DNA of 64,000 nt from Gammaproteobacteria bacterium (GTDB lineage: Bacteria > Pseudomonadota > Gammaproteobacteria > Xanthomonadales > Marinicellaceae). The notes under the pieces were generated by a model, which did not search any database, was not told the origin of the DNA, and saw only the letters and a program-made list of their open reading frames with translations. A program made the translations under genes and the position numbers. The stretch spans positions 6,150 to 70,149 of the forward strand of contig JAWLAO010000009.1 in NCBI GenBank assembly GCA_041395445.1. The letters run 5' to 3'. Positions 1 through 64,000 of the stretch are shown here, piece after piece (within the stretch, counting starts at the first letter, position 1; every line of letters begins with the position of its first letter).

Positions 1-2
1 TA

Positions 3-107
3 GATTACATTGCAAATGACTCACGAGATGCAGAAGTTAATATTGTCATGTCAAATTCATTTGGGTTTGGCGGAACCAATGCAACCGTTGTGTTTCAAAA
101 AGTATAA
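3..107 (+). CDS. fabF: 3' end of beta-ketoacyl-ACP synthase II (start lies off-window)
   Basis: Frame 3 reads DYIANDSRDAEVNIVMSNSFGFGGTNATVVFQKV*. This carries the conserved C-terminal NSFGFGGTN motif of KAS I/II enzymes. It is absent from the ORF track because it is truncated and shorter than 60 aa. Confidence 0.8.
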   Translation, partial: DYIANDSRDAEVNIVMSNSFGFGGTNATVVFQKV

Positions 108-118
108 TCACAAAATTC

Positions 119-1426
119 GTGAAAAAACAATTTCGAGCCAAGCTGGAAACAGTTCCTGATTTACAAGCTCTGGCTCGAAGTTTCCCTAAGAAATTCCCGG
201 CATTACTCAATAGCCATATTGTTAACGAAATCACCGGTCGTTACAGCATTCTTTTTAAAAAATCAAAGGACATTCGCTTTGCCTATTCACAAGGGCAACT
301 CAATCGGTTATTTAAGAAGTTTGATAAGAAAATACCCAAATCTAAGAAAGATTTTCCCTTACCGTTTTATTCCGGTTGGTTTCTTTATCTAAGTTACTCT
401 GCAATCAAAGCGTGGGAAACCAAGTTACAAAATGTCAAACATGATGAAAGACAACCACTGGCTTTAGCTTTTCGCAGTCATTCGTCCATTGTTATCGACC
501 ATATTAAAAATCAGGCTTGGATTGTTGCTGACTCCAAAAAAAGACTCGGCAAACTGAAGAAGATACTATTGAAGCAAAAAACAATTCCGGTATCCGAAAA
601 TTCACAATTGAAATTACAAAATGATGACGTAGAACTCTACAAAAATAATGTGAGAAAAGTGATTGATTACATCAAAAAAGGCGATGTCTATCAGGTTAAT
701 CTGGCTCGAAAGTGGAATATTGAATCTAAAGAAAAAATTGATGTATTTTCGCTCTACCAATCGTTGTCAAAACACAATCCGGCACCATTTGCAGGCCTTT
801 TACAAACAGAAAATTTTTCGGTCATCAGTTCGTCACCAGAGCGACTCATAAAAGTCGAAAATCAAGTTATTGAAACACGCCCGATTGCAGGAACCCGGCC
901 TCGTGGAACTGATTTGGAACATGACAAACTATTAGTTCAAGAACTCATCAATCATCCCAAAGAACAAGCAGAACATATTATGCTTATTGATTTGGAACGG
1001 AATGATTTGGGAAGAGTTAGCCGCCCCGGAACGGTTAAAGTCAATGAGTTTATGACGATTGAGTCTTATGAAAAAGTTCATCACATCGTATCGAATGTAA
1101 TTGGGAAGCTGAAAAAGAACACCACCTATTATGATGCTATCAAATCCACTTTTCCGGGTGGTACTATCACCGGCTGTCCCAAAATTCATTGCATGGAAAT
1201 CATCGACGAACTTGAGGATTATCCACGCGGAGCTTATACCGGCTCGTTCGGATACATTACCGATGATGGCAGAATGGATTTAAACATACTGATTCGCACT
1301 TTTACATTAACAAACAACGAACTCACTCTTCATGCCGGAGCCGGAATTGTTTACGACTCCATTGCCGAGAATGAAGCCGAAGAGTCAATGCACAAGGCCA
1401 GAGCATTGATTAAGAGTTTGCAATAA
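119..1426 (+). CDS. pabB: Chorismate-binding enzyme, aminodeoxychorismate/anthranilate synthase component I family (probably PabB)
   Basis: 435-aa ORF with a GTG start. Motifs PIAGTRPRG, GAYTGSFGY and AGAGIVYDS are typical of component I enzymes. It lies directly after fabF. I cannot separate PabB from TrpE by eye. Confidence 0.65.
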   Translation: MKKQFRAKLETVPDLQALARSFPKKFPALLNSHIVNEITGRYSILFKKSKDIRFAYSQGQLNRLFKKFDKKIPKSKKDFPLPFYSGWFLYLSYSAIKAWETKLQNVKHDERQPLALAFRSHSSIVIDHIKNQAWIVADSKKRLGKLKKILLKQKTIPVSENSQLKLQNDDVELYKNNVRKVIDYIKKGDVYQVNLARKWNIESKEKIDVFSLYQSLSKHNPAPFAGLLQTENFSVISSSPERLIKVENQVIETRPIAGTRPRGTDLEHDKLLVQELINHPKEQAEHIMLIDLERNDLGRVSRPGTVKVNEFMTIESYEKVHHIVSNVIGKLKKNTTYYDAIKSTFPGGTITGCPKIHCMEIIDELEDYPRGAYTGSFGYITDDGRMDLNILIRTFTLTNNELTLHAGAGIVYDSIAENEAEESMHKARALIKSLQ

Positions 1427-1428
1427 AA

Positions 1429-1459
1429 AAAGCCTGCTGAAACTCAACAGGCTTTCTTC
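1429..1459. terminator. Hairpin between convergent pabB and the Tyr/His-rich gene
   Basis: AAAGCCTG (1429-1436) pairs with CAGGCTTT (1448-1455) around an 11-nt loop. An A-run precedes it and a T-rich tract follows, so it could act in both directions. Confidence 0.6.
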
Positions 1460-1477
1460 AACTTAGGTTTTATCGGC

Positions 1478-2044
1478 TTAGAATCTAAAATAGAAGTTTA
1501 TTCCGTAATCCCCATCGCCATATCTCCAGCCACCGTCGTATGGGTAGTTTGAGTAATAATCATAGTAATAAGACTGTGGATGAACAGTGACACACCACAT
1601 TCCATCATGCCAATGTCCGTACCCATACCCGGGACGGCTAAAGTAATATCCTAAACCTCTTAATGGACGATACTGATAACGGCTTTGATAATAAGGGCGA
1701 TAATTATTGTAATGACGGTAATTTCTGTAGCGGTTATTGTCATATCTTCTGTAGTCATGATAACCGTAATTTCTTCTGTGATTATTGCCATAGTCATGAT
1801 GACCATAATCTCTTCTGCTATCATGTCGATAGTTATTGTGTCTGTTATTATATCCGTAATTTTGGTGATTATTGCCGTATGAGTGTCGGCTCTCAGAATA
1901 GCCCCGATGCTTTCCACCAACGCTGTGCTTGCTCTGAGGCTTTCCTGAAAAAGAACCGTGTTTTGCATGTCCTTTGTCAGCAACAGCCAAAGTACTCAAT
2001 GCTAAAGCAGATACGAAAGTTAAAATGTATTTAAAATGTCTCAT
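1478..2044 (-). CDS. Secreted Tyr/His/Asn/Arg/Gly-rich low-complexity protein
   Basis: A Shine-Dalgarno sequence (AGGAG) lies 8 nt upstream of the ATG. The signal peptide is MRHFKYILTFVSALALSTLAVA. The mature part is low complexity. Three other-frame ORFs over the same DNA are compositional shadows. Confidence 0.75.
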   Translation of the reverse strand: MRHFKYILTFVSALALSTLAVADKGHAKHGSFSGKPQSKHSVGGKHRGYSESRHSYGNNHQNYGYNNRHNNYRHDSRRDYGHHDYGNNHRRNYGYHDYRRYDNNRYRNYRHYNNYRPYYQSRYQYRPLRGLGYYFSRPGYGYGHWHDGMWCVTVHPQSYYYDYYSNYPYDGGWRYGDGDYGINFYFRF

Positions 2045-2170
2045 AGTCGTTCTCCTGAAAAGATTACGACTCTAGTTTATGAAAATATTCCTGAATTTAT
2101 CCTGAATCAAAAAAAGCTGTTTATTTTAGGTTCAGGTTAGTATTTTAGATATGTTTCAATTCAATTGGAA

Positions 2171-2608
2171 TTAACTGTTTGTGGTTTTAGGTTTTTCAGC
2201 TGGTTTAGCTTTCATTTTATGGTTGATTTCATCCAGAACGACATCTAACTTATTCAATATTTTTGATTTAGTCTGTTCATCAATATATTTCGATTCCAAA
2301 GTGGTCTGAGCCCGTTTTAACAAATCATCCAGTTTCTTTTCCTGTACATCAATTGGCGACATTATGTCCTTGTCAGCATCATCAAACAGCCCAATCCATT
2401 TTTCAGAAACTTTGCCATAACTCAGCAAACGATACATATATCTTCCTGGTTGCTTTTGGTGCTTGATTAACCCAAAAACTGTTGCAAAAAACACGGCGGG
2501 CATTAATAACAAATCCCTAAAACCATCAACAATCAGTTTTAATTGCAGTACAAAAGTATCACGAATCACTTCCGAACGAGAGTGAGTTTTATCGACTTTT
2601 TTTGACAT
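2171..2608 (-). CDS. Hypothetical protein with one predicted TM segment and a K/E-rich helical tail
   Basis: 145-aa ORF with a hydrophobic stretch LLLMPAVFFATVFGLI. No motif recognised. Confidence 0.55.
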   Translation of the reverse strand: MSKKVDKTHSRSEVIRDTFVLQLKLIVDGFRDLLLMPAVFFATVFGLIKHQKQPGRYMYRLLSYGKVSEKWIGLFDDADKDIMSPIDVQEKKLDDLLKRAQTTLESKYIDEQTKSKILNKLDVVLDEINHKMKAKPAEKPKTTNS

Positions 2609-2673
2609 GGAAGTATGTTAGAAAATTAGAAGATTCAATTCTAATCAATTTGAAGAGAATTTAAAATAGGCTG

Positions 2674-3228
2674 TTAGTCATTTATTTTTTGTTCTGCACT
2701 ATCTTTGACAGGTCTCTTTTTCAGCTTTCTTTGTAATGTTCGACGATGCATATTCAACTGCTCAGCTGCTTTTGAGATGTTTCCGTCATTTTCCGATAAG
2801 ACTTTTTGCAAATGTTCCCACTCCAATCGTTTCACCGGTAATGGTTTTTCCGGAATTGGAATATCAGTATCCGCTTCTTCAATATTTAAAGCTGCCAAAA
2901 TACTGTCAACGTCGGTCGGCTTGGTTAAATAGTGTTTCACACCCAACTTAATGGATTCCACGGCGGTTGCTATGCTGGCATAGCCGGTTAATATCACAAT
3001 TGAAACTTCCGGAAATTCAGCCAATAAGAACTCGCAAACTTTGAGTCCCGAATCCTCACCAATCCGCAAGTCCACAACTGCTTTATCAGGATAAAACTTC
3101 TTGGTTATTTGTTCGGTTTGTGAAAAATTATTTGCCGTTTCAACAATAAATCCTCTGTTTCGCAAAGCCCCTGCCAGAACTTCACAAAATATCTCATCAT
3201 CGTCAATAACTAGGATTCTTTCTTTCAT
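2674..3228 (-). CDS. regA: Response regulator of the RegA/PrrA/ActR/RoxR family (receiver plus Fis-type HTH)
   Basis: Receiver domain (ILVIDDD ... AVVDLRIGEDSG ... LTKP). The C-terminal HTH is NISKAAEQLNMHRRTLQRKLKK, typical of RegA-type regulators. It overlaps regB by 4 nt. Confidence 0.85.
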   Translation of the reverse strand: MKERILVIDDDEIFCEVLAGALRNRGFIVETANNFSQTEQITKKFYPDKAVVDLRIGEDSGLKVCEFLLAEFPEVSIVILTGYASIATAVESIKLGVKHYLTKPTDVDSILAALNIEEADTDIPIPEKPLPVKRLEWEHLQKVLSENDGNISKAAEQLNMHRRTLQRKLKKRPVKDSAEQKIND

Positions 3229-4442
3229 GTTTGCAATATCGGCAATGAAATAACAATTTGAGTACCGGATGAATCCACATCTTTTACATTAATACTTCCG
3301 GAAAATCTTTGAATGGTTGCGTGAGCCAAAAACAGCCCCAAGCCCATGCCAAACTCTTTATCCGAATCTATCGGCTTGCCAAATTCTTCATCGAGACCTT
3401 TTCCATTATCTGTAATTATAAAATTTAACTCATCGGATGAAATCTCACTCTTAAGAACAACTTTTGTGGACTCTGCCTGAAAGGAATTATTGATAATATT
3501 TACCAAAGCCTGAACCAAAGTTTTATCTGAAATCATCTGTTGTTGATTGGTGAACTCACAAACTTTCGTTTCCAGTTGAACTGATTCTGGTGGATGAATA
3601 GAGTTCAGAACTTTTTCAATGAACTTCCCAACAGTCAACTTCTTGCCTTTAATAGCTTGTGTCGTTCCTGTTGAGGCTGTAATTTGTGTCAGAGAATCTT
3701 TACATCTGTAAACTTGAGATTCCACAATTTGTAATTGTTTATGAAAATCAACAAGTTGCGGATTCTTCAACATCTCTTTAATGATGATGTTTATGGTTGC
3801 CAGAGGTGTTCCCAACTCATGTGCGGAACCAGTTGCTAAAGTCGCCAAAGCCAGTATTTTATCATTTTTCGCCTGATTGAGACTCGCCTGCATCAGCTGG
3901 GAATCTTTTCTGCGAATATTATTTACTAGACCAATAATCACCCAAGATAACAACAAAGCAATGACAATAAAGCCAAGCCACATACCAATCAAATGCTGGC
4001 TAAAACTGGTTTGGTGATGGTTGTGATGCATACTTGCTTCCATACTTACAGGCTGAAAGAATTTAATCAGTAAAGTGTAGGATATAACAGCAGAAAGTGT
4101 CAGCAACCATGTGTGTTTTGAGCGTAACGTGGTAGCTGAAAATATGATTGGAATGAGCAAAAACCAAGTAAAAGGATTGCTCGAACCGCCGGTTAAATAA
4201 AAGAACAAGGACAGCTCAACAATATCAATCAAAAGCTGAAAAAAGAATATCCAGTCATTACTGTTTTTTCTTGTCAGCCAGAACAGTATATTTATCAAAA
4301 AATACATGCCGCTAAGAGTCAAAACTGAACTCGGATAAATGATGTTCCAGATGTTTCTGGTAGTAAACCAAACGACAATCTGACCGACTATCAGAAAATT
4401 TCTAAGCCAAAATGCAGTAACATGACGTGAAAAATGATTCAT
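3225..4442 (-). CDS. regB: Redox-sensing histidine kinase of the RegB/PrrB/ActS/RoxS family
   Basis: Multi-TM N-terminus containing GGSSNPF, which matches the GGxxNPF quinone-site heptapeptide of RegB. H-box SAHELGTPLA. YRCKDSL resembles the RegB redox-Cys box. C-terminal ATPase domain with the G-box GMGLGLFL. Confidence 0.85.
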   Translation of the reverse strand: MNHFSRHVTAFWLRNFLIVGQIVVWFTTRNIWNIIYPSSVLTLSGMYFLINILFWLTRKNSNDWIFFFQLLIDIVELSLFFYLTGGSSNPFTWFLLIPIIFSATTLRSKHTWLLTLSAVISYTLLIKFFQPVSMEASMHHNHHQTSFSQHLIGMWLGFIVIALLLSWVIIGLVNNIRRKDSQLMQASLNQAKNDKILALATLATGSAHELGTPLATINIIIKEMLKNPQLVDFHKQLQIVESQVYRCKDSLTQITASTGTTQAIKGKKLTVGKFIEKVLNSIHPPESVQLETKVCEFTNQQQMISDKTLVQALVNIINNSFQAESTKVVLKSEISSDELNFIITDNGKGLDEEFGKPIDSDKEFGMGLGLFLAHATIQRFSGSINVKDVDSSGTQIVISLPILQT

Positions 4443-4492
4443 TTGGGAATTTTAAACCACTTTGAGTATTTTTGTTACCTCAACGTCTTTGG

Positions 4493-4509
4493 TGCGACAA
4501 TTTGTCGCA
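4493..4509. promoter_or_regulatory. Perfect 17-bp palindrome, candidate RegA/RegR-type operator in the regB/TonB-receptor divergent region
   Basis: TGCGACAA-T-TTGTCGCA. The inner 15-mer GCGACAATTTGTCGC matches 14/15 positions of the RegR box GNGRCRTTNNGNCGC as I recall it. It lies 51 nt from the regB ATG and 63 nt from the receptor ATG. Confidence 0.45.
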
Positions 4510-4571
4510 TTTACCAATCCTGCCTGAACAAGTATCATGTCGCCCGAATTCGAATAAAAAATACTGAGAAC

Positions 4572-6638
4572 ATGAATAAAACCATATTGTCGTTACTTCT
4601 AACTTCATCATCACTTGCTTTCACACAAACCTTAACTGACAAAGAAGAGTTAGATAATATCGAAGTTATCGGACATGAAAACAACCAACAGAATATTGTC
4701 AAATTACTTCCGGAAAATGCTCAAAGCATCATCGACACGCCTGAAGTTCTGAAAAAAATTCCCGGAGCGAATGTCAATAGAAATGGTCCTCTATCCGGCA
4801 TCGCCCAATATCGCGGTTTATTCGGTAACCGCGTCAATGTTCAAATTGATAACATCACCATGCAAGAATCTTGCTCAAACTCAATGGATACTGCAATGAG
4901 CCATATTCCCGCTTCGATGGTTGATGCGGTGGTTTTAAAACGTGGAATTTCTCCGGTTAGTTCCGCTATCGAATCCATCGGAGGAAGTATTAGCGTTATC
5001 GCCAAAGAAAATATCAATCAGTCAGAAGCATTTCAATTGCATGGTGATGTCAGTTCAGGGTTTTCAACGGTTAACTCTGGCAAAAAAACATCAGTCCTTT
5101 TATCAGGCACATCTGAATTCCATAATATCTATCTCGGTTTTGATAGTGAAAGCGGTGACAGTTTTAAATTTCCGAACGGTAAAAATTACAGTACAGAATA
5201 TAACCGCGATTTCTATATGTTTGGCTACAACTTCAAATCTGATAATCAGGAACTCAAACTAAAACTCAACTATAACGATACCGGCAATACAGGAACGCCT
5301 TCATTACCAATGGACATTGTTTATGCTGAAGGTGGCGTAATTAGTTTGGAACATGCGTTAAGAGTTAATGATAGTTTATCTCTGAATTCGCAGTTCTCTC
5401 ATCAAAATACCGACCATTTGATGAACAATTATTTGTTTCGCTCCACTACAGATAAAAAAGACTCACTCACTCAAGTGAACAACAATAGCTACTCACTAAC
5501 AGCAAATTCCAATCAAGCTTTTGGGAATTTGACATTTGGACTTGAGGGAGATTTCACAGCTCATCAAGCTACAATTACAAATCCTGATAATCCTATGTTT
5601 AGTATTACCAATTTTGATACACGGAAATACAGGCACAGCGCATTTGCTGAACTTGAAAAGAAACTATCCGAAAAAATTCAAATGACAACCGGCTTGAGAT
5701 ACACTTTTGTGGATATGAGTGCTGCTGATGTGTATTCTTCCGTTTCCATGATGCAAAACTCTATGGGCAATTTGCATAGAGCCTTACAAGACAGATTCAA
5801 TAATTTAGATAGAAATATCAACGATAACAATCTGGATTTAGCCATCACTTTTGAGCAAAAGATTAATGATGACCTCTCTTTAGAATATGGTTTCGCGCGA
5901 AAAACTCGTTCTCCAAGTTATCAGGAACGCTATTTGTGGTTGCCTTTAGAAGCCACAGCAGGAATGGCAGATGGTTTGCAATATTTCGGAAATTTAAACC
6001 TCAAACCCGAGAAAGCCAACCAACTTGAGCTGGGTTTAAACTTCAGCAATGACAAACTGAGTTTCTCGCCACATGTTTTTTATCATGATATCAGCGACTA
6101 CATTCAAGGAACACCGACAACCAGCTCACCGACTCCACCAAATACTTTGACATTCAACAATGTGAATGCGGAACTTTACGGTGCAGATATGGAGTTCAGT
6201 TACAAATTCAACTCCAGTCTCACTTTGAATAACGTCACATCCTATGTTCGCGGAAAACGCAAAGATATTGACGATAACCTTTATCGAATTGCACCTTTGA
6301 ACACCCGAATTGAGCTGGTTTATGCCAATTCCAACTGGAGTCTATCTTCTGAGATTGTCGCTTATCAGTCTCAGGAAAATATTTCATCAACTAATAAGGA
6401 AAAAACAACTCCCGGTTATGGTTTGCTGAATTTAGCATCGAATATTAAACTCACTGATTCCGCAAATATCGCTTTTGGCATGAATAATGTTTTTAATAAA
6501 CAATATTACAACCACCTGAATGGTTATAACCGCAACAATCTGAATACAGATGTCGGTTTTGATGCTTCAAATTTACAAGCCTACAGATTACCGGGAGAAG
6601 GCAGAAATATTTATTTCAATCTCTATCTGCATTGGTAA
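4572..6638 (+). CDS. TonB-dependent receptor, OprC/NosA-like (copper type)
   Basis: Signal peptide MNKTILSLLLTSSSLAFT from the internal ATG at 4572. The ORF-track start 4434 would overlap the regB start. Plug motifs GIAQYRGLFGNRVNV; beta-barrel ending YLHW. CSNSM (Cys101, Met105) and HLM (His282, Met284) are present. Confidence 0.85.
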   Translation: MNKTILSLLLTSSSLAFTQTLTDKEELDNIEVIGHENNQQNIVKLLPENAQSIIDTPEVLKKIPGANVNRNGPLSGIAQYRGLFGNRVNVQIDNITMQESCSNSMDTAMSHIPASMVDAVVLKRGISPVSSAIESIGGSISVIAKENINQSEAFQLHGDVSSGFSTVNSGKKTSVLLSGTSEFHNIYLGFDSESGDSFKFPNGKNYSTEYNRDFYMFGYNFKSDNQELKLKLNYNDTGNTGTPSLPMDIVYAEGGVISLEHALRVNDSLSLNSQFSHQNTDHLMNNYLFRSTTDKKDSLTQVNNNSYSLTANSNQAFGNLTFGLEGDFTAHQATITNPDNPMFSITNFDTRKYRHSAFAELEKKLSEKIQMTTGLRYTFVDMSAADVYSSVSMMQNSMGNLHRALQDRFNNLDRNINDNNLDLAITFEQKINDDLSLEYGFARKTRSPSYQERYLWLPLEATAGMADGLQYFGNLNLKPEKANQLELGLNFSNDKLSFSPHVFYHDISDYIQGTPTTSSPTPPNTLTFNNVNAELYGADMEFSYKFNSSLTLNNVTSYVRGKRKDIDDNLYRIAPLNTRIELVYANSNWSLSSEIVAYQSQENISSTNKEKTTPGYGLLNLASNIKLTDSANIAFGMNNVFNKQYYNHLNGYNRNNLNTDVGFDASNLQAYRLPGEGRNIYFNLYLHW

Positions 6639-6673
6639 CCCTCGCCCTATTCTTTTCAATGCAGATATTTACT

Positions 6674-6703
6674 GAGAGAGCTTCGCGGAAGCTCTCTTTT
6701 TTT
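6674..6703 (+). terminator. Rho-independent terminator of the TonB receptor gene
   Basis: GAGAGAGCTTC-GCG-GAAGCTCTCT followed by TTTTTT. Confidence 0.85.
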
Positions 6704-6708
6704 AATGC

Positions 6709-8550
6709 TTATTCAAACCCATCTTCAAAAATAATATCACTGGCATAAGTTTCATCGGCTCCGACATCATAAGGATCACCACTAATTGTTGGGTCATCCC
6801 AGCCACGATTCTCAAAGTCCATATCTTTACCAAACAATAAATCAGATGCATCACACAAGTCTCTAACAGGAGAAGTTGCTGCAATATGATAATCTCTACT
6901 CGCCGGATTAACAAACTGAGGATCAAATGTTCCTGATGGGTTTAATGGAGGTGTAACAAAAGATGCTATCTCGTGTGCAATTAAACAACGAACATCGGTA
7001 CTTCCTTGAAAGGTTGAATTTATGACAGTTCCCGAACTGCTATCATGAACAATTGAGTTTTGCATTTTCAACTGCGAACCATTTGCACTATGTATCTGAA
7101 ACACAGCTATTTCTGCGTTGTTATCGGCAAATGTGCTTTCATAAACCTTTATGACAGCTCCTAATATAGCGCTAATGACATAGTTATCCAGATAACCTCC
7201 ATTTCCATTATTACCATTGTGGTTAAATACGCTATTATCAATTTGTACACCTGCAACATGTCCCGGTGTAACACCATCCGGAGTCCTCGCAGAAATCGCC
7301 GTTCCCGTCGCGGCTCTGTTATCTTCAAAAAAAGCATTGCTGATTTGCACATTGACACTAGATGCCACATTGGAGCTTTCTGTATAAATCGCTCCTCCGC
7401 TTCCTCCTTGTGTGCGATTTGCAGAAAAGAAATTACATCTTTCCTCGTTCCAGCATTCCTTGTTCGATCTCCTAACGAACAAATAGGATTTATCGAATAA
7501 AGCTATTGCTCCTCCCTGTACATTAGCCGTATTATTATAAATCCATCCATCCAGGATTTCCATATAAGTGTCTGTTCCTCCCAGATAGACAGCTCCTCCA
7601 ACATTAGCAGTATTCTGTGTTAGACTGACGGGGAGAGAATCAGGATCACCATTACATGTTGCTCCTATACATTGGTTTCCATTTAAAGAAATATACGAAC
7701 CACCTGTCGCATAGATTCCGCCGCCATTATTATCAGCTGTGTTTGAATCGATTCCCCAAACCGCCGGGATGGAAGATGATCCGGAATAGAAATTAATTAC
7801 ACAGCCATTACTATAAATGCCTCCTCCATTTCCACCGAGTGCACCGGATGCAATAGCATGATTGAATCTGACAGAAGAGTAATTGGAAATATTCATGTTC
7901 AAAGAAGTTCCTGCTCCGGATGTCACACAATATATTCCACCTCCTGAAAACCCTGCTAAAGCGTCATTGCTATAAAAACTTGAGTTTTCAATATCTACTT
8001 GTGTGTGAAATGAAGACGATTGATTGATGATAGCCAACCCTCCGCCACCGACAGCTGATGAGTTATTCTGAATTGAGACATTCTTAATTGTTAGTGAGCC
8101 ATTAACATGACTCGCATACAAGCCGCCACCGGGTTCTAAATCAGAATATCCATTCTCAATGACAAGATTTTCGAATACAAAATCTCTTGGAGATGAAATC
8201 GATCCGTTTATCCATATTACCGGATTATCACTGGACACCAACCCCTGAATTGTTGCTCTCAAATGATTATCACTGATATTGGCATTGGCATTGGCACAAC
8301 TTGTAAAGCCTCCGCGCATAGAGATTCCAGAAAAAAGAACCAGATTTTCATCATATGTGTTGCTAACAATCCTGACTTCTGTAGCTCCTCCAAGATTATT
8401 CAATGCAGTTGTTATATTTGAAAAATCACAACCACTTGCTGTTGAACCTACAGTTACAAAACCAGCTCCATTAACAACTTCAGTTTCTGCGTAAGCTAAA
8501 TTTCCTAATAATAAAATAATCAAATATATTTTTTTCACACTCCACTCCAA
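6709..8550 (-). CDS. Secreted parallel beta-helix protein with Pmp-like GGAI/FxxN repeats
   Basis: Signal peptide KKIYLIILLLGNLAYA. Repeated GGGLY/GGGIY/GGAVY/GGAIA/GGAIY tetrapeptides alternate with FYSND, FEDNRA, FADNNA and IYNNTA. C-terminal YDVGADE, then the protein ends IIFEDGFE. No beta-barrel or TM anchor is visible. Confidence 0.8.
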   Translation of the reverse strand: MEWSVKKIYLIILLLGNLAYAETEVVNGAGFVTVGSTASGCDFSNITTALNNLGGATEVRIVSNTYDENLVLFSGISMRGGFTSCANANANISDNHLRATIQGLVSSDNPVIWINGSISSPRDFVFENLVIENGYSDLEPGGGLYASHVNGSLTIKNVSIQNNSSAVGGGGLAIINQSSSFHTQVDIENSSFYSNDALAGFSGGGIYCVTSGAGTSLNMNISNYSSVRFNHAIASGALGGNGGGIYSNGCVINFYSGSSSIPAVWGIDSNTADNNGGGIYATGGSYISLNGNQCIGATCNGDPDSLPVSLTQNTANVGGAVYLGGTDTYMEILDGWIYNNTANVQGGAIALFDKSYLFVRRSNKECWNEERCNFFSANRTQGGSGGAIYTESSNVASSVNVQISNAFFEDNRAATGTAISARTPDGVTPGHVAGVQIDNSVFNHNGNNGNGGYLDNYVISAILGAVIKVYESTFADNNAEIAVFQIHSANGSQLKMQNSIVHDSSSGTVINSTFQGSTDVRCLIAHEIASFVTPPLNPSGTFDPQFVNPASRDYHIAATSPVRDLCDASDLLFGKDMDFENRGWDDPTISGDPYDVGADETYASDIIFEDGFE

Positions 8551-8595
8551 TTTTTTAGCGACATCATTCTAAACAAAATTGAATCGTATCACATA

Positions 8596-10605
8596 CTAAT
8601 CAACCTGTTTTTTGACATTAATCATTTTCTGGCGGATAGCTTTCAGATAATTTTGAAGTTGTGAATCTGCTTTTTGTATTTTTTTGGGAGATTTTGAAAA
8701 TCTGAGTTTGATATATAAACTGATGAATTTATCAATTTCATCTTTCAGCTGAGGATATTGTTTTTTTATCAATTCGGAATACTCAATCACTCCTTGATAA
8801 TTGAGTTTCGTTAAGCCGTCTTTGGCAAATAATTTTATGAATTGATTGAGAACTTTATCATATTGACTCAGTTTTTGTTTGGGTCGTGTCAAATATAAAA
8901 ACAGCATAACCAAAACAGTTGTAGCCAGCATGATGCTTCCTAATACAATCACAATCGCTTTAGCATCTTGTTTCTCGAATCCAATAATTTGAAATAATGC
9001 TTTTTGTTTCAAAGCATTATATTCCCGAATCCACTTATTCCATTTGTGGCGCACACGATCATACTTTTCACCTAGTTTTCTATACCACTCTGTATCATGC
9101 CAACTGCGGGAGTTTTCAGAGATTAATGCTTGCGAACCTCGCTCCACTCTCAAAGGTGAAACTGCCGCCGTTGGATCAACTCTCATCCAGCCTTTTCCGT
9201 GAATCCAGACCTCAGACCAGGCATGAGCATCAGACTGTTTGACTTGTAAATATTCTTCGTTTACAGTTCCGCCTTGATAACCGGTGACAATTCGGGCAGG
9301 TACACCGGCTGCACGCATCATATAAGTGAAAGCCGATGCATAATGCTCACAGAAACCACTTTTGGTTTCAAACAAAAACTGATCAACGGTATCTCCCTGT
9401 AATAACGGCGGAGTGTAACTGTAATAAAATTCATCTTCAGCAAACCATTGAAGTATTTTTTGAATCAACTCAAGAGGTGATTTTGTGGATGATTTCCACG
9501 TTTGAACCAGTTGTTGGGTTTTGGAGTTGTAACCGGTTGGCAAATCTAATAATCTTTCAAAATCCGCTCTTGATAATGTTTCATAGGAATTAAATGGCTG
9601 TATCACAGAACTGGCTTGATAATGTCGCAATTGATTGATATCGAGTTCGGTCATTAGTTGTGAATCTGCTTTCAAGTCCGCTTTTGAGGGAAAATCGACA
9701 ATATAATCCAAAGCAAAAAGATATTTTTGACCGGTTGGTTCCAGTTCGACTTCATAATGAACGATTGGAAGGTCGTTTGGTTTTTTCAAATCTCTTTTAA
9801 CAGAACTTACCTTTTTATTTCGGCTCCAGGTCATTCCATCAAAATCCCACAGCACCGGTCCTCGCCAGTATAACTGCGACATTTCAGGAATTTCGCTATC
9901 AAATACAACCCTGAAAGCTGTTGAATCATCACTAAACAATTGAGAAATACTACCCGGTGACATTTCTTCACTAATGCCTGTTTTACCGCTTCCAAAAAAG
10001 TCAGGAGAACCCCAAATCGGACTGCCCAACCGAGGAAAGAATAGAAAAAACAATGCCGCCAAAGGTATTCCTGCCAGCATTAAACTACCGGTTTGTTTAA
10101 TCTCTGATTTGAGGAAGTATTTGCCATCATCATTATGTTGTAAAACAAATAATGTGTGGGTTATCACCAGAACCGAAGCAAGCAAATAGAGAATCAGCAA
10201 AATATCCTGGCTATAGAAAAAACGCGTCAGAATTACAAAGTAACACAGAGTCACTACCATCCAGGCATCACGTTTTCGCCAGGTTTCGAGGACTTTTAAG
10301 ACCGTCATAACAGCTAAAATCGTGACACTTAGCTCCCGATTCAGACCGATTCCATGCACATAAACAATGACCAATGTCAGAAACACCGTCATAAAAGCAA
10401 CGACAAAACCGGGCAATGGACGAACCCTTCTTCGTACTGTTAACCAACGAATGGTTACAGCCATCAATAACAAAATCGGAAACCAGATTGGAAGCCGCGG
10501 AATATGAGGTAACGTGGAAATAACAACCGACAACAATATCCAGAATATCTGTTTGGAACTCAAACTGTAAATTTCTGCTTTAGTCAGTTTCATTTTCCAG
10601 TCCAA
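8596..10605 (-). CDS. Membrane transglutaminase-like protein (multi-TM N-terminus plus transglutaminase core)
   Basis: About six TM helices. Cys-His-Asp core read as GFCEHYASAF, DAHAWSEVW and WMRVDPT. A further TM helix follows, then a C-terminal tail. Confidence 0.85.
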   Translation of the reverse strand: MDWKMKLTKAEIYSLSSKQIFWILLSVVISTLPHIPRLPIWFPILLLMAVTIRWLTVRRRVRPLPGFVVAFMTVFLTLVIVYVHGIGLNRELSVTILAVMTVLKVLETWRKRDAWMVVTLCYFVILTRFFYSQDILLILYLLASVLVITHTLFVLQHNDDGKYFLKSEIKQTGSLMLAGIPLAALFFLFFPRLGSPIWGSPDFFGSGKTGISEEMSPGSISQLFSDDSTAFRVVFDSEIPEMSQLYWRGPVLWDFDGMTWSRNKKVSSVKRDLKKPNDLPIVHYEVELEPTGQKYLFALDYIVDFPSKADLKADSQLMTELDINQLRHYQASSVIQPFNSYETLSRADFERLLDLPTGYNSKTQQLVQTWKSSTKSPLELIQKILQWFAEDEFYYSYTPPLLQGDTVDQFLFETKSGFCEHYASAFTYMMRAAGVPARIVTGYQGGTVNEEYLQVKQSDAHAWSEVWIHGKGWMRVDPTAAVSPLRVERGSQALISENSRSWHDTEWYRKLGEKYDRVRHKWNKWIREYNALKQKALFQIIGFEKQDAKAIVIVLGSIMLATTVLVMLFLYLTRPKQKLSQYDKVLNQFIKLFAKDGLTKLNYQGVIEYSELIKKQYPQLKDEIDKFISLYIKLRFSKSPKKIQKADSQLQNYLKAIRQKMINVKKQVD

Positions 10606-11566
10606 ATAATGCCAACGCTTTTAAGCATTTCAGATAATGTTCATTAGAATATCCAAAGCCAGAGTCAAACCCCGGTAATTTCAAGCAATAATCCAATTGC
10701 AATTTTTGAGCCTTCAAAACCCAAGCTGTCAATCGGGAAAGTTTCATTTCCATATCTGACAATGGAACAGTTGAATAGTCCAATAGCAATTTATCGCCCT
10801 GATGTTGCTGAAACTCACGACTAATCAACTCTCCGGTTTGAGCCGTTCTTTTCCATGCAATCAACCGCAAAGAATCTCCTGACTGAAAAGGTTTTAAACC
10901 ATGAAAATCATCACCGTGAGTTATTTTGGAGGCATCTCCTTCATCTCCGGCATTTTGTGGAAGCGGTGGAGGATTCACCTCCGGAATTGGATAAACCAAA
11001 CATTTCTCACCAATATTCACCCAAACCCAGGCGTAAAAAATTCCAAACGGAAAAGAGCTGTAAATTTTAACCTTATCACATTGCAACCACCCTCGTTTCT
11101 GTGATCTCAGCCGGTGTTTAATACTACTGAGTTGATCAGGTATCACCTCCAACACGCTATTTTCATAGCTCTTATTCTTTGTGCCAATATCAAATTTTGT
11201 TTCAGTTGTTTTTAAGTGTAATTTAAATATTGCTACTTCACCGGCAAAAACCGGCTGAGCCTCAACATGATGAATTGTCAAACTCTTCAAATTTAAAAAA
11301 GTTCTGTAAAGTGCAACCTGAGCAATTCCAAACAGCAAGAATGTCATCATTAAACCCAGATTATTATTAAAATTCAGACTGGCAATCAGCATCAAAAAAG
11401 TAACAAATCCAAAGAATATTCCGGGCTTTGTCGGTAATACAAAAATTCTTCTCCAATTTAAGTTCAGAGGCAAAGTTTCGGGACTTTTATGCAAAACCAG
11501 ATTCGGAGCAAATTTGGCAAATAGCCGGTCTTTAAATGACTCTGAATTACGGGATTTTTGTTTCAT
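10580..11566 (-). CDS. DUF58 family protein
   Basis: GDDFHGLKPFQSGDSLRLIAWKRTAQTGELISREF matches the DUF58 signature. It overlaps both neighbours, by 26 nt and 20 nt. Confidence 0.8.
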   Translation of the reverse strand: MKQKSRNSESFKDRLFAKFAPNLVLHKSPETLPLNLNWRRIFVLPTKPGIFFGFVTFLMLIASLNFNNNLGLMMTFLLFGIAQVALYRTFLNLKSLTIHHVEAQPVFAGEVAIFKLHLKTTETKFDIGTKNKSYENSVLEVIPDQLSSIKHRLRSQKRGWLQCDKVKIYSSFPFGIFYAWVWVNIGEKCLVYPIPEVNPPPLPQNAGDEGDASKITHGDDFHGLKPFQSGDSLRLIAWKRTAQTGELISREFQQHQGDKLLLDYSTVPLSDMEMKLSRLTAWVLKAQKLQLDYCLKLPGFDSGFGYSNEHYLKCLKALALFGLENETD

Positions 11567-12506
11567 GCAGAATTTCCGATAAGATATTCTTCACTTTTTT
11601 CTGAACTGAACGACTTCTCATCCTATGCTGAGCGACCGGCGTGAAGGCATTTTTCACATCCTCTGGAATCACAAAATCACGACCATTGATAAAAGCGATT
11701 GCCTGAGACAATCGAAACATTGCCAGCCCGGCTCTTGGTGACAAACCATCAACCAAAAGACTGTGGCTTCGAGTTTTGGCAACCAATTGTTGAAGATAAT
11801 CTTTAACTTCATCTCCGGCATAAAGCGACTCAATATGTTCCTGGACCTGGAGAAGATGTTTCTCATCAACCACTTTTTTCAAAGGTGCTCTAAAAGCGGA
11901 AGCAAACTGATCCGAATAGAGCTGTCTTTCAGATTGTTCAGAAGGATAACCGAGTGAAATACTGACCGTAAAACGATCCAGTTGTGAATCCGGTAAAGGA
12001 AATGTTCCGGCTTCATCTGTTGGATTTTGCGTGGCAATCACAAAAAATGGTTTTTCCAGTGGATAAGTTTTGCCATCGACACTCACCTGCTTCTCAGCCA
12101 TTGCCTCCAACAAAGCGCTCTGAGTTCTTGGAGTACCGCGGTTCAATTCATCAGCCAGCAACAGTCGTGTAAAAATTGGTCCTTGAAAAAACTTAAACTC
12201 AGACGTGTTCGGCTGGAAAATAGAAACGCCCAAAACATCACTTGGAAGCATGTCACTGGTAAACTGAATTCTTCTGAAGCTTAAACCCAATACTTGAGCC
12301 ATGGCATTCGCCAGAGTGGTTTTGCCTAAACCTGGTTTGTCTTCAATAAGCAAATGCCCGTTTGCAAGAATACATGCAAAAGCTAACTCTATCTGTTTTT
12401 GTTTATCAAATAACTTGTGACTCACCTCTTCAATCGCTTTGAGTATCAGTTGATTCTGCAATGTATTCTCCATTTGTTTTTTTAAACATAATAAACCAGT
12501 TCTCAT
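11547..12506 (-). CDS. MoxR-family AAA+ ATPase
   Basis: Walker A KPGLGKTT and Walker B LLADELNR, with a typical MoxR length. An alternative start at 12473 (MENTLQ...) is possible. Confidence 0.85.
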   Translation of the reverse strand: MRTGLLCLKKQMENTLQNQLILKAIEEVSHKLFDKQKQIELAFACILANGHLLIEDKPGLGKTTLANAMAQVLGLSFRRIQFTSDMLPSDVLGVSIFQPNTSEFKFFQGPIFTRLLLADELNRGTPRTQSALLEAMAEKQVSVDGKTYPLEKPFFVIATQNPTDEAGTFPLPDSQLDRFTVSISLGYPSEQSERQLYSDQFASAFRAPLKKVVDEKHLLQVQEHIESLYAGDEVKDYLQQLVAKTRSHSLLVDGLSPRAGLAMFRLSQAIAFINGRDFVIPEDVKNAFTPVAQHRMRSRSVQKKVKNILSEILHETKIP

Positions 12507-12676
12507 CTTAATGAAAGCAAATCATCAATTGAAATCTTGCCAAAAATTATGACAACAAATTTATGAAAAATTTCAATTTTCTGCAAAATCGCTTTCATTG
12601 AATTCTGCCAATCTGTTCTAGTAAATCATATAAGCATCTAGTAAAATGTGATTACTTTTGTTTGATTGCAGGTTAA

Positions 12677-13480
12677 ATGTCCGAAATTGCAAATATACTT
12701 ATCGTTGATAACTCAAAATTAGCACGAGCCCTAACCAAAAAAACAGTTCAAAAAATTAAACCTGAAAGTGAAATTTTTTTAGCTGACAATGTGGCTCAAG
12801 CTAAAGAGATTATTACCGATAACTCGATTGACATGCTCATTACATCTTTGCTCTTATCTGATGGTGATGGCGTGGAAATTTGTAAATTTGTTCGTGCCAA
12901 TCAGCATTATATTCCTGTTCTTGTTATCTCCGGAGATGTTGACCACCGGGTTCAACAAAGACACATGGATGCCGATGTGACTGATTATTTAGATAAGTCT
13001 AAAGGTCAAAGTGGTCTGGAATTTTTTATTAAAGGGATTCTTGCACCGGAAGAAAATGTCAAAGGTCATGTTTTGTATATCGAAGATTCCAGAGTTGTTG
13101 CCCATGCAACTAAGAAAAATCTCGCAAATCACGAGCTGTCATGTGATCATGTTTTGTCAATTACGGATGCCATCGAATTATTGGAAAATAAAGAACATGC
13201 GATTACTAAATATGATGTGATTCTTTCCGATTATTATTTGAAAGATAATGAAACGGCTCAATGGCTGATTGAGTATGTGCGTGAGATTTTACAGATCAAT
13301 AAAATTGAACTTCCAATGGTCGTGATGACAGGCGACGAGAACGAAAAAAATCAAAAGAAAATCCTCAAATCCGGTGCTAATGATTTAGTTCTAAAACCGG
13401 TTGATAACGAAATTCTTATAAAAAAAGTCCAGTTCCAGATTCGTTTCAAACAGTTTCAAATGAATTCAGCAAAATCTTAG
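12677..13480 (+). CDS. Response regulator with two receiver domains and no output domain
   Basis: REC1: ILIVDNS ... LLLSDGDG ... VLVISGD. REC2: VLYIEDS ... ILSDYYL ... VVMTGDE ... LKP. Confidence 0.8.
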   Translation: MSEIANILIVDNSKLARALTKKTVQKIKPESEIFLADNVAQAKEIITDNSIDMLITSLLLSDGDGVEICKFVRANQHYIPVLVISGDVDHRVQQRHMDADVTDYLDKSKGQSGLEFFIKGILAPEENVKGHVLYIEDSRVVAHATKKNLANHELSCDHVLSITDAIELLENKEHAITKYDVILSDYYLKDNETAQWLIEYVREILQINKIELPMVVMTGDENEKNQKKILKSGANDLVLKPVDNEILIKKVQFQIRFKQFQMNSAKS

Positions 13481-13483
13481 TCT

Positions 13484-14167
13484 ATGGCTGAAGTCAAACT
13501 CCATCCCAGCTGGCTGAATGTCCTAAAGGATGAGTTTGAACTCCCTTATATGAAAAATTTGAAATCCTTTTTGTTAACTCAAAAACAACAAGGTAAGGTT
13601 ATTTATCCTAAAGGCGAAAATATTTTCAATGCTTTGAACTCTACACCGCTGGAAAAAGTGAAAGTAGTTATTATCGGTCAAGATCCCTATCATGGTCCGA
13701 ATCAGGCACACGGATTGTGTTTTTCAGTGAATAAAGGAATTGCTATCCCACCTTCTTTGAAGAATATTTACAAAGAACTTCATGATGATATTGGTTTTCA
13801 AGTTCCAAACCATGGGAATTTACAGAGCTGGGCGAATCAGGGAGTTTTGTTGCTAAATAGTGTTCTTACTGTTAATCAAAGTATGGCAGGAAGTCATCAA
13901 AACAAAGGCTGGGAAACTTTTACCGATAAAATTATTTCAGAACTCAATCAGCATCATACACACATTGTTTACATGTTATGGGGATCTTATGCTCATAAAA
14001 AAGGAGCTTCAATTAACCCTAATGAAAACCTAATTTTGAAAACAGTCCATCCAAGTCCGCTTTCAGCTCATCGAGGATTCTTTGGATGCCAGCATTTTTC
14101 CAAATGTAATAAATATCTTATCGAAAATGGAATCCAACCTATTGATTGGAAAATCAAAAACATATAA
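13484..14167 (+). CDS. ung: Uracil-DNA glycosylase (family 1)
   Basis: GQDPYHGPNQAHGLCFSV, LLLNSVLTV and HPSPLSA motifs. The start lies 3 nt after the upstream stop. Confidence 0.95.
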   Translation: MAEVKLHPSWLNVLKDEFELPYMKNLKSFLLTQKQQGKVIYPKGENIFNALNSTPLEKVKVVIIGQDPYHGPNQAHGLCFSVNKGIAIPPSLKNIYKELHDDIGFQVPNHGNLQSWANQGVLLLNSVLTVNQSMAGSHQNKGWETFTDKIISELNQHHTHIVYMLWGSYAHKKGASINPNENLILKTVHPSPLSAHRGFFGCQHFSKCNKYLIENGIQPIDWKIKNI

Positions 14168-14227
14168 AAAAAGCCCCTTAAAAAAATAATTTCCTAAGAG
14201 GCTTTATTTGAAACGCTAATAACTAAT

Positions 14228-14644
14228 TTATGTGATTCTGATTATAAAAAGTAAGAGAGCTAAGCCTATAGCAACCAGACCTAGTTTTTCCTTCAGAGAC
14301 TCAAATTTACCAGCTGTACTGTCAACAAACTCTGATGCTTTATTCTCACCCATAAGGCTTTTTAATAAACTTTTAGACATCATCAATGCTAGAACAATTA
14401 ATACTACAATTGCAACCAAATAAATTATTGTCAACACCGGAACCCATTTCAGCCTTGTGCCAAGATTAAAGAGAAGTTCAAAAAACCAGTATAAACCTAG
14501 AACAAGTGAAACAAGCCCAATCCAACCTTCATAAGGTTTTGAAAACTCAAATGCCACTTTACTTTGTTCGATTTTGCTCTGAATGAATCCAGATGCAGCA
14601 ATCGCCCCGACAATAATCATAGTTAACAAAAACACCCAAAACAT
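14228..14644 (-). CDS. Small integral membrane protein (about 4 TM)
   Basis: 138-aa hydrophobic ORF, last gene of the minus-strand run downstream of the radical SAM gene. Confidence 0.55.
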   Translation of the reverse strand: MFWVFLLTMIIVGAIAASGFIQSKIEQSKVAFEFSKPYEGWIGLVSLVLGLYWFFELLFNLGTRLKWVPVLTIIYLVAIVVLIVLALMMSKSLLKSLMGENKASEFVDSTAGKFESLKEKLGLVAIGLALLLFIIRIT

Positions 14645-14709
14645 AATAATCCCCTAATTTAAAAACTATATCTGTAATATTTTATACAATTCATTCCAGG
14701 ATGCAAAGG

Positions 14710-15108
14710 TTATTCTTCTTTCCAAACAACGGGCTTCCAGTTTTTCACCTCTTCATCACTTGAATCAAAGCCAAGATAATATGTTTTGCCCGATTCAACC
14801 GTAATATTGAGCATATTGTTCACATTATCTGTTTTTCTCTTTAAAGATTTTTGAGTTCCCGGAGCGGTGTTATTTAATATCACCGGAGCCAACCTCAATT
14901 GATACTCGCCAGGCTTTAACCACACTGCATTTTCACGAGGGGAAACTAAATCGCCATTGACCTCTTGAAGAATAACAGATGAAATTCTTTGTGTTGACTT
15001 ATTGGATTTTAAAACGAGCTTTGCGGCATCATCTCCCGGATTCGCAAAATAATCACCTGCAAAAGCTAGGGCTGAAACAAATAACATTGAAACTAATAAC
15101 TTTTTCAT
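14710..15108 (-). CDS. Small exported protein of unknown function
   Basis: Signal peptide MKKLLVSMLFVSALAFA, taken from the internal ATG at 15108. Beta-rich sequence with no motif recognised. Confidence 0.6.
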   Translation of the reverse strand: MKKLLVSMLFVSALAFAGDYFANPGDDAAKLVLKSNKSTQRISSVILQEVNGDLVSPRENAVWLKPGEYQLRLAPVILNNTAPGTQKSLKRKTDNVNNMLNITVESGKTYYLGFDSSDEEVKNWKPVVWKEE

Positions 15109-15177
15109 AAGACACCTCAATTTTGGTTTGTAATTGATATATTAATTTAATTAATCTTAACCAAGACTGAATGATTG

Positions 15178-17697
15178 CTACACTTTTGATTTTGCGCGAG
15201 ATATTGAGGAATCTAGCTCCCAAAAGTACTGATGGGAGTCATATTGTAAAGATTCATAATTGATATGAGCCATCAATCCGGGATCATCTATACTAAATGT
15301 GGCATTACCAAACTCATAAAGTTTCTTACGTTCATCATCTGTTACCGACAAATTGTGTTTAAAATAATTCTCACAATCATATTTCAACTCGATTGACAGA
15401 GGATAATCACAACTATCAACAGGCATACAGGACTGATTTAATTTTATGATTTCGGATAATTCTTGAGTATTCACTTGAGGATAAGTTTTCACGATATACT
15501 CACTAATTTCAGCATAAAACCGATACCAACCCACCGGAATGAATTTTGCTGTATCAAAATACCGAAACACCCAACTCGTAAACGGAAGTTCTTCAGTATT
15601 GGAGTTTATTTCCATCAATAAATCGTGTAAAAAATCTATTGCCTTAACTTGATACTCCCATTGCAAATATCTCATGACATATCTCAATACAGAGTATCCA
15701 TCAGCAATCATGTAGTAACGATTCAGTTGCTTCATCAGCTTGAGTTCGTCTTCACTGAAACTGAAAGACGATATGATGAAATCATTTTCATCAGTTTTAA
15801 TCTGATACTTTTCCAAATATTCCGGATTTGCCATGGGGCTATTCGGTAATAACTGAGTTGGATAGGCTTTGACCGACACATCCAAATCCATATATCTTTG
15901 CAAGTCATTTTTAAATGCCTGAACAGTAATTCCCGGCAGCCCTATCATTAAGTCTGTTGATAATGGCAGATTCAAATCAGAGAATACTTGAGCCAGTTCA
16001 TCATATTTTTCAGTTTTGATGTTTTTCCTGTTGATAACTTCTAGAGTTTTTTCATCTGTAGTTTGTATTGATATGATACCCTGACTGACAATTTGACCTT
16101 CTGTAAATATTTTAATAATTTCTGCCAGCCTCCAGGTGGAATTTTTTGTATAGTTAACAACCACTTCTTGAGGAAAACCATGCTTTTTCTTCATTTCAAC
16201 AATAAAGGAAGCCAATTCAATATCTCGGTCATACATACCGAAATTGGCATCGGCTATCCATAAAATCTTTGTCGATTTTTCAGCTATCCAACGTATTTCG
16301 TTTTTTACTCGCTCTAAATCGTATTTTCTGACTTTTTGACTGATAGCCGAACCCCAATCACAAAATGTACATCCAAAAGGGCATCCGCGATTTGATTCCA
16401 CAATCGCTGCATCAACCCGTCCGTCATAGCCATCAAATGTACCCTCAATGTAAGGGGATGGAATTTGGTCAGGTTCAGCCATTCTCTCTCTGTTAGCAGT
16501 TTTAATATATTCTCCATCTTGATTCGGATGGCGATAGGTGATGCCCTGTACTCCACTGAGCTTTTCATTATCGAACTCCAACCGATTATGATTTATCAAA
16601 ATACTATCTAAAACCTCACAAATTGTAACTTCGCCCTCATTATGAACAGAAATATCAACTGAATTATTTTTGTTCATAAAATCCCTGCTGGCTTGTAAGT
16701 AATTGGGAGTACTCGGTCCGCCATGAATTGTTATGTTTTCCGGATTGTGATTTTTAACTAATTTTGATATTTTCAAATTCAAATCAATTGACCACATATA
16801 GTTGGAAAATAACCATATCCCTTTACCAAATTTTCTATAAACCTGATTGAGCAGTACTTCAGGTGTGAAATACGAAATTGGAATGAAATTGAATATTTTT
16901 TGAAGTCTTCCACCATCATAGTGACTTAGAGAGCTGTGCAAAAGCCCTAATGCCAAAGGATAATGATTTTCCATGTGTGGAACAAAATAGACAGGGATCC
17001 TGTTATCAGATTCTAAGTCCTTCCAGCTTTGCTTTTGAGAAACTTGATTTTCCTGTTTAATTTGACTGGTCGTCTGCAGAGAAAGAAATGGGTGTTTTAC
17101 TTCTTCAATAATTAATTTCTTTTCTGCCAATTGGTAAAAGATTTTCTCTACATCTTCTTTTTTGATAATACCTAATTCGGATATCACTTCATTCATTGTT
17201 TTTCTTCCAACCACAGAAGATAAAACCAATAAATATTCTAACGGTAACTGATAATATTCTTCTTGATGAGAAAGACTAATCAGAAAGCCTTGTTCAGAGA
17301 CAAGAAGAGCAAAATTATTGCTGAGTTTGTATTTCTTTTCTACAGAACATTTAGAATCAGTTACTGGCAAACTATTAATTTTTTTTATATCTTTACAATT
17401 CGTTAAATAGTCGCCGGTAGTATTTGCATTGACTAATATAGAGTGCTCAATGTAACCCCTGATTTTATTTTCTGCAAACCGTATATCTTCTTGTTGTGTA
17501 TAAACATCTATAAATTGAAGTCCACTGACAAAACTATCAACGGACTTCTTTATTGTACAAGGAGTTATAAAGTTGTTTAAAATAATCAAATCTACCGACT
17601 CCATTCGGTATTTTTTATCAATTGAACTCAAAGAGTCAGTAATAAACTGACCATCTTTTTGTAAAATGATTATTTCAGGATTGAGAATGTATTCCAA
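15178..17697 (-). CDS. Radical SAM enzyme with a cobalamin-binding-like domain and a roughly 205-aa N-terminal extension
   Basis: CxxxCxxC cluster ESNRGCPFGCTFCDWG, with Cys codons at 16360-16383. The preceding Rossmann-like segment (IPVYFVPHMEN ... ITIHGGPSTP) is typical of B12-binding radical SAM enzymes. No SPASM-type Cys cluster is present at the C-terminus. Confidence 0.85.
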   Translation of the reverse strand: MEYILNPEIIILQKDGQFITDSLSSIDKKYRMESVDLIILNNFITPCTIKKSVDSFVSGLQFIDVYTQQEDIRFAENKIRGYIEHSILVNANTTGDYLTNCKDIKKINSLPVTDSKCSVEKKYKLSNNFALLVSEQGFLISLSHQEEYYQLPLEYLLVLSSVVGRKTMNEVISELGIIKKEDVEKIFYQLAEKKLIIEEVKHPFLSLQTTSQIKQENQVSQKQSWKDLESDNRIPVYFVPHMENHYPLALGLLHSSLSHYDGGRLQKIFNFIPISYFTPEVLLNQVYRKFGKGIWLFSNYMWSIDLNLKISKLVKNHNPENITIHGGPSTPNYLQASRDFMNKNNSVDISVHNEGEVTICEVLDSILINHNRLEFDNEKLSGVQGITYRHPNQDGEYIKTANRERMAEPDQIPSPYIEGTFDGYDGRVDAAIVESNRGCPFGCTFCDWGSAISQKVRKYDLERVKNEIRWIAEKSTKILWIADANFGMYDRDIELASFIVEMKKKHGFPQEVVVNYTKNSTWRLAEIIKIFTEGQIVSQGIISIQTTDEKTLEVINRKNIKTEKYDELAQVFSDLNLPLSTDLMIGLPGITVQAFKNDLQRYMDLDVSVKAYPTQLLPNSPMANPEYLEKYQIKTDENDFIISSFSFSEDELKLMKQLNRYYMIADGYSVLRYVMRYLQWEYQVKAIDFLHDLLMEINSNTEELPFTSWVFRYFDTAKFIPVGWYRFYAEISEYIVKTYPQVNTQELSEIIKLNQSCMPVDSCDYPLSIELKYDCENYFKHNLSVTDDERKKLYEFGNATFSIDDPGLMAHINYESLQYDSHQYFWELDSSISRAKSKV

Positions 17698-17712
17698 CTG
17701 ATTTTACCTTGC

Positions 17713-19680
17713 TTAATGCCCTATGTTTTCATCAAGAAACTTTAAGATTTTTTCATAAAGTTCGATACGATTTTCTATTTTATGAAAGCCATGACCTTCT
17801 TTCTTTTTATAAATTGTTTCATAAGGCTTACCAGCTTCTTTTAATTTTTTCTCCAAGAAGTATGCATTTTCAATTGGAACCCTAACATCATCATGACCAT
17901 GAACTAATAATAATTTGGCTTTAAGTTTATCAATATGATGTGCGGGGGATATTTTAGGCATTACATTTTCGTAATCATCTCCCATCATTTTTTTCATGTA
18001 GTACTCTTTCTGTTTAGTTCTACCTCCTTTAAAAGAATCCGCTTTTTTCCATTGTAATTCAACATCGTAGATACCCGCATCCGGTATCGAACATTTATAT
18101 AAATCCGGTTCTTTTACAACTGCTTGCATGGACGCATAACCACCGTAACTCACTCCATGAATACAAACTCTATCTTTATCAGCATAACCTTGATTGATTG
18201 CCCAATGAGTTACATCTGTTAAATCATCCTGCATTTTATAACCCCACTCTTGATCGCCGGCTTTCTCAAATGGCTCACCATACCCACCGGACCCACGATA
18301 ATCCAATTGAATCACCAGGTAACCTCTGTTTGCCAGCATTTGTGCTCTGTTATCCCATCCCCAATAATCTTTTGCTCCATAAGGGCCACCATGTGGATAA
18401 ATAACCAATGGTAGATTTTTTAATTCTTTCCCAGGTGGAATCGTCATTTGGCCATACATTTTTAAGCCATCTCTGGCATTCATAATGAATGGCTCTACAG
18501 AAGCCATATCTTTTGGCTTAATACTCGGTCTGGAGCTTGCTAAATATTTTGCACTATTTTTCTTCCTGTCAAAAATATAGAAATCTCCGGGATTTTTATC
18601 ACTATAAACATGAACTGATGCTAAATCCCTTTTTTTGTTATAATTATAAACAGTTACGTTTTCGTTTTTAAATGCTGCTCTTAGTGACTTATGGAATCCA
18701 ATTTCTTCATTTAACTTTTCATCTTTCAAATAAAAATAATTCCGATAGCCTGCATCATAATAAACTCCCAGCATTTCTCCTTCAGATCCGACAACAGAGC
18801 CAGCTATATCAACATCCGGATGTCTAAATAACTTATCAATCTTTTGAGTTTCAATGTTGAATGAAAATAATCCTAGTGTCCCGCCATCTTCTAAATCATG
18901 ATCAGATACAAAATATAATATTCCATTGTTTTTATGAATACCTATAAATGAGACAACTGGTACTTTTTTCTTTACTTTCGGCAATTCCAGATGATGCCAT
19001 TCTTGATTAAAGTCTTTATAGTGTAAATTGACTGTATCATCATCAAAATTGTTTCTGTCTTTTGGATCGTATTCAAATGCAATTCTTGGCTTTTCATTTA
19101 AGTCCACATCAATCGAATAAATAACAGAATCTCTACTCTCTCCAACCGGTTTCGGAGAATCATCAACATAAATTGTTTTTCCAGTGTAGACATTTAACTT
19201 AACTAAATTCCCTTCGCCTTTGTCTGTATAATGTCTTTTCAGCATCAATACATTTTTTGGATCATCTTCCAAAAGTGATACCATAGATAAACTTGCCATT
19301 TGATAGAGCCATAGATTAACCCTCTTTTTGCCATCTATATCTACTGCAAATAGAATTGGGTCTTTTCTGGCACCATCAAGCCAACCTGTTATATTTGATG
19401 CCAGAACTAATATTCTTTCATCATTAACCCACCAATATTGTGAGACTTCTCGCTCCTTGCCTACATCAAAGGTAAATACTCCTTTTTTGTTTTTTATATC
19501 CATGATTCCGAGCTTAATTTCAGTTTCATCTTCATAGGTGTATGCCAAATGTTTACCATTCGGCGATATTTTTATATTATTAATTTGTGATTTCTGGGCA
19601 AAGTCTTTTAGTGGAATTTCTTTTGCTTGAATTGATGTAAAAACAAAGAAAATCAGACTTAATATGATAATTTTTTTCAT
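17713..19680 (-). CDS. Exported S9 family serine peptidase (prolyl oligopeptidase/dipeptidyl peptidase type)
   Basis: Signal peptide MKKIIILSLIFFVFTSIQA, an N-terminal propeller-like region, and a catalytic triad read as GVSYGGY, HGHDDVRVP and EGHGF. Confidence 0.9.
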   Translation of the reverse strand: MKKIIILSLIFFVFTSIQAKEIPLKDFAQKSQINNIKISPNGKHLAYTYEDETEIKLGIMDIKNKKGVFTFDVGKEREVSQYWWVNDERILVLASNITGWLDGARKDPILFAVDIDGKKRVNLWLYQMASLSMVSLLEDDPKNVLMLKRHYTDKGEGNLVKLNVYTGKTIYVDDSPKPVGESRDSVIYSIDVDLNEKPRIAFEYDPKDRNNFDDDTVNLHYKDFNQEWHHLELPKVKKKVPVVSFIGIHKNNGILYFVSDHDLEDGGTLGLFSFNIETQKIDKLFRHPDVDIAGSVVGSEGEMLGVYYDAGYRNYFYLKDEKLNEEIGFHKSLRAAFKNENVTVYNYNKKRDLASVHVYSDKNPGDFYIFDRKKNSAKYLASSRPSIKPKDMASVEPFIMNARDGLKMYGQMTIPPGKELKNLPLVIYPHGGPYGAKDYWGWDNRAQMLANRGYLVIQLDYRGSGGYGEPFEKAGDQEWGYKMQDDLTDVTHWAINQGYADKDRVCIHGVSYGGYASMQAVVKEPDLYKCSIPDAGIYDVELQWKKADSFKGGRTKQKEYYMKKMMGDDYENVMPKISPAHHIDKLKAKLLLVHGHDDVRVPIENAYFLEKKLKEAGKPYETIYKKKEGHGFHKIENRIELYEKILKFLDENIGH

Positions 19681-19700
19681 AATTTTTTCCTTTTTTCGAT

Positions 19701-20642
19701 TTATTTAATAAAAGTGTATAAAACACCACTATTTTGGTTACTGTTGTAATATATATCTTTCTTTGTTTGAAGTTTGAGTCCTTTTTCTTCGAAAGCATGA
19801 TACCAATTTGGGTTGTTATTAATTCTTTGTGCGACTGATAACAAATCATTCATTCTCAACTCTGCGAATTGAAGTTGTGATACAAAACCAATAATTCTTT
19901 CTTTATTTGCAGTTAATTCAATTTCTGACATGTGATACAAATTATCCATGAGCATTAAAACAGAACGAAGTAATGGGGAGTTTAATTTTTGAAAATGTCG
20001 TACAATTTCTGGCTGAATTTTTTTAAGTTTATCTCTGAAATCAAAATAATCATTCTTTCCTGTATAAAATTTTCTAACTTGACTGAGCAACTCAGAGTTT
20101 GAGAGAATCAGATAGTCATTTCTTTCAACTTCCATTTGTTTAATGATGTCGGTCGAGCCACTATGAGAAATCATTGTGAACTCTCCTCTCTTTTTTAATA
20201 ATTGATAAACTTTATCAGCTGCAATTTTCCAATCACAGTATTCAATACCGTATTGGCTGGTTATTAAGTCAAAATTTGCCGAAGCTAATTCTAAATCTTC
20301 TAAATATGTGTTAGCTACAATTTCTATATTTTGTATATCCCTTTCGACAACAGGGAATCGTTCAATAATTTGCTTTTTATTTATATCTGCCGCATCAGTC
20401 GCAGTGACTTTGAAATTTTTATCAAAATTTCTGGAATATTGTGATGCTAGAATTGAAACGGCACAATTGCCGGCACATAAATCTAAGATTTTTGAATTAT
20501 TACTTAAAGTCTTAAATCTACTCTCCCAAGCATCTAAAATTTCGCCACTATAATTTTCCACAAAATCTTGTGGTAACGAGGTTAACTGACCACTTTTCCA
20601 GTATTCGCTCCAATGTTGTGACTTGTTATTACCATCGTCCAT
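19701..20642 (-). CDS. Class I SAM-dependent methyltransferase with a roughly 140-aa C-terminal extension
   Basis: Motif I ILDLCAGNC, an N-terminal HWSEYW segment, and an acidic post-I residue. The start overlaps the upstream stop by 14 nt. Confidence 0.75.
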   Translation of the reverse strand: MDDGNNKSQHWSEYWKSGQLTSLPQDFVENYSGEILDAWESRFKTLSNNSKILDLCAGNCAVSILASQYSRNFDKNFKVTATDAADINKKQIIERFPVVERDIQNIEIVANTYLEDLELASANFDLITSQYGIEYCDWKIAADKVYQLLKKRGEFTMISHSGSTDIIKQMEVERNDYLILSNSELLSQVRKFYTGKNDYFDFRDKLKKIQPEIVRHFQKLNSPLLRSVLMLMDNLYHMSEIELTANKERIIGFVSQLQFAELRMNDLLSVAQRINNNPNWYHAFEEKGLKLQTKKDIYYNSNQNSGVLYTFIK

Positions 20643-22179
20643 TTAGTTTACCTTTAATCATTGATTTCAGTTCCTTGAGTGAGTCGCCATATTTTTTATA
20701 ATGCTTAACTGCTTTTTTATAAATCGGTTGGGAAACTTGAGCAGCACTTGCTGTATTAATACTGCGTTTGGTTTTATAAAAATTCATGCAGTTAAGCTCA
20801 AATTCTAAATTTAGAAAGTCTAATAATTTTCTAATTTGTAAATCAGGGTTTTTCACAACCTTTTCATATTTCACAGTATGAATTTGCTTAGGAAAATATT
20901 TCTTCCAAATTTTTACCATTTTTTTTTCAAAGAAATGATAATCAACTAATTCTTTCAAGTTAAAGCTATATTCGTTTCCTTGTGCAAAGTTCTGTTTGAA
21001 AGTACTTAGACAAACATCCATCGAGTTTCTCTTTGTGTGAATGAAACGAGCATTCGGATTTGTCATTAAAATAAAGCCCAAATATATAAAATTTGCATGG
21101 TATTTATCTGTAAATATATTTGTTTCTTTATGATATTTACTAGTATTTATTAAGTAATTCTCACCAAGCTGCATCAATTGTTTATTATTTAAATTCGTAA
21201 GCCCATGAGGAAATCCCCCCTTAAGGTCTTGCATTATATTTTTCAAAGCTAGCAGTTCACTTGCCCCTGTTACTTTTGAATGTGTTGCAACTATTTGTTC
21301 AACCAAAGTGGAGCCTGATCTTGGCATTCCAGCAATGAATATGGGAATATTTTCATTATCACTTATTTGAGCTTGATTGAAATCATCGTATTTGTTTTGA
21401 AATATTTTTTTAATTTCATTGTATAATTTTTTCCAATCAGTTGGTGCACGGTTAAAGCTTATAAATTTAATTTCATTGGCTTTAGTTAGGATATCGAATG
21501 ACTTTTTATACTTTTTATTATCTTCTAAATATTTTGCTTTTGCAAAAAGAAGAGTTTGGATATCCCTATGATAAGTTACTTTTTCAAGCATTTGCTCAAT
21601 AAAAAGTATCTCGTCATTTTTAAATTTGTATGTTTTTAAATCAGCAAGCATCCAGTAAACTTGCGGTTGGTACGGGTTGATAGCTAATGCCTTATGAATT
21701 TGTTCAACTGCTTGTTCCGTTTTTCCATTATTTTTTAACAATAATGCATAATTTAATAAACAATCAATATACTGAGGTTGGAGCTCTAGTGTTTTTAAAA
21801 AATGGACTTCAGCTTTTTCAAAATTATTTTGTGCCTTAAATAAATTTGCCATCAAATAATGAGCTTCCACCGAGTCAGGAGATATTTCTAAAACTCGAGA
21901 TACAAGCTTAATACCTGTTATATAATCAGCTTTAATTTGTTTAATGAAAGCTAAGTTCAGAAGAGTTTGCTCATGGTTTTTATCGAGTACTAATGCTTGT
22001 TTAAAACTCTTTTCTGATTGTAATAACTTCTTTTCATGTAGAAAAATAATTCCTATTAAACGATAAAGCTCAGGATCTTTTTTATTTTTTTTTATTAAAG
22101 ATTTAAGAAGTTTATGAGCACTTGAGTATTGTTGTTGCTGAAGAAGTAAGTCGATGTCCTGTTGTAATTGACCATTCAT
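20629..22179 (-). CDS. TPR-repeat sulfotransferase
   Basis: About 270 aa of TPR repeats, followed by a sulfotransferase domain with the PAPS-binding loop IAGMPRSGSTLVEQ. Confidence 0.85.
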   Translation of the reverse strand: MNGQLQQDIDLLLQQQQYSSAHKLLKSLIKKNKKDPELYRLIGIIFLHEKKLLQSEKSFKQALVLDKNHEQTLLNLAFIKQIKADYITGIKLVSRVLEISPDSVEAHYLMANLFKAQNNFEKAEVHFLKTLELQPQYIDCLLNYALLLKNNGKTEQAVEQIHKALAINPYQPQVYWMLADLKTYKFKNDEILFIEQMLEKVTYHRDIQTLLFAKAKYLEDNKKYKKSFDILTKANEIKFISFNRAPTDWKKLYNEIKKIFQNKYDDFNQAQISDNENIPIFIAGMPRSGSTLVEQIVATHSKVTGASELLALKNIMQDLKGGFPHGLTNLNNKQLMQLGENYLINTSKYHKETNIFTDKYHANFIYLGFILMTNPNARFIHTKRNSMDVCLSTFKQNFAQGNEYSFNLKELVDYHFFEKKMVKIWKKYFPKQIHTVKYEKVVKNPDLQIRKLLDFLNLEFELNCMNFYKTKRSINTASAAQVSQPIYKKAVKHYKKYGDSLKELKSMIKGKLNGRW

Positions 22180-22268
22180 AAAAACTATAATATTTTTAAA
22201 TATGTAATTTTATGAATTATAGTCTATTTAATCATTGAAGAAAACTTGAAATAAAAATCCGACAGAAT

Positions 22269-22298
22269 AAAAAAGGGCATAACGAGTATGCCCTTTTT
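22269..22298. terminator. Bidirectional rho-independent terminator after the TonB receptor gene
   Basis: AAAAAA-GGGCATA-ACGAG-TATGCCC-TTTTT. It reads as a hairpin plus U-tract on both strands. Confidence 0.8.
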
Positions 22299-22319
22299 AC
22301 CCAGTTACTTAACTTTCAA

Positions 22320-24950
22320 TTAGAAAGTTTGAGTATATCTGAAGTAAGTCACACGACCAAAACCATCATATAAATAATAGTCATAATCACGATCACCAAT
22401 CGCACCTAAACCGATAGGAGGATATTTTTCAAATAGATTTCTTGCACCTACTGTAAACTTACCATCCCAAGGAGCGTTGTAGTTGAACTGTAGATCATGA
22501 GTTGTCCAAGAAGGAGCCGCATCATAAGTACTATCAGCTGTTTGAGAATCAATATAATTGATATTCCAAGCTACGTTCCAATCTCCATACGAATAAGTAT
22601 TATTCAATATAGCACGGTGAGAAGGAAGACCTGCTTCACCAGCTGTATCGCGACCACCATCAACAGAAGAGTCTAATACATGTGAAATTTGGAAATTATT
22701 AGAAACCTGACCACCTAAGAACTCATAATTGAACCTTACATTCAAATCAAGACCAGATGTTTCAACAACACCTTGGTTACCGAAACCTCTAACAATTCCA
22801 GTAATACGACCTGTAGTTGAGTTACGATTTACAGACAATCCAGGAGGCAATTCCAAACCTTCATTCCCTAGATAGATTAAGTATGCAGAAGTGAATGAAC
22901 GAATTCTATTGTCAATTTCGATATTATAATAATCCAAAGTCATGTTCATCCAATCAACAGGCTCATAAGCAAGTCCTAAAGAGTATTGCTTAGAAGTTTC
23001 TGCTGACAAGTTTGGATTAGCTGTAACTGTTGCATCAACTTGTACACGACAACCTGCTGCCTGACCTAAAGCCAAACAAGTAGGATCATCTTGAATAGTG
23101 TCTGCTGAGAAAGAATCTTTCTGAGTTAAGATATCCAAAGTTGGAGCTCTGAAACCTTCACCATAAGAAGCACGTAAAGTCAGATTATCCAATGGTTGAT
23201 AACGGAAAGAAACTTTTGGTGAAAACTCACTACCAAAATCAGAATAATCGTCATAACGACCAGCTAAAGACATTTCCAAATTAGGTAGGAATGGAACCAA
23301 TGCTTCGAAGTAAATCGAATCTACGTCGCGATTACCCGCTGCTGAGTTACCAGCCGAACCACCGATTTGGCCAGCTTCTGACAATGAATCATATTGATCC
23401 GAGTATTTGATTTTTTGTGTTTCAGCACCGACATATACAGATACTGGACCATTTTCCATTTCAAACATATCAAATGCAACAGAACCAAACATCTCATCCA
23501 AGTCATATTTACTGATTCTTGAAATAACAACTTTCATACTGTTCAGAGTTGTTGGCGAGTTACCATACGGATTCCATAGGTCATAAGCACCAGACTCAAT
23601 TGCTGCACGAGCAGCTGAACGTAACAAGTAGTTGTTACCAATGTCAAAAGTTCTGTTGTTAGAACGTGTTACACCAAATTCAACTTCAGCATTACCAATA
23701 TTACCAGTTGTACCCAATTGGAATCTTGTCAGTCTGTTAGTTACAGTACTGTCACGATTTCCAAGTGCGTCATAACGGTGATAAACCGCAATCGGCTGAT
23801 TCACTACCGGTTGACCATATAAATTAGTCAAGTTAGGATTATAATATGGTGAACTTGGATTGGTTGGATTGTTTGGGCTACTTGCAGATACATACGCATA
23901 ATCAGGAACCGGAGCATAACGTCCGAAAGATTCTGTTTCTGCAACAGAAACATTCATCCAAACCTGCCAGTCATCATTCACGTCATAAGAACCTTTCGCA
24001 TAGAAAGACTGGTTATCAGTTGACGCATCATCAGCAGATACCGAAGCAAAATTAAAACCACAGAAAGGCAAACCTTGCGAGGTAGTTACTGGAGTGAAAG
24101 CCGTACCCGGGAAGTTACAAGCACCAGGCAATGACTGCAAAAGTATATCATATTCATAAGCACCTGTATCAGGATTAACTGTATTTCCTGTAACAAACCA
24201 ACTTTCCATGTTATTGCCATATGTCGAAAGACCTGGCGAATACCATGGATAATCACGTGCAAAAACAATTTCACGACTATTCCATGAAACACCTGCTAAT
24301 AAACGTGAACGGTCACCTGAAGCACCAAATACGATAGAACCTTCTTCTCTGTCACCGCCATGAGCAGGAATAGAAGCTTCAGCTCCACCAATCATCATTT
24401 CAACACCTTGGAAATCAGTACGTAAAATTACGTTGATTACACCACCGATTGCATCTGAACCGTAAATCGCAGAAGCACCATCAGAAAGAACTTCAATTCT
24501 TTCAATCGCACCAGCTGGAATTGTGTTCAAATCTTGGTTGCTACCAGTAGATGGCGAAGCAGGTAGTCTACGACCATCAATCAGCACCAATGTTCTTGAA
24601 GAACCCAAGCCACGCAAACTAACAGCAGACACACCTTGAGCAGAGCTACCAGATTGTGGACGGAATGAACCCGCACTGTTGAATGTTAAGCTACGAATGA
24701 AGTCAGCAGCAGAAGATTCACCGCTTAATTCAATTTCTTCACGTGTAATTGTAGTTACAGGTAACGCTTGTGCAACGTCAGAACGTTTAATACGTGAACC
24801 AGTAACAACTTGTTTATCAAGTTTTTCTTTATCTGCACCCTCGTCTTCATCTTGTGCGAAAGCTACACCACCAAGTGCAACTGAAGCAACCAGACCAGAA
24901 TACAAAGCAGTTTTAATTGCGCTAGCAATAGGATTACGCTTTATTTTCAT
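22320..24950 (-). CDS. TonB-dependent receptor
   Basis: I prefer the start at 24950 (GGAGAAACAAATG) over the ORF-track start 24974. Signal peptide, TonB-box-like VVTGSRIK, a plug, and a barrel ending FRYTQTF. Confidence 0.9.
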   Translation of the reverse strand: MKIKRNPIASAIKTALYSGLVASVALGGVAFAQDEDEGADKEKLDKQVVTGSRIKRSDVAQALPVTTITREEIELSGESSAADFIRSLTFNSAGSFRPQSGSSAQGVSAVSLRGLGSSRTLVLIDGRRLPASPSTGSNQDLNTIPAGAIERIEVLSDGASAIYGSDAIGGVINVILRTDFQGVEMMIGGAEASIPAHGGDREEGSIVFGASGDRSRLLAGVSWNSREIVFARDYPWYSPGLSTYGNNMESWFVTGNTVNPDTGAYEYDILLQSLPGACNFPGTAFTPVTTSQGLPFCGFNFASVSADDASTDNQSFYAKGSYDVNDDWQVWMNVSVAETESFGRYAPVPDYAYVSASSPNNPTNPSSPYYNPNLTNLYGQPVVNQPIAVYHRYDALGNRDSTVTNRLTRFQLGTTGNIGNAEVEFGVTRSNNRTFDIGNNYLLRSAARAAIESGAYDLWNPYGNSPTTLNSMKVVISRISKYDLDEMFGSVAFDMFEMENGPVSVYVGAETQKIKYSDQYDSLSEAGQIGGSAGNSAAGNRDVDSIYFEALVPFLPNLEMSLAGRYDDYSDFGSEFSPKVSFRYQPLDNLTLRASYGEGFRAPTLDILTQKDSFSADTIQDDPTCLALGQAAGCRVQVDATVTANPNLSAETSKQYSLGLAYEPVDWMNMTLDYYNIEIDNRIRSFTSAYLIYLGNEGLELPPGLSVNRNSTTGRITGIVRGFGNQGVVETSGLDLNVRFNYEFLGGQVSNNFQISHVLDSSVDGGRDTAGEAGLPSHRAILNNTYSYGDWNVAWNINYIDSQTADSTYDAAPSWTTHDLQFNYNAPWDGKFTVGARNLFEKYPPIGLGAIGDRDYDYYLYDGFGRVTYFRYTQTF

Positions 24951-25148
24951 TTGTTTCTCCAAATATTTATCCATGAGTCTCCTCTAAAAAAGTTATTATC
25001 GTGTTAGAAATCCTCTCTTCCGACGGAATATTAACATTTAAATAATACAAAAAAAAGAGTGAGATGCGTTTTTTTTATCTTTTATTAACAAATTTTTTAC
25101 AAAAATACACATTCAATAACAATCACCTGAAATGATTGATTAAAGTAG

Positions 25149-26906
25149 TTATTTTTGCTCATTTAACATTTTTTTAATATTTGACAACTGGTCGTAAAGC
25201 TCTTTTGGAACACGTGAACCAAATTCGTCAAGATATTCCTGAATACTTTCAACTTCTGTCAGCCACGCATCATTATCAACCTCTAATAATTTCTCCAGGC
25301 TTTCTACTGAGAAGTCCAAATTTTCAAGGTTTAAGTCTTTTGTCAGTGGCATATCTCCAATCGGAGACGATTTACTTTCGAGTTTTCCTGAAACACGGTT
25401 AACTATCCACTCTAAAACTCGCATATTTTCACCGAATCCAGGCCACATGAATTTCCCGTTTTCGTCTTTTCTGAACCAGTTAACAGTAAAAACTTCCGGT
25501 AAATTTTGCGCTCTTTCTTCAAAAGACAACCAATGTGACCAATAATCCGCAAAATGATAACCACAAAATGGTTTCATTGCCATTGGGTCTCTGCGTACCA
25601 CACCAACCGCCCCTGTTGCAGCAGCTGTCGTTTCCGAAGCTACAGTTGCACCCATCAACACGCCATGCGCCCAATTACGAGCCTGCGTAACCAAAGGAAC
25701 AAGTCCCGCTCTTCTCCCACCAAATACGATAGCAGAAATTGGTACACCTTCGGCTGCTTCGGCTTTTTCGGAATAACTCGGGCAAGTCTTTGATGAAACG
25801 GTAAATCTTGAGTTAGGATGAGCCGCCGGGCCATTTTCAGGATTAAATTTATTACCTTTCCAGTCATAAACAGGAACTCTGTCATTCAGGCCTTCCCACC
25901 AAGGTTGATTGTCTTCAGTTTCTGCAACATTGGTGAAAATTGCATCCTTATAAAGCATTGCCAAAGCATTAGGGTTGGTTTCATTTGAAGTTCCCGGAGC
26001 GACTCCGAAAAAACCGGCCTCAGGATTAATCGCCCAAAGCCTTCCATCTTCTCCCGGGCGCATCCAGCAAATATCATCTCCTATTGTCGTAATTTTCCAA
26101 CCTTCCTGGACATAGCCTTCAGGCGGAATCAACATTGCCAAGTTAGTTTTTCCACAAGCCGATGGAAAAGCGGCTGCAATATAATGAATCTCACCTTGTG
26201 GATTCTCCAACCCAAGAATCAACATGTGCTCAGCGAGCCAACCTTCGGTTTTTGCTTGATAGGAGCCAATTCGTAATGCATGGCATTTTTTACCAAGCAA
26301 AGCATTTCCGCCATATCCCGAACCAAAACTCTTAATTGTTAGCTCTTCAGGGAAATGCATAATGTATCTTCTTTCCGGATTTAATTCACCAATCGAATGC
26401 AAGCCTTTAACGAAATGGCCTTCTTTTTCAATACGTTGTAGTGCCGGCGCACCCATACGCGTCATGAGTCGCATATTTTGCACAACATACGGACTATCAG
26501 TGATTTCAACACCACATCTTGAAATTGGCGAATCAATCGGCCCCATACAATAAGGAATAACATACATGGTACGACCTTTCATACAACCGCTAAACAGGTC
26601 GTCCATTTTCTCATGCGCATCTTTAGGGTCCATCCAATGATTGTTTGGACCGGCATCTTCTTCATTTTCAGTACATATAAATGTCAGGTGTTCCACGCGC
26701 GCTACATCTTGTGGATCTGATAAATGAAGGAAACAACCCGGATGCGTTTCTTCATTCAGTTTTTTATAATCGCCGGTGGATAATAAAAGTTCATCCAGTT
26801 GTTGTTTTTCTTCTTCAGAACCATTACACCAAACCACTTTTTCTGGTTTTGTAAGTTCTGCAATATGATTGACCCAATTCTCTAGTTCTAATAATTTTGT
26901 TGACAT
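25149..26906 (-). CDS. pckG: Phosphoenolpyruvate carboxykinase (GTP-dependent)
   Basis: 585 aa with the P-loop FPSACGKTN. N-terminal and overall motifs of GTP-PEPCK (YGGNALLGKKC, NWFRKDENGKFMWPGFGEN). Confidence 0.95.
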   Translation of the reverse strand: MSTKLLELENWVNHIAELTKPEKVVWCNGSEEEKQQLDELLLSTGDYKKLNEETHPGCFLHLSDPQDVARVEHLTFICTENEEDAGPNNHWMDPKDAHEKMDDLFSGCMKGRTMYVIPYCMGPIDSPISRCGVEITDSPYVVQNMRLMTRMGAPALQRIEKEGHFVKGLHSIGELNPERRYIMHFPEELTIKSFGSGYGGNALLGKKCHALRIGSYQAKTEGWLAEHMLILGLENPQGEIHYIAAAFPSACGKTNLAMLIPPEGYVQEGWKITTIGDDICWMRPGEDGRLWAINPEAGFFGVAPGTSNETNPNALAMLYKDAIFTNVAETEDNQPWWEGLNDRVPVYDWKGNKFNPENGPAAHPNSRFTVSSKTCPSYSEKAEAAEGVPISAIVFGGRRAGLVPLVTQARNWAHGVLMGATVASETTAAATGAVGVVRRDPMAMKPFCGYHFADYWSHWLSFEERAQNLPEVFTVNWFRKDENGKFMWPGFGENMRVLEWIVNRVSGKLESKSSPIGDMPLTKDLNLENLDFSVESLEKLLEVDNDAWLTEVESIQEYLDEFGSRVPKELYDQLSNIKKMLNEQK

Positions 26907-26926
26907 AATACTGTTGTTTTTGAAAC

Positions 26927-27799
26927 TTATTTAATTCTTGACAAGATACCTTCGAGTTCATCAACCGAGTGATAGCTGATGACTAATTTACCTTTACCTT
27001 GTTTACTGTGTTGAATACTGACTTGTGAACATAGTTTTTCTGAAAGATCATGTTCCAGCTTCCGGATATCGGAATCTTTTTGTGATTGTGTTTTCTGTAC
27101 TTTTTCAGCACCATAATTTTTAACAAACTGCTCTGCTGCACGAACCGTCATTGATTTATTAATCATTTCCATGGCTGCTTTAAGCTGTAAACTTTTATCC
27201 AGTGCAAGCAGAGTCCGAGCGTGCCCCATTTCCAATTGTCCATCATCCAGCAGCTTTTTAACATCTTTATGCAAATCAAGTAATCGCAATAAATTACTCA
27301 CGGCAACTCGTGAACGCCCGACAGCTTCTGCGGCTTGTTGATGCGTTAAATCAAATTCTTCGATGAGCCTTTGTAAAGCCAATGCCTCTTCCAACGGATT
27401 AAGATCTTCTCGTTGAATATTTTCAATCAACGCCATTGCAATTGTTTGCCTGTCATCAGCTTGTTTGATAACAACAGGAACCTTGCTTAGCTCAGCAATT
27501 TGTGCAGCACGCCAGCGACGTTCGCCGGCGATGATTTCATATTTATTTTTTCCGATGCTTCTAACGATAACCGGCTGAACCATGCCTTGAGCCTTAATTG
27601 AATCAGCCAACTCTTCCAACTTTTGAGCATCCATCTTGGTACGAGGCTGATATTTTCCCGGCTGAATCAGCTCGATTTCCAATTCTGTGAGAATGTTGTC
27701 GTTATCAGATTGAGTAACTGACGAATCCCCTTTGGTATTTGTTTTTGAGCCAAGAAGTGCGTCAAGCCCTCTTCCCAGTCCTCTTTTCTTTGTTGCCAT
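26927..27799 (-). CDS. parB: Chromosome partitioning protein ParB
   Basis: GLGRGLDALL, IIAGERRWRAA and an HTH region. Confidence 0.95.
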   Translation of the reverse strand: MATKKRGLGRGLDALLGSKTNTKGDSSVTQSDNDNILTELEIELIQPGKYQPRTKMDAQKLEELADSIKAQGMVQPVIVRSIGKNKYEIIAGERRWRAAQIAELSKVPVVIKQADDRQTIAMALIENIQREDLNPLEEALALQRLIEEFDLTHQQAAEAVGRSRVAVSNLLRLLDLHKDVKKLLDDGQLEMGHARTLLALDKSLQLKAAMEMINKSMTVRAAEQFVKNYGAEKVQKTQSQKDSDIRKLEHDLSEKLCSQVSIQHSKQGKGKLVISYHSVDELEGILSRIK

Positions 27800-27800
27800 G

Positions 27801-28574
27801 TTAGTTATTTCCTCTTATCACTTCTCCTGCTAACCCGAGGTAAGCAATGGCTCCACGTGAAGCAGAGTCATATTCGATAACCGACATTCCATGTGACGGA
27901 GCTTCAGCAACACGCACATTTCTGGGAATCACAGTCACATAAACTTTTGAATCGAAATGTTCAAGCAATTGTGACGAAACATCATTTGCCAGATTGTTTC
28001 TGCCATCAAACATAGTACGGATAATTCCTTCGATTTCCAAATCAGGATTTGCAGTTGATTGAATTCTTTCAATAGTCTCAAGCAAAGATGCCAAACCTTC
28101 CAAGGCATAGTACTCACATTGCATCGGTATCATTACACCTTTTGCAGCGACCAAGGCATTGACTGTTAAAATACTGAGTGAAGGCGGACAGTCAATAATA
28201 ATGTAGTCATAATCTTTGTTGAGTTTAGCTAGTTGCTTTCTGAGAACAGACTCAGGGTTTTGTTGTTCCATTAGTTGTAATTCAGCAGCCGTTAAATCTG
28301 TATTTGAACCAATCAAGTCAATCCCGGTATTCTCTGCTGTTAATACAACTTCATTTATATCAACTTCCTGAAGCAACATATCACAAGCATTAGGCTCAAT
28401 TTCTCTGGAATCAAATCCACAACCCATAGTTGCATTTCCTTGCGGATCTAAATCAATCAACAAAACTGATTTTTTTAAATGAGCCAAACCGACAGCCAAA
28501 TTGATACTGGTTGTGGTTTTACCAACACCACCTTTCTGATTTGCTACCGCAATTACCTTGTTCTTTTTGTTCAT
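27801..28574 (-). CDS. parA: Chromosome partitioning ATPase ParA/Soj
   Basis: Deviant Walker A NQKGGVGKTT, and the typical length. Confidence 0.95.
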   Translation of the reverse strand: MNKKNKVIAVANQKGGVGKTTTSINLAVGLAHLKKSVLLIDLDPQGNATMGCGFDSREIEPNACDMLLQEVDINEVVLTAENTGIDLIGSNTDLTAAELQLMEQQNPESVLRKQLAKLNKDYDYIIIDCPPSLSILTVNALVAAKGVMIPMQCEYYALEGLASLLETIERIQSTANPDLEIEGIIRTMFDGRNNLANDVSSQLLEHFDSKVYVTVIPRNVRVAEAPSHGMSVIEYDSASRGAIAYLGLAGEVIRGNN

Positions 28575-29197
28575 ATTTTTGTAAAAACCAACAACCGTCT
28601 TTCTGCATCTAAAAACGGAACTTTAATATCAATATCTTTTTCCAAATGAAATCCTATTTGTTCAGAATTTTGTTCTGACTCAACTCTTGGTCCTTTCATT
28701 GCCAATACTCTGCCATTATCCGAACAGAGATGCCCTGCAAGCTTTAAAAAATTGCCCACCTCAGAAAAGGCTCTGGATATTACCACATCATAACTCGATT
28801 GGGGATGATAATTCTCAACTCTGCTGCAAACAACCTCAATATTTTGCAGATTGAGCTGTCTTTGCGCAAATCTCAGAAATCGAGTTTTTTTATGACTGGT
28901 ATCTAACAAAGTAACAAACAAATCAGGATTGAGTATTGAAAATATAATTCCCGGAATTCCACCACCGGTTCCTACATCAATGATTGAGTTTCCCTGCAAA
29001 TAACGATAAACTGCAGCACTATCAATAACGTGTAAAGTAATCATTTGAGAAAGGTCTCTAATCGCTGTCAAATTATATGTTTTGTTCCACTTGTCCAATA
29101 GATAGACAAATTCTAATAATTTTTCAGCATGACCGGTATCAAGGTTTAGCTCATTCAGGCTTTCAGTCATAAGCCCAACAAGCGAGTTTTTATTCAT
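28571..29197 (-). CDS. rsmG: 16S rRNA m7G527 methyltransferase RsmG (GidB)
   Basis: SAM motif DVGTGGGIPG. It lies upstream of parAB and overlaps parA by 4 nt. Confidence 0.9.
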   Translation of the reverse strand: MNKNSLVGLMTESLNELNLDTGHAEKLLEFVYLLDKWNKTYNLTAIRDLSQMITLHVIDSAAVYRYLQGNSIIDVGTGGGIPGIIFSILNPDLFVTLLDTSHKKTRFLRFAQRQLNLQNIEVVCSRVENYHPQSSYDVVISRAFSEVGNFLKLAGHLCSDNGRVLAMKGPRVESEQNSEQIGFHLEKDIDIKVPFLDAERRLLVFTKI

Positions 29198-29332
29198 AAT
29201 GTGACTTTTAACCCATTGTTAAATTCAACTTAATAAGGTAACTTATGCAACCCTGACACGTTTGTAATAATTAAGAGCGGGCAATTATAGTAATTGTTCA
29301 ACTAAAGAACCAAGAAAACAGGCAAAATACTT

Positions 29333-29983
29333 ATGAATTTTAATACCGCCAGAAAAAATATGTTACTGAATCAGGTGAGAACCTGGGACTTTATCAGCCC
29401 CGAAGTATTGAATACAATGCGCAAGCTACAAAGAGAAGAGTTTGTTCCCGTAGAACATAGAAAACTCGCATTCAGCGACTTTGAAATTCCGTTGGCTCAT
29501 GACGAATCGATGATGAAACCAATTGTCGAAGGACGAATTCTACAAAATCTCCATCTCAACGGAACAGACAACATTCTTGAAGTTGGTACCGGAAGTGCGT
29601 ATTTCACAGCTTTACTTGCACTTTCTGCAAAAAAAGTAACCAGCATTGATATTCATCAGGATTTCATTGATTCTGCGGAAGAAAAATTATCTGAAGCAAA
29701 GATAAAAAACTGCGAGTTGCTTTGTGAAAACATATTCGAGATTTCTTCCAGAAAAAAATACGATGTCATTGTTATCACCGGCTCTATGCAAAACACACCC
29801 GATTTCTTACTGAAAAATCTCAACAAAGGTGGTAAAATTTTTGCAATCATCGGCGACGAACCCATTATGAGCGCATGTCTCATTACAAAAAATGAGAATG
29901 GCGAAACAAACTTTGAAACTTTATTTGAAACGGTTGTCAAACCTCTCAGCGGGCAAAGTCAGCACTCTAATTTTAAACTTTAA
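29333..29983 (+). CDS. Protein-L-isoaspartate O-methyltransferase-like protein
   Basis: ILEVGTGSAYFTALLA motif I and Pcm-like length. It sits immediately upstream of tolC, as seen in several gammaproteobacteria. Confidence 0.7.
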   Translation: MNFNTARKNMLLNQVRTWDFISPEVLNTMRKLQREEFVPVEHRKLAFSDFEIPLAHDESMMKPIVEGRILQNLHLNGTDNILEVGTGSAYFTALLALSAKKVTSIDIHQDFIDSAEEKLSEAKIKNCELLCENIFEISSRKKYDVIVITGSMQNTPDFLLKNLNKGGKIFAIIGDEPIMSACLITKNENGETNFETLFETVVKPLSGQSQHSNFKL

Positions 29984-29999
29984 AAAAAGTGATAGTATT

Positions 30000-31364
30000 A
30001 TGAAAAAAATATATTTAAGCATAAGCTCAGCACTTCTTAGCTTCTCTGCAGTATCTGCGGATTTAACGGAAGTCTTTTTACAGAGCGAAAAACATGACCC
30101 TCAACTTTCCGCGGCAAAACACACTTTGAATGCCAGTTCCGAAGGCAAAAAACAAGCTTTCTCTACTTTTCTGCCTCAAGTGTCCGCGAGCATGAGCGCT
30201 TCAACGAGTGATACAGAAAGTACAACTGACAAGGATGGCAATGAAATCAGTTTTACCAGTGACTCTGATAACAGAGGCTGGAGTGTGAGTTTATCTCAGA
30301 CGCTGTACAATCATGCCAACTATCAAAATTATAAAATTTCAAAACTTCAGGTTCTACAATCTGAAGCAGAATATACAACCGCTTATCAGGATTTTATCCT
30401 CAGAGTAGCAAATGCGTACTTCAATGTTCTTGGAGCAAAAGATAGCTTGTTATTCTCTGAAGCTGAAGAAAAAGCCATTCAACGTCAACTGGATCAAGCT
30501 GAGCAACGTTTTGAAGTTGGATTGGCGGCAATTACAGATGTTCATGAAGCCAGAGCCAGATATGATGGAGCGAGAGCTTCTGTGATTATTGCTCAGAATC
30601 TTTTGGATGATGCCAATGAGGCATTATTTGAAATGTCTCAGCAATATTACACCGAGCTTACACAAGTTCCCAATGATGTTGACTATGGTATGTTCCAGCT
30701 TAAAACAATGGACGCGTATCAGGAGTTGGCATTAGCCCAAAACCCTGATTTAATGGTAGCGAAAGTTAGTAGTGATATCTCTGAAAAACAAATAGGCGTG
30801 AGCCGCTCAGGACATTTTCCAACATTGTCACTTTCAGCACGAAAAAATCATTCATTTAGCCCTAATACTGTTTCAACCCAATTTGATTTGAACACACAAG
30901 TTCCGGTTCAATTTGAATCCGGTGACCAAACAAGCGATACCAATTCGATTTCATTGAATCTGAACATACCAATTTATTCCGGTGGACGAACATCTTCACA
31001 GGTTCGCCAATCTGCCAGTCTGCACAGCGCTGCAATGGACAGACATGAAATGACCAGACGCAACACTGTTCGTAGTGTTCGAAATGCCTATCATGGAACA
31101 TTGGCAGCAAAAAGTAGCGTTGATGCCAGAAAACAAGCGATGATTTCTGCAGAAAGCGGACTGGAAGCCACAGAAGCGGGATACGAAGTCGGAACAAGAA
31201 CCATTGTCGATGTGTTAAACTCACAAAGAAGTTTATATCAAGCTCAAAGAGATTACTCACAAGCAAAATATGACTACTTTATTCAGTACCTCACATTGAA
31301 AAGAGCATCCGGAACTTTGAATGCAGAAGATATATTTGATATCAATAACAAGGTATTAAAATAA
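30000..31364 (+). CDS. tolC: Outer membrane channel TolC
   Basis: The internal ATG at 30000 gives the signal peptide MKKIYLSISSALLSFSAVSA. The ORF-track start 29892 would overlap the upstream gene. Two-fold repeated OEP architecture. Confidence 0.85.
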   Translation: MKKIYLSISSALLSFSAVSADLTEVFLQSEKHDPQLSAAKHTLNASSEGKKQAFSTFLPQVSASMSASTSDTESTTDKDGNEISFTSDSDNRGWSVSLSQTLYNHANYQNYKISKLQVLQSEAEYTTAYQDFILRVANAYFNVLGAKDSLLFSEAEEKAIQRQLDQAEQRFEVGLAAITDVHEARARYDGARASVIIAQNLLDDANEALFEMSQQYYTELTQVPNDVDYGMFQLKTMDAYQELALAQNPDLMVAKVSSDISEKQIGVSRSGHFPTLSLSARKNHSFSPNTVSTQFDLNTQVPVQFESGDQTSDTNSISLNLNIPIYSGGRTSSQVRQSASLHSAAMDRHEMTRRNTVRSVRNAYHGTLAAKSSVDARKQAMISAESGLEATEAGYEVGTRTIVDVLNSQRSLYQAQRDYSQAKYDYFIQYLTLKRASGTLNAEDIFDINNKVLK

Positions 31365-31388
31365 GTTTTCATAACTTAAAACAAAAAA

Positions 31389-31412
31389 CGCCGGATTTTC
31401 CGGCGTTTTTTT
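31389..31412 (+). terminator. Rho-independent terminator after tolC
   Basis: CGCCGG-ATTTT-CCGGCG followed by TTTTTTT. Confidence 0.85.
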
Positions 31413-31420
31413 ATATCTCG

Positions 31421-31759
31421 TTATACTTCATGAGGAGAGAGATGGATAAGCTTTTCGAGTTGAGCTTGATCTTCATCCGAAATGTCAATGACATGCAACC
31501 CACAAAAATTGAAATCTTCACGATGGCTTTCAGTCCACATACACTCTAACCCCACAACAATATCGTGATAATCTTTCGAATCAAACTTCCAGAGCGTTTG
31601 AAACATTTCTCCAGGCTCAATACCATTTTTACAATTTAACAAAACACCATCGCGAGACACATTCAAGACCTCTCCCATGCCTTTTTCCGTGAGTGTGTTG
31701 ATGAGAAGAATTTCAACAACGGGCTTAACTCTTTTATTTTTTCGATATTCCTTACTCAT
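31421..31759 (-). CDS. PilZ domain protein
   Basis: RKNKR (RxxxR) and NVSRDG (D/NxSxxG) c-di-GMP-binding motifs at the expected spacing. Confidence 0.65.
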   Translation of the reverse strand: MSKEYRKNKRVKPVVEILLINTLTEKGMGEVLNVSRDGVLLNCKNGIEPGEMFQTLWKFDSKDYHDIVVGLECMWTESHREDFNFCGLHVIDISDEDQAQLEKLIHLSPHEV

Positions 31760-31773
31760 TGAGTTCTTTAAAT

Positions 31774-33927
31774 TTATTTAGCAGCCTGTGGAATCCCCAT
31801 TATATTTATAATTTTGTTATAAATACTACTCAAAACACCTTTAAAATATTCTTTTTTCTCAACTTCAACAATTCTAATTTTTTTCGCTACTATATCTTTG
31901 GCTAGAGATGACAAAGATTGTTCATAAGGTTTATTACCAATCAAAGATACAAATAAAGCATTGTTAGAAACAGGACTAAACCAGCTTAGCTTTCTTCTGA
32001 TTTCTGATGAGTTCTCATCGCCATTAAAATCAAAGAATGTTCCAAAAGGTAAAAGTTTAAAACGAGTCAATTGAGACTTCTCCTCTTCAGTTAAATTCTC
32101 ATACTCATCTTTCTTAGTTTTTTGAGCAGATATTTTATTTTCAGAAAGGGGAATTTTTTCTTTAATGGATGGAACATCAATGATTTGGATTTCCTTCTCA
32201 TCTTTTCCATCCATCACTGCTAAAGAACACTCTTTAATGTTCAACAGCACATTGGTTTTATCATTAACCGAATATCCCAATTCATTCATTATCAAATCTG
32301 TATGATGCAAAGATTCAATTTTTTGTTTTGGAGTCAGTTTTCTCACCATCTCTGCATGTGTCATTTGCGCAATACAGGTTGCCGTACTAACAATCTTTCT
32401 CCACTCAGAAGATTCTTCTCCTTCACGTAACAAAACCAATATCAATTTATCTTTAAAAGCCGTCAGCAGCAATTGCTTGATAAAATGGGGAATAGAAAGA
32501 TTAATCAGTTCATCAATAATTTGATTGACGCGCATCCGAGCTCTTTCCATTTTTTCCTTACCTTTACTAACACTCACCCACTTTTGCTCTGCTCGCTGAG
32601 CTCGAAGCTCTGTCATCTCCAGATATGCGGTTAAATCCTCATTGGCTGTTTTAAAAGCGGTATCACTTCCATCAAAATTTCCTGCAACGTGCTTACTGAA
32701 TTTCTGTAAATCATCAACAACCTTGGTTCCATGCCATTTTTGTGAGGCCTGAATGATATTTTCCAGATATTCTCTGGCAGGGTGCTTGTCATCCTCAAAA
32801 AATTTCATGTTAGCTGTTGCCAGTCTCAATAATGGAATACTGATTGCGTCAATCGAAGAAATAACATTCTGATCAATGTTACTATCATTCTGAACATGTT
32901 CATAAAACAGACCCATCACCTCCATCGCATTTTGATGTTGAGGACTCAGCTTAGGGTAAAAGACTCCGGTAGTGTTTTTAATTGTATCTAACAAATTTTC
33001 CTTAAATTGCCTTCCAATTCCTCGATTTTTTGGCATTTGGCTCAAAACCTTGTCAAGAGTGTCAGCATCCACATTAACAGGAGCATTGATGTTTTCAACA
33101 GGTATCTGTTGTTCTCTGCGATTGGATAGGAAATTAAAAATCTCATTGACTGTGTGATTTTCAGAGTGAACTTTAGCACCAGAGACATCATTCTGTTTGC
33201 TACTCTCAACCTTGGAATCAGGGTTTTCCGTATTTTTTTGTTCAGCCGCTCGTTGCGCGGTGCTTTTATTCGAAGGCTTCTGAGAAATTAGATTTTTGTA
33301 TTCAAACTTGATATTAGGTAATATACCTGCCTGCTCAAATTCCTGATTAATCTGAAGATACATGCCCTCAAGGTTGATTATTAACAACCTTGTCAACTCT
33401 CTAATCATTAGAGTTTTAGTTTTAATACTGACTTCCAGCAAGTCAAAAAGCTGGCTGTAAACCCAAACAACTGAACTAGCTCCGAACGGCATATTGAATT
33501 TATCAATTTTTCGGGAAGCGTAAATAACCTTAAACCTTTTTTCCAAGGCATAAAGATATTTTGTGAATTTAATATCGAGAACTGATTCCAGTTGAGTAAA
33601 AGCTAATGTAATTTCCAGATCTTCATCATTTACCAAAGAAAGCTTTATTTCTTCTTCATTATTTCTGACCTGTTTGTAGATTTCATCAGGCATGGAGTCG
33701 ATGATTGATAACAATGGGTCTTTTGTCCCGGCTGAGCTTTTTTTCAGCAAGTTAAACTGCTCAAAAATCTTCACCTCTTCAGAGTTCGATTGAGCTTTCT
33801 CAGATTTTGAAAATAGTACATTCAGAGTTTTCTTTATCGATTCATCAAAACTCCTGACCAGCGATTTTTCAAAAAAAAACAAACACCGATCTATAATCAA
33901 GTGTTGCCTAGCTGCTTGTTTCTGCAT
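31774..33927 (-). CDS. Large cytoplasmic protein, probably DUF1631 family
   Basis: 717 aa, assigned to DUF1631 from overall pattern recall only. Gammaproteobacterial DUF1631 proteins are of similar size. Confidence 0.5.
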   Translation of the reverse strand: MQKQAARQHLIIDRCLFFFEKSLVRSFDESIKKTLNVLFSKSEKAQSNSEEVKIFEQFNLLKKSSAGTKDPLLSIIDSMPDEIYKQVRNNEEEIKLSLVNDEDLEITLAFTQLESVLDIKFTKYLYALEKRFKVIYASRKIDKFNMPFGASSVVWVYSQLFDLLEVSIKTKTLMIRELTRLLIINLEGMYLQINQEFEQAGILPNIKFEYKNLISQKPSNKSTAQRAAEQKNTENPDSKVESSKQNDVSGAKVHSENHTVNEIFNFLSNRREQQIPVENINAPVNVDADTLDKVLSQMPKNRGIGRQFKENLLDTIKNTTGVFYPKLSPQHQNAMEVMGLFYEHVQNDSNIDQNVISSIDAISIPLLRLATANMKFFEDDKHPAREYLENIIQASQKWHGTKVVDDLQKFSKHVAGNFDGSDTAFKTANEDLTAYLEMTELRAQRAEQKWVSVSKGKEKMERARMRVNQIIDELINLSIPHFIKQLLLTAFKDKLILVLLREGEESSEWRKIVSTATCIAQMTHAEMVRKLTPKQKIESLHHTDLIMNELGYSVNDKTNVLLNIKECSLAVMDGKDEKEIQIIDVPSIKEKIPLSENKISAQKTKKDEYENLTEEEKSQLTRFKLLPFGTFFDFNGDENSSEIRRKLSWFSPVSNNALFVSLIGNKPYEQSLSSLAKDIVAKKIRIVEVEKKEYFKGVLSSIYNKIINIMGIPQAAK

Positions 33928-34091
33928 TTTCTTTCCAATATATCCCCATTCCAGACCAATAATATATCAGATTTATTGAATAAATCAAAATGACTAACTT
34001 GTAAACTTTTGTCAAGTCAACCAAGAAAAAGTTTAGAAAAGCCTAATTTGTTAGTGGTCAACCATAAAAACTTAAGGTTTTAAAAACTATT

Positions 34092-37000
34092 TTAATCTTC
34101 ACTAATCTCCAACAAATCAGCATTTCCACCAACTGCAGATATATTGTTGGTTATCGTTGTTTCAGTTATGAATCTTTCCAGATAGTTTGGGCCTCCTGCT
34201 TTTGGACCTGTGCCTGACAAACCCAGCCCTCCAAAAGGATGAACACCGACAACGGCTCCGATAGTGCTACGATTGATGTAGCAATTTCCAACTCTGATAC
34301 GCGAAACAATATGCTCGATAGTATTGTTAATTCGAGAATGCACTCCGAAGGTTAAACCAAATCCCGTTGAGTTAATCTCATTAATCACTTTATCCAGCTC
34401 CGATGCTTTGAAACGAATGACATGCAAGAATGGACCAAAAACTTCTTCTTTCAGTACATTAATTGAATCTATCTCAAAAGCATGAGGAGGAAAATAATAT
34501 CCTTGTAAATTTTCAGGAATGCTCAATGCTTTAATGAGTTTGCCTTTTTCCTGAATAAAATCAACATGCGCATTGAGTTTGTTCAGTGCCGTTTGATCTA
34601 TGAGCGGACCGACATCTGAATAATAGTTTTCAGGGTGATTGATGCTCATCTCCTGCATTGCACCCGCCAGCATTTTCAGAACATTATCGGCGATATCCTC
34701 TTGGACATATAAAACCCGTAAAGCCGAGCATCTTTGACCGGCGCTAACGAATGCTGAAGCCACCACATCTTTGACCAGTTGTTCCGGCAATGCCGAAGAA
34801 TCAGCAATCATACAGTTTTGACCACCTGTTTCGGCAACTAAGGTGGCAATTGAAGCATTTTTTCTACTTGCCAGATTAAGATTAATCACACGCGCGGTTT
34901 GAGTTGAACCAGTAAATACCACTCCGCTTATTTTTTCAGATTGGCAAAGAACATTCCCAATTTCCCGACCTAAACCGGGAACAAATTGAAAGACCTCCTG
35001 TGGAACACCAGCTTGATGAATTAAACAAGCTGTAAAATATCCAATAATTGATGTTTGCTCTGCCGGTTTAGCGATGACACAGTTACCGGTGACCAGAGCT
35101 GCAACAATTTGCCCTACATAAATTGCTAAAGGAAAGTTCCACGGACTGATGCATACGAACGTCCCTTTGCCGCTAAAACTTAAAAAATTGCTTTCCCCTG
35201 TTGGTCCGGGCATTTTTTCAGCTTCTGACATTTTTTCAATCGCATGATAGGCGTAATATCTACAAAAATCCATGGCCTCTCTGATTTCTGAAATGCTGTC
35301 AGTCAAACTTTTCCCGGCTTCATGCCTGAGCAAATGCAGAAGCATATCACGATTTTCATGAATCAAATCAGCAACTTTATTGATAACTTCCGCCCGGTGA
35401 TTCACATTCGTTGCATTCCATGCGGGAAAGGATTTTGAAGCGTTTTGGATAGCAAGTTCAGCATCTTTAGCATTCGCAAAAATATTGTAGCCGACAAGAT
35501 AATTCGAATCCGCCGGAGAATAAACCTCTTGCGACGTTGATTCACCTCTATATCCCGGAATCAAAGGTGTACAAGTTATCTTTTGTAATTTGAAATTCTC
35601 CAATTTCTCTTGCAAATTATTAAAAGTCTGTAAATCAGCTAAATTAATTCCCTGAGAATTATTTCTTTTTGGTAGATAAATCTCCATTGGCAATGAAATT
35701 TGCGGATGGCGATGATTGGAATGTGATCGTACCACCTCAATCGGATCTTGAGTAATGTCATCAATACCCAACTCTAAATCGACTAAGCGATTCACAAATG
35801 ATGTGTTCGCACCATTTTCAAGCAATCTTCTCACCAAATAAGGTAACAAATCCTCATGAGAGCCCACAGGAGCATAAACCCGACAAGGAACATTAAGTCC
35901 TTTTGGGTCAATCGTCTGTTTGTGTAAGGCTTGACCCATTCCATGCAATCTTTGAAACTCATAACCAACATTATCACCGGCCATCACTCTGACAGCAGCA
36001 ACAGTATTGGCATTGTGTGTGGCAAATTGAGGATAAAATTTATCACGGTTTTTCAACAAAGTGGTTGCACACGCCAAATAAGAAATATCTGTGTTCACTT
36101 TTCGGGTAAATACCGGATAGTCATCCAAACCTTGCTCTTGAGCTCTTTTTATTTCAGTATCCCAATAAGCACCTTTGACCAATCGTAATGGAATTTTATG
36201 ACCATATTTATCATTCAATGAAACCAGAAAATCAATGACTGCTGATGCTCTTTTCTGAAACGCCTGAACCACCAAACCGAAACCGTTATAATCTTTCGGA
36301 CATTGGCTATAAACTTGTTCAAAAACCAAAAGCGACAATTCCAAACGGTCGGCTTCTTCAGCATCAACAGTCACCGCCATATTCAACGAGGCGGCTAAAT
36401 CAACAATTTGCTTCACTCTCGGGACCAATTCTTTCAAAACACGTCCGACATTTGCAATTTCATAACGTGGATGTAAAGCAGATAATTTGATGGAAATGGT
36501 CGCAGCCTCTTCAATCTTCTTTTTGGCATTATATTTAGCAATCACACTCACAGCATCAAGATAGGCTTTCAGATATCTGTCAGCATCCGCTTGAGTTAAT
36601 GCAGCCTCTCCAAGCATATCGAATGAAAAACGATAATCACGATGCTTTTTTGTTTGCGAGCGTTTCAGAGCTTCATCAATGGTTCTTCCCATGACAAATT
36701 GTCTGCCCATCACTTTCATTGCCTGATAAATTCCTTTTCTGACGACTGGTTCACCGGTTTTGTTCAGTAGCTTGTCGAATATTTTTGACAAGCCTTTTTT
36801 ATCTTCATCAATGTGAATGATTTTACCGGTCAGCATCAAACCCCATGTCGAGGCGTTAACAAATGTTGAGTCACTTTTACCCATGTGTGACTTCCAATCT
36901 CCATCGAGCAACTTATCCTTAATTAGTTTTTCGGCCGTTCCTTTATCCGGTATTCTTAGCAAGGCCTCAGCCATACACATCAGTACAATTCCTTCTTTGG

Positions 37001-37226
37001 ATGACAAATCATACTCCTTCATAAAGGCATCAACACCATCCATATCCTTGATTTGGCTCCTTACATTTTTGACCAATTTAACTGCTAGTTCTTTGATTTC
37101 CGCCCGAGCTTTAAAACCCGGATTAGCTTGTTCAAGCAGTTCATTAACTAAGGTGTTTTCATCCTTGAGAAAATTTTCAGACAATCCTTTAATTGGAGAT
37201 GTTTTTTGACCGGAAAAATAATTCAC
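34092..37226 (-). CDS. putA: Bifunctional proline dehydrogenase / 1-pyrroline-5-carboxylate dehydrogenase (short form without DNA-binding domain)
   Basis: 1044 aa. An N-terminal PRODH barrel is followed by an ALDH domain with catalytic FVSAGQRCSALR and ETGGQN. Confidence 0.95.
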   Translation of the reverse strand: MNYFSGQKTSPIKGLSENFLKDENTLVNELLEQANPGFKARAEIKELAVKLVKNVRSQIKDMDGVDAFMKEYDLSSKEGIVLMCMAEALLRIPDKGTAEKLIKDKLLDGDWKSHMGKSDSTFVNASTWGLMLTGKIIHIDEDKKGLSKIFDKLLNKTGEPVVRKGIYQAMKVMGRQFVMGRTIDEALKRSQTKKHRDYRFSFDMLGEAALTQADADRYLKAYLDAVSVIAKYNAKKKIEEAATISIKLSALHPRYEIANVGRVLKELVPRVKQIVDLAASLNMAVTVDAEEADRLELSLLVFEQVYSQCPKDYNGFGLVVQAFQKRASAVIDFLVSLNDKYGHKIPLRLVKGAYWDTEIKRAQEQGLDDYPVFTRKVNTDISYLACATTLLKNRDKFYPQFATHNANTVAAVRVMAGDNVGYEFQRLHGMGQALHKQTIDPKGLNVPCRVYAPVGSHEDLLPYLVRRLLENGANTSFVNRLVDLELGIDDITQDPIEVVRSHSNHRHPQISLPMEIYLPKRNNSQGINLADLQTFNNLQEKLENFKLQKITCTPLIPGYRGESTSQEVYSPADSNYLVGYNIFANAKDAELAIQNASKSFPAWNATNVNHRAEVINKVADLIHENRDMLLHLLRHEAGKSLTDSISEIREAMDFCRYYAYHAIEKMSEAEKMPGPTGESNFLSFSGKGTFVCISPWNFPLAIYVGQIVAALVTGNCVIAKPAEQTSIIGYFTACLIHQAGVPQEVFQFVPGLGREIGNVLCQSEKISGVVFTGSTQTARVINLNLASRKNASIATLVAETGGQNCMIADSSALPEQLVKDVVASAFVSAGQRCSALRVLYVQEDIADNVLKMLAGAMQEMSINHPENYYSDVGPLIDQTALNKLNAHVDFIQEKGKLIKALSIPENLQGYYFPPHAFEIDSINVLKEEVFGPFLHVIRFKASELDKVINEINSTGFGLTFGVHSRINNTIEHIVSRIRVGNCYINRSTIGAVVGVHPFGGLGLSGTGPKAGGPNYLERFITETTITNNISAVGGNADLLEISED

Positions 37227-37580
37227 TGTTTCGCCTTAACAATTTTGTAATTGCGGCTATTATAATTGAACATGACTTTGGCTTGGTAGAATATTTTTTG
37301 GATTTTGGAATATCAATTCTAGGTATTAAAAATTGAGAAATTACATGGCGGATTTACAGCAAAAGCAGGACAAATTATTCATTATATTAGAATTTTCTAA
37401 TATAAATAAAATTTGATAAATTTCATAAATCAATGCGACTTTTTCAAATTGCTCATGCTAAACTACCGTCGATTGGTAGAGGCATCATCATTAGTTCAGG
37501 CAGATATTGCCGGCAACTGAGTTACTCTGAATGCATCAAAGTTTAAACGCCAAAAGAAAATCAATGAGGTTATAGAATCA

Positions 37581-38465
37581 ATGAATAAAACAACAAAAAG
37601 TTGTAAAAGAGGGTATTTAAGTCTCTTTTTTACAGTTCTGGGCACATTTATTTCCGGCTTTGCCTACGCTGAATATGGTGTAAATATGACACAAGGTGTG
37701 ACCGAATTCAGTCAAACAGCTTATGATTTACACATGATTGTTTTCTGGATTTGTGTGGTCATAGCCGTTCTGGTTTTTGGAACAATGATTTATTCCATGT
37801 TTGCACATAGAAAATCAAAAGGTGTCGAAGCGGCACAGTTTTCACACAGCACCAAAGCAGAAGTAATCTGGACGATTATTCCTATTCTGATTTTGGTTTC
37901 TATGGCAGTTCCTGCGACTAAAGCACTAATGAGAATGGAAGCTCCAAAAGATGAAAATGGTGAACACCTCAATATGGAAATGACGGTAAAAGTTACAGGT
38001 TATCAATGGAAATGGAAATATGAGTATCTGGGAGAAAATGTTTCTTTTCTAAGCACTTTGAAAAGAGATAGCGACATGGCTCGTCAGATTGGTGATTTCC
38101 CAAATAAAAAACGACCGGGTGAAATTGAAAATTATCTGTTAGACGTCGATCAACCATTGGTTATACCGGTGGATACCAATATTAGATTCTTACTCACTTC
38201 CAATGACGTGATTCACTCTTGGTGGGTTCCACAGTTTGGCTGGAAAAGAGATGCAATTCCCGGTTATGTGAACGAAGCATGGACAAATGTTAAGGAAGTT
38301 GGTACTTATCGTGGTCAATGTGCTGAATTATGCGGTAAAGACCATGGATTTATGCCAATTGTTGTTGAAGTAAAATCTAAAGAAGACTTCGCTAAATGGC
38401 TGAGTGAGCAGAAAGGTGAAAACCTTGCAGGCGATGTATCTGTTCAAACACTAGCTAAAAACTGA
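37581..38465 (+). CDS. coxB: Cytochrome c oxidase subunit II (aa3 type, no fused cytochrome c)
   Basis: CuA site HSWWVP ... CAELCGKDHGFM, with two N-terminal TM helices. Confidence 0.95.
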   Translation: MNKTTKSCKRGYLSLFFTVLGTFISGFAYAEYGVNMTQGVTEFSQTAYDLHMIVFWICVVIAVLVFGTMIYSMFAHRKSKGVEAAQFSHSTKAEVIWTIIPILILVSMAVPATKALMRMEAPKDENGEHLNMEMTVKVTGYQWKWKYEYLGENVSFLSTLKRDSDMARQIGDFPNKKRPGEIENYLLDVDQPLVIPVDTNIRFLLTSNDVIHSWWVPQFGWKRDAIPGYVNEAWTNVKEVGTYRGQCAELCGKDHGFMPIVVEVKSKEDFAKWLSEQKGENLAGDVSVQTLAKN

Positions 38466-38486
38466 TAATATTTGAGGGTAGAGAAA

Positions 38487-40106
38487 ATGAGTCATACTAC
38501 AACTTTAGATCACGAACACGACCATGACCACAAACCCAAAGGTTTTGTAAACAGATGGTTAATGACAACAAACCATAAAGATATCGGTACTCTTTATCTG
38601 GTTTTCGCACTGATTATGTTCATTGCCGGCGGTGCGTTGGCGATGATTATTCGTCTTGAATTGTTCCAACCCGGATTGCAATTTGTTGAGCCTGATTTCT
38701 TCAACCAGCTAACAACCATGCATGCATTGATAATGGTATTTGGTGCTGTAATGCCTGCTTTCGTTGGTTTTGCTAACTGGATGATTCCAATGATGATTGG
38801 CGCTCCTGACATGGCATTGCCAAGAATGAATAACTGGTCATTCTGGATTTTACCTTTTGCTTTTATTATGCTGGGTTCTACCTTCTTTATGGATGGCGGT
38901 GCTCCTGCTGCAGGTTGGACACTATATCCTCCTCTGGTTTTACAAGGTGGTAAAAATCTGGCATTTGCGGTATTTGCAATCCACATGATGGGTATTTCTT
39001 CAATCATGGGTGCAATTAACGTTATTGCTACAATCATGAACATGCGAGCTCCGAATATGGGCTACTTGAAAATGCCATTGTTTGTATGGACATGGTTGAT
39101 CACTGCTTTCTTGTTGATTGCTGTTATGCCTGTATTTGCGGGCGCAGTAACCATGCTGTTAACTGATCACTATTTCGGTACAACATTCTTTAACGCTGCC
39201 GGTGGTGGTGATCCGGTCTTATTCCAGCATATTTTCTGGTTCTTCGGACATCCTGAAGTTTATATTATGATTCTTCCATCATTTGGAATCATCTCTGAAA
39301 TTATTCCTACTTTTGCTCGTAAGCCATTGTTTGGTTATGTTTCTATGGTTTATGCATCAGCAGCAATTGCATTCTTGTCATTCATCGTTTGGGCTCACCA
39401 CATGTTTAGTGTTGGTATGCCATTTGGTGCAGAATTGTACTTCATGTATGCAACTATGCTGATTTCGATTCCGACAGGAGTCAAAGTATTCAACTGGGTT
39501 GCAACCATGTGGAAAGGGGCGATGACATTTGAAACACCAATGTTGTTTGCGATAGCATTTGTAATTCTATTCACCATTGGTGGTTTCTCTGGATTGATGA
39601 TGTCAATTGCTCCGGCTGATTTCCAGTATCATGATACCTACTTCATTGTTGCACACTTCCACTACGTTCTGGTAACAGGTGCAGTATTTGCAATTATCGG
39701 CGGAGTCTATTACTGGATTCCAAAATGGACTGGTAACATGTACTCAGAAAGACTAGGGAAAATCCATTTCTGGTGGTCAACAATTTCTGTCAATGTTCTG
39801 TTCTTCCCGCAACATTTCTTAGGTTTAGCTGGAATGCCAAGACGTATTCCTGATTATTCAACTCAATTTACTGAGTTTAACATGTGGTCAAGTATTGGTG
39901 GATTCGCTTTTGGTTTGGCACAAGTCTTCTTCTGCATTATTGTTTGGAGAACTGTCAAAGGTAAAGGCACCACAAAAGCAACAGACAGAGTTTGGGATAG
40001 TGCAAAAGGTTTAGAATGGTTTGTACCATCTCCGGCTCCTCATCACACTTTCCAGGATGGAGCACCTGTTAAAGATGAACAATTAGCGCACGTTTCATCA
40101 CACTAA
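38487..40106 (+). CDS. coxA: Cytochrome c oxidase subunit I
   Basis: GHPEVYI and WAHHMF motifs. The ATG at 38487 follows GAGGG; the ORF-track start 38472 is a TTG. Confidence 0.95.
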   Translation: MSHTTTLDHEHDHDHKPKGFVNRWLMTTNHKDIGTLYLVFALIMFIAGGALAMIIRLELFQPGLQFVEPDFFNQLTTMHALIMVFGAVMPAFVGFANWMIPMMIGAPDMALPRMNNWSFWILPFAFIMLGSTFFMDGGAPAAGWTLYPPLVLQGGKNLAFAVFAIHMMGISSIMGAINVIATIMNMRAPNMGYLKMPLFVWTWLITAFLLIAVMPVFAGAVTMLLTDHYFGTTFFNAAGGGDPVLFQHIFWFFGHPEVYIMILPSFGIISEIIPTFARKPLFGYVSMVYASAAIAFLSFIVWAHHMFSVGMPFGAELYFMYATMLISIPTGVKVFNWVATMWKGAMTFETPMLFAIAFVILFTIGGFSGLMMSIAPADFQYHDTYFIVAHFHYVLVTGAVFAIIGGVYYWIPKWTGNMYSERLGKIHFWWSTISVNVLFFPQHFLGLAGMPRRIPDYSTQFTEFNMWSSIGGFAFGLAQVFFCIIVWRTVKGKGTTKATDRVWDSAKGLEWFVPSPAPHHTFQDGAPVKDEQLAHVSSH

Positions 40107-40113
40107 TACAGAT

Positions 40114-40227
40114 ATGTCCAATAACGATATCGAGCAAAGAAGAAAAGCAGCCCGACGCACAGCGTTAGGGTTGCTTGTGTTTGCGATAGCAATGTTTTCG
40201 GCTTTTTATATGCTGAACTTTAGATAA
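40114..40227 (+). CDS. 37-aa single-TM protein, candidate cytochrome oxidase small assembly protein (not in the ORF track)
   Basis: MSNNDIEQRRKAARRTALGLLVFAIAMFSAFYMLNFR*. It fills the coxA-cox11 gap: its start is 8 nt after the coxA stop and its stop is 2 nt before the cox11 ATG. It has a basic N-terminus followed by a TM helix. Confidence 0.55.
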   Translation: MSNNDIEQRRKAARRTALGLLVFAIAMFSAFYMLNFR

Positions 40228-40229
40228 TT

Positions 40230-40757
40230 ATGAATAAAACGGTTTTAAAAACAACAATCGTATCAGTCCTGATGTTCGGATTTGCATTTGCTTTAGTTCC
40301 GCTCTATGACACTTTCTGCGAGCTCACCGGCTTGAATGGCAAAACCGGAGATCCTGTGGCTGAAGATATTATCAAAAAACAGGTTGTTGATGAAAATCGT
40401 GAAATCACTGTTCAGTTTGATGCCAATGTCAACTCACAACTTAACTGGGAATTCCGACCCACTGAATTCAATATGAAAGTTGTGCCTGGTAAGTTGTATA
40501 AAACTGAATATTACGCAAAAAATTTATCAAAAAAGAGAGCCATTACCGGCAGAGCCACCTATAGCGTTGCTCCGGGTAAAGCCTCTTTATATTTTAACAA
40601 AACAGAATGTTTCTGTTTTACCGAACAAACTTTAGAACCACAGGAAGAAGTATTAATGCCTGTGACTTTCATTGTAGATTCGAATTTACGAGAAGACGTC
40701 GATATCATGACGTTGTCTTATACTTTTTATGAATTTGATTCAAAAAACAAAATTTAG
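40230..40757 (+). CDS. ctaG: Cytochrome c oxidase assembly protein Cox11/CtaG
   Basis: N-terminal TM anchor and the copper-binding CFCF motif (TECFCFTEQ). Confidence 0.9.
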   Translation: MNKTVLKTTIVSVLMFGFAFALVPLYDTFCELTGLNGKTGDPVAEDIIKKQVVDENREITVQFDANVNSQLNWEFRPTEFNMKVVPGKLYKTEYYAKNLSKKRAITGRATYSVAPGKASLYFNKTECFCFTEQTLEPQEEVLMPVTFIVDSNLREDVDIMTLSYTFYEFDSKNKI

Positions 40758-40771
40758 AAACGAGGGGTAAA

Positions 40772-41644
40772 ATGTCAAATACAAATACTGAACAATATTT
40801 TGTGCCACATAAAGCACGTTGGCCGATTGTCGGCTCAATTGGCATGACATTAACAGCAGTCGGTGCTGCTACTTTCATGAACAGCTCATCTTCACATACT
40901 CCAGTATTGATGTACCTTGGTTTTGCAGTCATTATTTTTATGATGTTTGGCTGGTTTGGTGAAGTTGTCAAAGAATCTGAAAGTCAAATGTATAACGAAC
41001 AAGTTGATACATCATTCAGAATGGGAATGGTGTGGTTTATCTTCTCAGAAGTGATGTTCTTTGCATGTTTCTTTGGCGCACTCTGGTATGTTAGAAATTT
41101 TGCAGTGCCTTGGCTTGGTGGCGAAGGAACCGGTTCTTGGACAAATAATGAAATTTGGTCCGGTTATGAAGGTGTTTGGCCAACAAACGGTCCTGCAAAT
41201 GTTGGTGGTGAATTTGAACTAATCGACCCTTACCACTTGCCTTTAATTAATACCATTTTACTGATGGCGAGTTCCATCACTTTAACAATCGCTCACCATG
41301 CCTTGATTAAAGGACTTCGTAAGAAAACAATCGGTTGGTTGATTGCAACGGTTATTCTTGGTGCGACATTCTTGTTCTATCAAGCTGAAGAGTATATTGA
41401 AGCCTATCAACATCTTGGTTTGACATTAGGTTCAGGAATTTATGGCTCAACATTCTTTATGCTCACCGGCTTCCACGGTATGCATGTAACATTAGGCGCA
41501 ATTATGTTGACTGTTATCACCATTCGTATGATAAAAGGTCATTTCAAGCCGGACAGCCATTTTGGTTTTGAAGCGGTGGCATGGTACTGGCACTTTGTTG
41601 ATGTTGTATGGATTGGCTTGTTTATATTTGTTTATATCATGTAA
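40772..41644 (+). CDS. coxC: Cytochrome c oxidase subunit III
   Basis: Seven-TM pattern with FHGMHV and AVAWYWHFVDVVW motifs. Confidence 0.95.
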   Translation: MSNTNTEQYFVPHKARWPIVGSIGMTLTAVGAATFMNSSSSHTPVLMYLGFAVIIFMMFGWFGEVVKESESQMYNEQVDTSFRMGMVWFIFSEVMFFACFFGALWYVRNFAVPWLGGEGTGSWTNNEIWSGYEGVWPTNGPANVGGEFELIDPYHLPLINTILLMASSITLTIAHHALIKGLRKKTIGWLIATVILGATFLFYQAEEYIEAYQHLGLTLGSGIYGSTFFMLTGFHGMHVTLGAIMLTVITIRMIKGHFKPDSHFGFEAVAWYWHFVDVVWIGLFIFVYIM

Positions 41645-41670
41645 TTTAAACATAATCACCCTATTTAAAA

Positions 41671-41698
41671 AACGCTCTGACAACAGGGCGTTTTTTTT
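41671..41698 (+). terminator. Rho-independent terminator of the cox operon
   Basis: AACGCTCTG-ACAA-CAGGGCGTT (one G-U pair) followed by a T-run. Confidence 0.8.
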
Positions 41699-41875
41699 GA
41701 TATTCTAAAAAATCAGACACCTTATATAAGCACTCTCTAATTAGTCTTTTGCCAATCATTCTGGTATAATCCGCAGCGAATTTTTTTGGTGTTTTTTAAA
41801 AAATCAAACAAAAGTATAATTGCACAAAAGATTACAATACCGACAATATTAACCACTGGCAAGTAAAATAATATC

Positions 41876-42763
41876 ATGACAAAGACAATACAATCCGCCG
41901 GATTAAAATTCAGAGAAGCTGTCAACAATAACAAACCGCTTCCGGTTGTTGGAACTATTACCGCCCTCACCGCTTTGATGGCAGAACAAACTGGTCATAA
42001 AGCCATTTATTTATCCGGTGGCGGAGTGGCTGCCAACTCTTTGGGAATGCCGGATTTGGGAATCAGCTCATTGGAAGATGTGTTGACTGATGTCAGAAGA
42101 ATTACAGATGTTTGTTCCTTACCGTTGTTAATTGATATCGATACCGGTTGGGGAGGAGCTTTCAATATAGCCCGAACCACACGAAGTGTGATTAAAGCCG
42201 GAGCAGCGGCCATGCACATGGAAGATCAGGTCTCGCAAAAGCGTTGCGGACACCGCCCTAATAAAGAAGTTGTCACTAAAGAAGAAATGGTTGACCGTAT
42301 CAAAGCAGCTGTTGATGCCAGAACGGATGATAATTTCGTGATTATGGCTCGTACTGATGCTTTAGCGGTTGAAGGTTTAGATTCAGCCATTGAACGAATG
42401 AACGCTTATGTGGAAGCCGGAGCAGACATGCTTTTCCCCGAAGCCGTTCAATCATTAGAGCAATATCAAAAAATCAAAGCCTCTGTGAATGTTCCGATTC
42501 TGGCGAATATCACCGAATTCGGTAAAACCGAACTCTATTCGCAATCCGAACTAGCACAGCATGGTGTCGATATCGTGCTTTATTGTTGTTCCGCTTATCG
42601 TGCGATGAATAAAGCCGCACAAACGGTTTACCAAGCGATACTCAAAGACGGGCATCAACGCAATGTCGTGGAAATTATGCAACCCAGAGAAGACATGTAT
42701 CAATTTCTGGGCTATCACAAATACGAACAAAAACTCGATGAATTATTCTCAAAAGACAAATAA
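41876..42763 (+). CDS. prpB: 2-methylisocitrate lyase
   Basis: N-terminus [29 protein letters not shown], and the catalytic loop KRCGH. Confidence 0.95.
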
Positions 42764-42774
42764 GGAGAAAACAA

Positions 42775-43902
42775 ATGGCAGGTAAGAAAAAAGTTGGCGG
42801 AGCAGGTCTTCGCGGACAATCAGCTGGTGAAACCAAACTCTGTACGGTTGGTGTTTCCGGTTCCGGTTTAACCTACAACGGTTATGACGTTTCAGATTTA
42901 GCTGAAAACACCACATTTTATGAAACCGCTTATCTGATATTTCACGGAGAACTTCCTAATCAACAGCAATTGGATAAATATGCTGCAAAAATCAAAGCCA
43001 ATCGTGGTTTACCGGAAGAAGTGAAGAAAACCTTGGAAATGATTCCAAAAAGCACACATCCGATGGATGTCATGCGCACCGGTTGTTCCATGCTTGGTAA
43101 CATCGAACCGGAAACAGATTTCTCCCAACAACAAGATGCCGCCGACAGACTTTTAGGAGCTTTTCCTTCAATTATCTGTTACTGGTACAAATTTAGCCAC
43201 GAAGGTGTTCGTATCGAAACAGAAACCGATGATGATTCAATCGGCGGGCATTTCTTACACATGCTTCATGGCAAAAAGCCAAGTGACTTACATGCTCGTG
43301 TAATGGATGTTTCACTAATTCTATATGCCGAGCATGAATTCAATGCTTCAACATTCACAGGTCGTGTGGTTGCTTCCACATTATCTGATATGTATTCCTG
43401 TGTGACTGCTGCGGTCGGAGCCTTACGAGGACCTTTACACGGCGGAGCTAATGAAGCCGCTATGGCAATGCTATCACAATGGAAATCTGTTGATGAAGCC
43501 ATTGCCGGAATTGACGAGATGCTCGCAACAAAACAACTCATCATGGGATTTGGACATGCGGTTTACACCGAATCCGACCCAAGAAATGCTCTAATCAAAC
43601 GCTGGAGTAAAGAACTCTCCGAAGAGGTTGGTGACGAATGCCTATACGATGTCAGCTGTGCCGTTGAGAAGAAAATGTGGGATGAAAAACGCATCTTCCC
43701 TAACGCTGACTTCTTTCACGCCTCCGCCTATCATTTCATGGATATTCCAACCAAACTGTTTACTCCAATCTTTGTCTGCTCAAGAATCACCGGCTGGGCA
43801 GCACACGTAATGGAACAACGCGCTAACAACCGCATTATCAGACCAAATGCCGATTATGTCGGAGTTGGACCAAGAAAAGTTGTGCCGATCAGCGAAAGAT
43901 AG
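42775..43902 (+). CDS. prpC: 2-methylcitrate synthase
   Basis: Citrate-synthase family with GFGHAVY, GPLHGGANE and a 375-aa length. Located next to prpB. Confidence 0.95.
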   Translation: MAGKKKVGGAGLRGQSAGETKLCTVGVSGSGLTYNGYDVSDLAENTTFYETAYLIFHGELPNQQQLDKYAAKIKANRGLPEEVKKTLEMIPKSTHPMDVMRTGCSMLGNIEPETDFSQQQDAADRLLGAFPSIICYWYKFSHEGVRIETETDDDSIGGHFLHMLHGKKPSDLHARVMDVSLILYAEHEFNASTFTGRVVASTLSDMYSCVTAAVGALRGPLHGGANEAAMAMLSQWKSVDEAIAGIDEMLATKQLIMGFGHAVYTESDPRNALIKRWSKELSEEVGDECLYDVSCAVEKKMWDEKRIFPNADFFHASAYHFMDIPTKLFTPIFVCSRITGWAAHVMEQRANNRIIRPNADYVGVGPRKVVPISER

Positions 43903-43933
43903 TTCCGAAAGTTCAGACTTTGAAAAACTGCAT

Positions 43934-43961
43934 AGGCACGGTTTAATATCGTGCCTTTTTG
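43934..43961 (+). terminator. Rho-independent terminator after prpC
   Basis: AGGCACG-GTTTAATAT-CGTGCCT followed by TTTTT. Confidence 0.8.
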
Positions 43962-43970
43962 TTTGTTAAG

Positions 43971-44011
43971 GAACACAGAGTTTCACAGAGAAGACACGGA
44001 GTTACACAGAG
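43971..44011 (+). repeat. Four tandem ~10-nt repeats with core CACAGAG
   Basis: gaaCACAGAG / tttCACAGAG / aagaCACGGAG / ttaCACAGAG, read directly. Confidence 0.85.
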
Positions 44012-44103
44012 ATAATTTATTGTCTTCCTGAGCTGATACTTAGAACAAGCTGAAAGCAAAAATACCTACTTTTCGTTTCCATCACGAAGTTTAAAATATT
44101 AAA

Positions 44104-44130
44104 ACCCTCATGTCCTTTATGAACTTCATG
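44104..44130 (-). repeat. Three tandem ~9-nt repeats with core CATGAAG/CATAAAG/CATGAGG (minus-strand reading)
   Basis: The plus strand reads ccCTCATG tcCTTTATG aaCTTCATG. This array is in inverted orientation relative to the array at 43971-44011. Confidence 0.6.
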
Positions 44131-44168
44131 GTTAATTTTCTTTTCATAAATAATCTATATTTTAACTA

Positions 44169-44957
44169 TCAAATTAACCCTGAGATTAACCCCAAAGCGA
44201 CTAGCAACAAAAAGGTAGAAACAAAAAAATGCACCGATTGAATGGTGACTTTTTTCAAAAGTATTCGTCCCAGATAAGCACCGATAAATGCTGAGAAACA
44301 AGCTGTAATAACCAATATCCAGTCGATTTGCGATTGTGTTTTTATAATGCTTTTGCCATAAACCGATAGTCGGGTGATATCAACCATAATCGCTACCATC
44401 ACTCCGGTCGCAATAAATTGCTCTTTGGTTAATCCTGATTTGATTAGAAACATACTGCGGAACGCTCCCTGATTGCCTGTTAATCCACCAAAGAAACCAC
44501 TGATAATTCCACCGATTGGCAGATATTTTTTATCAAAAGACAATCTGGAAAAAGCAGGAATCAATTCCAGAACCACAAAAATCAAAATTAGCCATCCAAT
44601 GATAAATTGAAACAAACTGGTATCAAACGAATGTTGAAAAATCGTATAACCAACATGGAGATTGCTTTCCGCCAAGCCTTGTAATGCTTTTGCTCCTATG
44701 AAAGCAAAGACCAAAGCGGTTATTCCAAATCGTAGAAAGACCTGCCAGTTGACATGTTTGTAAAGCAATCCAATTTTGAAGAAATTATTTGCCAAATGGA
44801 CGATTGCAGTAATTCCGATGGCAATCTCCAGTGGAAAAAACAATGCCACCACCGGCATCAGCAATGTACCTAAACCGAAACCTGAAAAGAATGTTAAAGT
44901 GGAAGCTGCTAATGCAACAAGTGATATGATTACGATTTCCATATTATGGCAAACCAT
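44169..44957 (-). CDS. TauE/SafE (DUF81) family anion exporter-like membrane protein
   Basis: About 8 TM segments with two GxGxG-type motifs (FSGFGLGTLLMP, GFFGGLTGNQG). The start could be 44942 (MEIVIISL). Confidence 0.75.
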   Translation of the reverse strand: MVCHNMEIVIISLVALAASTLTFFSGFGLGTLLMPVVALFFPLEIAIGITAIVHLANNFFKIGLLYKHVNWQVFLRFGITALVFAFIGAKALQGLAESNLHVGYTIFQHSFDTSLFQFIIGWLILIFVVLELIPAFSRLSFDKKYLPIGGIISGFFGGLTGNQGAFRSMFLIKSGLTKEQFIATGVMVAIMVDITRLSVYGKSIIKTQSQIDWILVITACFSAFIGAYLGRILLKKVTIQSVHFFVSTFLLLVALGLISGLI

Positions 44958-44958
44958 A

Positions 44959-44995
44959 TGTCATTCTGACTAAGCGAAGCGCATGGAAGAATCTC
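44959..44995 (+). repeat. GTCAT-type short intergenic element
   Basis: TGTCATTCTGACTAAGCGAAGCGCATGGAAGAATCTC. The ATTCT/AGAAT arms flank a GCGAAGCG core. Confidence 0.6.
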
Positions 44996-45024
44996 ATGTG
45001 AGCCAAACTGAATTCCACTTTTTT

Positions 45025-45060
45025 GAGATATTTCCACTCACTTTGCTCGGTCAATATGGC
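45025..45060 (-). repeat. Second copy of the same element family, opposite orientation
   Basis: The minus strand reads GCCATATTGACCGAGCAAAGTGAGTGGAAATATCTC. The layout is the same: CAT..TGAC..AGC.AAG.G...GGAA.ATCTC. Confidence 0.5.
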
Positions 45061-45070
45061 AGTATTTTGA

Positions 45071-46243
45071 TTACAAAACATCAGGAATATGAACCGTTCC
45101 TTGCATCAGAATCCTTGCACTTCGGCTCATGCTGACTTTTTGAACTTTCCATTCGCCATCAATTTGTTCAACTTCAGCACCGACTTTGAGGGTTCCTGAG
45201 GGATGTCCAAATCTTACCGAGTCTCTTTGTCCAACTCCGGCTGCCTGATTCACCAAAGTCCCCGGAATTGCTGAAGCTGTGGCGATTGCTACCGCAGCTG
45301 TCCCCATCATAGCATGATGCAATAAACCCATAGACAAAGCGCGGACATTGAGATCAATATCATCAGTTGAGATTTTTTTTCCACTCGATGAAGTATAGTT
45401 TTTTGCCGGAGCGACAAATGCTACCTTCGGGGTGTGCTGACGACCGACGGCTTCTTCAACAGAACTAATCAAACCCATTTTCACCGCACCATAGGCACGA
45501 ATGGTTTCAAACATTTCCAAAGCCTTTTTATCTGAATTGATATCGCCTTGTAGTTCTGTTCCCAAATAATTGATATCTTCACCTTTCAAAAAAATGGTTG
45601 GTATTCCGGCAGTAATCATCGTCACTTCAAAAGTCCCTATTCCCGGAACTTCTAACGTATCAATCAAATTTCCGGTAGGAAATAACGCTTCATCACCGAC
45701 CGGATTGACAAAGTCAATTTTGACTTCAGCTGCCGGAAACGTCACTCCATCGAGCTCGAAATCTCCGGTTTCCTGAACCTGACCATCGGTCATAGGAACA
45801 TGAGCCAGAATGGTTTTTTTGATATTCGCTTGCCAGATTCGCACTACACAAATTCCGTTTTCTGGAATTCTATCCGCATCGACCAAACCGGATGCAATCG
45901 CAAACGAACCCACCGCGGCAGTCAGATTTCCACAGTTTCCACTCCAGTCCACAAAAGCACGATCAATCGCCACCTGACCGAACAGATAATCGACATCATG
46001 ACCCGGCTCACTACTTTTCGACAAAATCACCGTTTTGGAAGTACTAGAAGTCGCTCCACCCATACCATCAGTCTGTTTGCCATAAGGATCGGGACTACCA
46101 ATCACTCTCAGCAACATTCTGTCACGGGATTCTCCCGCAACTTGTGCCTTTTCGGGCAAATCTTTCAAATTAAAAAAAACTCCTTTGGAAGTTCCCCCGC
46201 GCATATAAGTCGCAGGAATTTTTATTTGTGGTTTGTGTTTCAT
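45071..46243 (-). CDS. prpF: 2-methylaconitate cis-trans isomerase PrpF
   Basis: N-terminus IPATYMRGGTSKGVFF and GNCGN, with a 390-aa length. Located downstream of acnD. Confidence 0.9.
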   Translation of the reverse strand: MKHKPQIKIPATYMRGGTSKGVFFNLKDLPEKAQVAGESRDRMLLRVIGSPDPYGKQTDGMGGATSSTSKTVILSKSSEPGHDVDYLFGQVAIDRAFVDWSGNCGNLTAAVGSFAIASGLVDADRIPENGICVVRIWQANIKKTILAHVPMTDGQVQETGDFELDGVTFPAAEVKIDFVNPVGDEALFPTGNLIDTLEVPGIGTFEVTMITAGIPTIFLKGEDINYLGTELQGDINSDKKALEMFETIRAYGAVKMGLISSVEEAVGRQHTPKVAFVAPAKNYTSSSGKKISTDDIDLNVRALSMGLLHHAMMGTAAVAIATASAIPGTLVNQAAGVGQRDSVRFGHPSGTLKVGAEVEQIDGEWKVQKVSMSRSARILMQGTVHIPDVL

Positions 46244-46252
46244 ATTTCTATA

Positions 46253-46678
46253 TTAATGCTTAATTGAATATTCTGAACTGTGGTTTACAACAAAATACTT
46301 AGATTTTAACTTTTCAGCAGTATCAATATTTTTGAATCGTCTGAGATGGACATACCATTCACGTTTAATCTCATCTAAGTAATCTGCATGGGATAAAAAA
46401 GCAAATCGAATTGTTTCATTTTGATATAGCTTATTTATATTATCTAATATTTTCCCATCATAGACATACCAGTAAGACCACGGAATACAGTCAGGATTTT
46501 CCTGACATTCTTCACTAATCGAAGTAAGTCCTGTGAAATCAGATTTTGTTACTTTTACCACAAGCAATAAATCATTCTCAGACAATTCAAAAAAACTTAA
46601 AATTTCAGGGTTAGGTCCAGAGTATCTATGTACACAACCGGATAGTATAAGTAATAAAAAAATTAATATTTTCTTCAT
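46253..46678 (-). CDS. Lipoprotein of unknown function, lying between acnD and prpF
   Basis: Lipobox LLILSGC after MKKILIFL. The stop is 9 nt before the prpF start. Confidence 0.65.
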   Translation of the reverse strand: MKKILIFLLLILSGCVHRYSGPNPEILSFFELSENDLLLVVKVTKSDFTGLTSISEECQENPDCIPWSYWYVYDGKILDNINKLYQNETIRFAFLSHADYLDEIKREWYVHLRRFKNIDTAEKLKSKYFVVNHSSEYSIKH

Positions 46679-46724
46679 ATCAAATTGGATTCAGAAGAGT
46701 GTTATTTTCTTCGTTGGCAAGGCA

Positions 46725-46777
46725 GGAGGGCGCAGTGTACATTTTGTACATGAGCACTCCTAACGCCGCATACGGGG
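46725..46777. repeat. Imperfect 16-bp-stem hairpin followed by a TAACGCCGC...GGGG motif
   Basis: GGAGGGCGCAGTGTAC-ATTTT-GTACATGAGCACTCC, then TAACGCCGCATACGGGG. The second motif recurs at 63979-63996 as TAACGCCGCGTTAAGGGG. Confidence 0.6.
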
Positions 46778-46788
46778 AAAAGAACTTC

Positions 46789-49380
46789 TTATGAATTTGA
46801 TTTAAGGAAATCATTAGCAAAACGCTGCAAAACGCCTCCGGCTTCGTAGATGGAGACCTCTTCGGCAGTATCCAGTCGGGATTTCACAGGGATTGTCACC
46901 TGCTCACCATTTTTACGATGAACGATCACCTGCATTTCAGCTCCCGGGGCGATTTCGCCCTGGACATCGTAGGTTTCAGTGCCATCGATATCATAAGTCC
47001 TACGGGTTTCACCGTTGACAAACTCCAGTGGCAAGACTCCCATACCTATCAGGTTGGTGCGATGAATGCGTTCAAAGCCTTCGGCAACTATGACTTCCAC
47101 ACCTGCCAATCGCACGCCTTTGGCGGCCCAGTCACGGGAAGAACCTTGTCCATAATCCTTGCCGGCAACTATAATCAAAGGTTGTTTGCGTTCCATATAA
47201 GTTTCGATGGTTTCCCACATGCGCATTTGTTTGCCTTCGGGTTCGAGTCTGGCTAATGAGCCTTGGATAATCTCACCGTTTTCATCAAGCACCATTTCAT
47301 TCAGCAGTTTGGGATTGGCAAAAGTGGCTCTTTGTGCGGTCAGATGATCGCCTCTGTGCGTTGCATAGGAATTGTAATCTTCTTCCGGCACACCCATTTT
47401 ATCCAGATAAGCTCCGGCAGCACTGGATTTCTGAATCGCATTGGATGGTGATAAGTGATCGGTGGTGATGTTATCTCCCAAAACCGCCAGCGGACGCATG
47501 TCTTTCATGGTTCGCTCACCTGCCAGCGCTCCTTCCCAATAAGGCGGACGTCGGATATAGGTACTCATCGGACGCCAGTCATATAAAGGATTTGCCGTTT
47601 GTCTATCATCAATATTCAGTTTAAACATCGGCTCATAAACCTGAGTAAAATGTTCCGGTTTAACCGATTCAGCAATCACCTGATCGACTTCGGCATTGCT
47701 TGGCCAGATGTCTTTCAATGTTATCGGATTGCCATCTTTGTCGGTTCCAAGCACATCTTTTTCGATATCAAAACGAATCGAACCGGCAATCGCATAGGCA
47801 ATTACCAATGGTGGTGATGCCAAAAATGCTTGCGAAGCATGCGGATGAATTCGTCCGTCAAAGTTTCGGTTGCCTGACAATACAGCTGTGCTGTAGAGAT
47901 TTCTATCCAGAACTTCTTGCTTGATTTTCGGATCTAATGCTCCACTCATGCCATTACATGAGGTGCAGGCATATCCAACAACACCAAACCCCAGTTTTTC
48001 AAGCTCTGGTAATAACCCTGCTTCTTTTAGGTACAAGGTCACAGCTTTGGAGCCCGGAGCCAGAGAGGTTTTTACCCATGGCTTTCGGGTCAATCCAATC
48101 TTATTGGCATTTCTGGCGATCAATCCGGCAGCAATCATATTGCGAGGATTGGAAGTATTGGTACATGATGTAATCGCGGCAATAATACAGGCTCCGTCGG
48201 GCATTAAGCCATCTTCGGAAGAATAATCACCTGTGATTCCTTTGGATGCCAAATCTTTAACTGCTACCCGTGCATGCGGATTGGATGGTCCGGCAATGTT
48301 TCTGACCACAGAGGACAAATCAAATGTCAAAACGCGCTCGTATTCGACATTTTTTAAATCATCTGACCAAAGACCAGTTTGTTTGGCATAGATTTCTACC
48401 AGTTTGACCTGCTCATCATCACGGCCTGTCAGATGCAAATAATCAATGGTTTGCTGATCAATCGAGAACATCGCAGCAGTGGCACCGAATTCAGGCGTCA
48501 TATTGGAAATGGTTGCCCGTTCTCCCAAAGTCATGGCTGTTGCACCTTCACCATAAAACTCTAAATAGCTTGAAACCACTCGTTCTTTTCTTAGAAATTC
48601 AGTCAAAGCCAATACAATATCGGTACTGGTGATGCCTTCTTGAGGTTTACCTGTTAGTTCGACACCAATTATATCCGGCAAACGCATATAAGACGCACGA
48701 CCCAACATGACGCTTTCGGCTTCCAGACCGCCAACACCAACCGAAATGACTCCCAAAGCATCAACCATCGGTGTGTGCGAATCGGTTCCCACAAGCGTAT
48801 CAGGGAAAGCCACGCCGTCTTTAATCTGAACTACCGGAGACATGCGTTCCAGATTGATTTGATGCATGATGCCATTACCCGGAGGCACTACATTGACGTT
48901 TTTGAAAGACTTTTTACACCAGTCAATAAAATGAAAACGATCTTCGTTTCTGCGGTCTTCAATCGCCCTATTCTTCTCAAAAGCATCTTTCTCATAACCT
49001 GCATGTTCAACCGCCAAAGAATGATCCACTATCAACTGAGTCGGTACCACGGGATTGATTTGTGACGGGTCACCACCTTTTTCAGCTATGGCATCGCGCA
49101 AACCAGCCAAATCCACAAACGCGGTCTGACCGAGGATATCATGACAAACCACACGTGCCGGAAACCACGGAAAATCCAAATCCCGTTTACGCTCGATAAT
49201 TTGTTTCAGCGATGCTGTCAGATTTTCCGGCGGACAACGGCGCACCAGATTTTCTGCTAAAACCTTGGAAGTATAAGGAAGTTTGTCATAAGCACCGGCC
49301 TGAATGTCTTCAACAGCGGCTCTGGTGTCAAAATAATCGAGATTGGAATTTGGTAAGGGTTTTCGGTAATTGTTGTTCAT
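46789..49380 (-). CDS. acnD: Fe/S-dependent 2-methylcitrate dehydratase AcnD
   Basis: 863-aa aconitase-family protein. The N-terminus (KPLPNSNLDYFDTRAAVEDIQAGAYDKLPYTSKVLAENLVRRC) is typical of AcnD. Cluster cysteines lie in SCTNTSNP and CTSCNG. Confidence 0.95.
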   Translation of the reverse strand: MNNNYRKPLPNSNLDYFDTRAAVEDIQAGAYDKLPYTSKVLAENLVRRCPPENLTASLKQIIERKRDLDFPWFPARVVCHDILGQTAFVDLAGLRDAIAEKGGDPSQINPVVPTQLIVDHSLAVEHAGYEKDAFEKNRAIEDRRNEDRFHFIDWCKKSFKNVNVVPPGNGIMHQINLERMSPVVQIKDGVAFPDTLVGTDSHTPMVDALGVISVGVGGLEAESVMLGRASYMRLPDIIGVELTGKPQEGITSTDIVLALTEFLRKERVVSSYLEFYGEGATAMTLGERATISNMTPEFGATAAMFSIDQQTIDYLHLTGRDDEQVKLVEIYAKQTGLWSDDLKNVEYERVLTFDLSSVVRNIAGPSNPHARVAVKDLASKGITGDYSSEDGLMPDGACIIAAITSCTNTSNPRNMIAAGLIARNANKIGLTRKPWVKTSLAPGSKAVTLYLKEAGLLPELEKLGFGVVGYACTSCNGMSGALDPKIKQEVLDRNLYSTAVLSGNRNFDGRIHPHASQAFLASPPLVIAYAIAGSIRFDIEKDVLGTDKDGNPITLKDIWPSNAEVDQVIAESVKPEHFTQVYEPMFKLNIDDRQTANPLYDWRPMSTYIRRPPYWEGALAGERTMKDMRPLAVLGDNITTDHLSPSNAIQKSSAAGAYLDKMGVPEEDYNSYATHRGDHLTAQRATFANPKLLNEMVLDENGEIIQGSLARLEPEGKQMRMWETIETYMERKQPLIIVAGKDYGQGSSRDWAAKGVRLAGVEVIVAEGFERIHRTNLIGMGVLPLEFVNGETRRTYDIDGTETYDVQGEIAPGAEMQVIVHRKNGEQVTIPVKSRLDTAEEVSIYEAGGVLQRFANDFLKSNS

Positions 49381-49577
49381 GCTTTCCCCAGTTGATTCTC
49401 ATAAGTATAGATTTGATTCTGAATTATACAGTTTAATAAAATAGCTTTAAATAAATTTTCCAACAGTTCTAAAATGATAGAAGAAGTTTTCATAAATATA
49501 TAAGTATTAATCCTCTCTGAGGAGACAGGTTGAGGTCATTCAAAAGGAAAAATATTTAGATTTTTTCTATTTTTTAA

Positions 49578-49606
49578 TTGATAATGAGAATTATTATCAT
49601 TATCAT
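49578..49606 (+). promoter_or_regulatory. Candidate sigma70 promoter overlapped by the Fur boxes
   Basis: TTGATA, 17 nt, then TATCAT, about 30-70 nt upstream of the first gene of the operon. Confidence 0.5.
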
Positions 49607-49610
49607 TCGC
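49580..49610. promoter_or_regulatory. Two overlapping Fur boxes
   Basis: GATAATGAGAATTATTATC (49580-49598) matches 17/19 positions of GATAATGATAATCATTATC. An overlapping second site at 49592-49610 matches about 14/19. Confidence 0.75.
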
Positions 49611-49633
49611 ATTTACATTATCAGCACCTTGAT

Positions 49634-50260
49634 TTGAAATTGAAAATTAAATCAAACAAAAACTACTTGAAAAAACAAATGCACACTTGGCACTGGATCA
49701 GTTCAGCTATTTCACTTGTGTGTATCATACTGTTTACAATAACAGGAATCACCCTCAATCATGCAAATTATTTTGAAGCTTCAGCAAACGAAATTATCAT
49801 TGAGGAAACCATTCCTCAAGAACTTCTGAAAAAACTTAAAAATAATCCATCCTCTACTCTAACTGAGCTCCGCTCTTGGATAAAAACAGAGTCAAAACTC
49901 CCAACAGATATACTTCAGGGAGACATCGAAACGACCAACAATGAAATCTATATCCAAAAACCAATCCCAGGTGGTGACAAATGGCTATCTGTTGACCTGG
50001 ATAAAGGAACCCTGTTGTACTCACACAGTGACAGAGGATGGATTGCATGGCTGAATGATCTGCACAAGGGAAGAAACACTCACGGAAGCTGGAACTGGTT
50101 CATCGATATATTTGCAATTGCTACATTAGTATTCTGCATTACCGGGTTAATTCTTTTATACATTCATTCCAAAAGACGACCTGCAACCTGGTACATCACC
50201 GCTGCCGGACTTGTTATTCCGGTCATTATAATTAATTTATTTACAAAATTGTCGCTATGA
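49634..50260 (+). CDS. PepSY-associated TM helix family membrane protein
   Basis: HTWHWISSAISL followed by a TM helix, a periplasmic segment, LNDLHKG and a second TM helix. The ATG at 49679 is a likelier start than the TTG at 49634. Confidence 0.65.
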   Translation: MKLKIKSNKNYLKKQMHTWHWISSAISLVCIILFTITGITLNHANYFEASANEIIIEETIPQELLKKLKNNPSSTLTELRSWIKTESKLPTDILQGDIETTNNEIYIQKPIPGGDKWLSVDLDKGTLLYSHSDRGWIAWLNDLHKGRNTHGSWNWFIDIFAIATLVFCITGLILLYIHSKRRPATWYITAAGLVIPVIIINLFTKLSL

Positions 50261-50766
50261 AAATACTTTCTGTCACCACATTACTATTAATAGCTCTTAC
50301 AACATTTGCCGGAAATCAATCATCTGCCGATTTCACGTTAATAATAGAAGTCCCAAAAATAAATGTCTCTGAATACCATGCCCCTTACATTGCCAGTTGG
50401 ATTGAAGACAGTAATCATCAAACTGTTATTCCTACAAGTCTTTGGTATGACAACCAAAAAAAGTGGTTGAAGGATATTCGTCAGTGGTGGAGAAAAACCG
50501 GAAGAACTCAATCAGCTCCTTATGATGGCGTTACTGGTGCGACCAGGAAGCCCGGCAAGCACAAAATCACATTGAAGAGTGACGAGATTGCTTCTCATTT
50601 AAAGAAGGGAAAATACTCCTTATTTATTGAAGCCTCCAGAGAAGTCGGCGGCAGAGAAGTGTTGGAAATTCCCTTTGACTGGCCATTAACAGAGAACTTT
50701 ACAAAGTCAGTTAATGGCCAGTTTGAACTAAGCACAGTCACTCTTCAAATAAAATTCAATCAATAA
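50257..50766 (+). CDS. Exported DUF2271-like protein
   Basis: Signal peptide and a WLKDIRQWWRK motif. The start overlaps the upstream stop by 4 nt. The family call is from pattern recall. Confidence 0.55.
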   Translation: MKILSVTTLLLIALTTFAGNQSSADFTLIIEVPKINVSEYHAPYIASWIEDSNHQTVIPTSLWYDNQKKWLKDIRQWWRKTGRTQSAPYDGVTGATRKPGKHKITLKSDEIASHLKKGKYSLFIEASREVGGREVLEIPFDWPLTENFTKSVNGQFELSTVTLQIKFNQ

Positions 50767-50778
50767 TAAGGAATCAGT

Positions 50779-51588
50779 ATGAAATTCAAAATTATATTAC
50801 TTACTTTTACAATTTTATATTCATTACAAACCAATGCCCATAAGAGGTGGTTTCTGCCAAATGAATTCAGTGTTTCTGAAAAACAATGGATTAGCATTGA
50901 TGCCAGTCTGTCAAACAATATTTTTTACGCTGATAGGCCCTGGACACTTGATGGAATTCAAGTGATTCATCCCAACCTCCGCGCTTCTACAATTAGTAAT
51001 CCTCAATATGGAAAAAGAAAAAACACTTTTGAGGTTTACCTTGAAGATACAGGAACAACAAAAGTGGCTTCCATCAGCAACATTTATTTTGCTCAGTTTG
51101 AATATTCAGTTCAAATGAATGAAGTCAAACGGATACGCTCATTTGACTATAATGAATTGATTTCCCAGATACCTGAAAATGCTAAGAATATAAAACTTTC
51201 AAAATCAATTTCCAGATTAGAAACCTATCTCACTTTAGGAGCTCCTTCATCTGCAGTCTTTAAGGCAACCGGTTCCGGATTAGAGCTATTACCAATTACA
51301 CATCCAAATGATGTGTATGAAAATGAAGCGGCTCAATTTAAATTTTTGGTAGATGGCAAACCACAAAAAAATATAAAAGTCTCTCTCGTATGGGAGGGAA
51401 CACGTTATCGGAATGATGAATCTGAAATCACTTTTATAACCAACGAGCAAGGTATCGTTACATTCACACCAGATAAGCCGGGTGCATATCTTTTAGAAGC
51501 ATCATATAAAGGTAAATCTCCTGATACAGATAAATTTGAAAATTTACACATGAGTTATATGGCAACTCTAGAAGTTCTGCCGCAGTAA
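50779..51588 (+). CDS. Exported DUF4198-like protein
   Basis: Signal peptide followed by AHKRWFLP, typical of the DUF4198 mature N-terminus. Beta-rich. Confidence 0.6.
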   Translation: MKFKIILLTFTILYSLQTNAHKRWFLPNEFSVSEKQWISIDASLSNNIFYADRPWTLDGIQVIHPNLRASTISNPQYGKRKNTFEVYLEDTGTTKVASISNIYFAQFEYSVQMNEVKRIRSFDYNELISQIPENAKNIKLSKSISRLETYLTLGAPSSAVFKATGSGLELLPITHPNDVYENEAAQFKFLVDGKPQKNIKVSLVWEGTRYRNDESEITFITNEQGIVTFTPDKPGAYLLEASYKGKSPDTDKFENLHMSYMATLEVLPQ

Positions 51589-51605
51589 TAATAAAAGGAA
51601 AAAAA

Positions 51606-53681
51606 ATGAAAAAAACAATTAACAAAGGTCTTTGGGCCTCCACTCTTTTTGCGTCAACACTTTGCGCAGCACAAATAATTGAAAACAACGAAACAAAAGA
51701 AAATGAACAGACTCAGGAAGAAGTTTCTAAAATGGATTCGGTCAAGGTATGGGGAACAACCGTTCAGTCATCCTCTGTCAATATCGACGAAAAGTATCTC
51801 ACTATGAGACAAGCCGATCACCTGAGTGACTTGTTGAGAAGCATACCCGGAGTTGATGTCGGAGGTTCACACTCACTCAATCAAAGAATAAATATCAGGG
51901 GTCTGGATGACAGGGATTTATTAATTACCATCGATGGCGCAGTGCAAAATACCTACATGTATCACCACATGGGAAATTTACAGATTCATGCAGACATTTT
52001 AAAGGCTGTAGAAATTGAGGTTGGAACAAACTCCGTAATCAATAGCGGATTAGGCGGATCGGTAAAGTTTAAAACTAAAGAGGCCAAAGACTTATTGGAG
52101 TATGGGCAAACAATCGGTGTCAGGACACAGGGTTCATTTGCCAGCAATGACTCTTCTGGAGGCTCTATTACAAGTTATGGACAACTCTCGAATAATGTCG
52201 ATTTTCTGGCTTATTATAATTATGTTGACAGAAGCAATTTCACAGTTGGTGGCGGGAAAATATTAGGGAGCGACGGAGTTGTCATTAATGAATCTGGAGT
52301 TGTAAAAGGTCAAGCTGGAAGAACAAATGATGGTTTATTCAAACTGGGAATAGATCTTAGTCCTCTTCAACGCCTTGAATTTGGTATTGAGGGATACAGT
52401 GATAAAGGGAATTACAGTTATCGTCCGGATATGGGTCTTGCAACAGATATTGCAATCGCAGATGGCTTGGGACTCCCTTTGGTTTATCCGACAGAATTTT
52501 TAAGAGACACCTATACAATCAATTATGATTTAAGCTGGGGATCTAATTCCAATCTGGTTGCATCCGCTTACATGAATAAAAGTGACTTATGGAGAGACCA
52601 GACCTCACTGGCAAATGTACTATCAGGAAACCCAAAAATTGTAGAAGGAAATGCATTAAACAAAGGATTTAATATACTAGGGAACTCAACACTATCGGGC
52701 ATAAACGAGAATGAATTGACTTATGGTATGGAGTTCTATGATTATGAAACCGAATATTCAAGAGACTACCAACTCACTTCCAGTGAGAATGCCAGCAATT
52801 TTGCAATCTATCTCCAGGATAAAATTGCTATTACTGACAAACTCTCTTTGACACCTGGAATACGCTATGATCGCTATAGCATTGACTCACAAATAGTCGA
52901 TAATGACTTTGATGAGTTCACTTATGGTTTGTCTCTAGACTATAAGATAAACGAGAATCTGGCATTCCAAGTCAGCTCTACAGAAATCTTTAAAGGCCCT
53001 GAGTTATCAGAAATTTTTATAGGTGCAGGTCTGAACGATATTGAAAACCAATTGATTAAAGCAGAAACGGGCTACAATAATCAAGTTGTACTTAATTATA
53101 ATCCTTCAGAAGCAATACACTTAGGTATGACTTATTACCACTCTAAAATTAATAACTATATCGATGAATCATTGGACACGAACATCGGTGATATTACTCT
53201 GAGGGGATATGAGTTTTTTATCAGCCATCAAAAGGGAAACTTGCTGGCATTGCTGAGTTATGCCAGCCAGGACAGTGAACTGAATGCTTTTGCAGATTTC
53301 ATGAATTTGGATAATGCACGTCTCGACCGTGCAATTGGGGACAGTCTCAATCTTAATATTGATTACTCATTCCCGGAAAAAAATCTTGACCTTTACTGGA
53401 ACACTCAGTTTATCGCCGACTTACCGGAAGAACTCGATACATCCGGTTCTGCAAGACAAAAAAATGCCTATACCATCCACAACCTTTCACTGCGGTGGAT
53501 TCCCCAGAAGATGATTCAGGGAATGGAATTAACTTTTGGAATTGACAATATTTTCGATAAAAGTTATGCCTCCCACGCATCAAGAACCGGAGATTCAATA
53601 CATCCCCGTTTTGGAGCACTTCATCTGACGGATTACGAACCAGGGAGAAATATTAAAACAACAGTTGCTTATCGTTTTTAA
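51606..53681 (+). CDS. TonB-dependent receptor (iron-regulated operon)
   Basis: Signal peptide, plug motifs (LLRSIPGVDV, INIRGLDDRD) and a barrel ending TTVAYRF. Confidence 0.9.
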   Translation: MKKTINKGLWASTLFASTLCAAQIIENNETKENEQTQEEVSKMDSVKVWGTTVQSSSVNIDEKYLTMRQADHLSDLLRSIPGVDVGGSHSLNQRINIRGLDDRDLLITIDGAVQNTYMYHHMGNLQIHADILKAVEIEVGTNSVINSGLGGSVKFKTKEAKDLLEYGQTIGVRTQGSFASNDSSGGSITSYGQLSNNVDFLAYYNYVDRSNFTVGGGKILGSDGVVINESGVVKGQAGRTNDGLFKLGIDLSPLQRLEFGIEGYSDKGNYSYRPDMGLATDIAIADGLGLPLVYPTEFLRDTYTINYDLSWGSNSNLVASAYMNKSDLWRDQTSLANVLSGNPKIVEGNALNKGFNILGNSTLSGINENELTYGMEFYDYETEYSRDYQLTSSENASNFAIYLQDKIAITDKLSLTPGIRYDRYSIDSQIVDNDFDEFTYGLSLDYKINENLAFQVSSTEIFKGPELSEIFIGAGLNDIENQLIKAETGYNNQVVLNYNPSEAIHLGMTYYHSKINNYIDESLDTNIGDITLRGYEFFISHQKGNLLALLSYASQDSELNAFADFMNLDNARLDRAIGDSLNLNIDYSFPEKNLDLYWNTQFIADLPEELDTSGSARQKNAYTIHNLSLRWIPQKMIQGMELTFGIDNIFDKSYASHASRTGDSIHPRFGALHLTDYEPGRNIKTTVAYRF

Positions 53682-53693
53682 TAAGTTATTGAG

Positions 53694-53719
53694 TGTTTTA
53701 GTGATAACATACTAAAACA
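53694..53719. terminator. Hairpin between convergent genes (no clear U-tract)
   Basis: TGTTTTAGT-GATAACAT-ACTAAAACA, a perfect 9-bp stem. Confidence 0.4.
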
Positions 53720-53724
53720 GGCTG

Positions 53725-54108
53725 TTAGCTTTTCAGATAGTTTTCGGGGATGGACAATCCCTGAACTCTGAAAAAGCTGAGTTGATCAAAGTAACCTCGT
53801 TGAAAGAGAATCTTTCCATCAACAACATGAAAAAAACCACAACCTCTCAAACCTAAAGGATCACTCCATTCCAAAATTGCCCAATCACCGGATTCATGTA
53901 GTATTTCAATCTGACAAACCATTTCAGCTCTGCCAAACTCAACAGTGAATAATTTACGAATGGCATCTAAACCGACCAAAGGTTCGGTCACTACCTGATG
54001 ATTGGTTGCATTTTCATGATATAAATTGCACAAACCATTGACATCGGCATTATTAAAACAGCCAACCCATTTTTCAACGACTTGTTTTGGTGTCATAACC
54101 CAATCCAT
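53725..54108 (-). CDS. SnoaL-like / NTF2-fold protein
   Basis: 127 aa. VEKWVGCFNNADVNGLCNLYHENATNHQV is the typical SnoaL_2 N-terminal pattern. Confidence 0.6.
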   Translation of the reverse strand: MDWVMTPKQVVEKWVGCFNNADVNGLCNLYHENATNHQVVTEPLVGLDAIRKLFTVEFGRAEMVCQIEILHESGDWAILEWSDPLGLRGCGFFHVVDGKILFQRGYFDQLSFFRVQGLSIPENYLKS

Positions 54109-54291
54109 TTACTTTAAAAATTCAATTCTAACTGAAAACTGAATAGATAGTCTTGGCAATTTGTGAAATATTTCTCAGAATGAAATGAATTAAAAAAAAA
54201 CAGTCAACGCATTTGATAATGTTTCGTTCAAGCCTATAAGAATTTGACAGTTCTTTATGTTAAGATACTTTTCAAAAGAATGGGGAATATT

Positions 54292-55194
54292 ATGAAAAAC
54301 AAATTGATAGCTTTAATTTTTATGGTTTTAACTTTTGGTCAGGCTTGGTCAAAAGATGTCACAGTTCTTTCACAATCATCTGAAGCCGCTGATGGTTTGG
54401 ACTTGATGGCGGTGAGTGAATTATTTAAGGAAACACCAAATCTGGAAGAGTTTGAAAAATCACTCAACGACCCGAATATCGGCATCAACAATCTGGATTT
54501 AGACAACAATGGTTATGTCGATTTTATTCGTGTTGTAGAAGATGCTGTTGAAGACACCCGCATCATCATTCTGCAAGCGGCTTTAGGCGAAGATGAATTC
54601 CAGGATGTTGCCACCATTGAAGTGGAAAAATCCGGCAATGACTATAACCTGCAAGTTCGTGGCAACGTCATTGTTTATGGACCTGATTATTACATTGCAC
54701 CTTCGGTTGTACGAATCGCCACTTGGCCGATTCTCGGTTGGATTTATCGCCCGGTTTATCGTCCTTACCGTTCAACATTTTATTTCGGTTACTATCCTCG
54801 CTGGTGGAAACCATTCAGTCCGGTTCACGTCAATGTTTACCGTACCAGAACCGTCACTTTTACCAAGAGAAATACTTTTGTGGTGACAAAAAAAAACCGT
54901 GTAAAAACAGTTAACAAAGTCACTTACAAACCAAGTAATTCTAGCAAAGTAACACGCACAGTTGGAGTGAAGAAAACGACAACGAACGGAAAAACCACAA
55001 CGGCTGTTGGGGTGAAGAAAACCCGAACAACTGCGATCGGAAACACGGTCACTACCAAAAAAGGAGTTAAAAGAACCAATAACAAAAATACAGGAACAAA
55101 AACCACCACCAAAGGTGTAAGGAAAACCAAAACAAACAAAGACGGTTCAAAAACCAAAGTAAAGAAAACTAAAAAAACCAAGAAAAAAGATTAA
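54292..55194 (+). CDS. Exported protein with an EF-hand-like loop, an aromatic YRP segment and a Lys/Thr-rich tail
   Basis: Signal peptide MKNKLIALIFMVLTFGQAWS from the internal ATG at 54292. DLDNNGYVDF loop, then YRPVYRPYRSTFYFGYYPRWWKPF, then about 100 aa rich in K/T/V/G/N with VGVKKT repeats. Confidence 0.7.
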   Translation: MKNKLIALIFMVLTFGQAWSKDVTVLSQSSEAADGLDLMAVSELFKETPNLEEFEKSLNDPNIGINNLDLDNNGYVDFIRVVEDAVEDTRIIILQAALGEDEFQDVATIEVEKSGNDYNLQVRGNVIVYGPDYYIAPSVVRIATWPILGWIYRPVYRPYRSTFYFGYYPRWWKPFSPVHVNVYRTRTVTFTKRNTFVVTKKNRVKTVNKVTYKPSNSSKVTRTVGVKKTTTNGKTTTAVGVKKTRTTAIGNTVTTKKGVKRTNNKNTGTKTTTKGVRKTKTNKDGSKTKVKKTKKTKKKD

Positions 55195-55219
55195 GTTATA
55201 AATCTTTATCAGTCAAAAA

Positions 55220-55249
55220 AGCCATTGGAATCATTTCAATGGCTTTTTG
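55220..55249. terminator. Bidirectional terminator between convergent genes
   Basis: AGCCATTG-GAATCATTT-CAATGGCT, flanked by an A-run and a T-run. Confidence 0.75.
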
Positions 55250-55271
55250 TTTGGAGAAAAAATCTAAAAAA

Positions 55272-55910
55272 CTAGCCTTTCAACTCTTCTTCTACTTTCA
55301 AAAGTAGTTTTTTAATTTCTGCCTGACGACCTTTGTCAGCAACTTCACGTCCGGGACGAGGTGTGGCATTTTGAGCTTTAATTAAATGCTGTTTGGCTTT
55401 TTCGTACTCATCTTCTTCCTCATAGAGAAAATCAGCAAAGAAATAATTCGAGTCGATACCATCAGGGTTCAACTCTAAGCCTTTTTGCAGATATTTCAGG
55501 GCTTTTTTATCGCTGCCAAAGCTCAATGGCCAGCCCGGAACCTTGTAATATAAAACTCCAAGGCTGGTGTAAGCCGAGCCATTAAGAGCATCACCATCAA
55601 TTTCGATGGCTTTTTCAAACGATTGCTTGGCATGTTTTGCCAGTTTTCCGGCGGAAAAAGTTCCGGCAACGCCGGCATAAGTGGAGTAAACAATGCCTTC
55701 CCAAACGAGGGCGTGTGGATTTTGTGGTTGTTTGAGAACTAAATTACTGGCGGCTTTTGCCAGATTTTCAAAGGCTTTTTCCTTAGCATCTTCATTGGTC
55801 AGGTAATTGACTTCCGCCCAATGTTTTTGAATTTCCATAACTTCAGGAGTCATTTCGGCATTGGCAACAATACTGCTGAGTAAAATTAATAAAATATATC
55901 TTTTTTTCAT
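55272..55910 (-). CDS. Exported TPR-like protein
   Basis: Signal peptide MKKRYILLILLSSIVANA and helical-repeat sequence (ALKYLQKGLELNPDG...). It starts 18 nt downstream of the SDR gene. Confidence 0.65.
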   Translation of the reverse strand: MKKRYILLILLSSIVANAEMTPEVMEIQKHWAEVNYLTNEDAKEKAFENLAKAASNLVLKQPQNPHALVWEGIVYSTYAGVAGTFSAGKLAKHAKQSFEKAIEIDGDALNGSAYTSLGVLYYKVPGWPLSFGSDKKALKYLQKGLELNPDGIDSNYFFADFLYEEEDEYEKAKQHLIKAQNATPRPGREVADKGRQAEIKKLLLKVEEELKG

Positions 55911-55928
55911 AAAATCACCTTGTTTGTT

Positions 55929-56723
55929 TTATTGAGTGAGTATTTGTTTAATTTTTTGATGTTCTTTTTTGATGGAACCGGAAACCACTTTTGGAAACAG
56001 CCCATTCACTTTTACGAATAACTTTTCCGGCCAACCAAAAAACTGTTCAGAGTTGCCTTTTTCAATGGCGGAAATGATTTGTGGAACGATTTGCTGTGGA
56101 GAGTCCACTTTGTTCTTTAGTTCAGAATTCAAATGATTGACGGCACTGGAATTGATTTTGGTCGCCACCGCACGAGGAGCCAGATATTGCACATCAACAT
56201 TGGTATCGGCGAGTTCCCGAGCCAATGCCTGAGAAAATCCACGAAGACCGAACTTGCTGGCACAATAACCACTGAATCCGGGATATCCAATTGCACCAAA
56301 AGTCGAGCCGATATTAATCAACTTACCGGCATTGGCGCTTTGCAACCACGGCAAGACCGCTTTGCTTATGAGAATTGGTGCTAACAAATTAACTTGTAAC
56401 ATTCTTTCCAAATCTTCATCAGTTTGGTTTTGCAGAAAATTCACATCGCTGATTCCGGCATTGTTGATGAAAACATGTTTGTGAGATTGATGTTGTTTCA
56501 ATAATTTTTTCAGGTCGTCTCGAAATTGCATATCAGCAACATCGCCGGATAAAACATCGACAACATTTTTTAGTTTTGACTTCAATTGTTGAAGTTTGTC
56601 CGAGTTTCTTCCGGTGAGAATTAAACTCACGCCTTTGTCATCGAGCTGTTTACAAATTTCTTCGCCCAATCCACCATAAGCACCAGTGACCACCGCAAGT
56701 GTTGAGTACCATTGATTATTCAT
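55929..56723 (-). CDS. Short-chain dehydrogenase/reductase
   Basis: TGAYGGLG (TGxxxGxG), NNAG and YCASK (YxxxK). I prefer the start at 56723, which overlaps the upstream stop as ATGAATAA. The ORF-track start 56807 would overlap 92 nt. Confidence 0.85.
   Translation of the reverse strand: MNNQWYSTLAVVTGAYGGLGEEICKQLDDKGVSLILTGRNSDKLQQLKSKLKNVVDVLSGDVADMQFRDDLKKLLKQHQSHKHVFINNAGISDVNFLQNQTDEDLERMLQVNLLAPILISKAVLPWLQSANAGKLINIGSTFGAIGYPGFSGYCASKFGLRGFSQALARELADTNVDVQYLAPRAVATKINSSAVNHLNSELKNKVDSPQQIVPQIISAIEKGNSEQFFGWPEKLFVKVNGLFPKVVSGSIKKEHQKIKQILTQ

Positions 56724-64000: not shown

Follow-up and report, generated by a model that had tools for sequence, protein, structure and literature searches.

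The window, a 64,000-nucleotide stretch of DNA from a Marinicellaceae genome, contains a gene for a TonB-dependent receptor that is transcribed divergently from regB and regA. The divergence proposed by the first-pass annotation was borne out, with both regulatory genes lying on the strand opposite to the receptor. Features of the locus were assigned as follows.

2674..3228, minus strand: regA, response regulator with a receiver domain and a Fis-type HTH_8 domain (Pfam Response_reg, HTH_8)
3225..4442, minus strand: regB, membrane redox-sensor histidine kinase (NCBIfam, motifs)
4449..4478, minus strand: predicted sigma-70 promoter of regBA, GTAACA-18-TAAAAT (consensus scan, 9/12 matches)
4493..4509, no strand: perfect 17-bp palindrome TGCGACAATTTGTCGCA, proposed RegA operator common to both divergent promoters (motif fit, conservation)
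4510..4538, plus strand: predicted sigma-70 promoter of the receptor, TTTACC-17-TATCAT (consensus scan)
4572..6638, plus strand: OprC-like TonB-dependent transporter gene, 688 aa (P0001; Pfam, NCBIfam, AF2, Foldseek)
4572..4628, plus strand: signal peptide MNKTILSLLLTSSSLAFTQ (sequence reading)
4650..4673, plus strand: probable TonB box LDNIEVIG, residues 27-34 (inferred from sequence reading)
4872..4886, plus strand: plug CxxxM motif (Cys101, Asn103, Met105), equivalent to OprC Cys143/Asn145/Met147 (alignments)
5310..5312, plus strand: Met247, equivalent to Met286 of the OprC methionine track (alignments)
5415..5423, plus strand: barrel-wall HxM motif (His282, Met284), equivalent to OprC His323/Met325 (alignments)
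6674..6698, plus strand: intrinsic terminator-like hairpin 3' of the receptor gene (11-bp stem, then T run)

The start codon at 4572 was preferred because it provides a signal peptide and the length of ∼688 aa seen in all homologues. A longer open reading frame starting at 4434 was rejected, as it overlaps regB and the operator and the homologues start at the equivalent of 4572. The hairpin at the 3' end suggests that the receptor gene is monocistronic. Besides regBA, the neighbours of the receptor (orf145, orf188 and orf613) had no counterparts in related loci, and PepSY_TM genes were located 3' of the receptor in some close relatives of the locus. Six loci were searched for a riboswitch or known RNA 5' of the family receptors, with no Rfam match.

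The receptor consists of Plug and TonB_dep_Rec_b-barrel domains (Pfam). The AF2 model of the 688-aa protein had a pLDDT of 89.4, with low confidence at residues 1-39 and a pLDDT of only ∼75 near residues 101-110. When the model was compared with the PDB using Foldseek, the best 28 matches were all OprC (E 1.7e-39, TM 0.79-0.86) and the first other protein followed at E 7e-33. Taken together, the Pfam, AF2 and Foldseek results predict a TonB-dependent transporter fold with an N-terminal plug within a 22-strand barrel. The putative TonB box paired with an L..v.V.a segment of the OprC clade in a profile-profile alignment (hhalign).

Translation of 4572-6638 gave Cys101-Ser-Asn-Ser-Met105 and His282-Leu-Met284 with Cys and His 181 residues apart, exactly as read in the first-pass annotation. 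Its further claim, that this CxxxM-HxM pattern corresponds to the copper site of Pseudomonas aeruginosa OprC, was upheld by three alignments. The copper ligands of OprC are Cys143, Met147, His323 and Met325 (PMC8610252), and a phmmer search of PDB sequences paired these residues with Cys101, Met105, His282 and Met284, with no local gaps. The register was identical in a 58-sequence MAFFT alignment, in which Asn103 and Met247 also shared columns with their OprC counterparts, and in an hhalign comparison of the receptor family with the OprC clade (probability 100%, E 1.2e-84, 644 columns). Cys101 is the sole cysteine of the receptor. Met247 was aligned by both phmmer and hhalign to OprC Met286, which is a ligand of the silver site Ag2 (PMC8610252). 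In the AF2 model His282 and Met284 lie at the end of a predicted strand (269-285), and CxxxM lies in a plug loop. In the MAFFT alignment, three further TonB-dependent receptors encoded by this genome lacked the site motifs, and the correspondence is therefore attributed to homology and not to chance. Correspondence of the four residues to the OprC copper ligands was thus confirmed, at the level of sequence, in every alignment tried, and we infer from it that the receptor transports ionic copper. The methionine-rich loop of OprC (Met338-343) was missing from the receptor in the phmmer and MAFFT alignments, and a Met393/394/398 cluster of the receptor falls in a different loop.

OprC was the top match of the receptor in the NCBIfam, PDB-sequence and Foldseek comparisons, in agreement with the NosA/OprC resemblance noted earlier. 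A search with the TIGR01778 HMM, proposed in the first-pass annotation as a check, returned this family as the best NCBIfam match of the receptor, with a score of 178.8 bits that falls far under the equivalog cut-off of 472.45 bits; the receptor was therefore assigned to a distant clade and not regarded as an OprC/NosA orthologue. Assignment as an OprC equivalog was rejected on this score, on an identity to OprC of ∼20% and on placement in a separate clade. Across 301 genomes of the class, TIGR01778 scores formed a continuous series from 870 down to ∼105. In a tree whose outgroup comprised only three receptors from the same genome, the receptor family was monophyletic (27 rows, support 100), lay on a long branch apart from OprC/NosA and had the TIGR01778 clade (28 rows, support 99) as its sister group. 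By this sequence tree the family is a separate clade of marine Gammaproteobacteria, sister to OprC/NosA. Within the TIGR01778 clade CxxxMD, MD and HxM[DN]N were found in every member having the region.

The receptor thus resembles OprC (PA3790; PDB 6FOK, 6Z8Q and others) in its plug and predicted 22-strand barrel, in the CxxxM(D) and HxM(x)N motifs in the same columns, in counterparts of Asn145 and of track Met286, and in having OprC as its best match by both sequence and fold; it differs in sequence distance, in its long-branch clade and in lacking the Met338-343 loop. Excess external Cu(II) reportedly represses OprC expression (PMC8610252), whereas the conserved promoter element here is a candidate operator of RegA type. 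The OprC orthologue NosA of Pseudomonas stutzeri carries the same copper motif and is as distant in sequence.

Among 174 non-redundant sequences of the receptor family, Met105, Met247, His282 and Met284 were conserved in 100%, and Asn103 and Asp106 were likewise invariant. Position 101 was Cys in 90 sequences and Gly in 84, with at least 8 Cys/Gly switches within the family. Some Gly-type members adjoin a gene for a CobW-type metallochaperone. Given that Gly replaces the Cys in roughly half of the family and that some of these members lie beside a CobW-type gene, specificity for copper may not extend to the whole clade.

These observations bear on whether the substrate might be something other than ionic copper, namely another soft or borderline metal (zinc, nickel, cobalt or iron) or a metal-chelate complex, with the OprC-like residues serving a different specificity. 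Such a reading would accommodate the unmet TIGR01778 cut-off, second-best family matches to haem/transferrin and ZnuD types, the Gly-type members in Cycloclasticus beside a CobW/COG0523 gene, and the label 'iron complex outermembrane receptor' given to several homologues by JGI. Zinc in ZnuD is also bound at nearly the same barrel position as copper in OprC (PMC8610252). Neisseria meningitidis ZnuD, a TonB-dependent importer of naked metal with a buried site near that of OprC, was a weak match by family and fold; however, it is zinc-specific with different ligands, and the receptor scored 71 bits against its cut-off of 950. The Cys/Met/His/Met ligands are typical of copper and not of zinc or iron, and together with Asn103 and Met247 all match OprC by column. 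No CobW homologue was found in the genome, and the JGI label is generic. A substrate other than ionic copper was accordingly considered unlikely, and copper is kept as the preferred substrate below.

Membership of the CrtA family was also rejected. CrtA proteins are 707-911 aa long with no conserved Cys/Met and an invariant His selectivity residue (PMC12914433). Bordetella pertussis CrtA (BfrG) transports copper in a TonB-dependent manner specifically for heme-copper oxidases and is followed by PepSY_TM genes, as are some relatives of the receptor. Unlike the receptor, with its conserved Cys/Met/His/Met and 688 aa, CrtA belongs to a separate sequence cluster and imports chelated Cu(II). No CrtA was present among the PDB-sequence matches of the receptor; its family description does not fit, no sequence similarity was found, and the nearest relatives of the receptor are OprC.

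The best NCBIfam matches of the two divergent regulatory proteins were ActS/PrrB/RegB for RegB (190.3 bits, under the NF033792 cut-off of 350) and ActR/PrrA/RegA for RegA (166.8 bits, under the NF033791 cut-off of 250). RegB proteins have a heptapeptide of the form GGxxNPF and a redox-box Cys ∼40 residues past the phospho-accepting His. In the RegB of this locus GGSSNPF occupies residues 85-91, the H-box contains His208, and Cys247 lies 39 residues past this His. The quinone-site heptapeptide and the redox-box Cys are described as features of the RegB family (PMC5506826). RegA has the recognition helix NMHRRTLQR at residues 159-167 and cysteines only at positions 15 and 65. The pair is the sole RegB/RegA-type pair in the genome, with a single RegA-like regulator. 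It therefore shares with RegB/RegA systems (PrrBA, RegSR, RoxSR, ActSR) the domain architecture, GGxxNPF, a Cys past the H-box, a Fis-type HTH and a palindromic site of GCGNC type, and differs from the equivalogs in that both proteins score under the NCBIfam cut-offs. Group-1 regBA genes share a transcript with senC, which encodes a copper chaperone, and group-1 RegA has a conserved Cys156 before the HTH (PMC9147068). Here Cys156 is absent and no senC was found near regBA, the sole Sco/SenC gene of the genome being on another contig; the copper-handling gene linked to regBA at this locus would be the outer-membrane importer instead.

The 2.88-Mb genome contains a single copy of the palindrome TGCGACAATTTGTCGCA, where 0.045 copies would be expected. 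The GCGACAATTTGTCGC sequence of the palindrome had 0 mismatches to SSGNVRDNHYSNCSS, the RegA motif of Rhodobacter capsulatus, and 1 mismatch to the RegR box GNGRCRTTNNGNCGC; both motifs were taken from PMC5506826, in which the published RegA-type motifs are degenerate and species-dependent. At eight regBA-linked loci the palindrome was perfect in seven and had two mismatches in the remaining one (L021), and in six more genomes from this genus the sole perfect copy always lay between regB and the receptor. Among cultivable relatives, Marinicella marina and M. gelatinilytica carry the operator. Across the family, 42 of 83 loci had the palindrome 30-320 nt 5' of the receptor, whereas the other 1.38 Mb of these loci contained 15 sites. 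The receptor -10 box begins 23 nt past the end of the palindrome, and a spacing of 22-23 nt was kept in 35 of 38 distinct promoters of relatives, a distance that indicates activator geometry. Because a conserved RegA-type operator stands at a fixed distance from the receptor -10 box, the adjacency of regBA is supported as a regulatory link to the receptor, with the palindrome as candidate operator and RegA as the protein predicted to bind it.

Alternatively, the palindrome could serve as operator for some regulator different from RegA, with regBA adjacent through inherited gene order and no functional link. Binding by RegA is deduced from sequence, the degenerate motifs cited above vary between species, and a 17-bp architecture of NtrC/Fis type is common to other HTH_8 regulators, some of which adjoin Gly-type receptors. 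The palindrome was also present 5' of other TonB receptors, and in genomes where regBA and the receptor are unlinked it was not found 5' of regB in two of five. In the other three of these five, variants of the palindrome lay directly 5' of regB with regBA and the receptor on different contigs, which is the signature expected of an autoregulated factor. Exactly one RegA homologue was found in each of the unlinked genomes tested, and the match to the RegA motif is without mismatch. The order of regBA and receptor, together with the operator, persisted across linked loci in which RegB identity fell to 53-58% and the flanking intergenic DNA had diverged. Control by a different regulator was for these reasons judged improbable, to a slightly greater degree than a substrate other than copper, and RegA is retained as the likely ligand of the palindrome.

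A wider RegA regulon was not apparent in the genome, as palindromes with one and two mismatches numbered 0 and 42 against 1.9 and 38 expected, which corresponds to chance. Only isolated GCGAC half-sites were present 5' of coxB and ccoN and none 5' of sco; these were not counted as evidence for cox/cco regulation.

RegR is known to control nos and copCAB (PMC4064962). In Methylomonas, expression of a TonB receptor and of a tonB operon depends on RegA, and this receptor was interpreted as an iron receptor, with RegA undetected at its promoter by ChIP (PMC13274454). That tie to iron would favour the reading of a substrate other than copper; the Methylomonas DH-1 receptor (AYM39_03125), however, has 729 aa and a siderophore-type annotation, is probably of a different family and serves as precedent only. 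No link of RegA, PrrA, RegR or RoxR to oprC or nosA was found in the literature searched.

We propose that the receptor is an OprC-like copper importer under redox control by RegB/RegA, a model that we consider rather probable as a whole. The receptor would act in the outer membrane as a TonB-energised importer of ionic copper, working like Pseudomonas OprC; the genome contains eight TonB_C matches. The plug would contribute Cys101 and Met105, and the barrel wall His282 and Met284, to a buried site that captures the metal ion, with Met247 above the site as a possible remnant of the OprC methionine track, and TonB-driven remodelling of the plug would release the ion into the periplasm. RegA would bind the sole palindrome, at approximately -51 to -35 of the receptor promoter, in the geometry of a class II activator. 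As the same palindrome lies 5' of the regBA promoter, one operator could serve both autoregulation and control of the receptor. RegB would be activated when the quinone pool is reduced or when flow through the copper oxidases is poor, and RegA~P would then raise copper import, closing a feedback loop. This arrangement points to an adjustment of copper uptake to respiratory-chain status.

Copper delivered to the periplasm could supply both aa3 and cbb3 oxidases. Copper-related genes of the genome include a cbb3 ccoN, a Sco protein and an aa3 operon. The aa3 operon reported earlier was indeed present in the window, as coxB-coxA-cox11-coxC at 37581-41644; it is 31 kb away and no link to the receptor was found. 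The receptor might instead supply copper to nitrous-oxide reductase in the manner of NosA, the OprC orthologue formerly tied to NosZ maturation, and in one close lineage (L015, L019, L083) nosD-F-Y-L and apbE lie just past regA. This linkage is confined to that near-identical lineage, OprC homologues are present in many non-denitrifiers (PMC8610252), and no homologue of NosL or NosY was found in the genome, of which all but 4% is assembled; a NosA-type role here was rejected on the absence of nosL and nosY and, as an account of the receptor, is very improbable. Supply of the respiratory oxidases is preferred.

An extended form of the model is more speculative, and we hold it only tentatively. 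RegB/RegA may act as an indirect sensor of copper sufficiency, in which under-metallated heme-copper oxidases lead to reduced quinones and, through RegA and the class II operator, to expression of the importer; several families of marine Gammaproteobacteria may share this loop. Repeated replacement of Cys by Gly at the metal site could then be a natural switch between capture of both Cu(I) and Cu(II) and capture of Cu(I) only, as in OprC C143A.

Entry of copper through the outer membrane of Gram-negative bacteria is known for very few proteins, and the matching of import to demand is largely open. With the copper ligands preserved in an unstudied and distant sister clade of OprC, the CxxxM-HxM site reaches far past the curated family. 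The operator common to the receptor and regBA predicts that RegBA drives copper uptake directly, a link that was not found in the literature searched. The natural series of Cys and Gly variants could be used to probe the role of the cysteine in the choice between Cu(II) and Cu(I). Receptors of the Cys and Gly types were sometimes paralogues within one genome.

The coding sequence of the OprC-like receptor P0001 and its two candidate metal-binding motifs were read from the ORF translation, which agreed exactly with the codons that the first-pass annotation had assigned to Cys101-Met105 and His282-Met284:

4572-6638, + strand: TonB-dependent receptor P0001, 688 aa, translation of ORF
4872-4886, + strand: CxxxM motif, Cys101-Ser-Asn-Ser-Met105, read from P0001 translation
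5415-5423, + strand: HxM motif, His282-Leu-Met284, read from P0001 translation

P0001 starts with a signal peptide, which is followed by a Plug domain at residues 53-138 and a TonB-dependent barrel; Cys101 is its single cysteine. The start was placed at 4572 because all homologues are about 688 aa; an alternative start at 4434, which would overlap regB and the operator, was rejected.

A proposed search with TIGR01778 (TonB-copper), the OprC/NosA equivalog model, returned it as the top NCBIfam model for P0001 (178.8 bits, E 2e-52), but below the curated cut-off of 472.45 bits. The best matching PDB sequences were all OprC (6FOK, E 5e-25), in which a tetrahedral copper site is formed by Cys143 and Met147 of the plug and His323 and Met325 of the barrel wall (PMC8610252). 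Cys101, Met105, His282 and Met284 were aligned with OprC residues 143, 147, 323 and 325 with no local gaps. Profile-profile alignment of the family, the P0001 clade of marine Gammaproteobacteria, against canonical OprC-clade sequences (probability 100%, E 1.2e-84, 20% identity) paired C101, N103, M105, D106, M247, D248, H282, M284 and N286 each with an identical residue, so that both alignments bore out the earlier assignment of the four residues to the OprC copper site. Met247 corresponds by alignment to OprC Met286, a methionine-track ligand at the second silver site (PMC8610252). The OprC Met338-343 loop has no counterpart in P0001. An AlphaFold2 model was built from 113 homologues (mean pLDDT 89.4) and searched against the PDB with Foldseek; OprC chains took the first 28 places (lowest E 1.7e-39, TM 0.79-0.86), and PhuR was the first other match (E 7e-33).

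TIGR01778 scores over 301 genomes of the class fell continuously from 870 to about 105. The 30 best-scoring loci (350-870 bits) were fetched, and CxxxMD, MD (equivalent to Met286) and HxM[DN]N were present in every sequence with the region present; three other receptors of the host genome lacked this set. The family was monophyletic (27 rows, support 100) on a long branch, with the TIGR01778 clade (28 rows, support 99) as its sister, and the nearest P0001 homologues came from Marinicellaceae-type MAGs, Marinicella, Cycloclasticus, Methylophaga and methanotrophs. Judged by sequence, the family is not an OprC/NosA equivalog and is predicted to work like OprC on every feature tested. Import of copper by the receptor is rated likely, the main rival being that it handles a different metal or ligand.

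Met105, Met247, His282 and Met284 were 100% conserved across 174 non-redundant family sequences, and position 101 was split between Cys (90) and Gly (84), with no third residue. On a tree of 78 loci the residue switched between the two 8 times or more, and some genomes had one Cys and one Gly paralogue (L034/L042, L055/L087). Since OprC C143A loses Cu(II) binding and keeps Ag(I) binding (PMC8610252), Gly-type members may be Cu(I)-only. P0001 itself has the complete four-ligand set.

The receptor is divergent from regB (3225-4442, - strand) and regA (2674-3228, - strand), as annotated at first pass; their best NCBIfam matches were ActS/PrrB/RegB and ActR/PrrA/RegA, both below the equivalog cut-off. 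RegB carries GGSSNPF (85-91), His208 and Cys247, and the RegA helix is NMHRRTLQR; no second RegA-like regulator was found in the host genome. The group-1 traits Cys156 and senC linkage (PMC9147068) were both absent from host RegBA. Elsewhere, the copper chaperone gene senC is co-transcribed with regBA (PMC9147068) and nos and copCAB are under RegR control (PMC4064962). In Methylomonas, RegA is needed for a TonB receptor, a tonB operon and feo, and was seen by ChIP at feo only (PMC13274454). No link of RegA, PrrA, RegR or RoxR to oprC or nosA was found in the literature searched.

The proposed RegA site lies in the 129-bp intergenic region between regB and the receptor:

4493-4509: perfect palindrome TGCGACAATTTGTCGCA

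It occurs once in the 2.88-Mb host genome (0.045 expected), with near-matches no more frequent than chance. Its core has 0 mismatches to the R. capsulatus RegA motif SSGNVRDNHYSNCSS and 1 to the B. japonicum RegR box (motifs from PMC5506826). The predicted receptor promoter TTTACC-17-TATCAT directly abuts the palindrome, the -35 box of the predicted regB promoter is 14 nt away, and a terminator-like hairpin lies 3' of the receptor gene.

In the closest clade regB and regA were divergent from the receptor in 8/8 loci (identities 59-63% for the receptor, 53-58% for RegB), and the palindrome was conserved in diverged flanking DNA. Six more same-genus genomes again had their sole perfect palindrome between regB and receptor, one site common to both promoters in this genus. 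Outside the closest clade regBA was not adjacent to the receptor. Allowing up to 2 mismatches in 14 positions, 30-320 nt upstream of the receptor, the palindrome was found in 42/83 family loci (Marinicella, Cycloclasticus, Halieaceae and others; Cys and Gly types alike), with only 15 other sites over the remaining 1.38 Mb. A TAnnnT -10 box starts 22-23 nt past it in 35/38 distinct promoters; the palindrome therefore covers about -51 to -35, a predicted class II activator geometry. Five genomes with unlinked regBA and receptor each had exactly one RegA homologue (46-56% identical). In three of the five, namely an uncultured Marinicella, M. marina and a Cycloclasticus, a variant of the palindrome lay a short way upstream of regB, and the -10 spacing in M. 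marina was again 22 nt. Sites at both regB and the receptor form the pattern expected of a putative autoregulated factor and its target. The main rival, that the palindrome serves a different regulator, is set against an action of RegA there that we consider quite probable, slightly more so than copper import. The first-pass interpretation of an OprC-type copper receptor beside regBA is supported, and the most likely reading, moderately favoured as a whole, is that the receptor imports ionic copper in the manner of OprC and that RegA would activate its transcription through an operator dedicated to it. New here are a distant clade keeping the known copper site, the proposed control by RegA and the natural variation between Cys and Gly.

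The palindrome was also found upstream of other TonB receptors in two genomes, immediately 5' of the genes in L142 (Halieaceae genome G304) and L169 (same-genus genome G311). L169 and the Marinicella sediminis locus L016 both have an HZS_alpha (hydrazine-synthase-alpha-like domain) protein as the neighbour. In one lineage (L015 about 7800-7990, L019, L083) an insert of about 150 bp separates the conserved -10 box from the receptor start codon; it contains a long inverted repeat, AAAAATTCGCAAATAGCCCGCTATTTGCGAATTTTT, and could be a leader hairpin or small inserted element.

In Cycloclasticus (L017, L039-L050) a CobW/COG0523 metallochaperone gene is followed by a Gly-type receptor, with RegA-like palindromes upstream of the receptor and, as the variant TGTGGCAAATTGTCGCA, of cobW (L017 6925-6941, 7921-7937; L039-L050). 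This arrangement hints at another metal economy for the Gly forms. In Methylophaga and relatives (L051, L053, L054, L066, L067, L080-L082, L085, L086, L094) the genes for a Gly-type receptor and a DsbD_2 membrane protein are transcribed divergently. The DsbD_2 protein carries an HCxxMCG motif and has a C-terminal tail rich in His and Met, and its gene is adjoined by one for a receiver-less sigma-54 activator with HTH_8. The RegA palindrome is absent from these loci, and the family there therefore appears to be under different control. In Methylococcaceae (L042, L055, L063, L069, L071, L074, L076, L084) a Crp/Fnr-family regulator gene, upstream and divergent in most, adjoins a Cys-type receptor, again without the palindrome. 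A DUF3450-ExbB-ExbD-TonB cluster lies downstream in several methanotroph and Pseudomonadales loci. One close lineage has nosDFYL and apbE beyond regA and FMN_bind/PepSY_TM/TonB genes 3' of the receptor; PepSY_TM partners are typical of CrtA copper receptors serving heme-copper oxidases (PMC12914433).

The host genome has no homologue of NosL, NosY, PepSY_TM or CobW; it encodes 8 TonB_C proteins, a cbb3 oxidase and one Sco protein, and the aa3 operon noted at first pass is present in the window:

37581-41644: aa3 oxidase operon

A second TonB-dependent receptor of the window (51606-53681, + strand, 691 aa) shows none of the copper-site motifs and matches TIGR01778 only faintly, in its C-terminal part. 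Two genes beyond regA, P0124 (1478-2044, - strand) is a secreted protein of 188 aa, extremely rich in Tyr, His, Asn, Arg and Gly and ending in YGINFYFRF, with no Pfam or NCBIfam match and no counterpart in related loci. Convergent with the receptor, a 613-aa protein (6709-8550, - strand) with no family match has at least 7 paralogues across host contigs C1, C4, C6 and C7 (22-48% identity).

Follow-up and report, generated by a model that had tools for sequence, protein, structure and literature searches.

A conserved gene cluster of marine Gammaproteobacteria encoding a TokK/CysS-like radical SAM enzyme with predicted RRE-like domains and a TonB-dependent receptor

[quoted passage not shown] Iyer et al. 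2010 (PMC2938197) predicted gene neighborhoods that link a receptor to peptide metabolites. The locus described here, located in a stretch of 64,000 nucleotides (the 64-kb window), encodes a methyltransferase (MT) and a radical SAM enzyme (rSAM) that resemble the CysF/CysS pairing, together with a sulfotransferase (ST), an S9 peptidase and a TonB-dependent receptor (TBDR). It is one instance of a chromosomal gene cluster conserved among marine Gammaproteobacteria and undescribed in the literature searched, where, as stated in the preliminary description, no matching pathway was found. The present analysis showed how the genes are linked, which domains they encode and which catalytic residues are conserved, together with the fold predicted for the N-terminal domain of rSAM.

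Table 1. Features of the locus (positions in the window)
Feature	Coordinates	Strand	Basis or remark
TonB-dependent receptor (TBDR), 884 aa	22320..24974	minus	Plug + TonB_dep_Rec_b-barrel domains
Hairpin between TBDR and ST genes, bidirectional	22270..22298	minus	Terminator or attenuator; -17.2 kcal/mol
TPR-sulfotransferase (ST), 516 aa	20629..22179	minus	Sulfotransfer_3 + TPR
Class I SAM methyltransferase (MT), 313 aa	19701..20642	minus	Weak Methyltransf_25/11/31 matches
S9 serine peptidase, exported, 655 aa	17713..19680	minus	Peptidase_S9 + signal peptide
Radical SAM enzyme (rSAM), 839 aa	15178..17697	minus	Radical_SAM; signature gene of family
RRE-like (PqqD-fold) module 1, predicted; rSAM residues 1-90	17428..17697	minus	AF2 + Foldseek
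RRE-like module 2, predicted; rSAM residues 120-198	17104..17340	minus	AF2 + Foldseek
Cobalamin-binding + radical SAM domains; rSAM residues 228-628	15814..17016	minus	TokK/CysS homology
Small exported protein, 132-136 aa	14710..15120	minus	Signal peptide read from sequence
Small membrane protein, ~4 TM, 138 aa	14228..14644	minus	ORF; membership uncertain
Intrinsic terminator, end of co-directional gene run	14170..14205	minus	-18.9 kcal/mol

The coordinates of the four ORFs from ST to rSAM were borne out by an ORF check, as were the 14-nt overlap of ST and MT (20629-20642) and the gaps of 20 nt (19681-19700) and 15 nt (17698-17712) on either side of the S9 gene, and all catalytic motifs of the four proteins were recovered at exact residue coordinates. 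These genes are markedly AT-rich, with a GC content of 29% (ST), 31% (MT), 34% (S9) and 34% (rSAM) compared with 40% for TBDR and 42% for PEPCK. A strong hairpin (z = -5.2) stands between the receptor gene and the enzyme genes, and a second strong terminator (z = -5.4) follows the two small genes; no hairpin lay between these two elements, in agreement with the earlier reading. In Marinicella rhabdoformis, the hairpin was missing at the equivalent position and TBDR had no terminator 3' of the gene. A promoter of the enzyme genes proposed at 22180-22268 was not demonstrable, since the best candidate was a 9/12 consensus match and promoter-like matches in the region were not in excess of those in shuffles (56 vs 47.6 +/- 6.8).

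Linkage was counted in 63 well-flanked loci. The conserved core consisted of TBDR, MT and rSAM, with MT and TBDR orthologues (48-67% identity for TBDR) each flanking rSAM in 26/63 loci and at least eight gene orders, while ST and S9 were recurrent accessories present in 12/63 loci each, S9 in three distinct positions. The orders TBDR-MT-rSAM, TBDR-rSAM-ST-MT, ST-TBDR-MT-S9-rSAM, TBDR-MT-S9-lipoprotein-rSAM and rSAM-S9-...-ST were observed across several orders of Gammaproteobacteria, and the window's own clade keeps TBDR-MT-S9-rSAM. Five related metagenomic contigs carried MT (47% identity), S9 (64-67%) and rSAM (54-57%) orthologues in the same order as the window. ST orthologues (45% identity) directly adjoined rSAM and overlapped MT in three loci (L083, L084 and L085, the last from M. 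rhabdoformis), and the start/stop overlap of ST and MT was kept, with 14 nt in the window, 4 nt in L083 and 8 nt in L085. All five gene types recurred in Kangiellaceae and related MAGs, where their order is shuffled, and four loci (L014, L047, L080 and L082) contained them together. The claim that the linkage of the four enzyme genes is not due to chance thus held. As a self-contained four-gene operon, the unit needed revision, because ST and S9 are accessories and the receptor belongs to the cluster. The ST of the closest relatives was only 26% identical to that of the window and was encoded elsewhere, and so it is a non-orthologous replacement. MT formed a narrow family of 77 clusters that was found essentially only in these gene clusters, and it is a specific partner of rSAM. 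The rSAM gene was solitary within 10 kb in 44/83 loci, about half of the family; the solitary clades were nested among the cluster clades in a neighbor-joining tree, which indicates one orthologous function.

The receptor contained a signal peptide, a TonB box (VVTGSRIKR, 24783-24809), and Plug (8.8e-23) and TonB_dep_Rec_b-barrel (6e-41) domains, and none of the NCBIfam subfamily models matched it above the cut-off. It had been set apart from the enzymes as a separate unit, but its recurrence and its placement within the cluster in close relatives (ST-TBDR-MT-S9-rSAM) showed that it is part of the system and its most constant partner. No Fur box was found at the receptor gene, which leaves a siderophore-type re-uptake logic without regulatory support. 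Related loci also encoded other accessory tailoring enzymes, namely Trp-halogenase-like proteins, a TPR-2OG oxygenase and a second type of sulfotransferase, and TonB/ExbB/ExbD genes were present there too. This context agrees with the neighborhoods that Iyer et al. 2010 (PMC2938197) predicted.

The rSAM family comprised 2285 homologues of ~840 aa with a mean column identity of 62% and was represented by 79 genomic loci; the TTG start of the window's gene agreed with the N-termini of the homologues. The Radical_SAM match (1.6e-17) contained the cluster motif CPFGCTFC at residues 439-446 (16360-16383), with C439, C443 and C446 of CxxxCxxC and W302 invariant. Trp302, in the SNYMWS motif (16789-16806), aligned with Trp76 of TokK. 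The core matched TokK with an E-value of 5.9e-70 (240 bits) and CysS with 1.1e-61 (212 bits), and the NCBIfam KedN5 model matched at 1.2e-73, yet with 248 bits it stayed below the cut-off of 700. A conserved C-terminal domain extended after residue 628 to residue 839. The assignment as a B12-type enzyme was supported by the full-length homology to TokK and CysS and by the KedN5 model, although a Pfam B12-binding match was absent. The suggested likeness to the polytheonamide pathway was not supported, with 42 bits for TIGR03975 against a cut-off of 282 and 46 bits or less for all RiPP-type B12-rSAM models. Judged by homology, the core is a TokK/CysS/KedN5-like cobalamin methylase rather than a PoyC-like one; its nearest characterized relatives act on small or carrier-bound substrates, unlike the known RiPP C-methyltransferases.

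The N-terminal 220 residues of rSAM are family-specific, and their AF2 model (pLDDT 81, pTM 0.79) contained two tandem beta3-alpha3 modules. About 30 of the top 33 Foldseek matches in the PDB were RRE-containing proteins, including ThcOx, itself a two-RRE protein, TbiB1 and a lasso B1 protein (TM 0.70), as well as MccB, TigE, PqqD, McbB, SuiB and PbtF; the E-values of this predicted-structure query were modest (3e-3 to 0.2). The second module also gave a weak wHTH profile match (2d1h, E = 0.1), and neither a Pfam match nor other sequence-level support for an RRE was found in the domain. Its column identity was 33% compared with 62% for the whole protein, the fast evolution expected of a leader-binding module, and the whole family has kept it at full length, which speaks against a useless relic. 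This region is predicted to form two tandem RRE folds, an indication that the substrate is a peptide.

ST matched Sulfotransfer_3 (4.7e-36), Sulfotransfer_1 (1.6e-13) and many TPR models, with TPR at residues ~10-230, the PAPS 5'-phosphosulfate loop GMPRSGST at residues 284-291 (21307-21330) and the 3'-phosphate motif at 21004-21039. The TPR domain is another peptide-binding module and also supports a peptide substrate. The analogy drawn earlier with RaxST and its substrate RaxX came down to a common sulfotransferase fold. MT contained the LDLCAGNC motif at residues 53-60, a helical lid domain at residues ~165-276 and the invariant motifs HWSxYWxxGxLTSLPQDFxxNY (N-terminal) and SQYGIEY; its AF2 model (pLDDT 92) gave generic small-molecule methyltransferase matches, including phosphoethanolamine N-MT, RebM/AtmM and Coq5. 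The S9 peptidase (Peptidase_S9, 3.8e-52) consisted of a signal peptide, a beta-propeller and a catalytic domain with the triad S511/D598/H630 in the motifs GVSYGG (509-514), HGHDD (594-598) and EGHGF (628-632). Its closest solved relatives were acylaminoacyl peptidases and DPPs, and the Dpp5 and Atxe2 lasso isopeptidase models scored below cut-off. The small exported protein has the 132 aa given previously when read from ATG 15108 and 136 aa if it starts at TTG 15120. It matched DUF2846 weakly (0.0057), had an orthologue (43% identity) at the same position in L082 only, and was found neither in L080 nor in any of the 79 genomic loci. The membrane protein likewise had an orthologue only in L082 (44% identity). 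Both small genes are lineage-specific, and their membership in the cluster is uncertain.

As noted before, a precursor-like ORF was missing from the operon, whose gaps measure 15-65 nt, and likewise from all intergenic gaps of the window. No precursor gene conserved near rSAM was found among 88 related loci, no small ORF next to rSAM was conserved across genera, and an exporter, a leader-specific protease and a scaffold synthetase were all absent. The original proposal of peptide or small-molecule tailoring thus gained support on the peptide side from the predicted tandem RRE-like N-terminus, and its precursor was not found. We tentatively favor, as the best explanation, a receptor-linked RiPP-like peptide-tailoring module for C-methylation, heteroatom methylation, sulfation and periplasmic trimming, with the substrate encoded elsewhere.

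Tailoring of a non-peptidic small molecule (aromatic, lipid-like or metallophore) is unlikely but is the strongest competitor. In this case, rSAM would extend a methoxy or N-methyl group added by MT to an ethyl- or isopropyl-type group, ST would sulfate a hydroxyl, and the product or a precursor of it would be imported by the receptor. At the rSAM N-terminus, the RRE-like domains would contact a partner protein or be vestigial, as are some RREs known from other enzymes. The small or carrier-tethered substrates of TokK, CysS and KedN5, the low scores of the RiPP-type models, the small-molecule matches of the MT model, the lack of a precursor gene and the CysF/CysS precedent (PMC12846815) are consistent with such a molecule. 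However, no scaffold-building enzyme (NRPS, PKS or NIS synthetase) was found in the window or related loci, two enzymes carry peptide- or protein-binding modules, the N-terminal domain is kept at full length, and the receptor gene has no Fur box.

Post-translational modification of an envelope or exported protein, methylated and sulfated in the cytoplasm before Sec export and then processed by S9, is an improbable and speculative alternative, and we know of no precedent for such a system. Its candidate targets are a small Cys-loop lipoprotein with a TonB-box-like motif that some clusters encode, the 132-aa exported protein, and the receptor or the TonB machinery. The rSAM gene is vertically inherited, highly conserved and often solitary amid housekeeping genes, a pattern that a protein-modifying enzyme would be expected to show. 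The frequency of TBDR, the DUF3450-ExbB-ExbD-TonB genes after rSAM in L015, L048 and L049, a TonB_C protein two genes downstream of rSAM in 11 Marinicella loci, small exported proteins within the cluster in four lineages and the lack of a free precursor gene also fit. No candidate target was conserved across the family, however: the lipoprotein occurred in three lineages only, the 132-aa protein in the window and L082 only, and the receptor N-terminus displayed just the ordinary signal-peptide and TonB-box conservation.

It is very unlikely that there is no single pathway, with the receptor and S9 as an ordinary scavenging unit for peptides or nutrients and ST, MT and rSAM as unrelated neighbors held by synteny near the replication origin. 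TBDRs are commonly paired with secreted peptidases for nutrient uptake, and the hairpin in the window, the accessory status of ST and S9, the solitary rSAM genes and a solitary ST orthologue 85 kb from rSAM in M. litoralis would agree with it. Nevertheless, retention despite repeated shuffling across several orders of Gammaproteobacteria is beyond the reach of synteny alone, the MT family is confined essentially to these clusters, and the genes overlap by 1-14 nt, a sign that their translation is coupled. Co-location of a cobalamin or corrinoid importer merely to supply the B12-dependent enzyme is highly improbable, since, although the plug domain matched BtuB best among solved structures (1.3e-19), the NCBIfam TonB-B12 model was the top, sub-threshold match and rSAM directly followed the B12-dependent metH in ~12 Glaciecola/Opacimonas loci, no cobalamin riboswitch was found in the window or seven related loci, the receptor has 884 aa vs ~600 for BtuB, CirA and FepA scored the same as BtuB, the BtuB models were far below cut-off (117 vs 600 bits), and MT, ST, S9 and the N-terminal domain would be left unexplained.

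For the peptide-tailoring module, we infer a peptidic substrate, the sequence of steps and the functions of the peptidase and receptor as follows. Via its two N-terminal RRE-like domains, rSAM would hold a peptide whose gene lies elsewhere in the genome, and its core, by homology, would C-methylate unactivated sp3 carbon(s), possibly iteratively. MT would add an O-, N- or S-methyl group, which rSAM may extend by analogy with CysF and then CysS. Where present, ST would dock on the same peptide via its TPR and transfer sulfate from PAPS. After export, the periplasmic S9 peptidase may trim or recycle the product, and the receptor may re-import the product or its loaded form. The locus is less a surprise than a good starting point for experiments.

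The four minus-strand genes encoding a TPR-sulfotransferase (ST), a class I SAM methyltransferase (MT), an exported S9 serine peptidase (S9) and a radical SAM enzyme (rSAM) form a genuine and conserved cluster, whose enzyme architecture is undescribed. The six-frame ORF list reproduced exactly the four ORFs of the preliminary description, with the 14-nt overlap of ST and MT and the further gaps of 20 and 15 nt, and each of the catalytic motifs it had read was located at defined coordinates. The domain calls were also borne out by the profile searches (TPR and Sulfotransfer_3, weak class I methyltransferase, Peptidase_S9 and Radical_SAM). The hairpin noted between ST and the gene of the TonB-dependent receptor (TBDR) was strong (-17.2 kcal/mol, z = -5.2), and a second terminator was present 3' of the last small gene (-18.9 kcal/mol, z = -5.4). 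A separate promoter had been thought probable in 22180-22268; promoter-like matches there were no commoner than in shuffled sequence. At the gathering score, Rfam detected zero families in the whole 64-kb window, with no tRNA, riboswitch or sRNA.

The GC content was 29.3% in ST, 31.3% in MT, 33.9% in S9 and 34.4% in rSAM, compared with 39.8% in TBDR, 42.0% in PEPCK and a window mean of 38.2%, rising along the cluster from ST toward rSAM (window 15178-22179 vs 22320-26906). This gradient among markedly AT-rich cluster genes, together with an ST that is not orthologous to its counterpart in the closest relatives, suggests from sequence that ST may have been recently acquired or replaced. The genes PEPCK(GTP)-parB-parA-rsmG were found directly 5' of TBDR (window 25149-29197), which places the cluster near the chromosomal replication origin region. 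An identical rsmG-parA-parB-PEPCK-TBDR junction was observed in Marinicella rhabdoformis (locus L085), and the parB-PEPCK junction ahead of the cluster was also present at three related loci (L070, L080 and L082).

Coordinates of the cluster genes in the window and of features at related rSAM loci
Feature	Locus	Coordinates	Strand	Remarks
ST	window	20629-22179	-	516 aa; six-frame ORF list
MT	window	19701-20642	-	313 aa; six-frame ORF list
S9 peptidase	window	17713-19680	-	655 aa; six-frame ORF list
rSAM	window	15178-17697	-	839 aa; six-frame ORF list
Small exported protein	window	14710-15120	-	132-136 aa; co-directional, 3' of rSAM
Membrane protein, ~4 TM segments	window	14228-14644	-	138 aa; co-directional
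TBDR	window	22320-24974	-	5' of ST gene
~100-aa lipoprotein	L024	9554-9805
~100-aa lipoprotein	L026	9497-9790
~100-aa lipoprotein	L034	9477-9812
~100-aa lipoprotein	L035	9539-9838
~100-aa lipoprotein	L073	9484-9807
~100-aa lipoprotein	L025	4075-4389
~100-aa lipoprotein	L083	5133-5447
~100-aa lipoprotein	L084	7887-8201
Hydrophobic protein	L001	7664-7936
Hydrophobic protein	L003	12767-13003
Hydrophobic protein	L005	9991-10218
Hydrophobic protein	eight other Marinicella loci
Trp_halogenase	L018, L047, L053, L054, L063			Pfam, 6.9e-133
Sulfotransfer_1, stand-alone	L007, L014, L018, L027, L042, L053			Pfam, ~278 aa
TPR-2OG oxygenase (2OG-FeII_Oxy_5)	L048, L052, L062			Pfam

The protein search returned 2285 clusters of the rSAM family, with proteins of ~840 aa, aligning over the full length with a mean column identity of 62%. 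A genome scan with one genome per species yielded 79 rSAM loci in Marinicella, Arsukibacterium, Rheinheimera, Glaciecola, Opacimonas, Alteromonas, Planctobacterium, Kangiellaceae, Wenzhouxiangella, Lysobacterales and 'Rariloculaceae', and the carriers include cultured Marinicella, Arsukibacterium, Aliikangiella, Opacimonas, Alteromonas and Planctobacterium. These loci were searched with the window proteins, all their ORFs were clustered, and partner genes were counted at the 63 that had 4 kb or more of flanking sequence on each side. An orthologous TBDR (48-67% identity) was found at 26 of them, MT likewise at 26, and TPR-ST and the S9 peptidase at 12 each, so that the receptor, excluded from the operon in the preliminary description, was the most constant partner. 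Gene order was highly variable; among the orders observed were TBDR-MT-rSAM, TBDR-rSAM-MT, TBDR-MT-S9-lipoprotein-rSAM-TBDR2, TBDR-MT-rSAM-S9-...-ST and ST(reverse strand)-rSAM-S9. Five metagenomic contigs, whose rSAM was 52-57% identical to that of the window, kept the order TBDR-MT-S9-rSAM, with identities to the window proteins of 62% for TBDR, 47% for MT and 64-67% for S9. In two contigs of this clade a TPR-ST preceded the receptor (ParB-PEPCK-ST-TBDR-MT-S9-rSAM), and since it was merely 26% identical to the window ST, a different sulfotransferase was recruited to the same cluster. True orthologues of the window ST (45% identity) were found in M. rhabdoformis and two contigs, in the order TBDR-rSAM-ST-MT, where start and stop codons overlapped by 1-8 nt. 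As in the window, the M. rhabdoformis cluster followed gidB-parA-parB-PEPCK; it had a terminator 3' of PEPCK but lacked one between the receptor and rSAM. The comparison across genomes showed that the gene types recur together in shuffled orders and not by chance. Their retention despite shuffling, the conserved ST-MT overlap, and the narrow, cluster-bound MT family argue for a functional linkage of the cluster genes.

No partner gene lay within 10 kb of rSAM at 44 of 83 loci; in most Marinicella such a solitary rSAM sat among aroK-aroB, and in Glaciecola it came immediately behind metH. The solitary clades were nested among the cluster clades in a neighbour-joining tree, which is consistent with an unchanged function whose partners were dispersed or lost; solitary and clustered rSAM probably share one function. 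In Glaciecola and Opacimonas (L016, L019-L023, L040, L044, L045, L058, L064 and L069; ~6.2-12.5 kb) the order was metA, metH and then the solitary rSAM, so that two B12-dependent enzymes were adjacent, followed by an M13 peptidase on the opposite strand. No riboswitch was detected in one such metH-rSAM locus (L020). In Wenzhouxiangella and Lysobacterales (L057, L072 and L077) a ~1300-aa protein directly followed rSAM; read by eye, it resembled a hybrid sensor kinase whose periplasmic part is a large repeat domain, and it may regulate the locus.

The catalytic core of rSAM carried the CxxxCxxC signature of class B radical SAM methylases as CPFGCTFC, located by motif search at residues 439-446, and C439, C443 and C446 were invariant in 22 aligned family sequences. 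The Radical_SAM profile matched at 1.6e-17. Residues 228-628 were homologous to the solved cobalamin methylases TokK (5.9e-70) and CysS (1.1e-61), and residues 228-430 aligned unbroken with the cobalamin (Cbl) domain of TokK from its residue 12 onward; the Pfam B12-binding domain had no match in rSAM. The invariant Trp302 aligned with Trp76 of TokK and Trp75 of CysS, which sit beneath the corrin (PMC12846815). The NCBIfam KedN5 model NF033712 covered positions 16-585 of 624 with 248 bits (E = 1.2e-73) against a curated cut-off of 700 bits, so rSAM is a relative of the KedN5 family, distinct from it and not a member. The RiPP-type B12-rSAM models scored at most 46 bits (ApyD 46, TIGR03975 42). 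By these sequence features, rSAM is a TokK/CysS-related cobalamin radical methylase of a distinct family, with predicted methylcobalamin transfer.

With TokK, ThnK, CysS and KedN5, the enzyme shares the Cbl and radical SAM domains end to end, the CxxxCxxC motif, the sub-corrin Trp and the long C-terminal domain. Both TokK and CysS iteratively methylate sp3 carbons, and the class I methyltransferase CysF installs a methoxy group first, which CysS then extends (PMC12846815). The CysF/CysS pair is thereby a direct precedent for the conserved pairing of MT with rSAM. The window enzyme differs from the TokK/CysS clade in an N-terminal extension of ~225 residues, in adjoining a TBDR instead of belonging to a cluster of the NRPS, PKS or carbapenem type, and in its hosts, the clade being one of actinomycetes and myxobacteria whereas this family belongs to marine Gammaproteobacteria.

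The first ~225 residues form an extra region not found in TokK, ThnK, CysS or KedN5. Its column identity was 33%, compared with the 62% mean for the family, indicating a much faster evolution than that of the core. A PDB profile search with the region gave at best a winged helix-turn-helix match at E = 0.1, Pfam found nothing in the region of 15 members, and no sequence-level similarity to PqqD was detected. All of the 39 matches in a search of 1.84 billion representative proteins were the same rSAM family or fragments of it. The AlphaFold model of the region, built with 15 sequences (pLDDT 81, pTM 0.79), contained two tandem beta3-alpha3 modules, and ~30 of the top 33 PDB entries matched by Foldseek were proteins with a RiPP recognition element (RRE), among them ThcOx, TbiB1, a lasso B1 protein, MccB, TigE, PqqD, McbB, SuiB and PbtF. 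The target-normalised TM scores were 0.60-0.70 with probabilities up to 1.0, highest for TbiB1 and the lasso B1 protein (0.70, probability 1.0), and the E-values were modest (3e-3 to 0.2), for which reason the assignment is kept at the level of the fold. On this model, the N-terminal region is predicted to consist of two tandem RRE-like modules. Of the new evidence, these predicted modules speak most strongly for a substrate that is a peptide or protein, toward which the TPR domain of ST likewise points. The predicted fold and topology match those of the RRE-containing maturases ThcOx, TbiB1, lasso B1, MccB, SuiB, TigE and PqqD; the tandem arrangement is similar to that of ThcOx, which itself has two RREs, and SuiB and TigE also carry the module on a radical SAM enzyme. 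The window enzyme differs from these maturases in lacking a PqqD or Pfam sequence match, in a module confined to its own family, and in having no nearby precursor. Full-text searches of the literature brought up no account of RRE-like modules in tandem on a methylase of the TokK/CysS type.

In ST, GMPRSGST at residues 284-291 is the 5'-phosphosulfate loop of a PAPS sulfotransferase and RNSMDVCLS, within 381-392, the 3'-phosphate motif; Sulfotransfer_3 matched at 4.7e-36 over positions 1-215 of 216, behind an N-terminal TPR domain of ~270 aa. S9 carried the triad motifs of the prolyl-oligopeptidase family, GVSYGG (509-514), HGHDD (594-598) and EGHGF (628-632), and matched Peptidase_S9 at 3.8e-52 over positions 3-211 of 213, with a signal peptide ahead. 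Its closest solved relatives were acylaminoacyl peptidases. An assignment as Dpp5 fell far below the curated cut-off, and one as the Atxe2 lasso isopeptidase (NF033523) gave 53 bits against 400. The exported S9 could remove a leader peptide. MT had weak class I methyltransferase profile matches, and its structure model (pLDDT 92) matched generic class I methyltransferases only; the family is narrow (77 clusters) and essentially confined to these clusters. An invariant motif, HWSxYWxxGxLTSLPQDFxxNY(D/S)G, precedes the Rossmann fold at residues 8-31 and loosely recalls the Trp-rich N-termini of thiopurine/thiol methyltransferases; Pfam TPMT had no match in MT.

Several known systems share parts of this arrangement. 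RaxST-RaxX is the tyrosine-sulfated RiPP system of Xanthomonas, and ST is likewise a bacterial sulfotransferase dependent on PAPS, with a peptide as its possible acceptor, differing by the N-terminal TPR domain of ~270 aa; the analogy drawn earlier with this system was not sustained, as neither a RaxX-like precursor nor an exporter or peptidase of the RaxA/RaxB type was found among the ORFs between 12 and 27 kb of the window or at the related loci. Clusters of the lasso-peptide isopeptidase Atxe2 have adjacent TonB-dependent receptors, and the window resembles them in having an S9-family peptidase and a TBDR beside putative RiPP maturation genes, which by analogy suggests that a modified peptide may be taken up again and processed. 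The window differs from them in having no lasso cyclase, B1/B2 or precursor, and in its exported S9. With PoyB/PoyC, the likeness lies in the proposed chemistry, in which a cobalamin-dependent radical SAM enzyme would methylate unactivated carbons of a ribosomal peptide. The polytheonamide analogy also failed: TIGR03975 gave 42 bits where its cut-off is 282, precursors of the NHLP or Nif11 type were absent, and the clade is a different one.

Our best-supported but tentative reading, to which we give somewhat less than an even chance, is that the cluster is a receptor-linked, RiPP-like peptide-tailoring module. The rSAM enzyme would bind a trans-encoded peptide via its RRE-like domains and C-methylate it, possibly iteratively; MT would add a heteroatom methyl, possibly the group that rSAM then extends; TPR-ST would sulfate the peptide; and the periplasmic S9 and the receptor would handle the exported product. 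In this scheme the peptide substrate, the sequence of reactions and the roles at the envelope are inferred, and the linkage, the domain identities, the conserved catalytic residues and the predicted fold were obtained directly.

The substrate gene is not in cis. The intergenic gaps of 15-65 nt leave no room for a precursor in the operon, no candidate was present among all ORFs of at least 20 aa in 14.1-25.2 kb, and small ORFs in the 14 larger intergenic gaps of the window, checked for ribosome-binding sites, were not credible. Clustering of 2985 small ORFs from 83 sources revealed nothing beside rSAM that was conserved across genera. With the small ORFs on the same strand and up to 400 nt from each rSAM also listed, the only families to emerge were lineage-restricted, namely the Marinicella hydrophobic protein and the Cys-loop lipoprotein, and the window has neither. 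The earlier observation that no precursor ORF is visible was thus upheld in the operon, in the intergenic gaps of the window and at 88 related loci, none of which had the conserved nearby precursor of a RiPP cluster. An ABC, MATE or peptidase-domain exporter was not present at the locus either. The missing precursor gene, like the nearest relatives of the rSAM core, favors the tailoring of a small molecule in the manner of CysF/CysS with vestigial RREs, whereas it is opposed by the lack of a scaffold enzyme and by an N-terminal domain that has been retained; we consider this alternative rather unlikely.

Among the lineage-restricted proteins, the 132-aa exported protein and the 138-aa, ~4-TM membrane protein of the window were common only to its close relative L082, with 43-44% identity. 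Directly 3' of the solitary rSAM in 11 Marinicella loci lay an extremely hydrophobic 74-90-aa protein ending LLLLPLLLLLLLPFCWVS, followed by a TonB_C-domain protein on the opposite strand; the hydrophobic protein was absent from the window. A ~100-aa lipoprotein was found inside the TBDR/MT/rSAM cluster in three lineages (Arsukibacterium, L025 and L083/L084), with a lipobox followed by C-x5-TGS(N/H)-x5-C-x-T-x2-Q-I-(D/E)-x-DR and no match in Pfam. Its 'VVTGSNRK' segment resembles the receptor TonB box VVTGSRIKR, and it could be a candidate substrate or receptor partner; this family was absent from the window. We regard it as distinctly unlikely that the cluster modifies an envelope or exported protein with a link to TonB transport. 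It is a long shot that no free natural product is made and that a cytoplasmic radical-SAM/methyl/sulfate system modifies components or clients of TonB-dependent transport, the tandem RRE-like domains recognizing a pre-protein before export, the periplasmic S9 finishing its maturation, and the Cys-loop lipoprotein with its TonB-box-like segment being among the candidate targets. If true, outer-membrane transport would be tuned by a new means.

That the genes are unrelated neighbours is highly unlikely, given a linkage that was shuffled yet retained. The receptor itself matched no NCBIfam subfamily at cut-off that would give a substrate class, its PDB matches were limited to the plug domain, and its N-terminal alignment showed the ordinary conservation of a signal peptide and TonB box only. 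No Fur box was found upstream of the 26 orthologous receptors (best ≤12/19, no better than shuffles), so a siderophore-type logic is without regulatory support; with no NRPS or NIS synthetase in any locus, a siderophore or metallophore locus was rejected. A B12-supply guild is scarcely credible, as Rfam found no cobalamin riboswitch in the window and seven related loci and the receptor did not have the size or scores of a BtuB type (TIGR01779 117 bits vs 600, PRK10641 99 vs 836).

The preliminary description had matched the cluster to no described pathway, and full-text searches of the literature agreed in finding no account of it, the useful reports being a 2010 neighbourhood paper (PMC2938197) and the CysS structure paper (PMC12846815). 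The former, by Iyer, Abhiman, de Souza and Aravind, described TonB-receptor/Trp-halogenase/SapC/2OG-dioxygenase/sulfotransferase neighbourhoods predicted to make peptide-derived, siderophore-like metabolites; these were computational predictions, none with a known product (PMC2938197). Shared with them are the TonB receptor beside cytoplasmic amino-acid or peptide modifiers, the sulfotransferases, the lack of an obvious scaffold gene and the occurrence in gamma-proteobacteria. The related rSAM loci add Trp-halogenase-like and TPR-2OG-oxygenase genes: Pfam verified stand-alone Sulfotransfer_1, one to three Trp_halogenase, TPR-2OG-Fe(II) oxygenase and DUF3450-ExbB-ExbD-TonB sets, with Trp_halogenase, 2OG-FeII_Oxy_5 and Sulfotransfer_1 in 3-7 loci and SapC not seen. 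The MT and B12-rSAM core is not mentioned there, and the window has the receptor and sulfotransferase only, with no halogenase, SapC or dioxygenase.

We see in this finding a promising lead, neither a surprise nor an answer, and the presence of the full cluster in cultured strains makes the question directly testable. If the RiPP-like reading is right, the cluster would define a widespread, unstudied enzyme family (2285 clusters; 79 species genomes) with an undescribed architecture of two RRE-like domains and a TokK/CysS-type cobalamin methylase. It would also link the iterative sp3 C-methylation of the carbapenem/cystobactamid type to a probable peptide substrate, and would give a concrete handle on the TonB-receptor-linked halogenase/dioxygenase/sulfotransferase neighbourhoods predicted in 2010.

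Follow-up and report, generated by a model that had tools for sequence, protein, structure and literature searches.

A gene for a radical SAM (rSAM) enzyme lies in the window analysed here, a stretch of 64,000 nucleotides from a gammaproteobacterium, and the N-terminal part of its product had been predicted from the sequence to resemble two tandem peptide-recognition modules of the PqqD/RRE type. This raises the question of what these modules are and whether they direct the enzyme to a ribosomal peptide. The rSAM ORF (15178..17697, minus strand) translates to 839 amino acids. Its start codon, a TTG at 17697 (minus strand), is preceded by an AAGG Shine-Dalgarno-like motif approximately 10 nt upstream and falls 15 nt past the stop codon of the S9 peptidase gene that lies upstream. 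Because the family alignments start at residue ~4-5, this TTG, and not Met32, is the right start. Coordinates 17083-17697 correspond to residues 1-205 of the enzyme, and the strings quoted in the original prediction, LNPEIIILQKDGQFIT...MESVDLIILNNFITPCTIKKSVDSF...IRGYIEHSILV (residues 4-89) and KLSNNFALLVSEQGFLISLSHQEEYYQLPLEYLLVLSSVVGRKTMNEVISELGIIKKEDVEKIFYQLAEKKLIIEEV (residues 124-200), were all found exactly in the translated ORF.

An AlphaFold2 (AF2) model of residues 1-225 was obtained with a pLDDT of 87.7 and a pTM of 0.83. In this model, residues 1-100 and 121-200 each form a beta3-4/alpha3/beta unit. In the first RRE-like module (residues 1-100; 17398..17697, minus strand), which was delimited by AF2, by its homology to module 2, and by the match to ThcOx, strands at residues 2-5, 9-14, 17-22, and 30-32 are followed by helices at residues 34-41, 49-62, and 68-84 and a strand at residues 88-90. 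In the second (residues 121-200; 17098..17337, minus strand), delimited by AF2, Foldseek, and hhalign, strands at residues 122-125, 130-134, 137-142, and 147-151 are followed by helices at residues 153-162, 168-174, and 180-192 and a strand at residues 196-198. The order of elements is alike in the two modules, and the model twice shows three antiparallel beta strands with three alpha helices after them. D36 of module 1 is invariant in the family, and R78 is nearly invariant. The modules are joined by a linker of residues 101-120 (17338..17397, minus strand; pLDDT 71-83, mean identity to the query 8.5%), and a low-complexity disordered linker of residues 201-232 (17002..17097, minus strand; mean identity 16%), with a pLDDT below 50 at residues 206-214, connects them to the catalytic core.

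When the N-terminal model was compared with the PDB by Foldseek, 44 of the top 50 matches were RRE-bearing RiPP enzymes or RRE-like domains; the RRE matches comprised ThcOx, MccB, TfuB1, TbiB1, PqqD, McbBCD, TigE, MibB, MadB, SuiB, PbtF, and BmdC. The best match, ThcOx (E-value 5e-4, probability 1.0, ca. 230 columns), spans both modules. The target-normalised TM scores were 0.65 for TfuB1, 0.67 for TbiB1, and 0.62 for PqqD (21% identity), and the rmsd to small RRE proteins was 2.6-3.5 Å. The order of elements and the Foldseek matches agree with the winged-helix fold that had been guessed for residues 120-200, and the comparison of the AF2 model with RRE structures places an RRE-type fold in both halves. 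Residues 1-90, which had been described as a weaker copy, proved to be homologous to module 2 and a genuine duplicate of it, since the profiles of the two modules were aligned by hhalign with a probability of 95.5% (E-value 1.5e-8, 69 columns). It is therefore very probable that residues 1-200 represent a tandem duplication of the RRE-type (PqqD-like) winged-helix "peptide clamp".

The proposed similarity to PqqD held in terms of fold, but neither the query nor any of 41 family members gave a PF05402 match, even at E-values up to 10. One distant homologue reached the Pfam PqqD model with an E-value of 0.046 and 14.5 bits (cut-off, 23.4). A PqqD profile built from Enterobacterales only, against which hhalign gave 1.7% and 0.1%, was too shallow and was therefore rebuilt with 105 diverse representative sequences. 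Against the rebuilt profile, module 2 reached 51% (E-value 1.5e-4) in the correct register, whereas module 1 showed no detectable similarity (0.2%), so that the HMM comparison gave marginal support to the suggested relationship for the second module and none for the first. Module 1 of a distant subfamily, compared by hhalign as a sub-family alignment, matched PqqD at 74% (E-value 2.9e-5). Residues 1-205 gave nothing significant in Pfam, NCBIfam, or a phmmer search of the PDB, and the profile of the N-terminus retrieved only noise from the PDB sequences (Med18, eS10, and topoisomerase III; E-value >0.3). On these profile comparisons, the sequence likeness to PqqD appears marginal.

The Pfam scan of the 41 family N-termini gave only sub-threshold winged-helix noise. 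This noise was rich in SarA/Rot, HxlR, MCM_C, RTP, ArsR HTH_5, and Rrf2 families, and it favours the view that the N-terminus consists of paired DNA-binding winged-helix domains with a regulatory (moonlighting) role. However, every such match was below threshold, and no DNA-binding winged-helix regulator was present in the Foldseek top 50. Regulators of this kind are expected to far outnumber RREs in the PDB. In addition, the topology is that of an RRE, with the strands ahead of the helices and no wing after helix 3. A DNA-binding role of the two modules is thus highly improbable.

Homologues were collected with the full-length protein as the query; a word-indexed search with the N-terminus alone returned a single near-identical fragment. 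The family spans hundreds of species, mostly Gammaproteobacteria, with members in Marinicella, Arsukibacterium, Rheinheimera, Glaciecola, Alteromonas, Kangiellaceae, Lysobacterales, and Wenzhouxiangella and distant copies in Halioglobus, Acidimicrobiia, and Acidobacteria. The 120 best homologues are 788-867 amino acids long, with a single exception of 723 amino acids. The N-terminal extension is kept in essentially all of them and, at the same length, in distant subfamilies. Pfam detected PF04055 alone in these 120 close homologues. The family is therefore invisible to the Pfam PqqD model and falls into a blind spot, and RREs are the chief bioinformatic handle for new ribosomal peptide natural products. 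The mean identity to the query was 16-22% in the clamps and 77% in the rSAM domain. The clamps thus diverge faster than the rSAM domain, which is the pattern expected if they co-evolve with a variable partner. The low identity of the clamps and their lack of a database domain match would also suit a chance resemblance in an AT-rich coding sequence, the extension being poorly structured and non-functional. However, the constant length of the extension, the confident AF2 model, the significant internal repeat, and the mutually consistent structural matches all speak against chance, the probability of which we regard as negligible; it is effectively refuted already by AF2, Foldseek, and the hhalign repeat.

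Residues 233-839 form the catalytic core, which is encoded on the minus strand and consists of a Rossmann-type cobalamin (Cbl)-binding domain (residues 233-425; 16423..17001; assigned by phmmer and Foldseek to TokK/CysS), a radical SAM domain (residues 426-640; 15778..16422; PF04055 at residues 435-599, E-value 1.6e-17), and a helical C-terminal domain (residues 641-839 plus the stop codon; 15178..15777; assigned by Foldseek to TokK). The [4Fe-4S] motif C439-x3-C443-x2-C446 (CPFGCTFC; 16360..16383, minus strand) was located by sequence, invariant columns, and the TokK alignment; its three cysteines are invariant in 82 sequences, and D447 and W448 come right after it. In phmmer searches, the core matched TokK with an E-value of 6e-60 and CysS with an E-value of 8.5e-51, at 23-24% identity to the TokK/CysS clade, and the TokK alignment begins at TokK residue 12, which corresponds to query residue 236. 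Foldseek aligned the core with TokK over ca. 656 columns of the 661-residue chain (E-value 4e-33, target TM 0.71) and gave TM scores of 0.70-0.73 with CysS. A residue count along the phmmer alignment made W302 and W448 the counterparts of TokK Trp76 and Trp215, respectively, and both are invariant among the 82 family sequences. Trp76, under the corrin, and Trp215, after the cluster motif, are specific to this clade (bioRxiv 10.1101/2021.07.10.451909). The score against the NCBIfam KedN5-subfamily model (NF033712) was 248 bits, compared with a cut-off of 700; judged from this score, the family is related to, but distinct from, the KedN5 subfamily. According to the structural model, the C-terminal domain corresponds to the substrate-binding domain of TokK/CysS and not to a SPASM/twitch domain. 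With the CxxxCxxC motif, a Cbl-rSAM-C-terminal architecture homologous over its full length, and the clade-specific Trp pair, the in silico evidence shows a complete three-domain core, predicted to be a cobalamin-dependent rSAM methylase of the TokK/ThnK/CysS (KedN5-like) clade. Because the core is a TokK/CysS homologue, the enzyme belongs to class B, as the original prediction had stated.

Immediately upstream of the rSAM gene lies a gene for an S9-family serine peptidase (17713..19680, minus strand; Pfam Peptidase_S9, E-value 3.8e-52) with a signal-peptide-like N-terminal hydrophobic stretch, and the two genes probably belong to the same operon. S9 peptidase genes are present in 9 of 79 loci; they adjoin the rSAM gene in L002, L020, L022, L029, L030, and the loci of the two closest relatives, L083 and L084. 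Next comes a gene for a class-I SAM-dependent methyltransferase (19701..20642, minus strand; Pfam Methyltransf_25/11), for which a PDB sequence search gave no match. Class-I methyltransferases are the commonest direct neighbours of the rSAM gene, occurring within five genes of it in 23 of the 79 loci and adjacent to it in 14. A TPR-repeat protein fused to a sulfotransferase (20629..22179, minus strand; Sulfotransfer_3, E-value 4.7e-36, plus TPR families) has counterparts in 12 of the 79 loci and also in L083 and L084; its PDB sequence search retrieved TPR proteins only, plus, marginally, the CurM sulfotransferase. The gene block is headed by a TonB-dependent outer-membrane receptor gene (22320..24974, minus strand; partial NCBIfam matches, all below cut-off), and such receptors occur within five genes of the rSAM gene in 26 of the 79 loci. 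The same five-gene block is retained in L083 and L084. In many loci, for example in Marinicella, the rSAM gene stands alone amid housekeeping genes. No cobalamin riboswitch, and no Rfam match whatsoever, was found within the window. A role of the receptor as a BtuB that supplies the enzyme with B12 was rejected, since there is no riboswitch and the scores are far below the BtuB equivalog cut-offs; on its family-model scores, the receptor is generic and does not qualify as a BtuB equivalog. No function for the tailoring-like set (methyltransferase, TPR-sulfotransferase, S9 peptidase, and a halogenase-like gene) was given by the curated family models or by the literature searched.

In order to find a precursor peptide gene, all ORFs of at least 35 amino acids in 83 loci and, in addition, intergenic ORFs of 12-99 amino acids within 4 kb were clustered. 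Across 80 related loci, no conserved precursor-like ORF of 12-99 amino acids was found at a distance of up to 4 kb from the gene, and none was found in the two closest relatives either; the linked precursor gene that marks a RiPP cluster was thus not detected in this set. The operons in the window, L083, and L084 are compact, with intergenic gaps of 10-180 nt, and therefore leave no room to hide a precursor ORF. The only recurrent small ORFs were a Marinicella-specific one and lineage-specific Arsukibacterium ones. The Marinicella protein (74-90 amino acids) was rejected as a precursor since it is an extremely hydrophobic membrane protein, and the Arsukibacterium protein (94-119 amino acids) since it is a lipobox-containing lipoprotein. 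The PspA/B/C-like genes found in loci of Kangiellaceae were rejected as well. Two proteins encoded downstream of the rSAM gene, a secreted-looking one of 136 amino acids with an N-terminal hydrophobic stretch and a membrane-like one of 138 amino acids, were discarded because they are not conserved; ORFs of similar size to this pair are kept in one of the two closest relatives and absent in the other. The substrate gene was therefore not found in the locus, and an unlinked precursor is possible. The ribosomal peptide substrate to which the original prediction pointed was not corroborated by this search, and RiPPs are not the substrates of the characterised members of the core clade, which act on small molecules tethered to pantetheine or a carrier.

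These two results are in line with an alternative in which the modules are RRE-like in fold only and serve in dimerisation or as a scaffold for docking a partner, while the enzyme methylates a small or carrier-tethered metabolite. The nearest relatives of the core, TokK/CysS/KedN5, are users of such tethered substrates; candidate docking partners would be a carrier protein, the methyltransferase, or the TPR-sulfotransferase. RRE-like domains without leader-peptide binding have precedents in ThcOx, which has two tandem clamps of which the second is occluded (PMC5108345), and in BmdC, whose RRE-like domain works in a non-ribosomal context (PMC8795117). The Rickettsia protein methyltransferases PKMT1/2 were also among the Foldseek matches. 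On the other hand, no carrier-protein, NRPS, or PKS genes were present in any of ca. 80 neighbourhoods. Furthermore, the rapid divergence of the clamps fits co-evolution with a variable peptide better than a fixed protein-protein interface, and the recurrent TPR-fused sulfotransferase and S9 peptidase are peptide-oriented. We regard a scaffolding role as possible but rather unlikely. If the clamps bind no peptide, they would be a further case of the RRE fold reused as a scaffold, together with BmdC and the second clamp of ThcOx.

We lean slightly towards the view that, by analogy with known RREs, the N-terminal clamps bind a peptide or protein, and a peptide substrate for the rSAM enzyme can reasonably be supposed. 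At least one clamp would grip an extended peptide or protein segment as an added beta strand against the beta3/alpha3 fold, as known RREs do; like that of ThcOx, the second one may be occluded or have a structural role. The bound segment would place a residue in the active-site tunnel of the Cbl, rSAM, and C-terminal domains, where methylcobalamin and a 5'-deoxyadenosyl radical would bring about one or several C-methylations. The neighbouring methyltransferase may carry out an O- or S-methylation, which the rSAM enzyme would extend by iterative C-methylation to an ethyl, isopropyl, or tert-butyl group. This order, methyltransferase first, is plausible but rather doubtful; it is proposed because the commonest neighbour is a methyltransferase and because the homologues CysS and KedN5 and the analogue TmoD extend a heteroatom-bound methyl group. 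Processing of the product by the S9 peptidase might follow, and the product or its precursor might be taken up through the TonB-dependent receptor. We consider it fairly probable that this explanation as a whole, peptide-guided methylation by a TokK/CysS-type methylase with tandem clamps, combined with the steps of its neighbours, is correct.

The same logic is seen in the biosynthesis of the pearlin 3-thiahomoleucine, in which a methyltransferase (TmoS), a Cbl-rSAM enzyme (TmoD) that iteratively methylates a methyl group carried by the peptide, and a protease (TmoG) have been shown to act on a peptide (PMC9303977). TmoD, however, is a singleton in the published Cbl-rSAM similarity network and lies outside the TokK/CysS group, and in the Tmo cluster the carrier peptide is encoded together with a PEARL enzyme and with TmoI, a separate RRE protein (PMC9303977); none of the three was found here. 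The presence of tandem clamps on a TokK/CysS-type methylase suggests a widespread, unstudied peptide-modifying system, and it brings together two hitherto separate fields, the recognition of RiPP leaders and the iterative B12-radical alkylation of small molecules. A peptide-binding role of the clamps would make the enzyme a peptide-directed catalyst installing ethyl, isopropyl, or tert-butyl groups. A bolder and doubtful extension is an unrecognised pathway in several hundred species, most of them Gammaproteobacteria, in which a tandem-RRE-guided TokK-type sequential methylase, acting downstream of a class-I methyltransferase, would form branched alkyl groups (ethyl, isopropyl, or tert-butyl on O or S) on an unlinked ribosomal peptide or protein, with a dedicated TonB-dependent receptor for the product or its precursor. 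If such an unlinked-peptide pathway exists, the TokK/CysS clade would gain its first RRE-directed member, and one enigmatic tailoring-like gene set beside TonB-dependent receptors would acquire a function. No specific account of an RRE-fused B12 rSAM enzyme or of this family was found in the literature searched.

Comparison with known systems places the enzyme between several groups. TokK, ThnK, CysS, and KedN5, which are sequential C-methylases, share with it the homologous three-domain core, the CxxxCxxC motif, and the clade-specific Trp residues. However, they have no N-terminal RRE pair, TokK lacking the N-terminal 225 residues of the query, and their substrates are small molecules, pantetheinylated or bound to a carrier, of antibiotic clusters in actinomycetes or myxobacteria; a core of this type has so far been described only in pathways to small-molecule antibiotics. 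ThcOx, a cyanobactin azoline oxidase (PDB 5LQ4/8PZ5), likewise has two consecutive N-terminal RRE-fold modules, but, in place of a radical SAM domain, it has an FMN nitroreductase-like oxidase domain for catalysis, the identity is 9-12%, and its cluster has a known precursor peptide, whereas none was found at the rSAM gene. PqqD (5SXY), TfuB1 (6JX3), TbiB1 (5V1V), and the N-terminal domain of MccB have the same beta3-alpha3 winged-helix fold. Unlike PqqD and other stand-alone or fused RREs, the modules described here are in tandem, are below the PF05402 threshold, and have no known cognate leader peptide. SuiB and TigE, both of which were among the Foldseek matches, are RRE-fused SPASM/twitch RiPP maturases, and CteB is another. 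Like the query, SuiB and TigE combine an N-terminal RRE with a radical SAM domain. Enzymes of this type, however, have a single RRE and a SPASM/twitch domain with auxiliary clusters and form cross-links, whereas the query has a Cbl-binding Rossmann domain, two RREs, and no SPASM domain.

The rSAM gene, located at 15178..17697 on the minus strand, encodes a protein of 839 aa. The peptide strings on which the original prediction was based were found exactly in this ORF, and 17083-17697 corresponds to residues 1-205. The start codon is TTG; an AAGG motif lies ~10 nt on its 5' side, and the stop of the S9 peptidase gene that precedes it is 15 nt away. In family alignments, homologues pair with the rSAM protein from residue ~4-5 onward. 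Met32 is therefore not the start, and the N-terminal β strands are part of the protein. AlphaFold2 was applied to residues 1-225 with a 41-sequence alignment of N-termini as the input, and the resulting model showed a mean pLDDT of 87.7 and a pTM of 0.83, with one arrangement being seen twice. In this model, module 1 (residues 1-100) consists of strands 2-5, 9-14, 17-22, and 30-32, helices 34-41, 49-62, and 68-84, and strand 88-90. Module 2 (residues 121-200) consists of strands 122-125, 130-134, 137-142, and 147-151, helices 153-162, 168-174, and 180-192, and strand 196-198. As predicted, both modules have the topology of PqqD and the RiPP recognition elements (RREs), a winged helix in which the strands precede three helices, and the helices originally guessed from the sequence agree with this secondary structure.

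A Foldseek search of the PDB gave the cyanobactin oxidase ThcOx (8PZ5/5LQ4) as the best match (E 5e-4, probability 1.0), and the alignment of ~230 columns spans both modules. Many MccB chains came next, together with TfuB1 (6JX3; TM 0.65, rmsd 2.8 Å) and TbiB1 (5V1V; TM 0.67), which bind lasso-peptide leaders, and PqqD (5SXY; TM 0.62, 21% identity). Lower in the list were McbBCD, TigE, MibB, MadB, SuiB, the RRE of PbtF, and an RRE-like domain from BmdC. RRE or RRE-like proteins accounted for 44 of the 50 top matches, the exceptions being Rickettsia PKMT1/2, FAM91A1, and NO66. In ThcOx, residues 7-86 form a "peptide-clamp" domain, which buries the binding site of a second clamp formed by residues 87-194 (PMC5108345). 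The closest structural match is thus a solved precedent for a tailoring enzyme whose N-terminus carries RREs in tandem. Furthermore, when profiles of the two modules (residues 1-100 and 118-205) were compared, they aligned over 69 columns (hhalign 95.5%, E 1.5e-8), indicating that module 1, which had been described as a weaker copy, is a genuine duplicate of module 2. Structure prediction, structure search, and the internal-repeat test therefore all back the claim that two PqqD/RRE-like modules are carried by a class-B rSAM enzyme. The fold assignment of the N-terminal 200 residues is well supported, and an RRE-type fold with an internal duplication of residues 1-200 is very likely.

Residues 1-205 were covered by no Pfam or NCBIfam family, and the N-terminus had no sequence relative in the PDB. 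When the N-terminus alone was used as the query in a word-indexed homologue search, the sole match was a near-identical fragment. The full-length query retrieved a large family of proteins of ~820-865 residues, nearly all of which cover 99% of the query; the 120 best homologues were annotated with PF04055 only. In the family alignment, the N-terminal extension is kept with few gaps, but its sequence changes very quickly. On average, identity to the query was 15.6% in module 1 and 21.7% in module 2, and 55.7%, 77.0%, and 42.2% in the cobalamin, radical SAM, and C-terminal domains, respectively. Fast-evolving clamps beside a strongly conserved radical SAM domain are expected if the chemistry is fixed and the clamps follow a recognition sequence that varies.

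A PqqD profile was prepared from a Klebsiella PqqD sequence, the identity of which was confirmed by a 98-99% match to PqqD in the database. Its relatives were made into a profile for an exhaustive search of a representative library, which gave 857 proteins (E up to 0.001); 105 bona fide PF05402 sequences, out of 150 listed among these, were used for the final profile. Module 2 matched this profile with 51% probability (E 1.5e-4) over 60 columns, with its structural elements correctly in register; hhalign gave no score for module 1 against it. A distant subfamily (Halioglobus, Acidimicrobiia, and others; loci L073-L081) has an N-terminal extension of equal length. Its module 1 matched PqqD at 74% (E 2.9e-5) across the whole PqqD length, and its module 2 matched module 2 of the window enzyme at 72%. 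One protein of this subfamily gave a Pfam PqqD match at E 0.046, below the threshold. Membership in PF05402 by sequence thus fails at the curated threshold, and these comparisons are suggestive of homology of the N-terminal modules to PqqD but do not establish it.

Residues 233-839 are a complete cobalamin-dependent (Cbl) rSAM methylase. The best NCBIfam match was the KedN5 subfamily (248 bits, residues 246-816; cut-off, 700), and in a phmmer search of PDB sequences, TokK (E 6e-60) and CysS (E 8.5e-51) were the sole matches. A full-length AlphaFold2 model (pLDDT 87.7, pTM 0.87) was superimposed on TokK over ~656 columns (E 4e-33, TM 0.71, 24% identity) and on CysS with a TM of 0.70-0.73, whereas structure matches to TsrM, AprD4, and MgmA were far weaker. 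All of 82 family members keep the cluster motif C439-x3-C443-x2-C446 unchanged. Trp76 of TokK, which lies under the corrin, and Trp215 are reported to be conserved in TokK, ThnK, and CysS only (bioRxiv 10.1101/2021.07.10.451909). By residue count along the phmmer alignment, this pair corresponds to W302 and W448, both invariant in the same 82 members. Residue 12 of TokK, at which its alignment starts, is aligned to residue 236 of the query. Therefore, the tandem clamp and linker are an addition absent from the characterized members of the clade. The window enzyme is homologous to the TokK/ThnK/CysS/KedN5 clade, and differs from it in the N-terminal clamp pair and in scoring below the KedN5 cut-off.

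The rSAM gene is the last of a five-gene block on the minus strand (15178-24974), which comprises genes for a TonB-dependent receptor (22320-24974), a TPR-sulfotransferase (20629-22179), a class-I methyltransferase (19701-20642), an S9 peptidase with a hydrophobic N-terminal stretch resembling a signal peptide (17713-19680), and the rSAM enzyme (15178-17697). The block is compact, with gaps of ~15-140 nt and a 14-nt overlap between the sulfotransferase and methyltransferase genes. It is conserved, with the receptor and sulfotransferase swapped, in L083 (2653-12523) and L084 (2588-12532), the closest two relatives for which long contigs exist. A PEP carboxykinase gene lies just upstream in all three. 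Past the rSAM gene are two small genes for 136-aa (secreted-looking) and 138-aa (membrane-embedded-looking) proteins, which are absent in one of these two relatives. Assignment of the receptor as a BtuB equivalog was ruled out by NCBIfam scores below the cut-off. No cobalamin riboswitch or other Rfam family reached its gathering score in the 64-kb window; thus, neither a riboswitch nor a small RNA was detected there. The lowest G+C content of the window (30-35%) spans the receptor-to-rSAM block at 14-22 kb. At 12677-13480 on the plus strand, a 267-aa protein with two tandem response-regulator receiver domains and no output domain is encoded, followed by a uracil-DNA glycosylase gene (13484-14167).

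When one genome per species was scanned, at least 584 loci were confirmed, the best 80 of which were mostly from Gammaproteobacteria. All ORFs in the best loci were clustered, and neighbors within five genes were counted in 79 loci. The most frequent were a TonB-dependent receptor (26/79) and a class-I methyltransferase (23/79; directly adjacent in 14), followed by a TonB C-terminal-domain protein (13/79), a TPR-sulfotransferase (12/79), an S9 peptidase (9/79), and tryptophan-halogenase-like and small sulfotransferase proteins (6/79 each). At least one TonB-system component was present in 37 of the 79 loci. In many genomes, the rSAM gene is isolated amid housekeeping genes.

No conserved precursor-like gene was found when all intergenic ORFs (12-99 aa) up to 4 kb away from the rSAM gene were compared in 80 loci, and the clusters occurring in more than three loci were lineage-specific only. 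The Marinicella cluster comprised a very hydrophobic membrane protein of 74-90 aa and its antisense shadow ORF; this protein was rejected as a RiPP precursor because it is too hydrophobic. It is encoded directly 3' of the rSAM gene in L001 (12630-12863) and 10 other Marinicella-type loci (L003-L005, L007-L009, L012, L015, L027, and L051), ends in LLLPFCW(V/A/F)S, and is followed by a TonB C-terminal-domain protein on the opposite strand. Arsukibacterium had a few small ORFs, each common to at most five loci. When ORFs of 35 aa or more were clustered, a 94-119 aa Arsukibacterium protein emerged, which was rejected as a precursor because it is a lipoprotein. Its gene separates the S9 peptidase gene from the rSAM gene in L002 (9562-9870), L020, L022, L029, and L030. 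The protein is conserved, has a lipobox, two Cys residues, and a PPPGG end, and is absent from the window.

In silico, the enzyme is thus predicted to join a tandem RRE-fold pair through a flexible linker to a TokK/CysS-type Cbl-rSAM methylase. At least one clamp would bind an extended peptide or protein segment and offer a residue to the active-site tunnel, where methylcobalamin would carry out one or more radical C-methylations. The adjacent class-I methyltransferase would install a heteroatom-methyl group to be extended by the rSAM enzyme. The recurrent adjacency of the methyltransferase fits this logic, which is established for CysS in the extension of methoxy to branched alkoxy groups. 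On a peptide, it is established in the biosynthesis of 3-thiahomoleucine, where TmoS and TmoD act before the protease TmoG (PMC9303977). The TPR-fused sulfotransferase and S9 peptidase may likewise be peptide-oriented enzymes. On the other hand, no precursor is linked, the isolation of the rSAM gene in many genomes counts against this reading, and the nearest characterized catalytic relatives are small-molecule enzymes. The characterized enzymes of the clade add methyl groups one after another to small molecules that are pantetheinylated or carrier-bound; TokK does so at the carbapenem C6 side chain. In addition, some RRE folds do not bind leaders, as in the second clamp of ThcOx (PMC5108345) and the RRE-like domain of BmdC (PMC8795117). 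On balance, peptide or protein binding by the N-terminal clamps is slightly favored, and the specific order of methyltransferase action followed by iterative methylation is a tentative and rather unlikely proposal. Because no precursor was identified, a ribosomal peptide is only a plausible candidate as the substrate.

Fusions of RREs to rSAM enzymes are well known in SPASM or twitch maturases such as SuiB and TigE. The window enzyme is proposed to work like the RRE-guided RiPP maturases, yet it does not belong to PF05402 by sequence, and its locus lacks the linked precursor that defines RiPP clusters. In the open-access literature searched, we found neither a description of a single or tandem RRE on a TokK-type Cbl methylase nor a paper on the tandem-clamp rSAM family itself.

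Several loci showed further gene arrangements. Genes of ~500 aa resembling FAD-dependent tryptophan halogenases, at times paired, occur in receptor/methyltransferase/rSAM neighborhoods (L037, 17291-18805; L016, L043, L048, L049, and L057), where a ~280-aa sulfotransferase-like gene also recurs. In L014, L017-L019, L040, L041, L052, L058, and L067, mostly from Glaciecola and Alteromonadaceae, metA-like and split metH-like genes are immediately upstream of the rSAM gene, and an M13-like peptidase follows. The sequence of the metH-like gene resembles that of the B12-dependent methionine synthase, and the tie to B12/methyl metabolism through these neighbors may be coincidental. In the distant subfamily, adjacent tandem-clamp rSAM paralogues were found as pairs in L076 (9164-11842 and 12495-15122; an Actinomycetes MAG) and L080 (6619-9174 and 9245-11803; Halioglobus), and as a set of three in L081 (21-2384, 2276-4912, and 8644-10326; Halioglobus). 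This arrangement suggests several enzymes working in series or on different partners.
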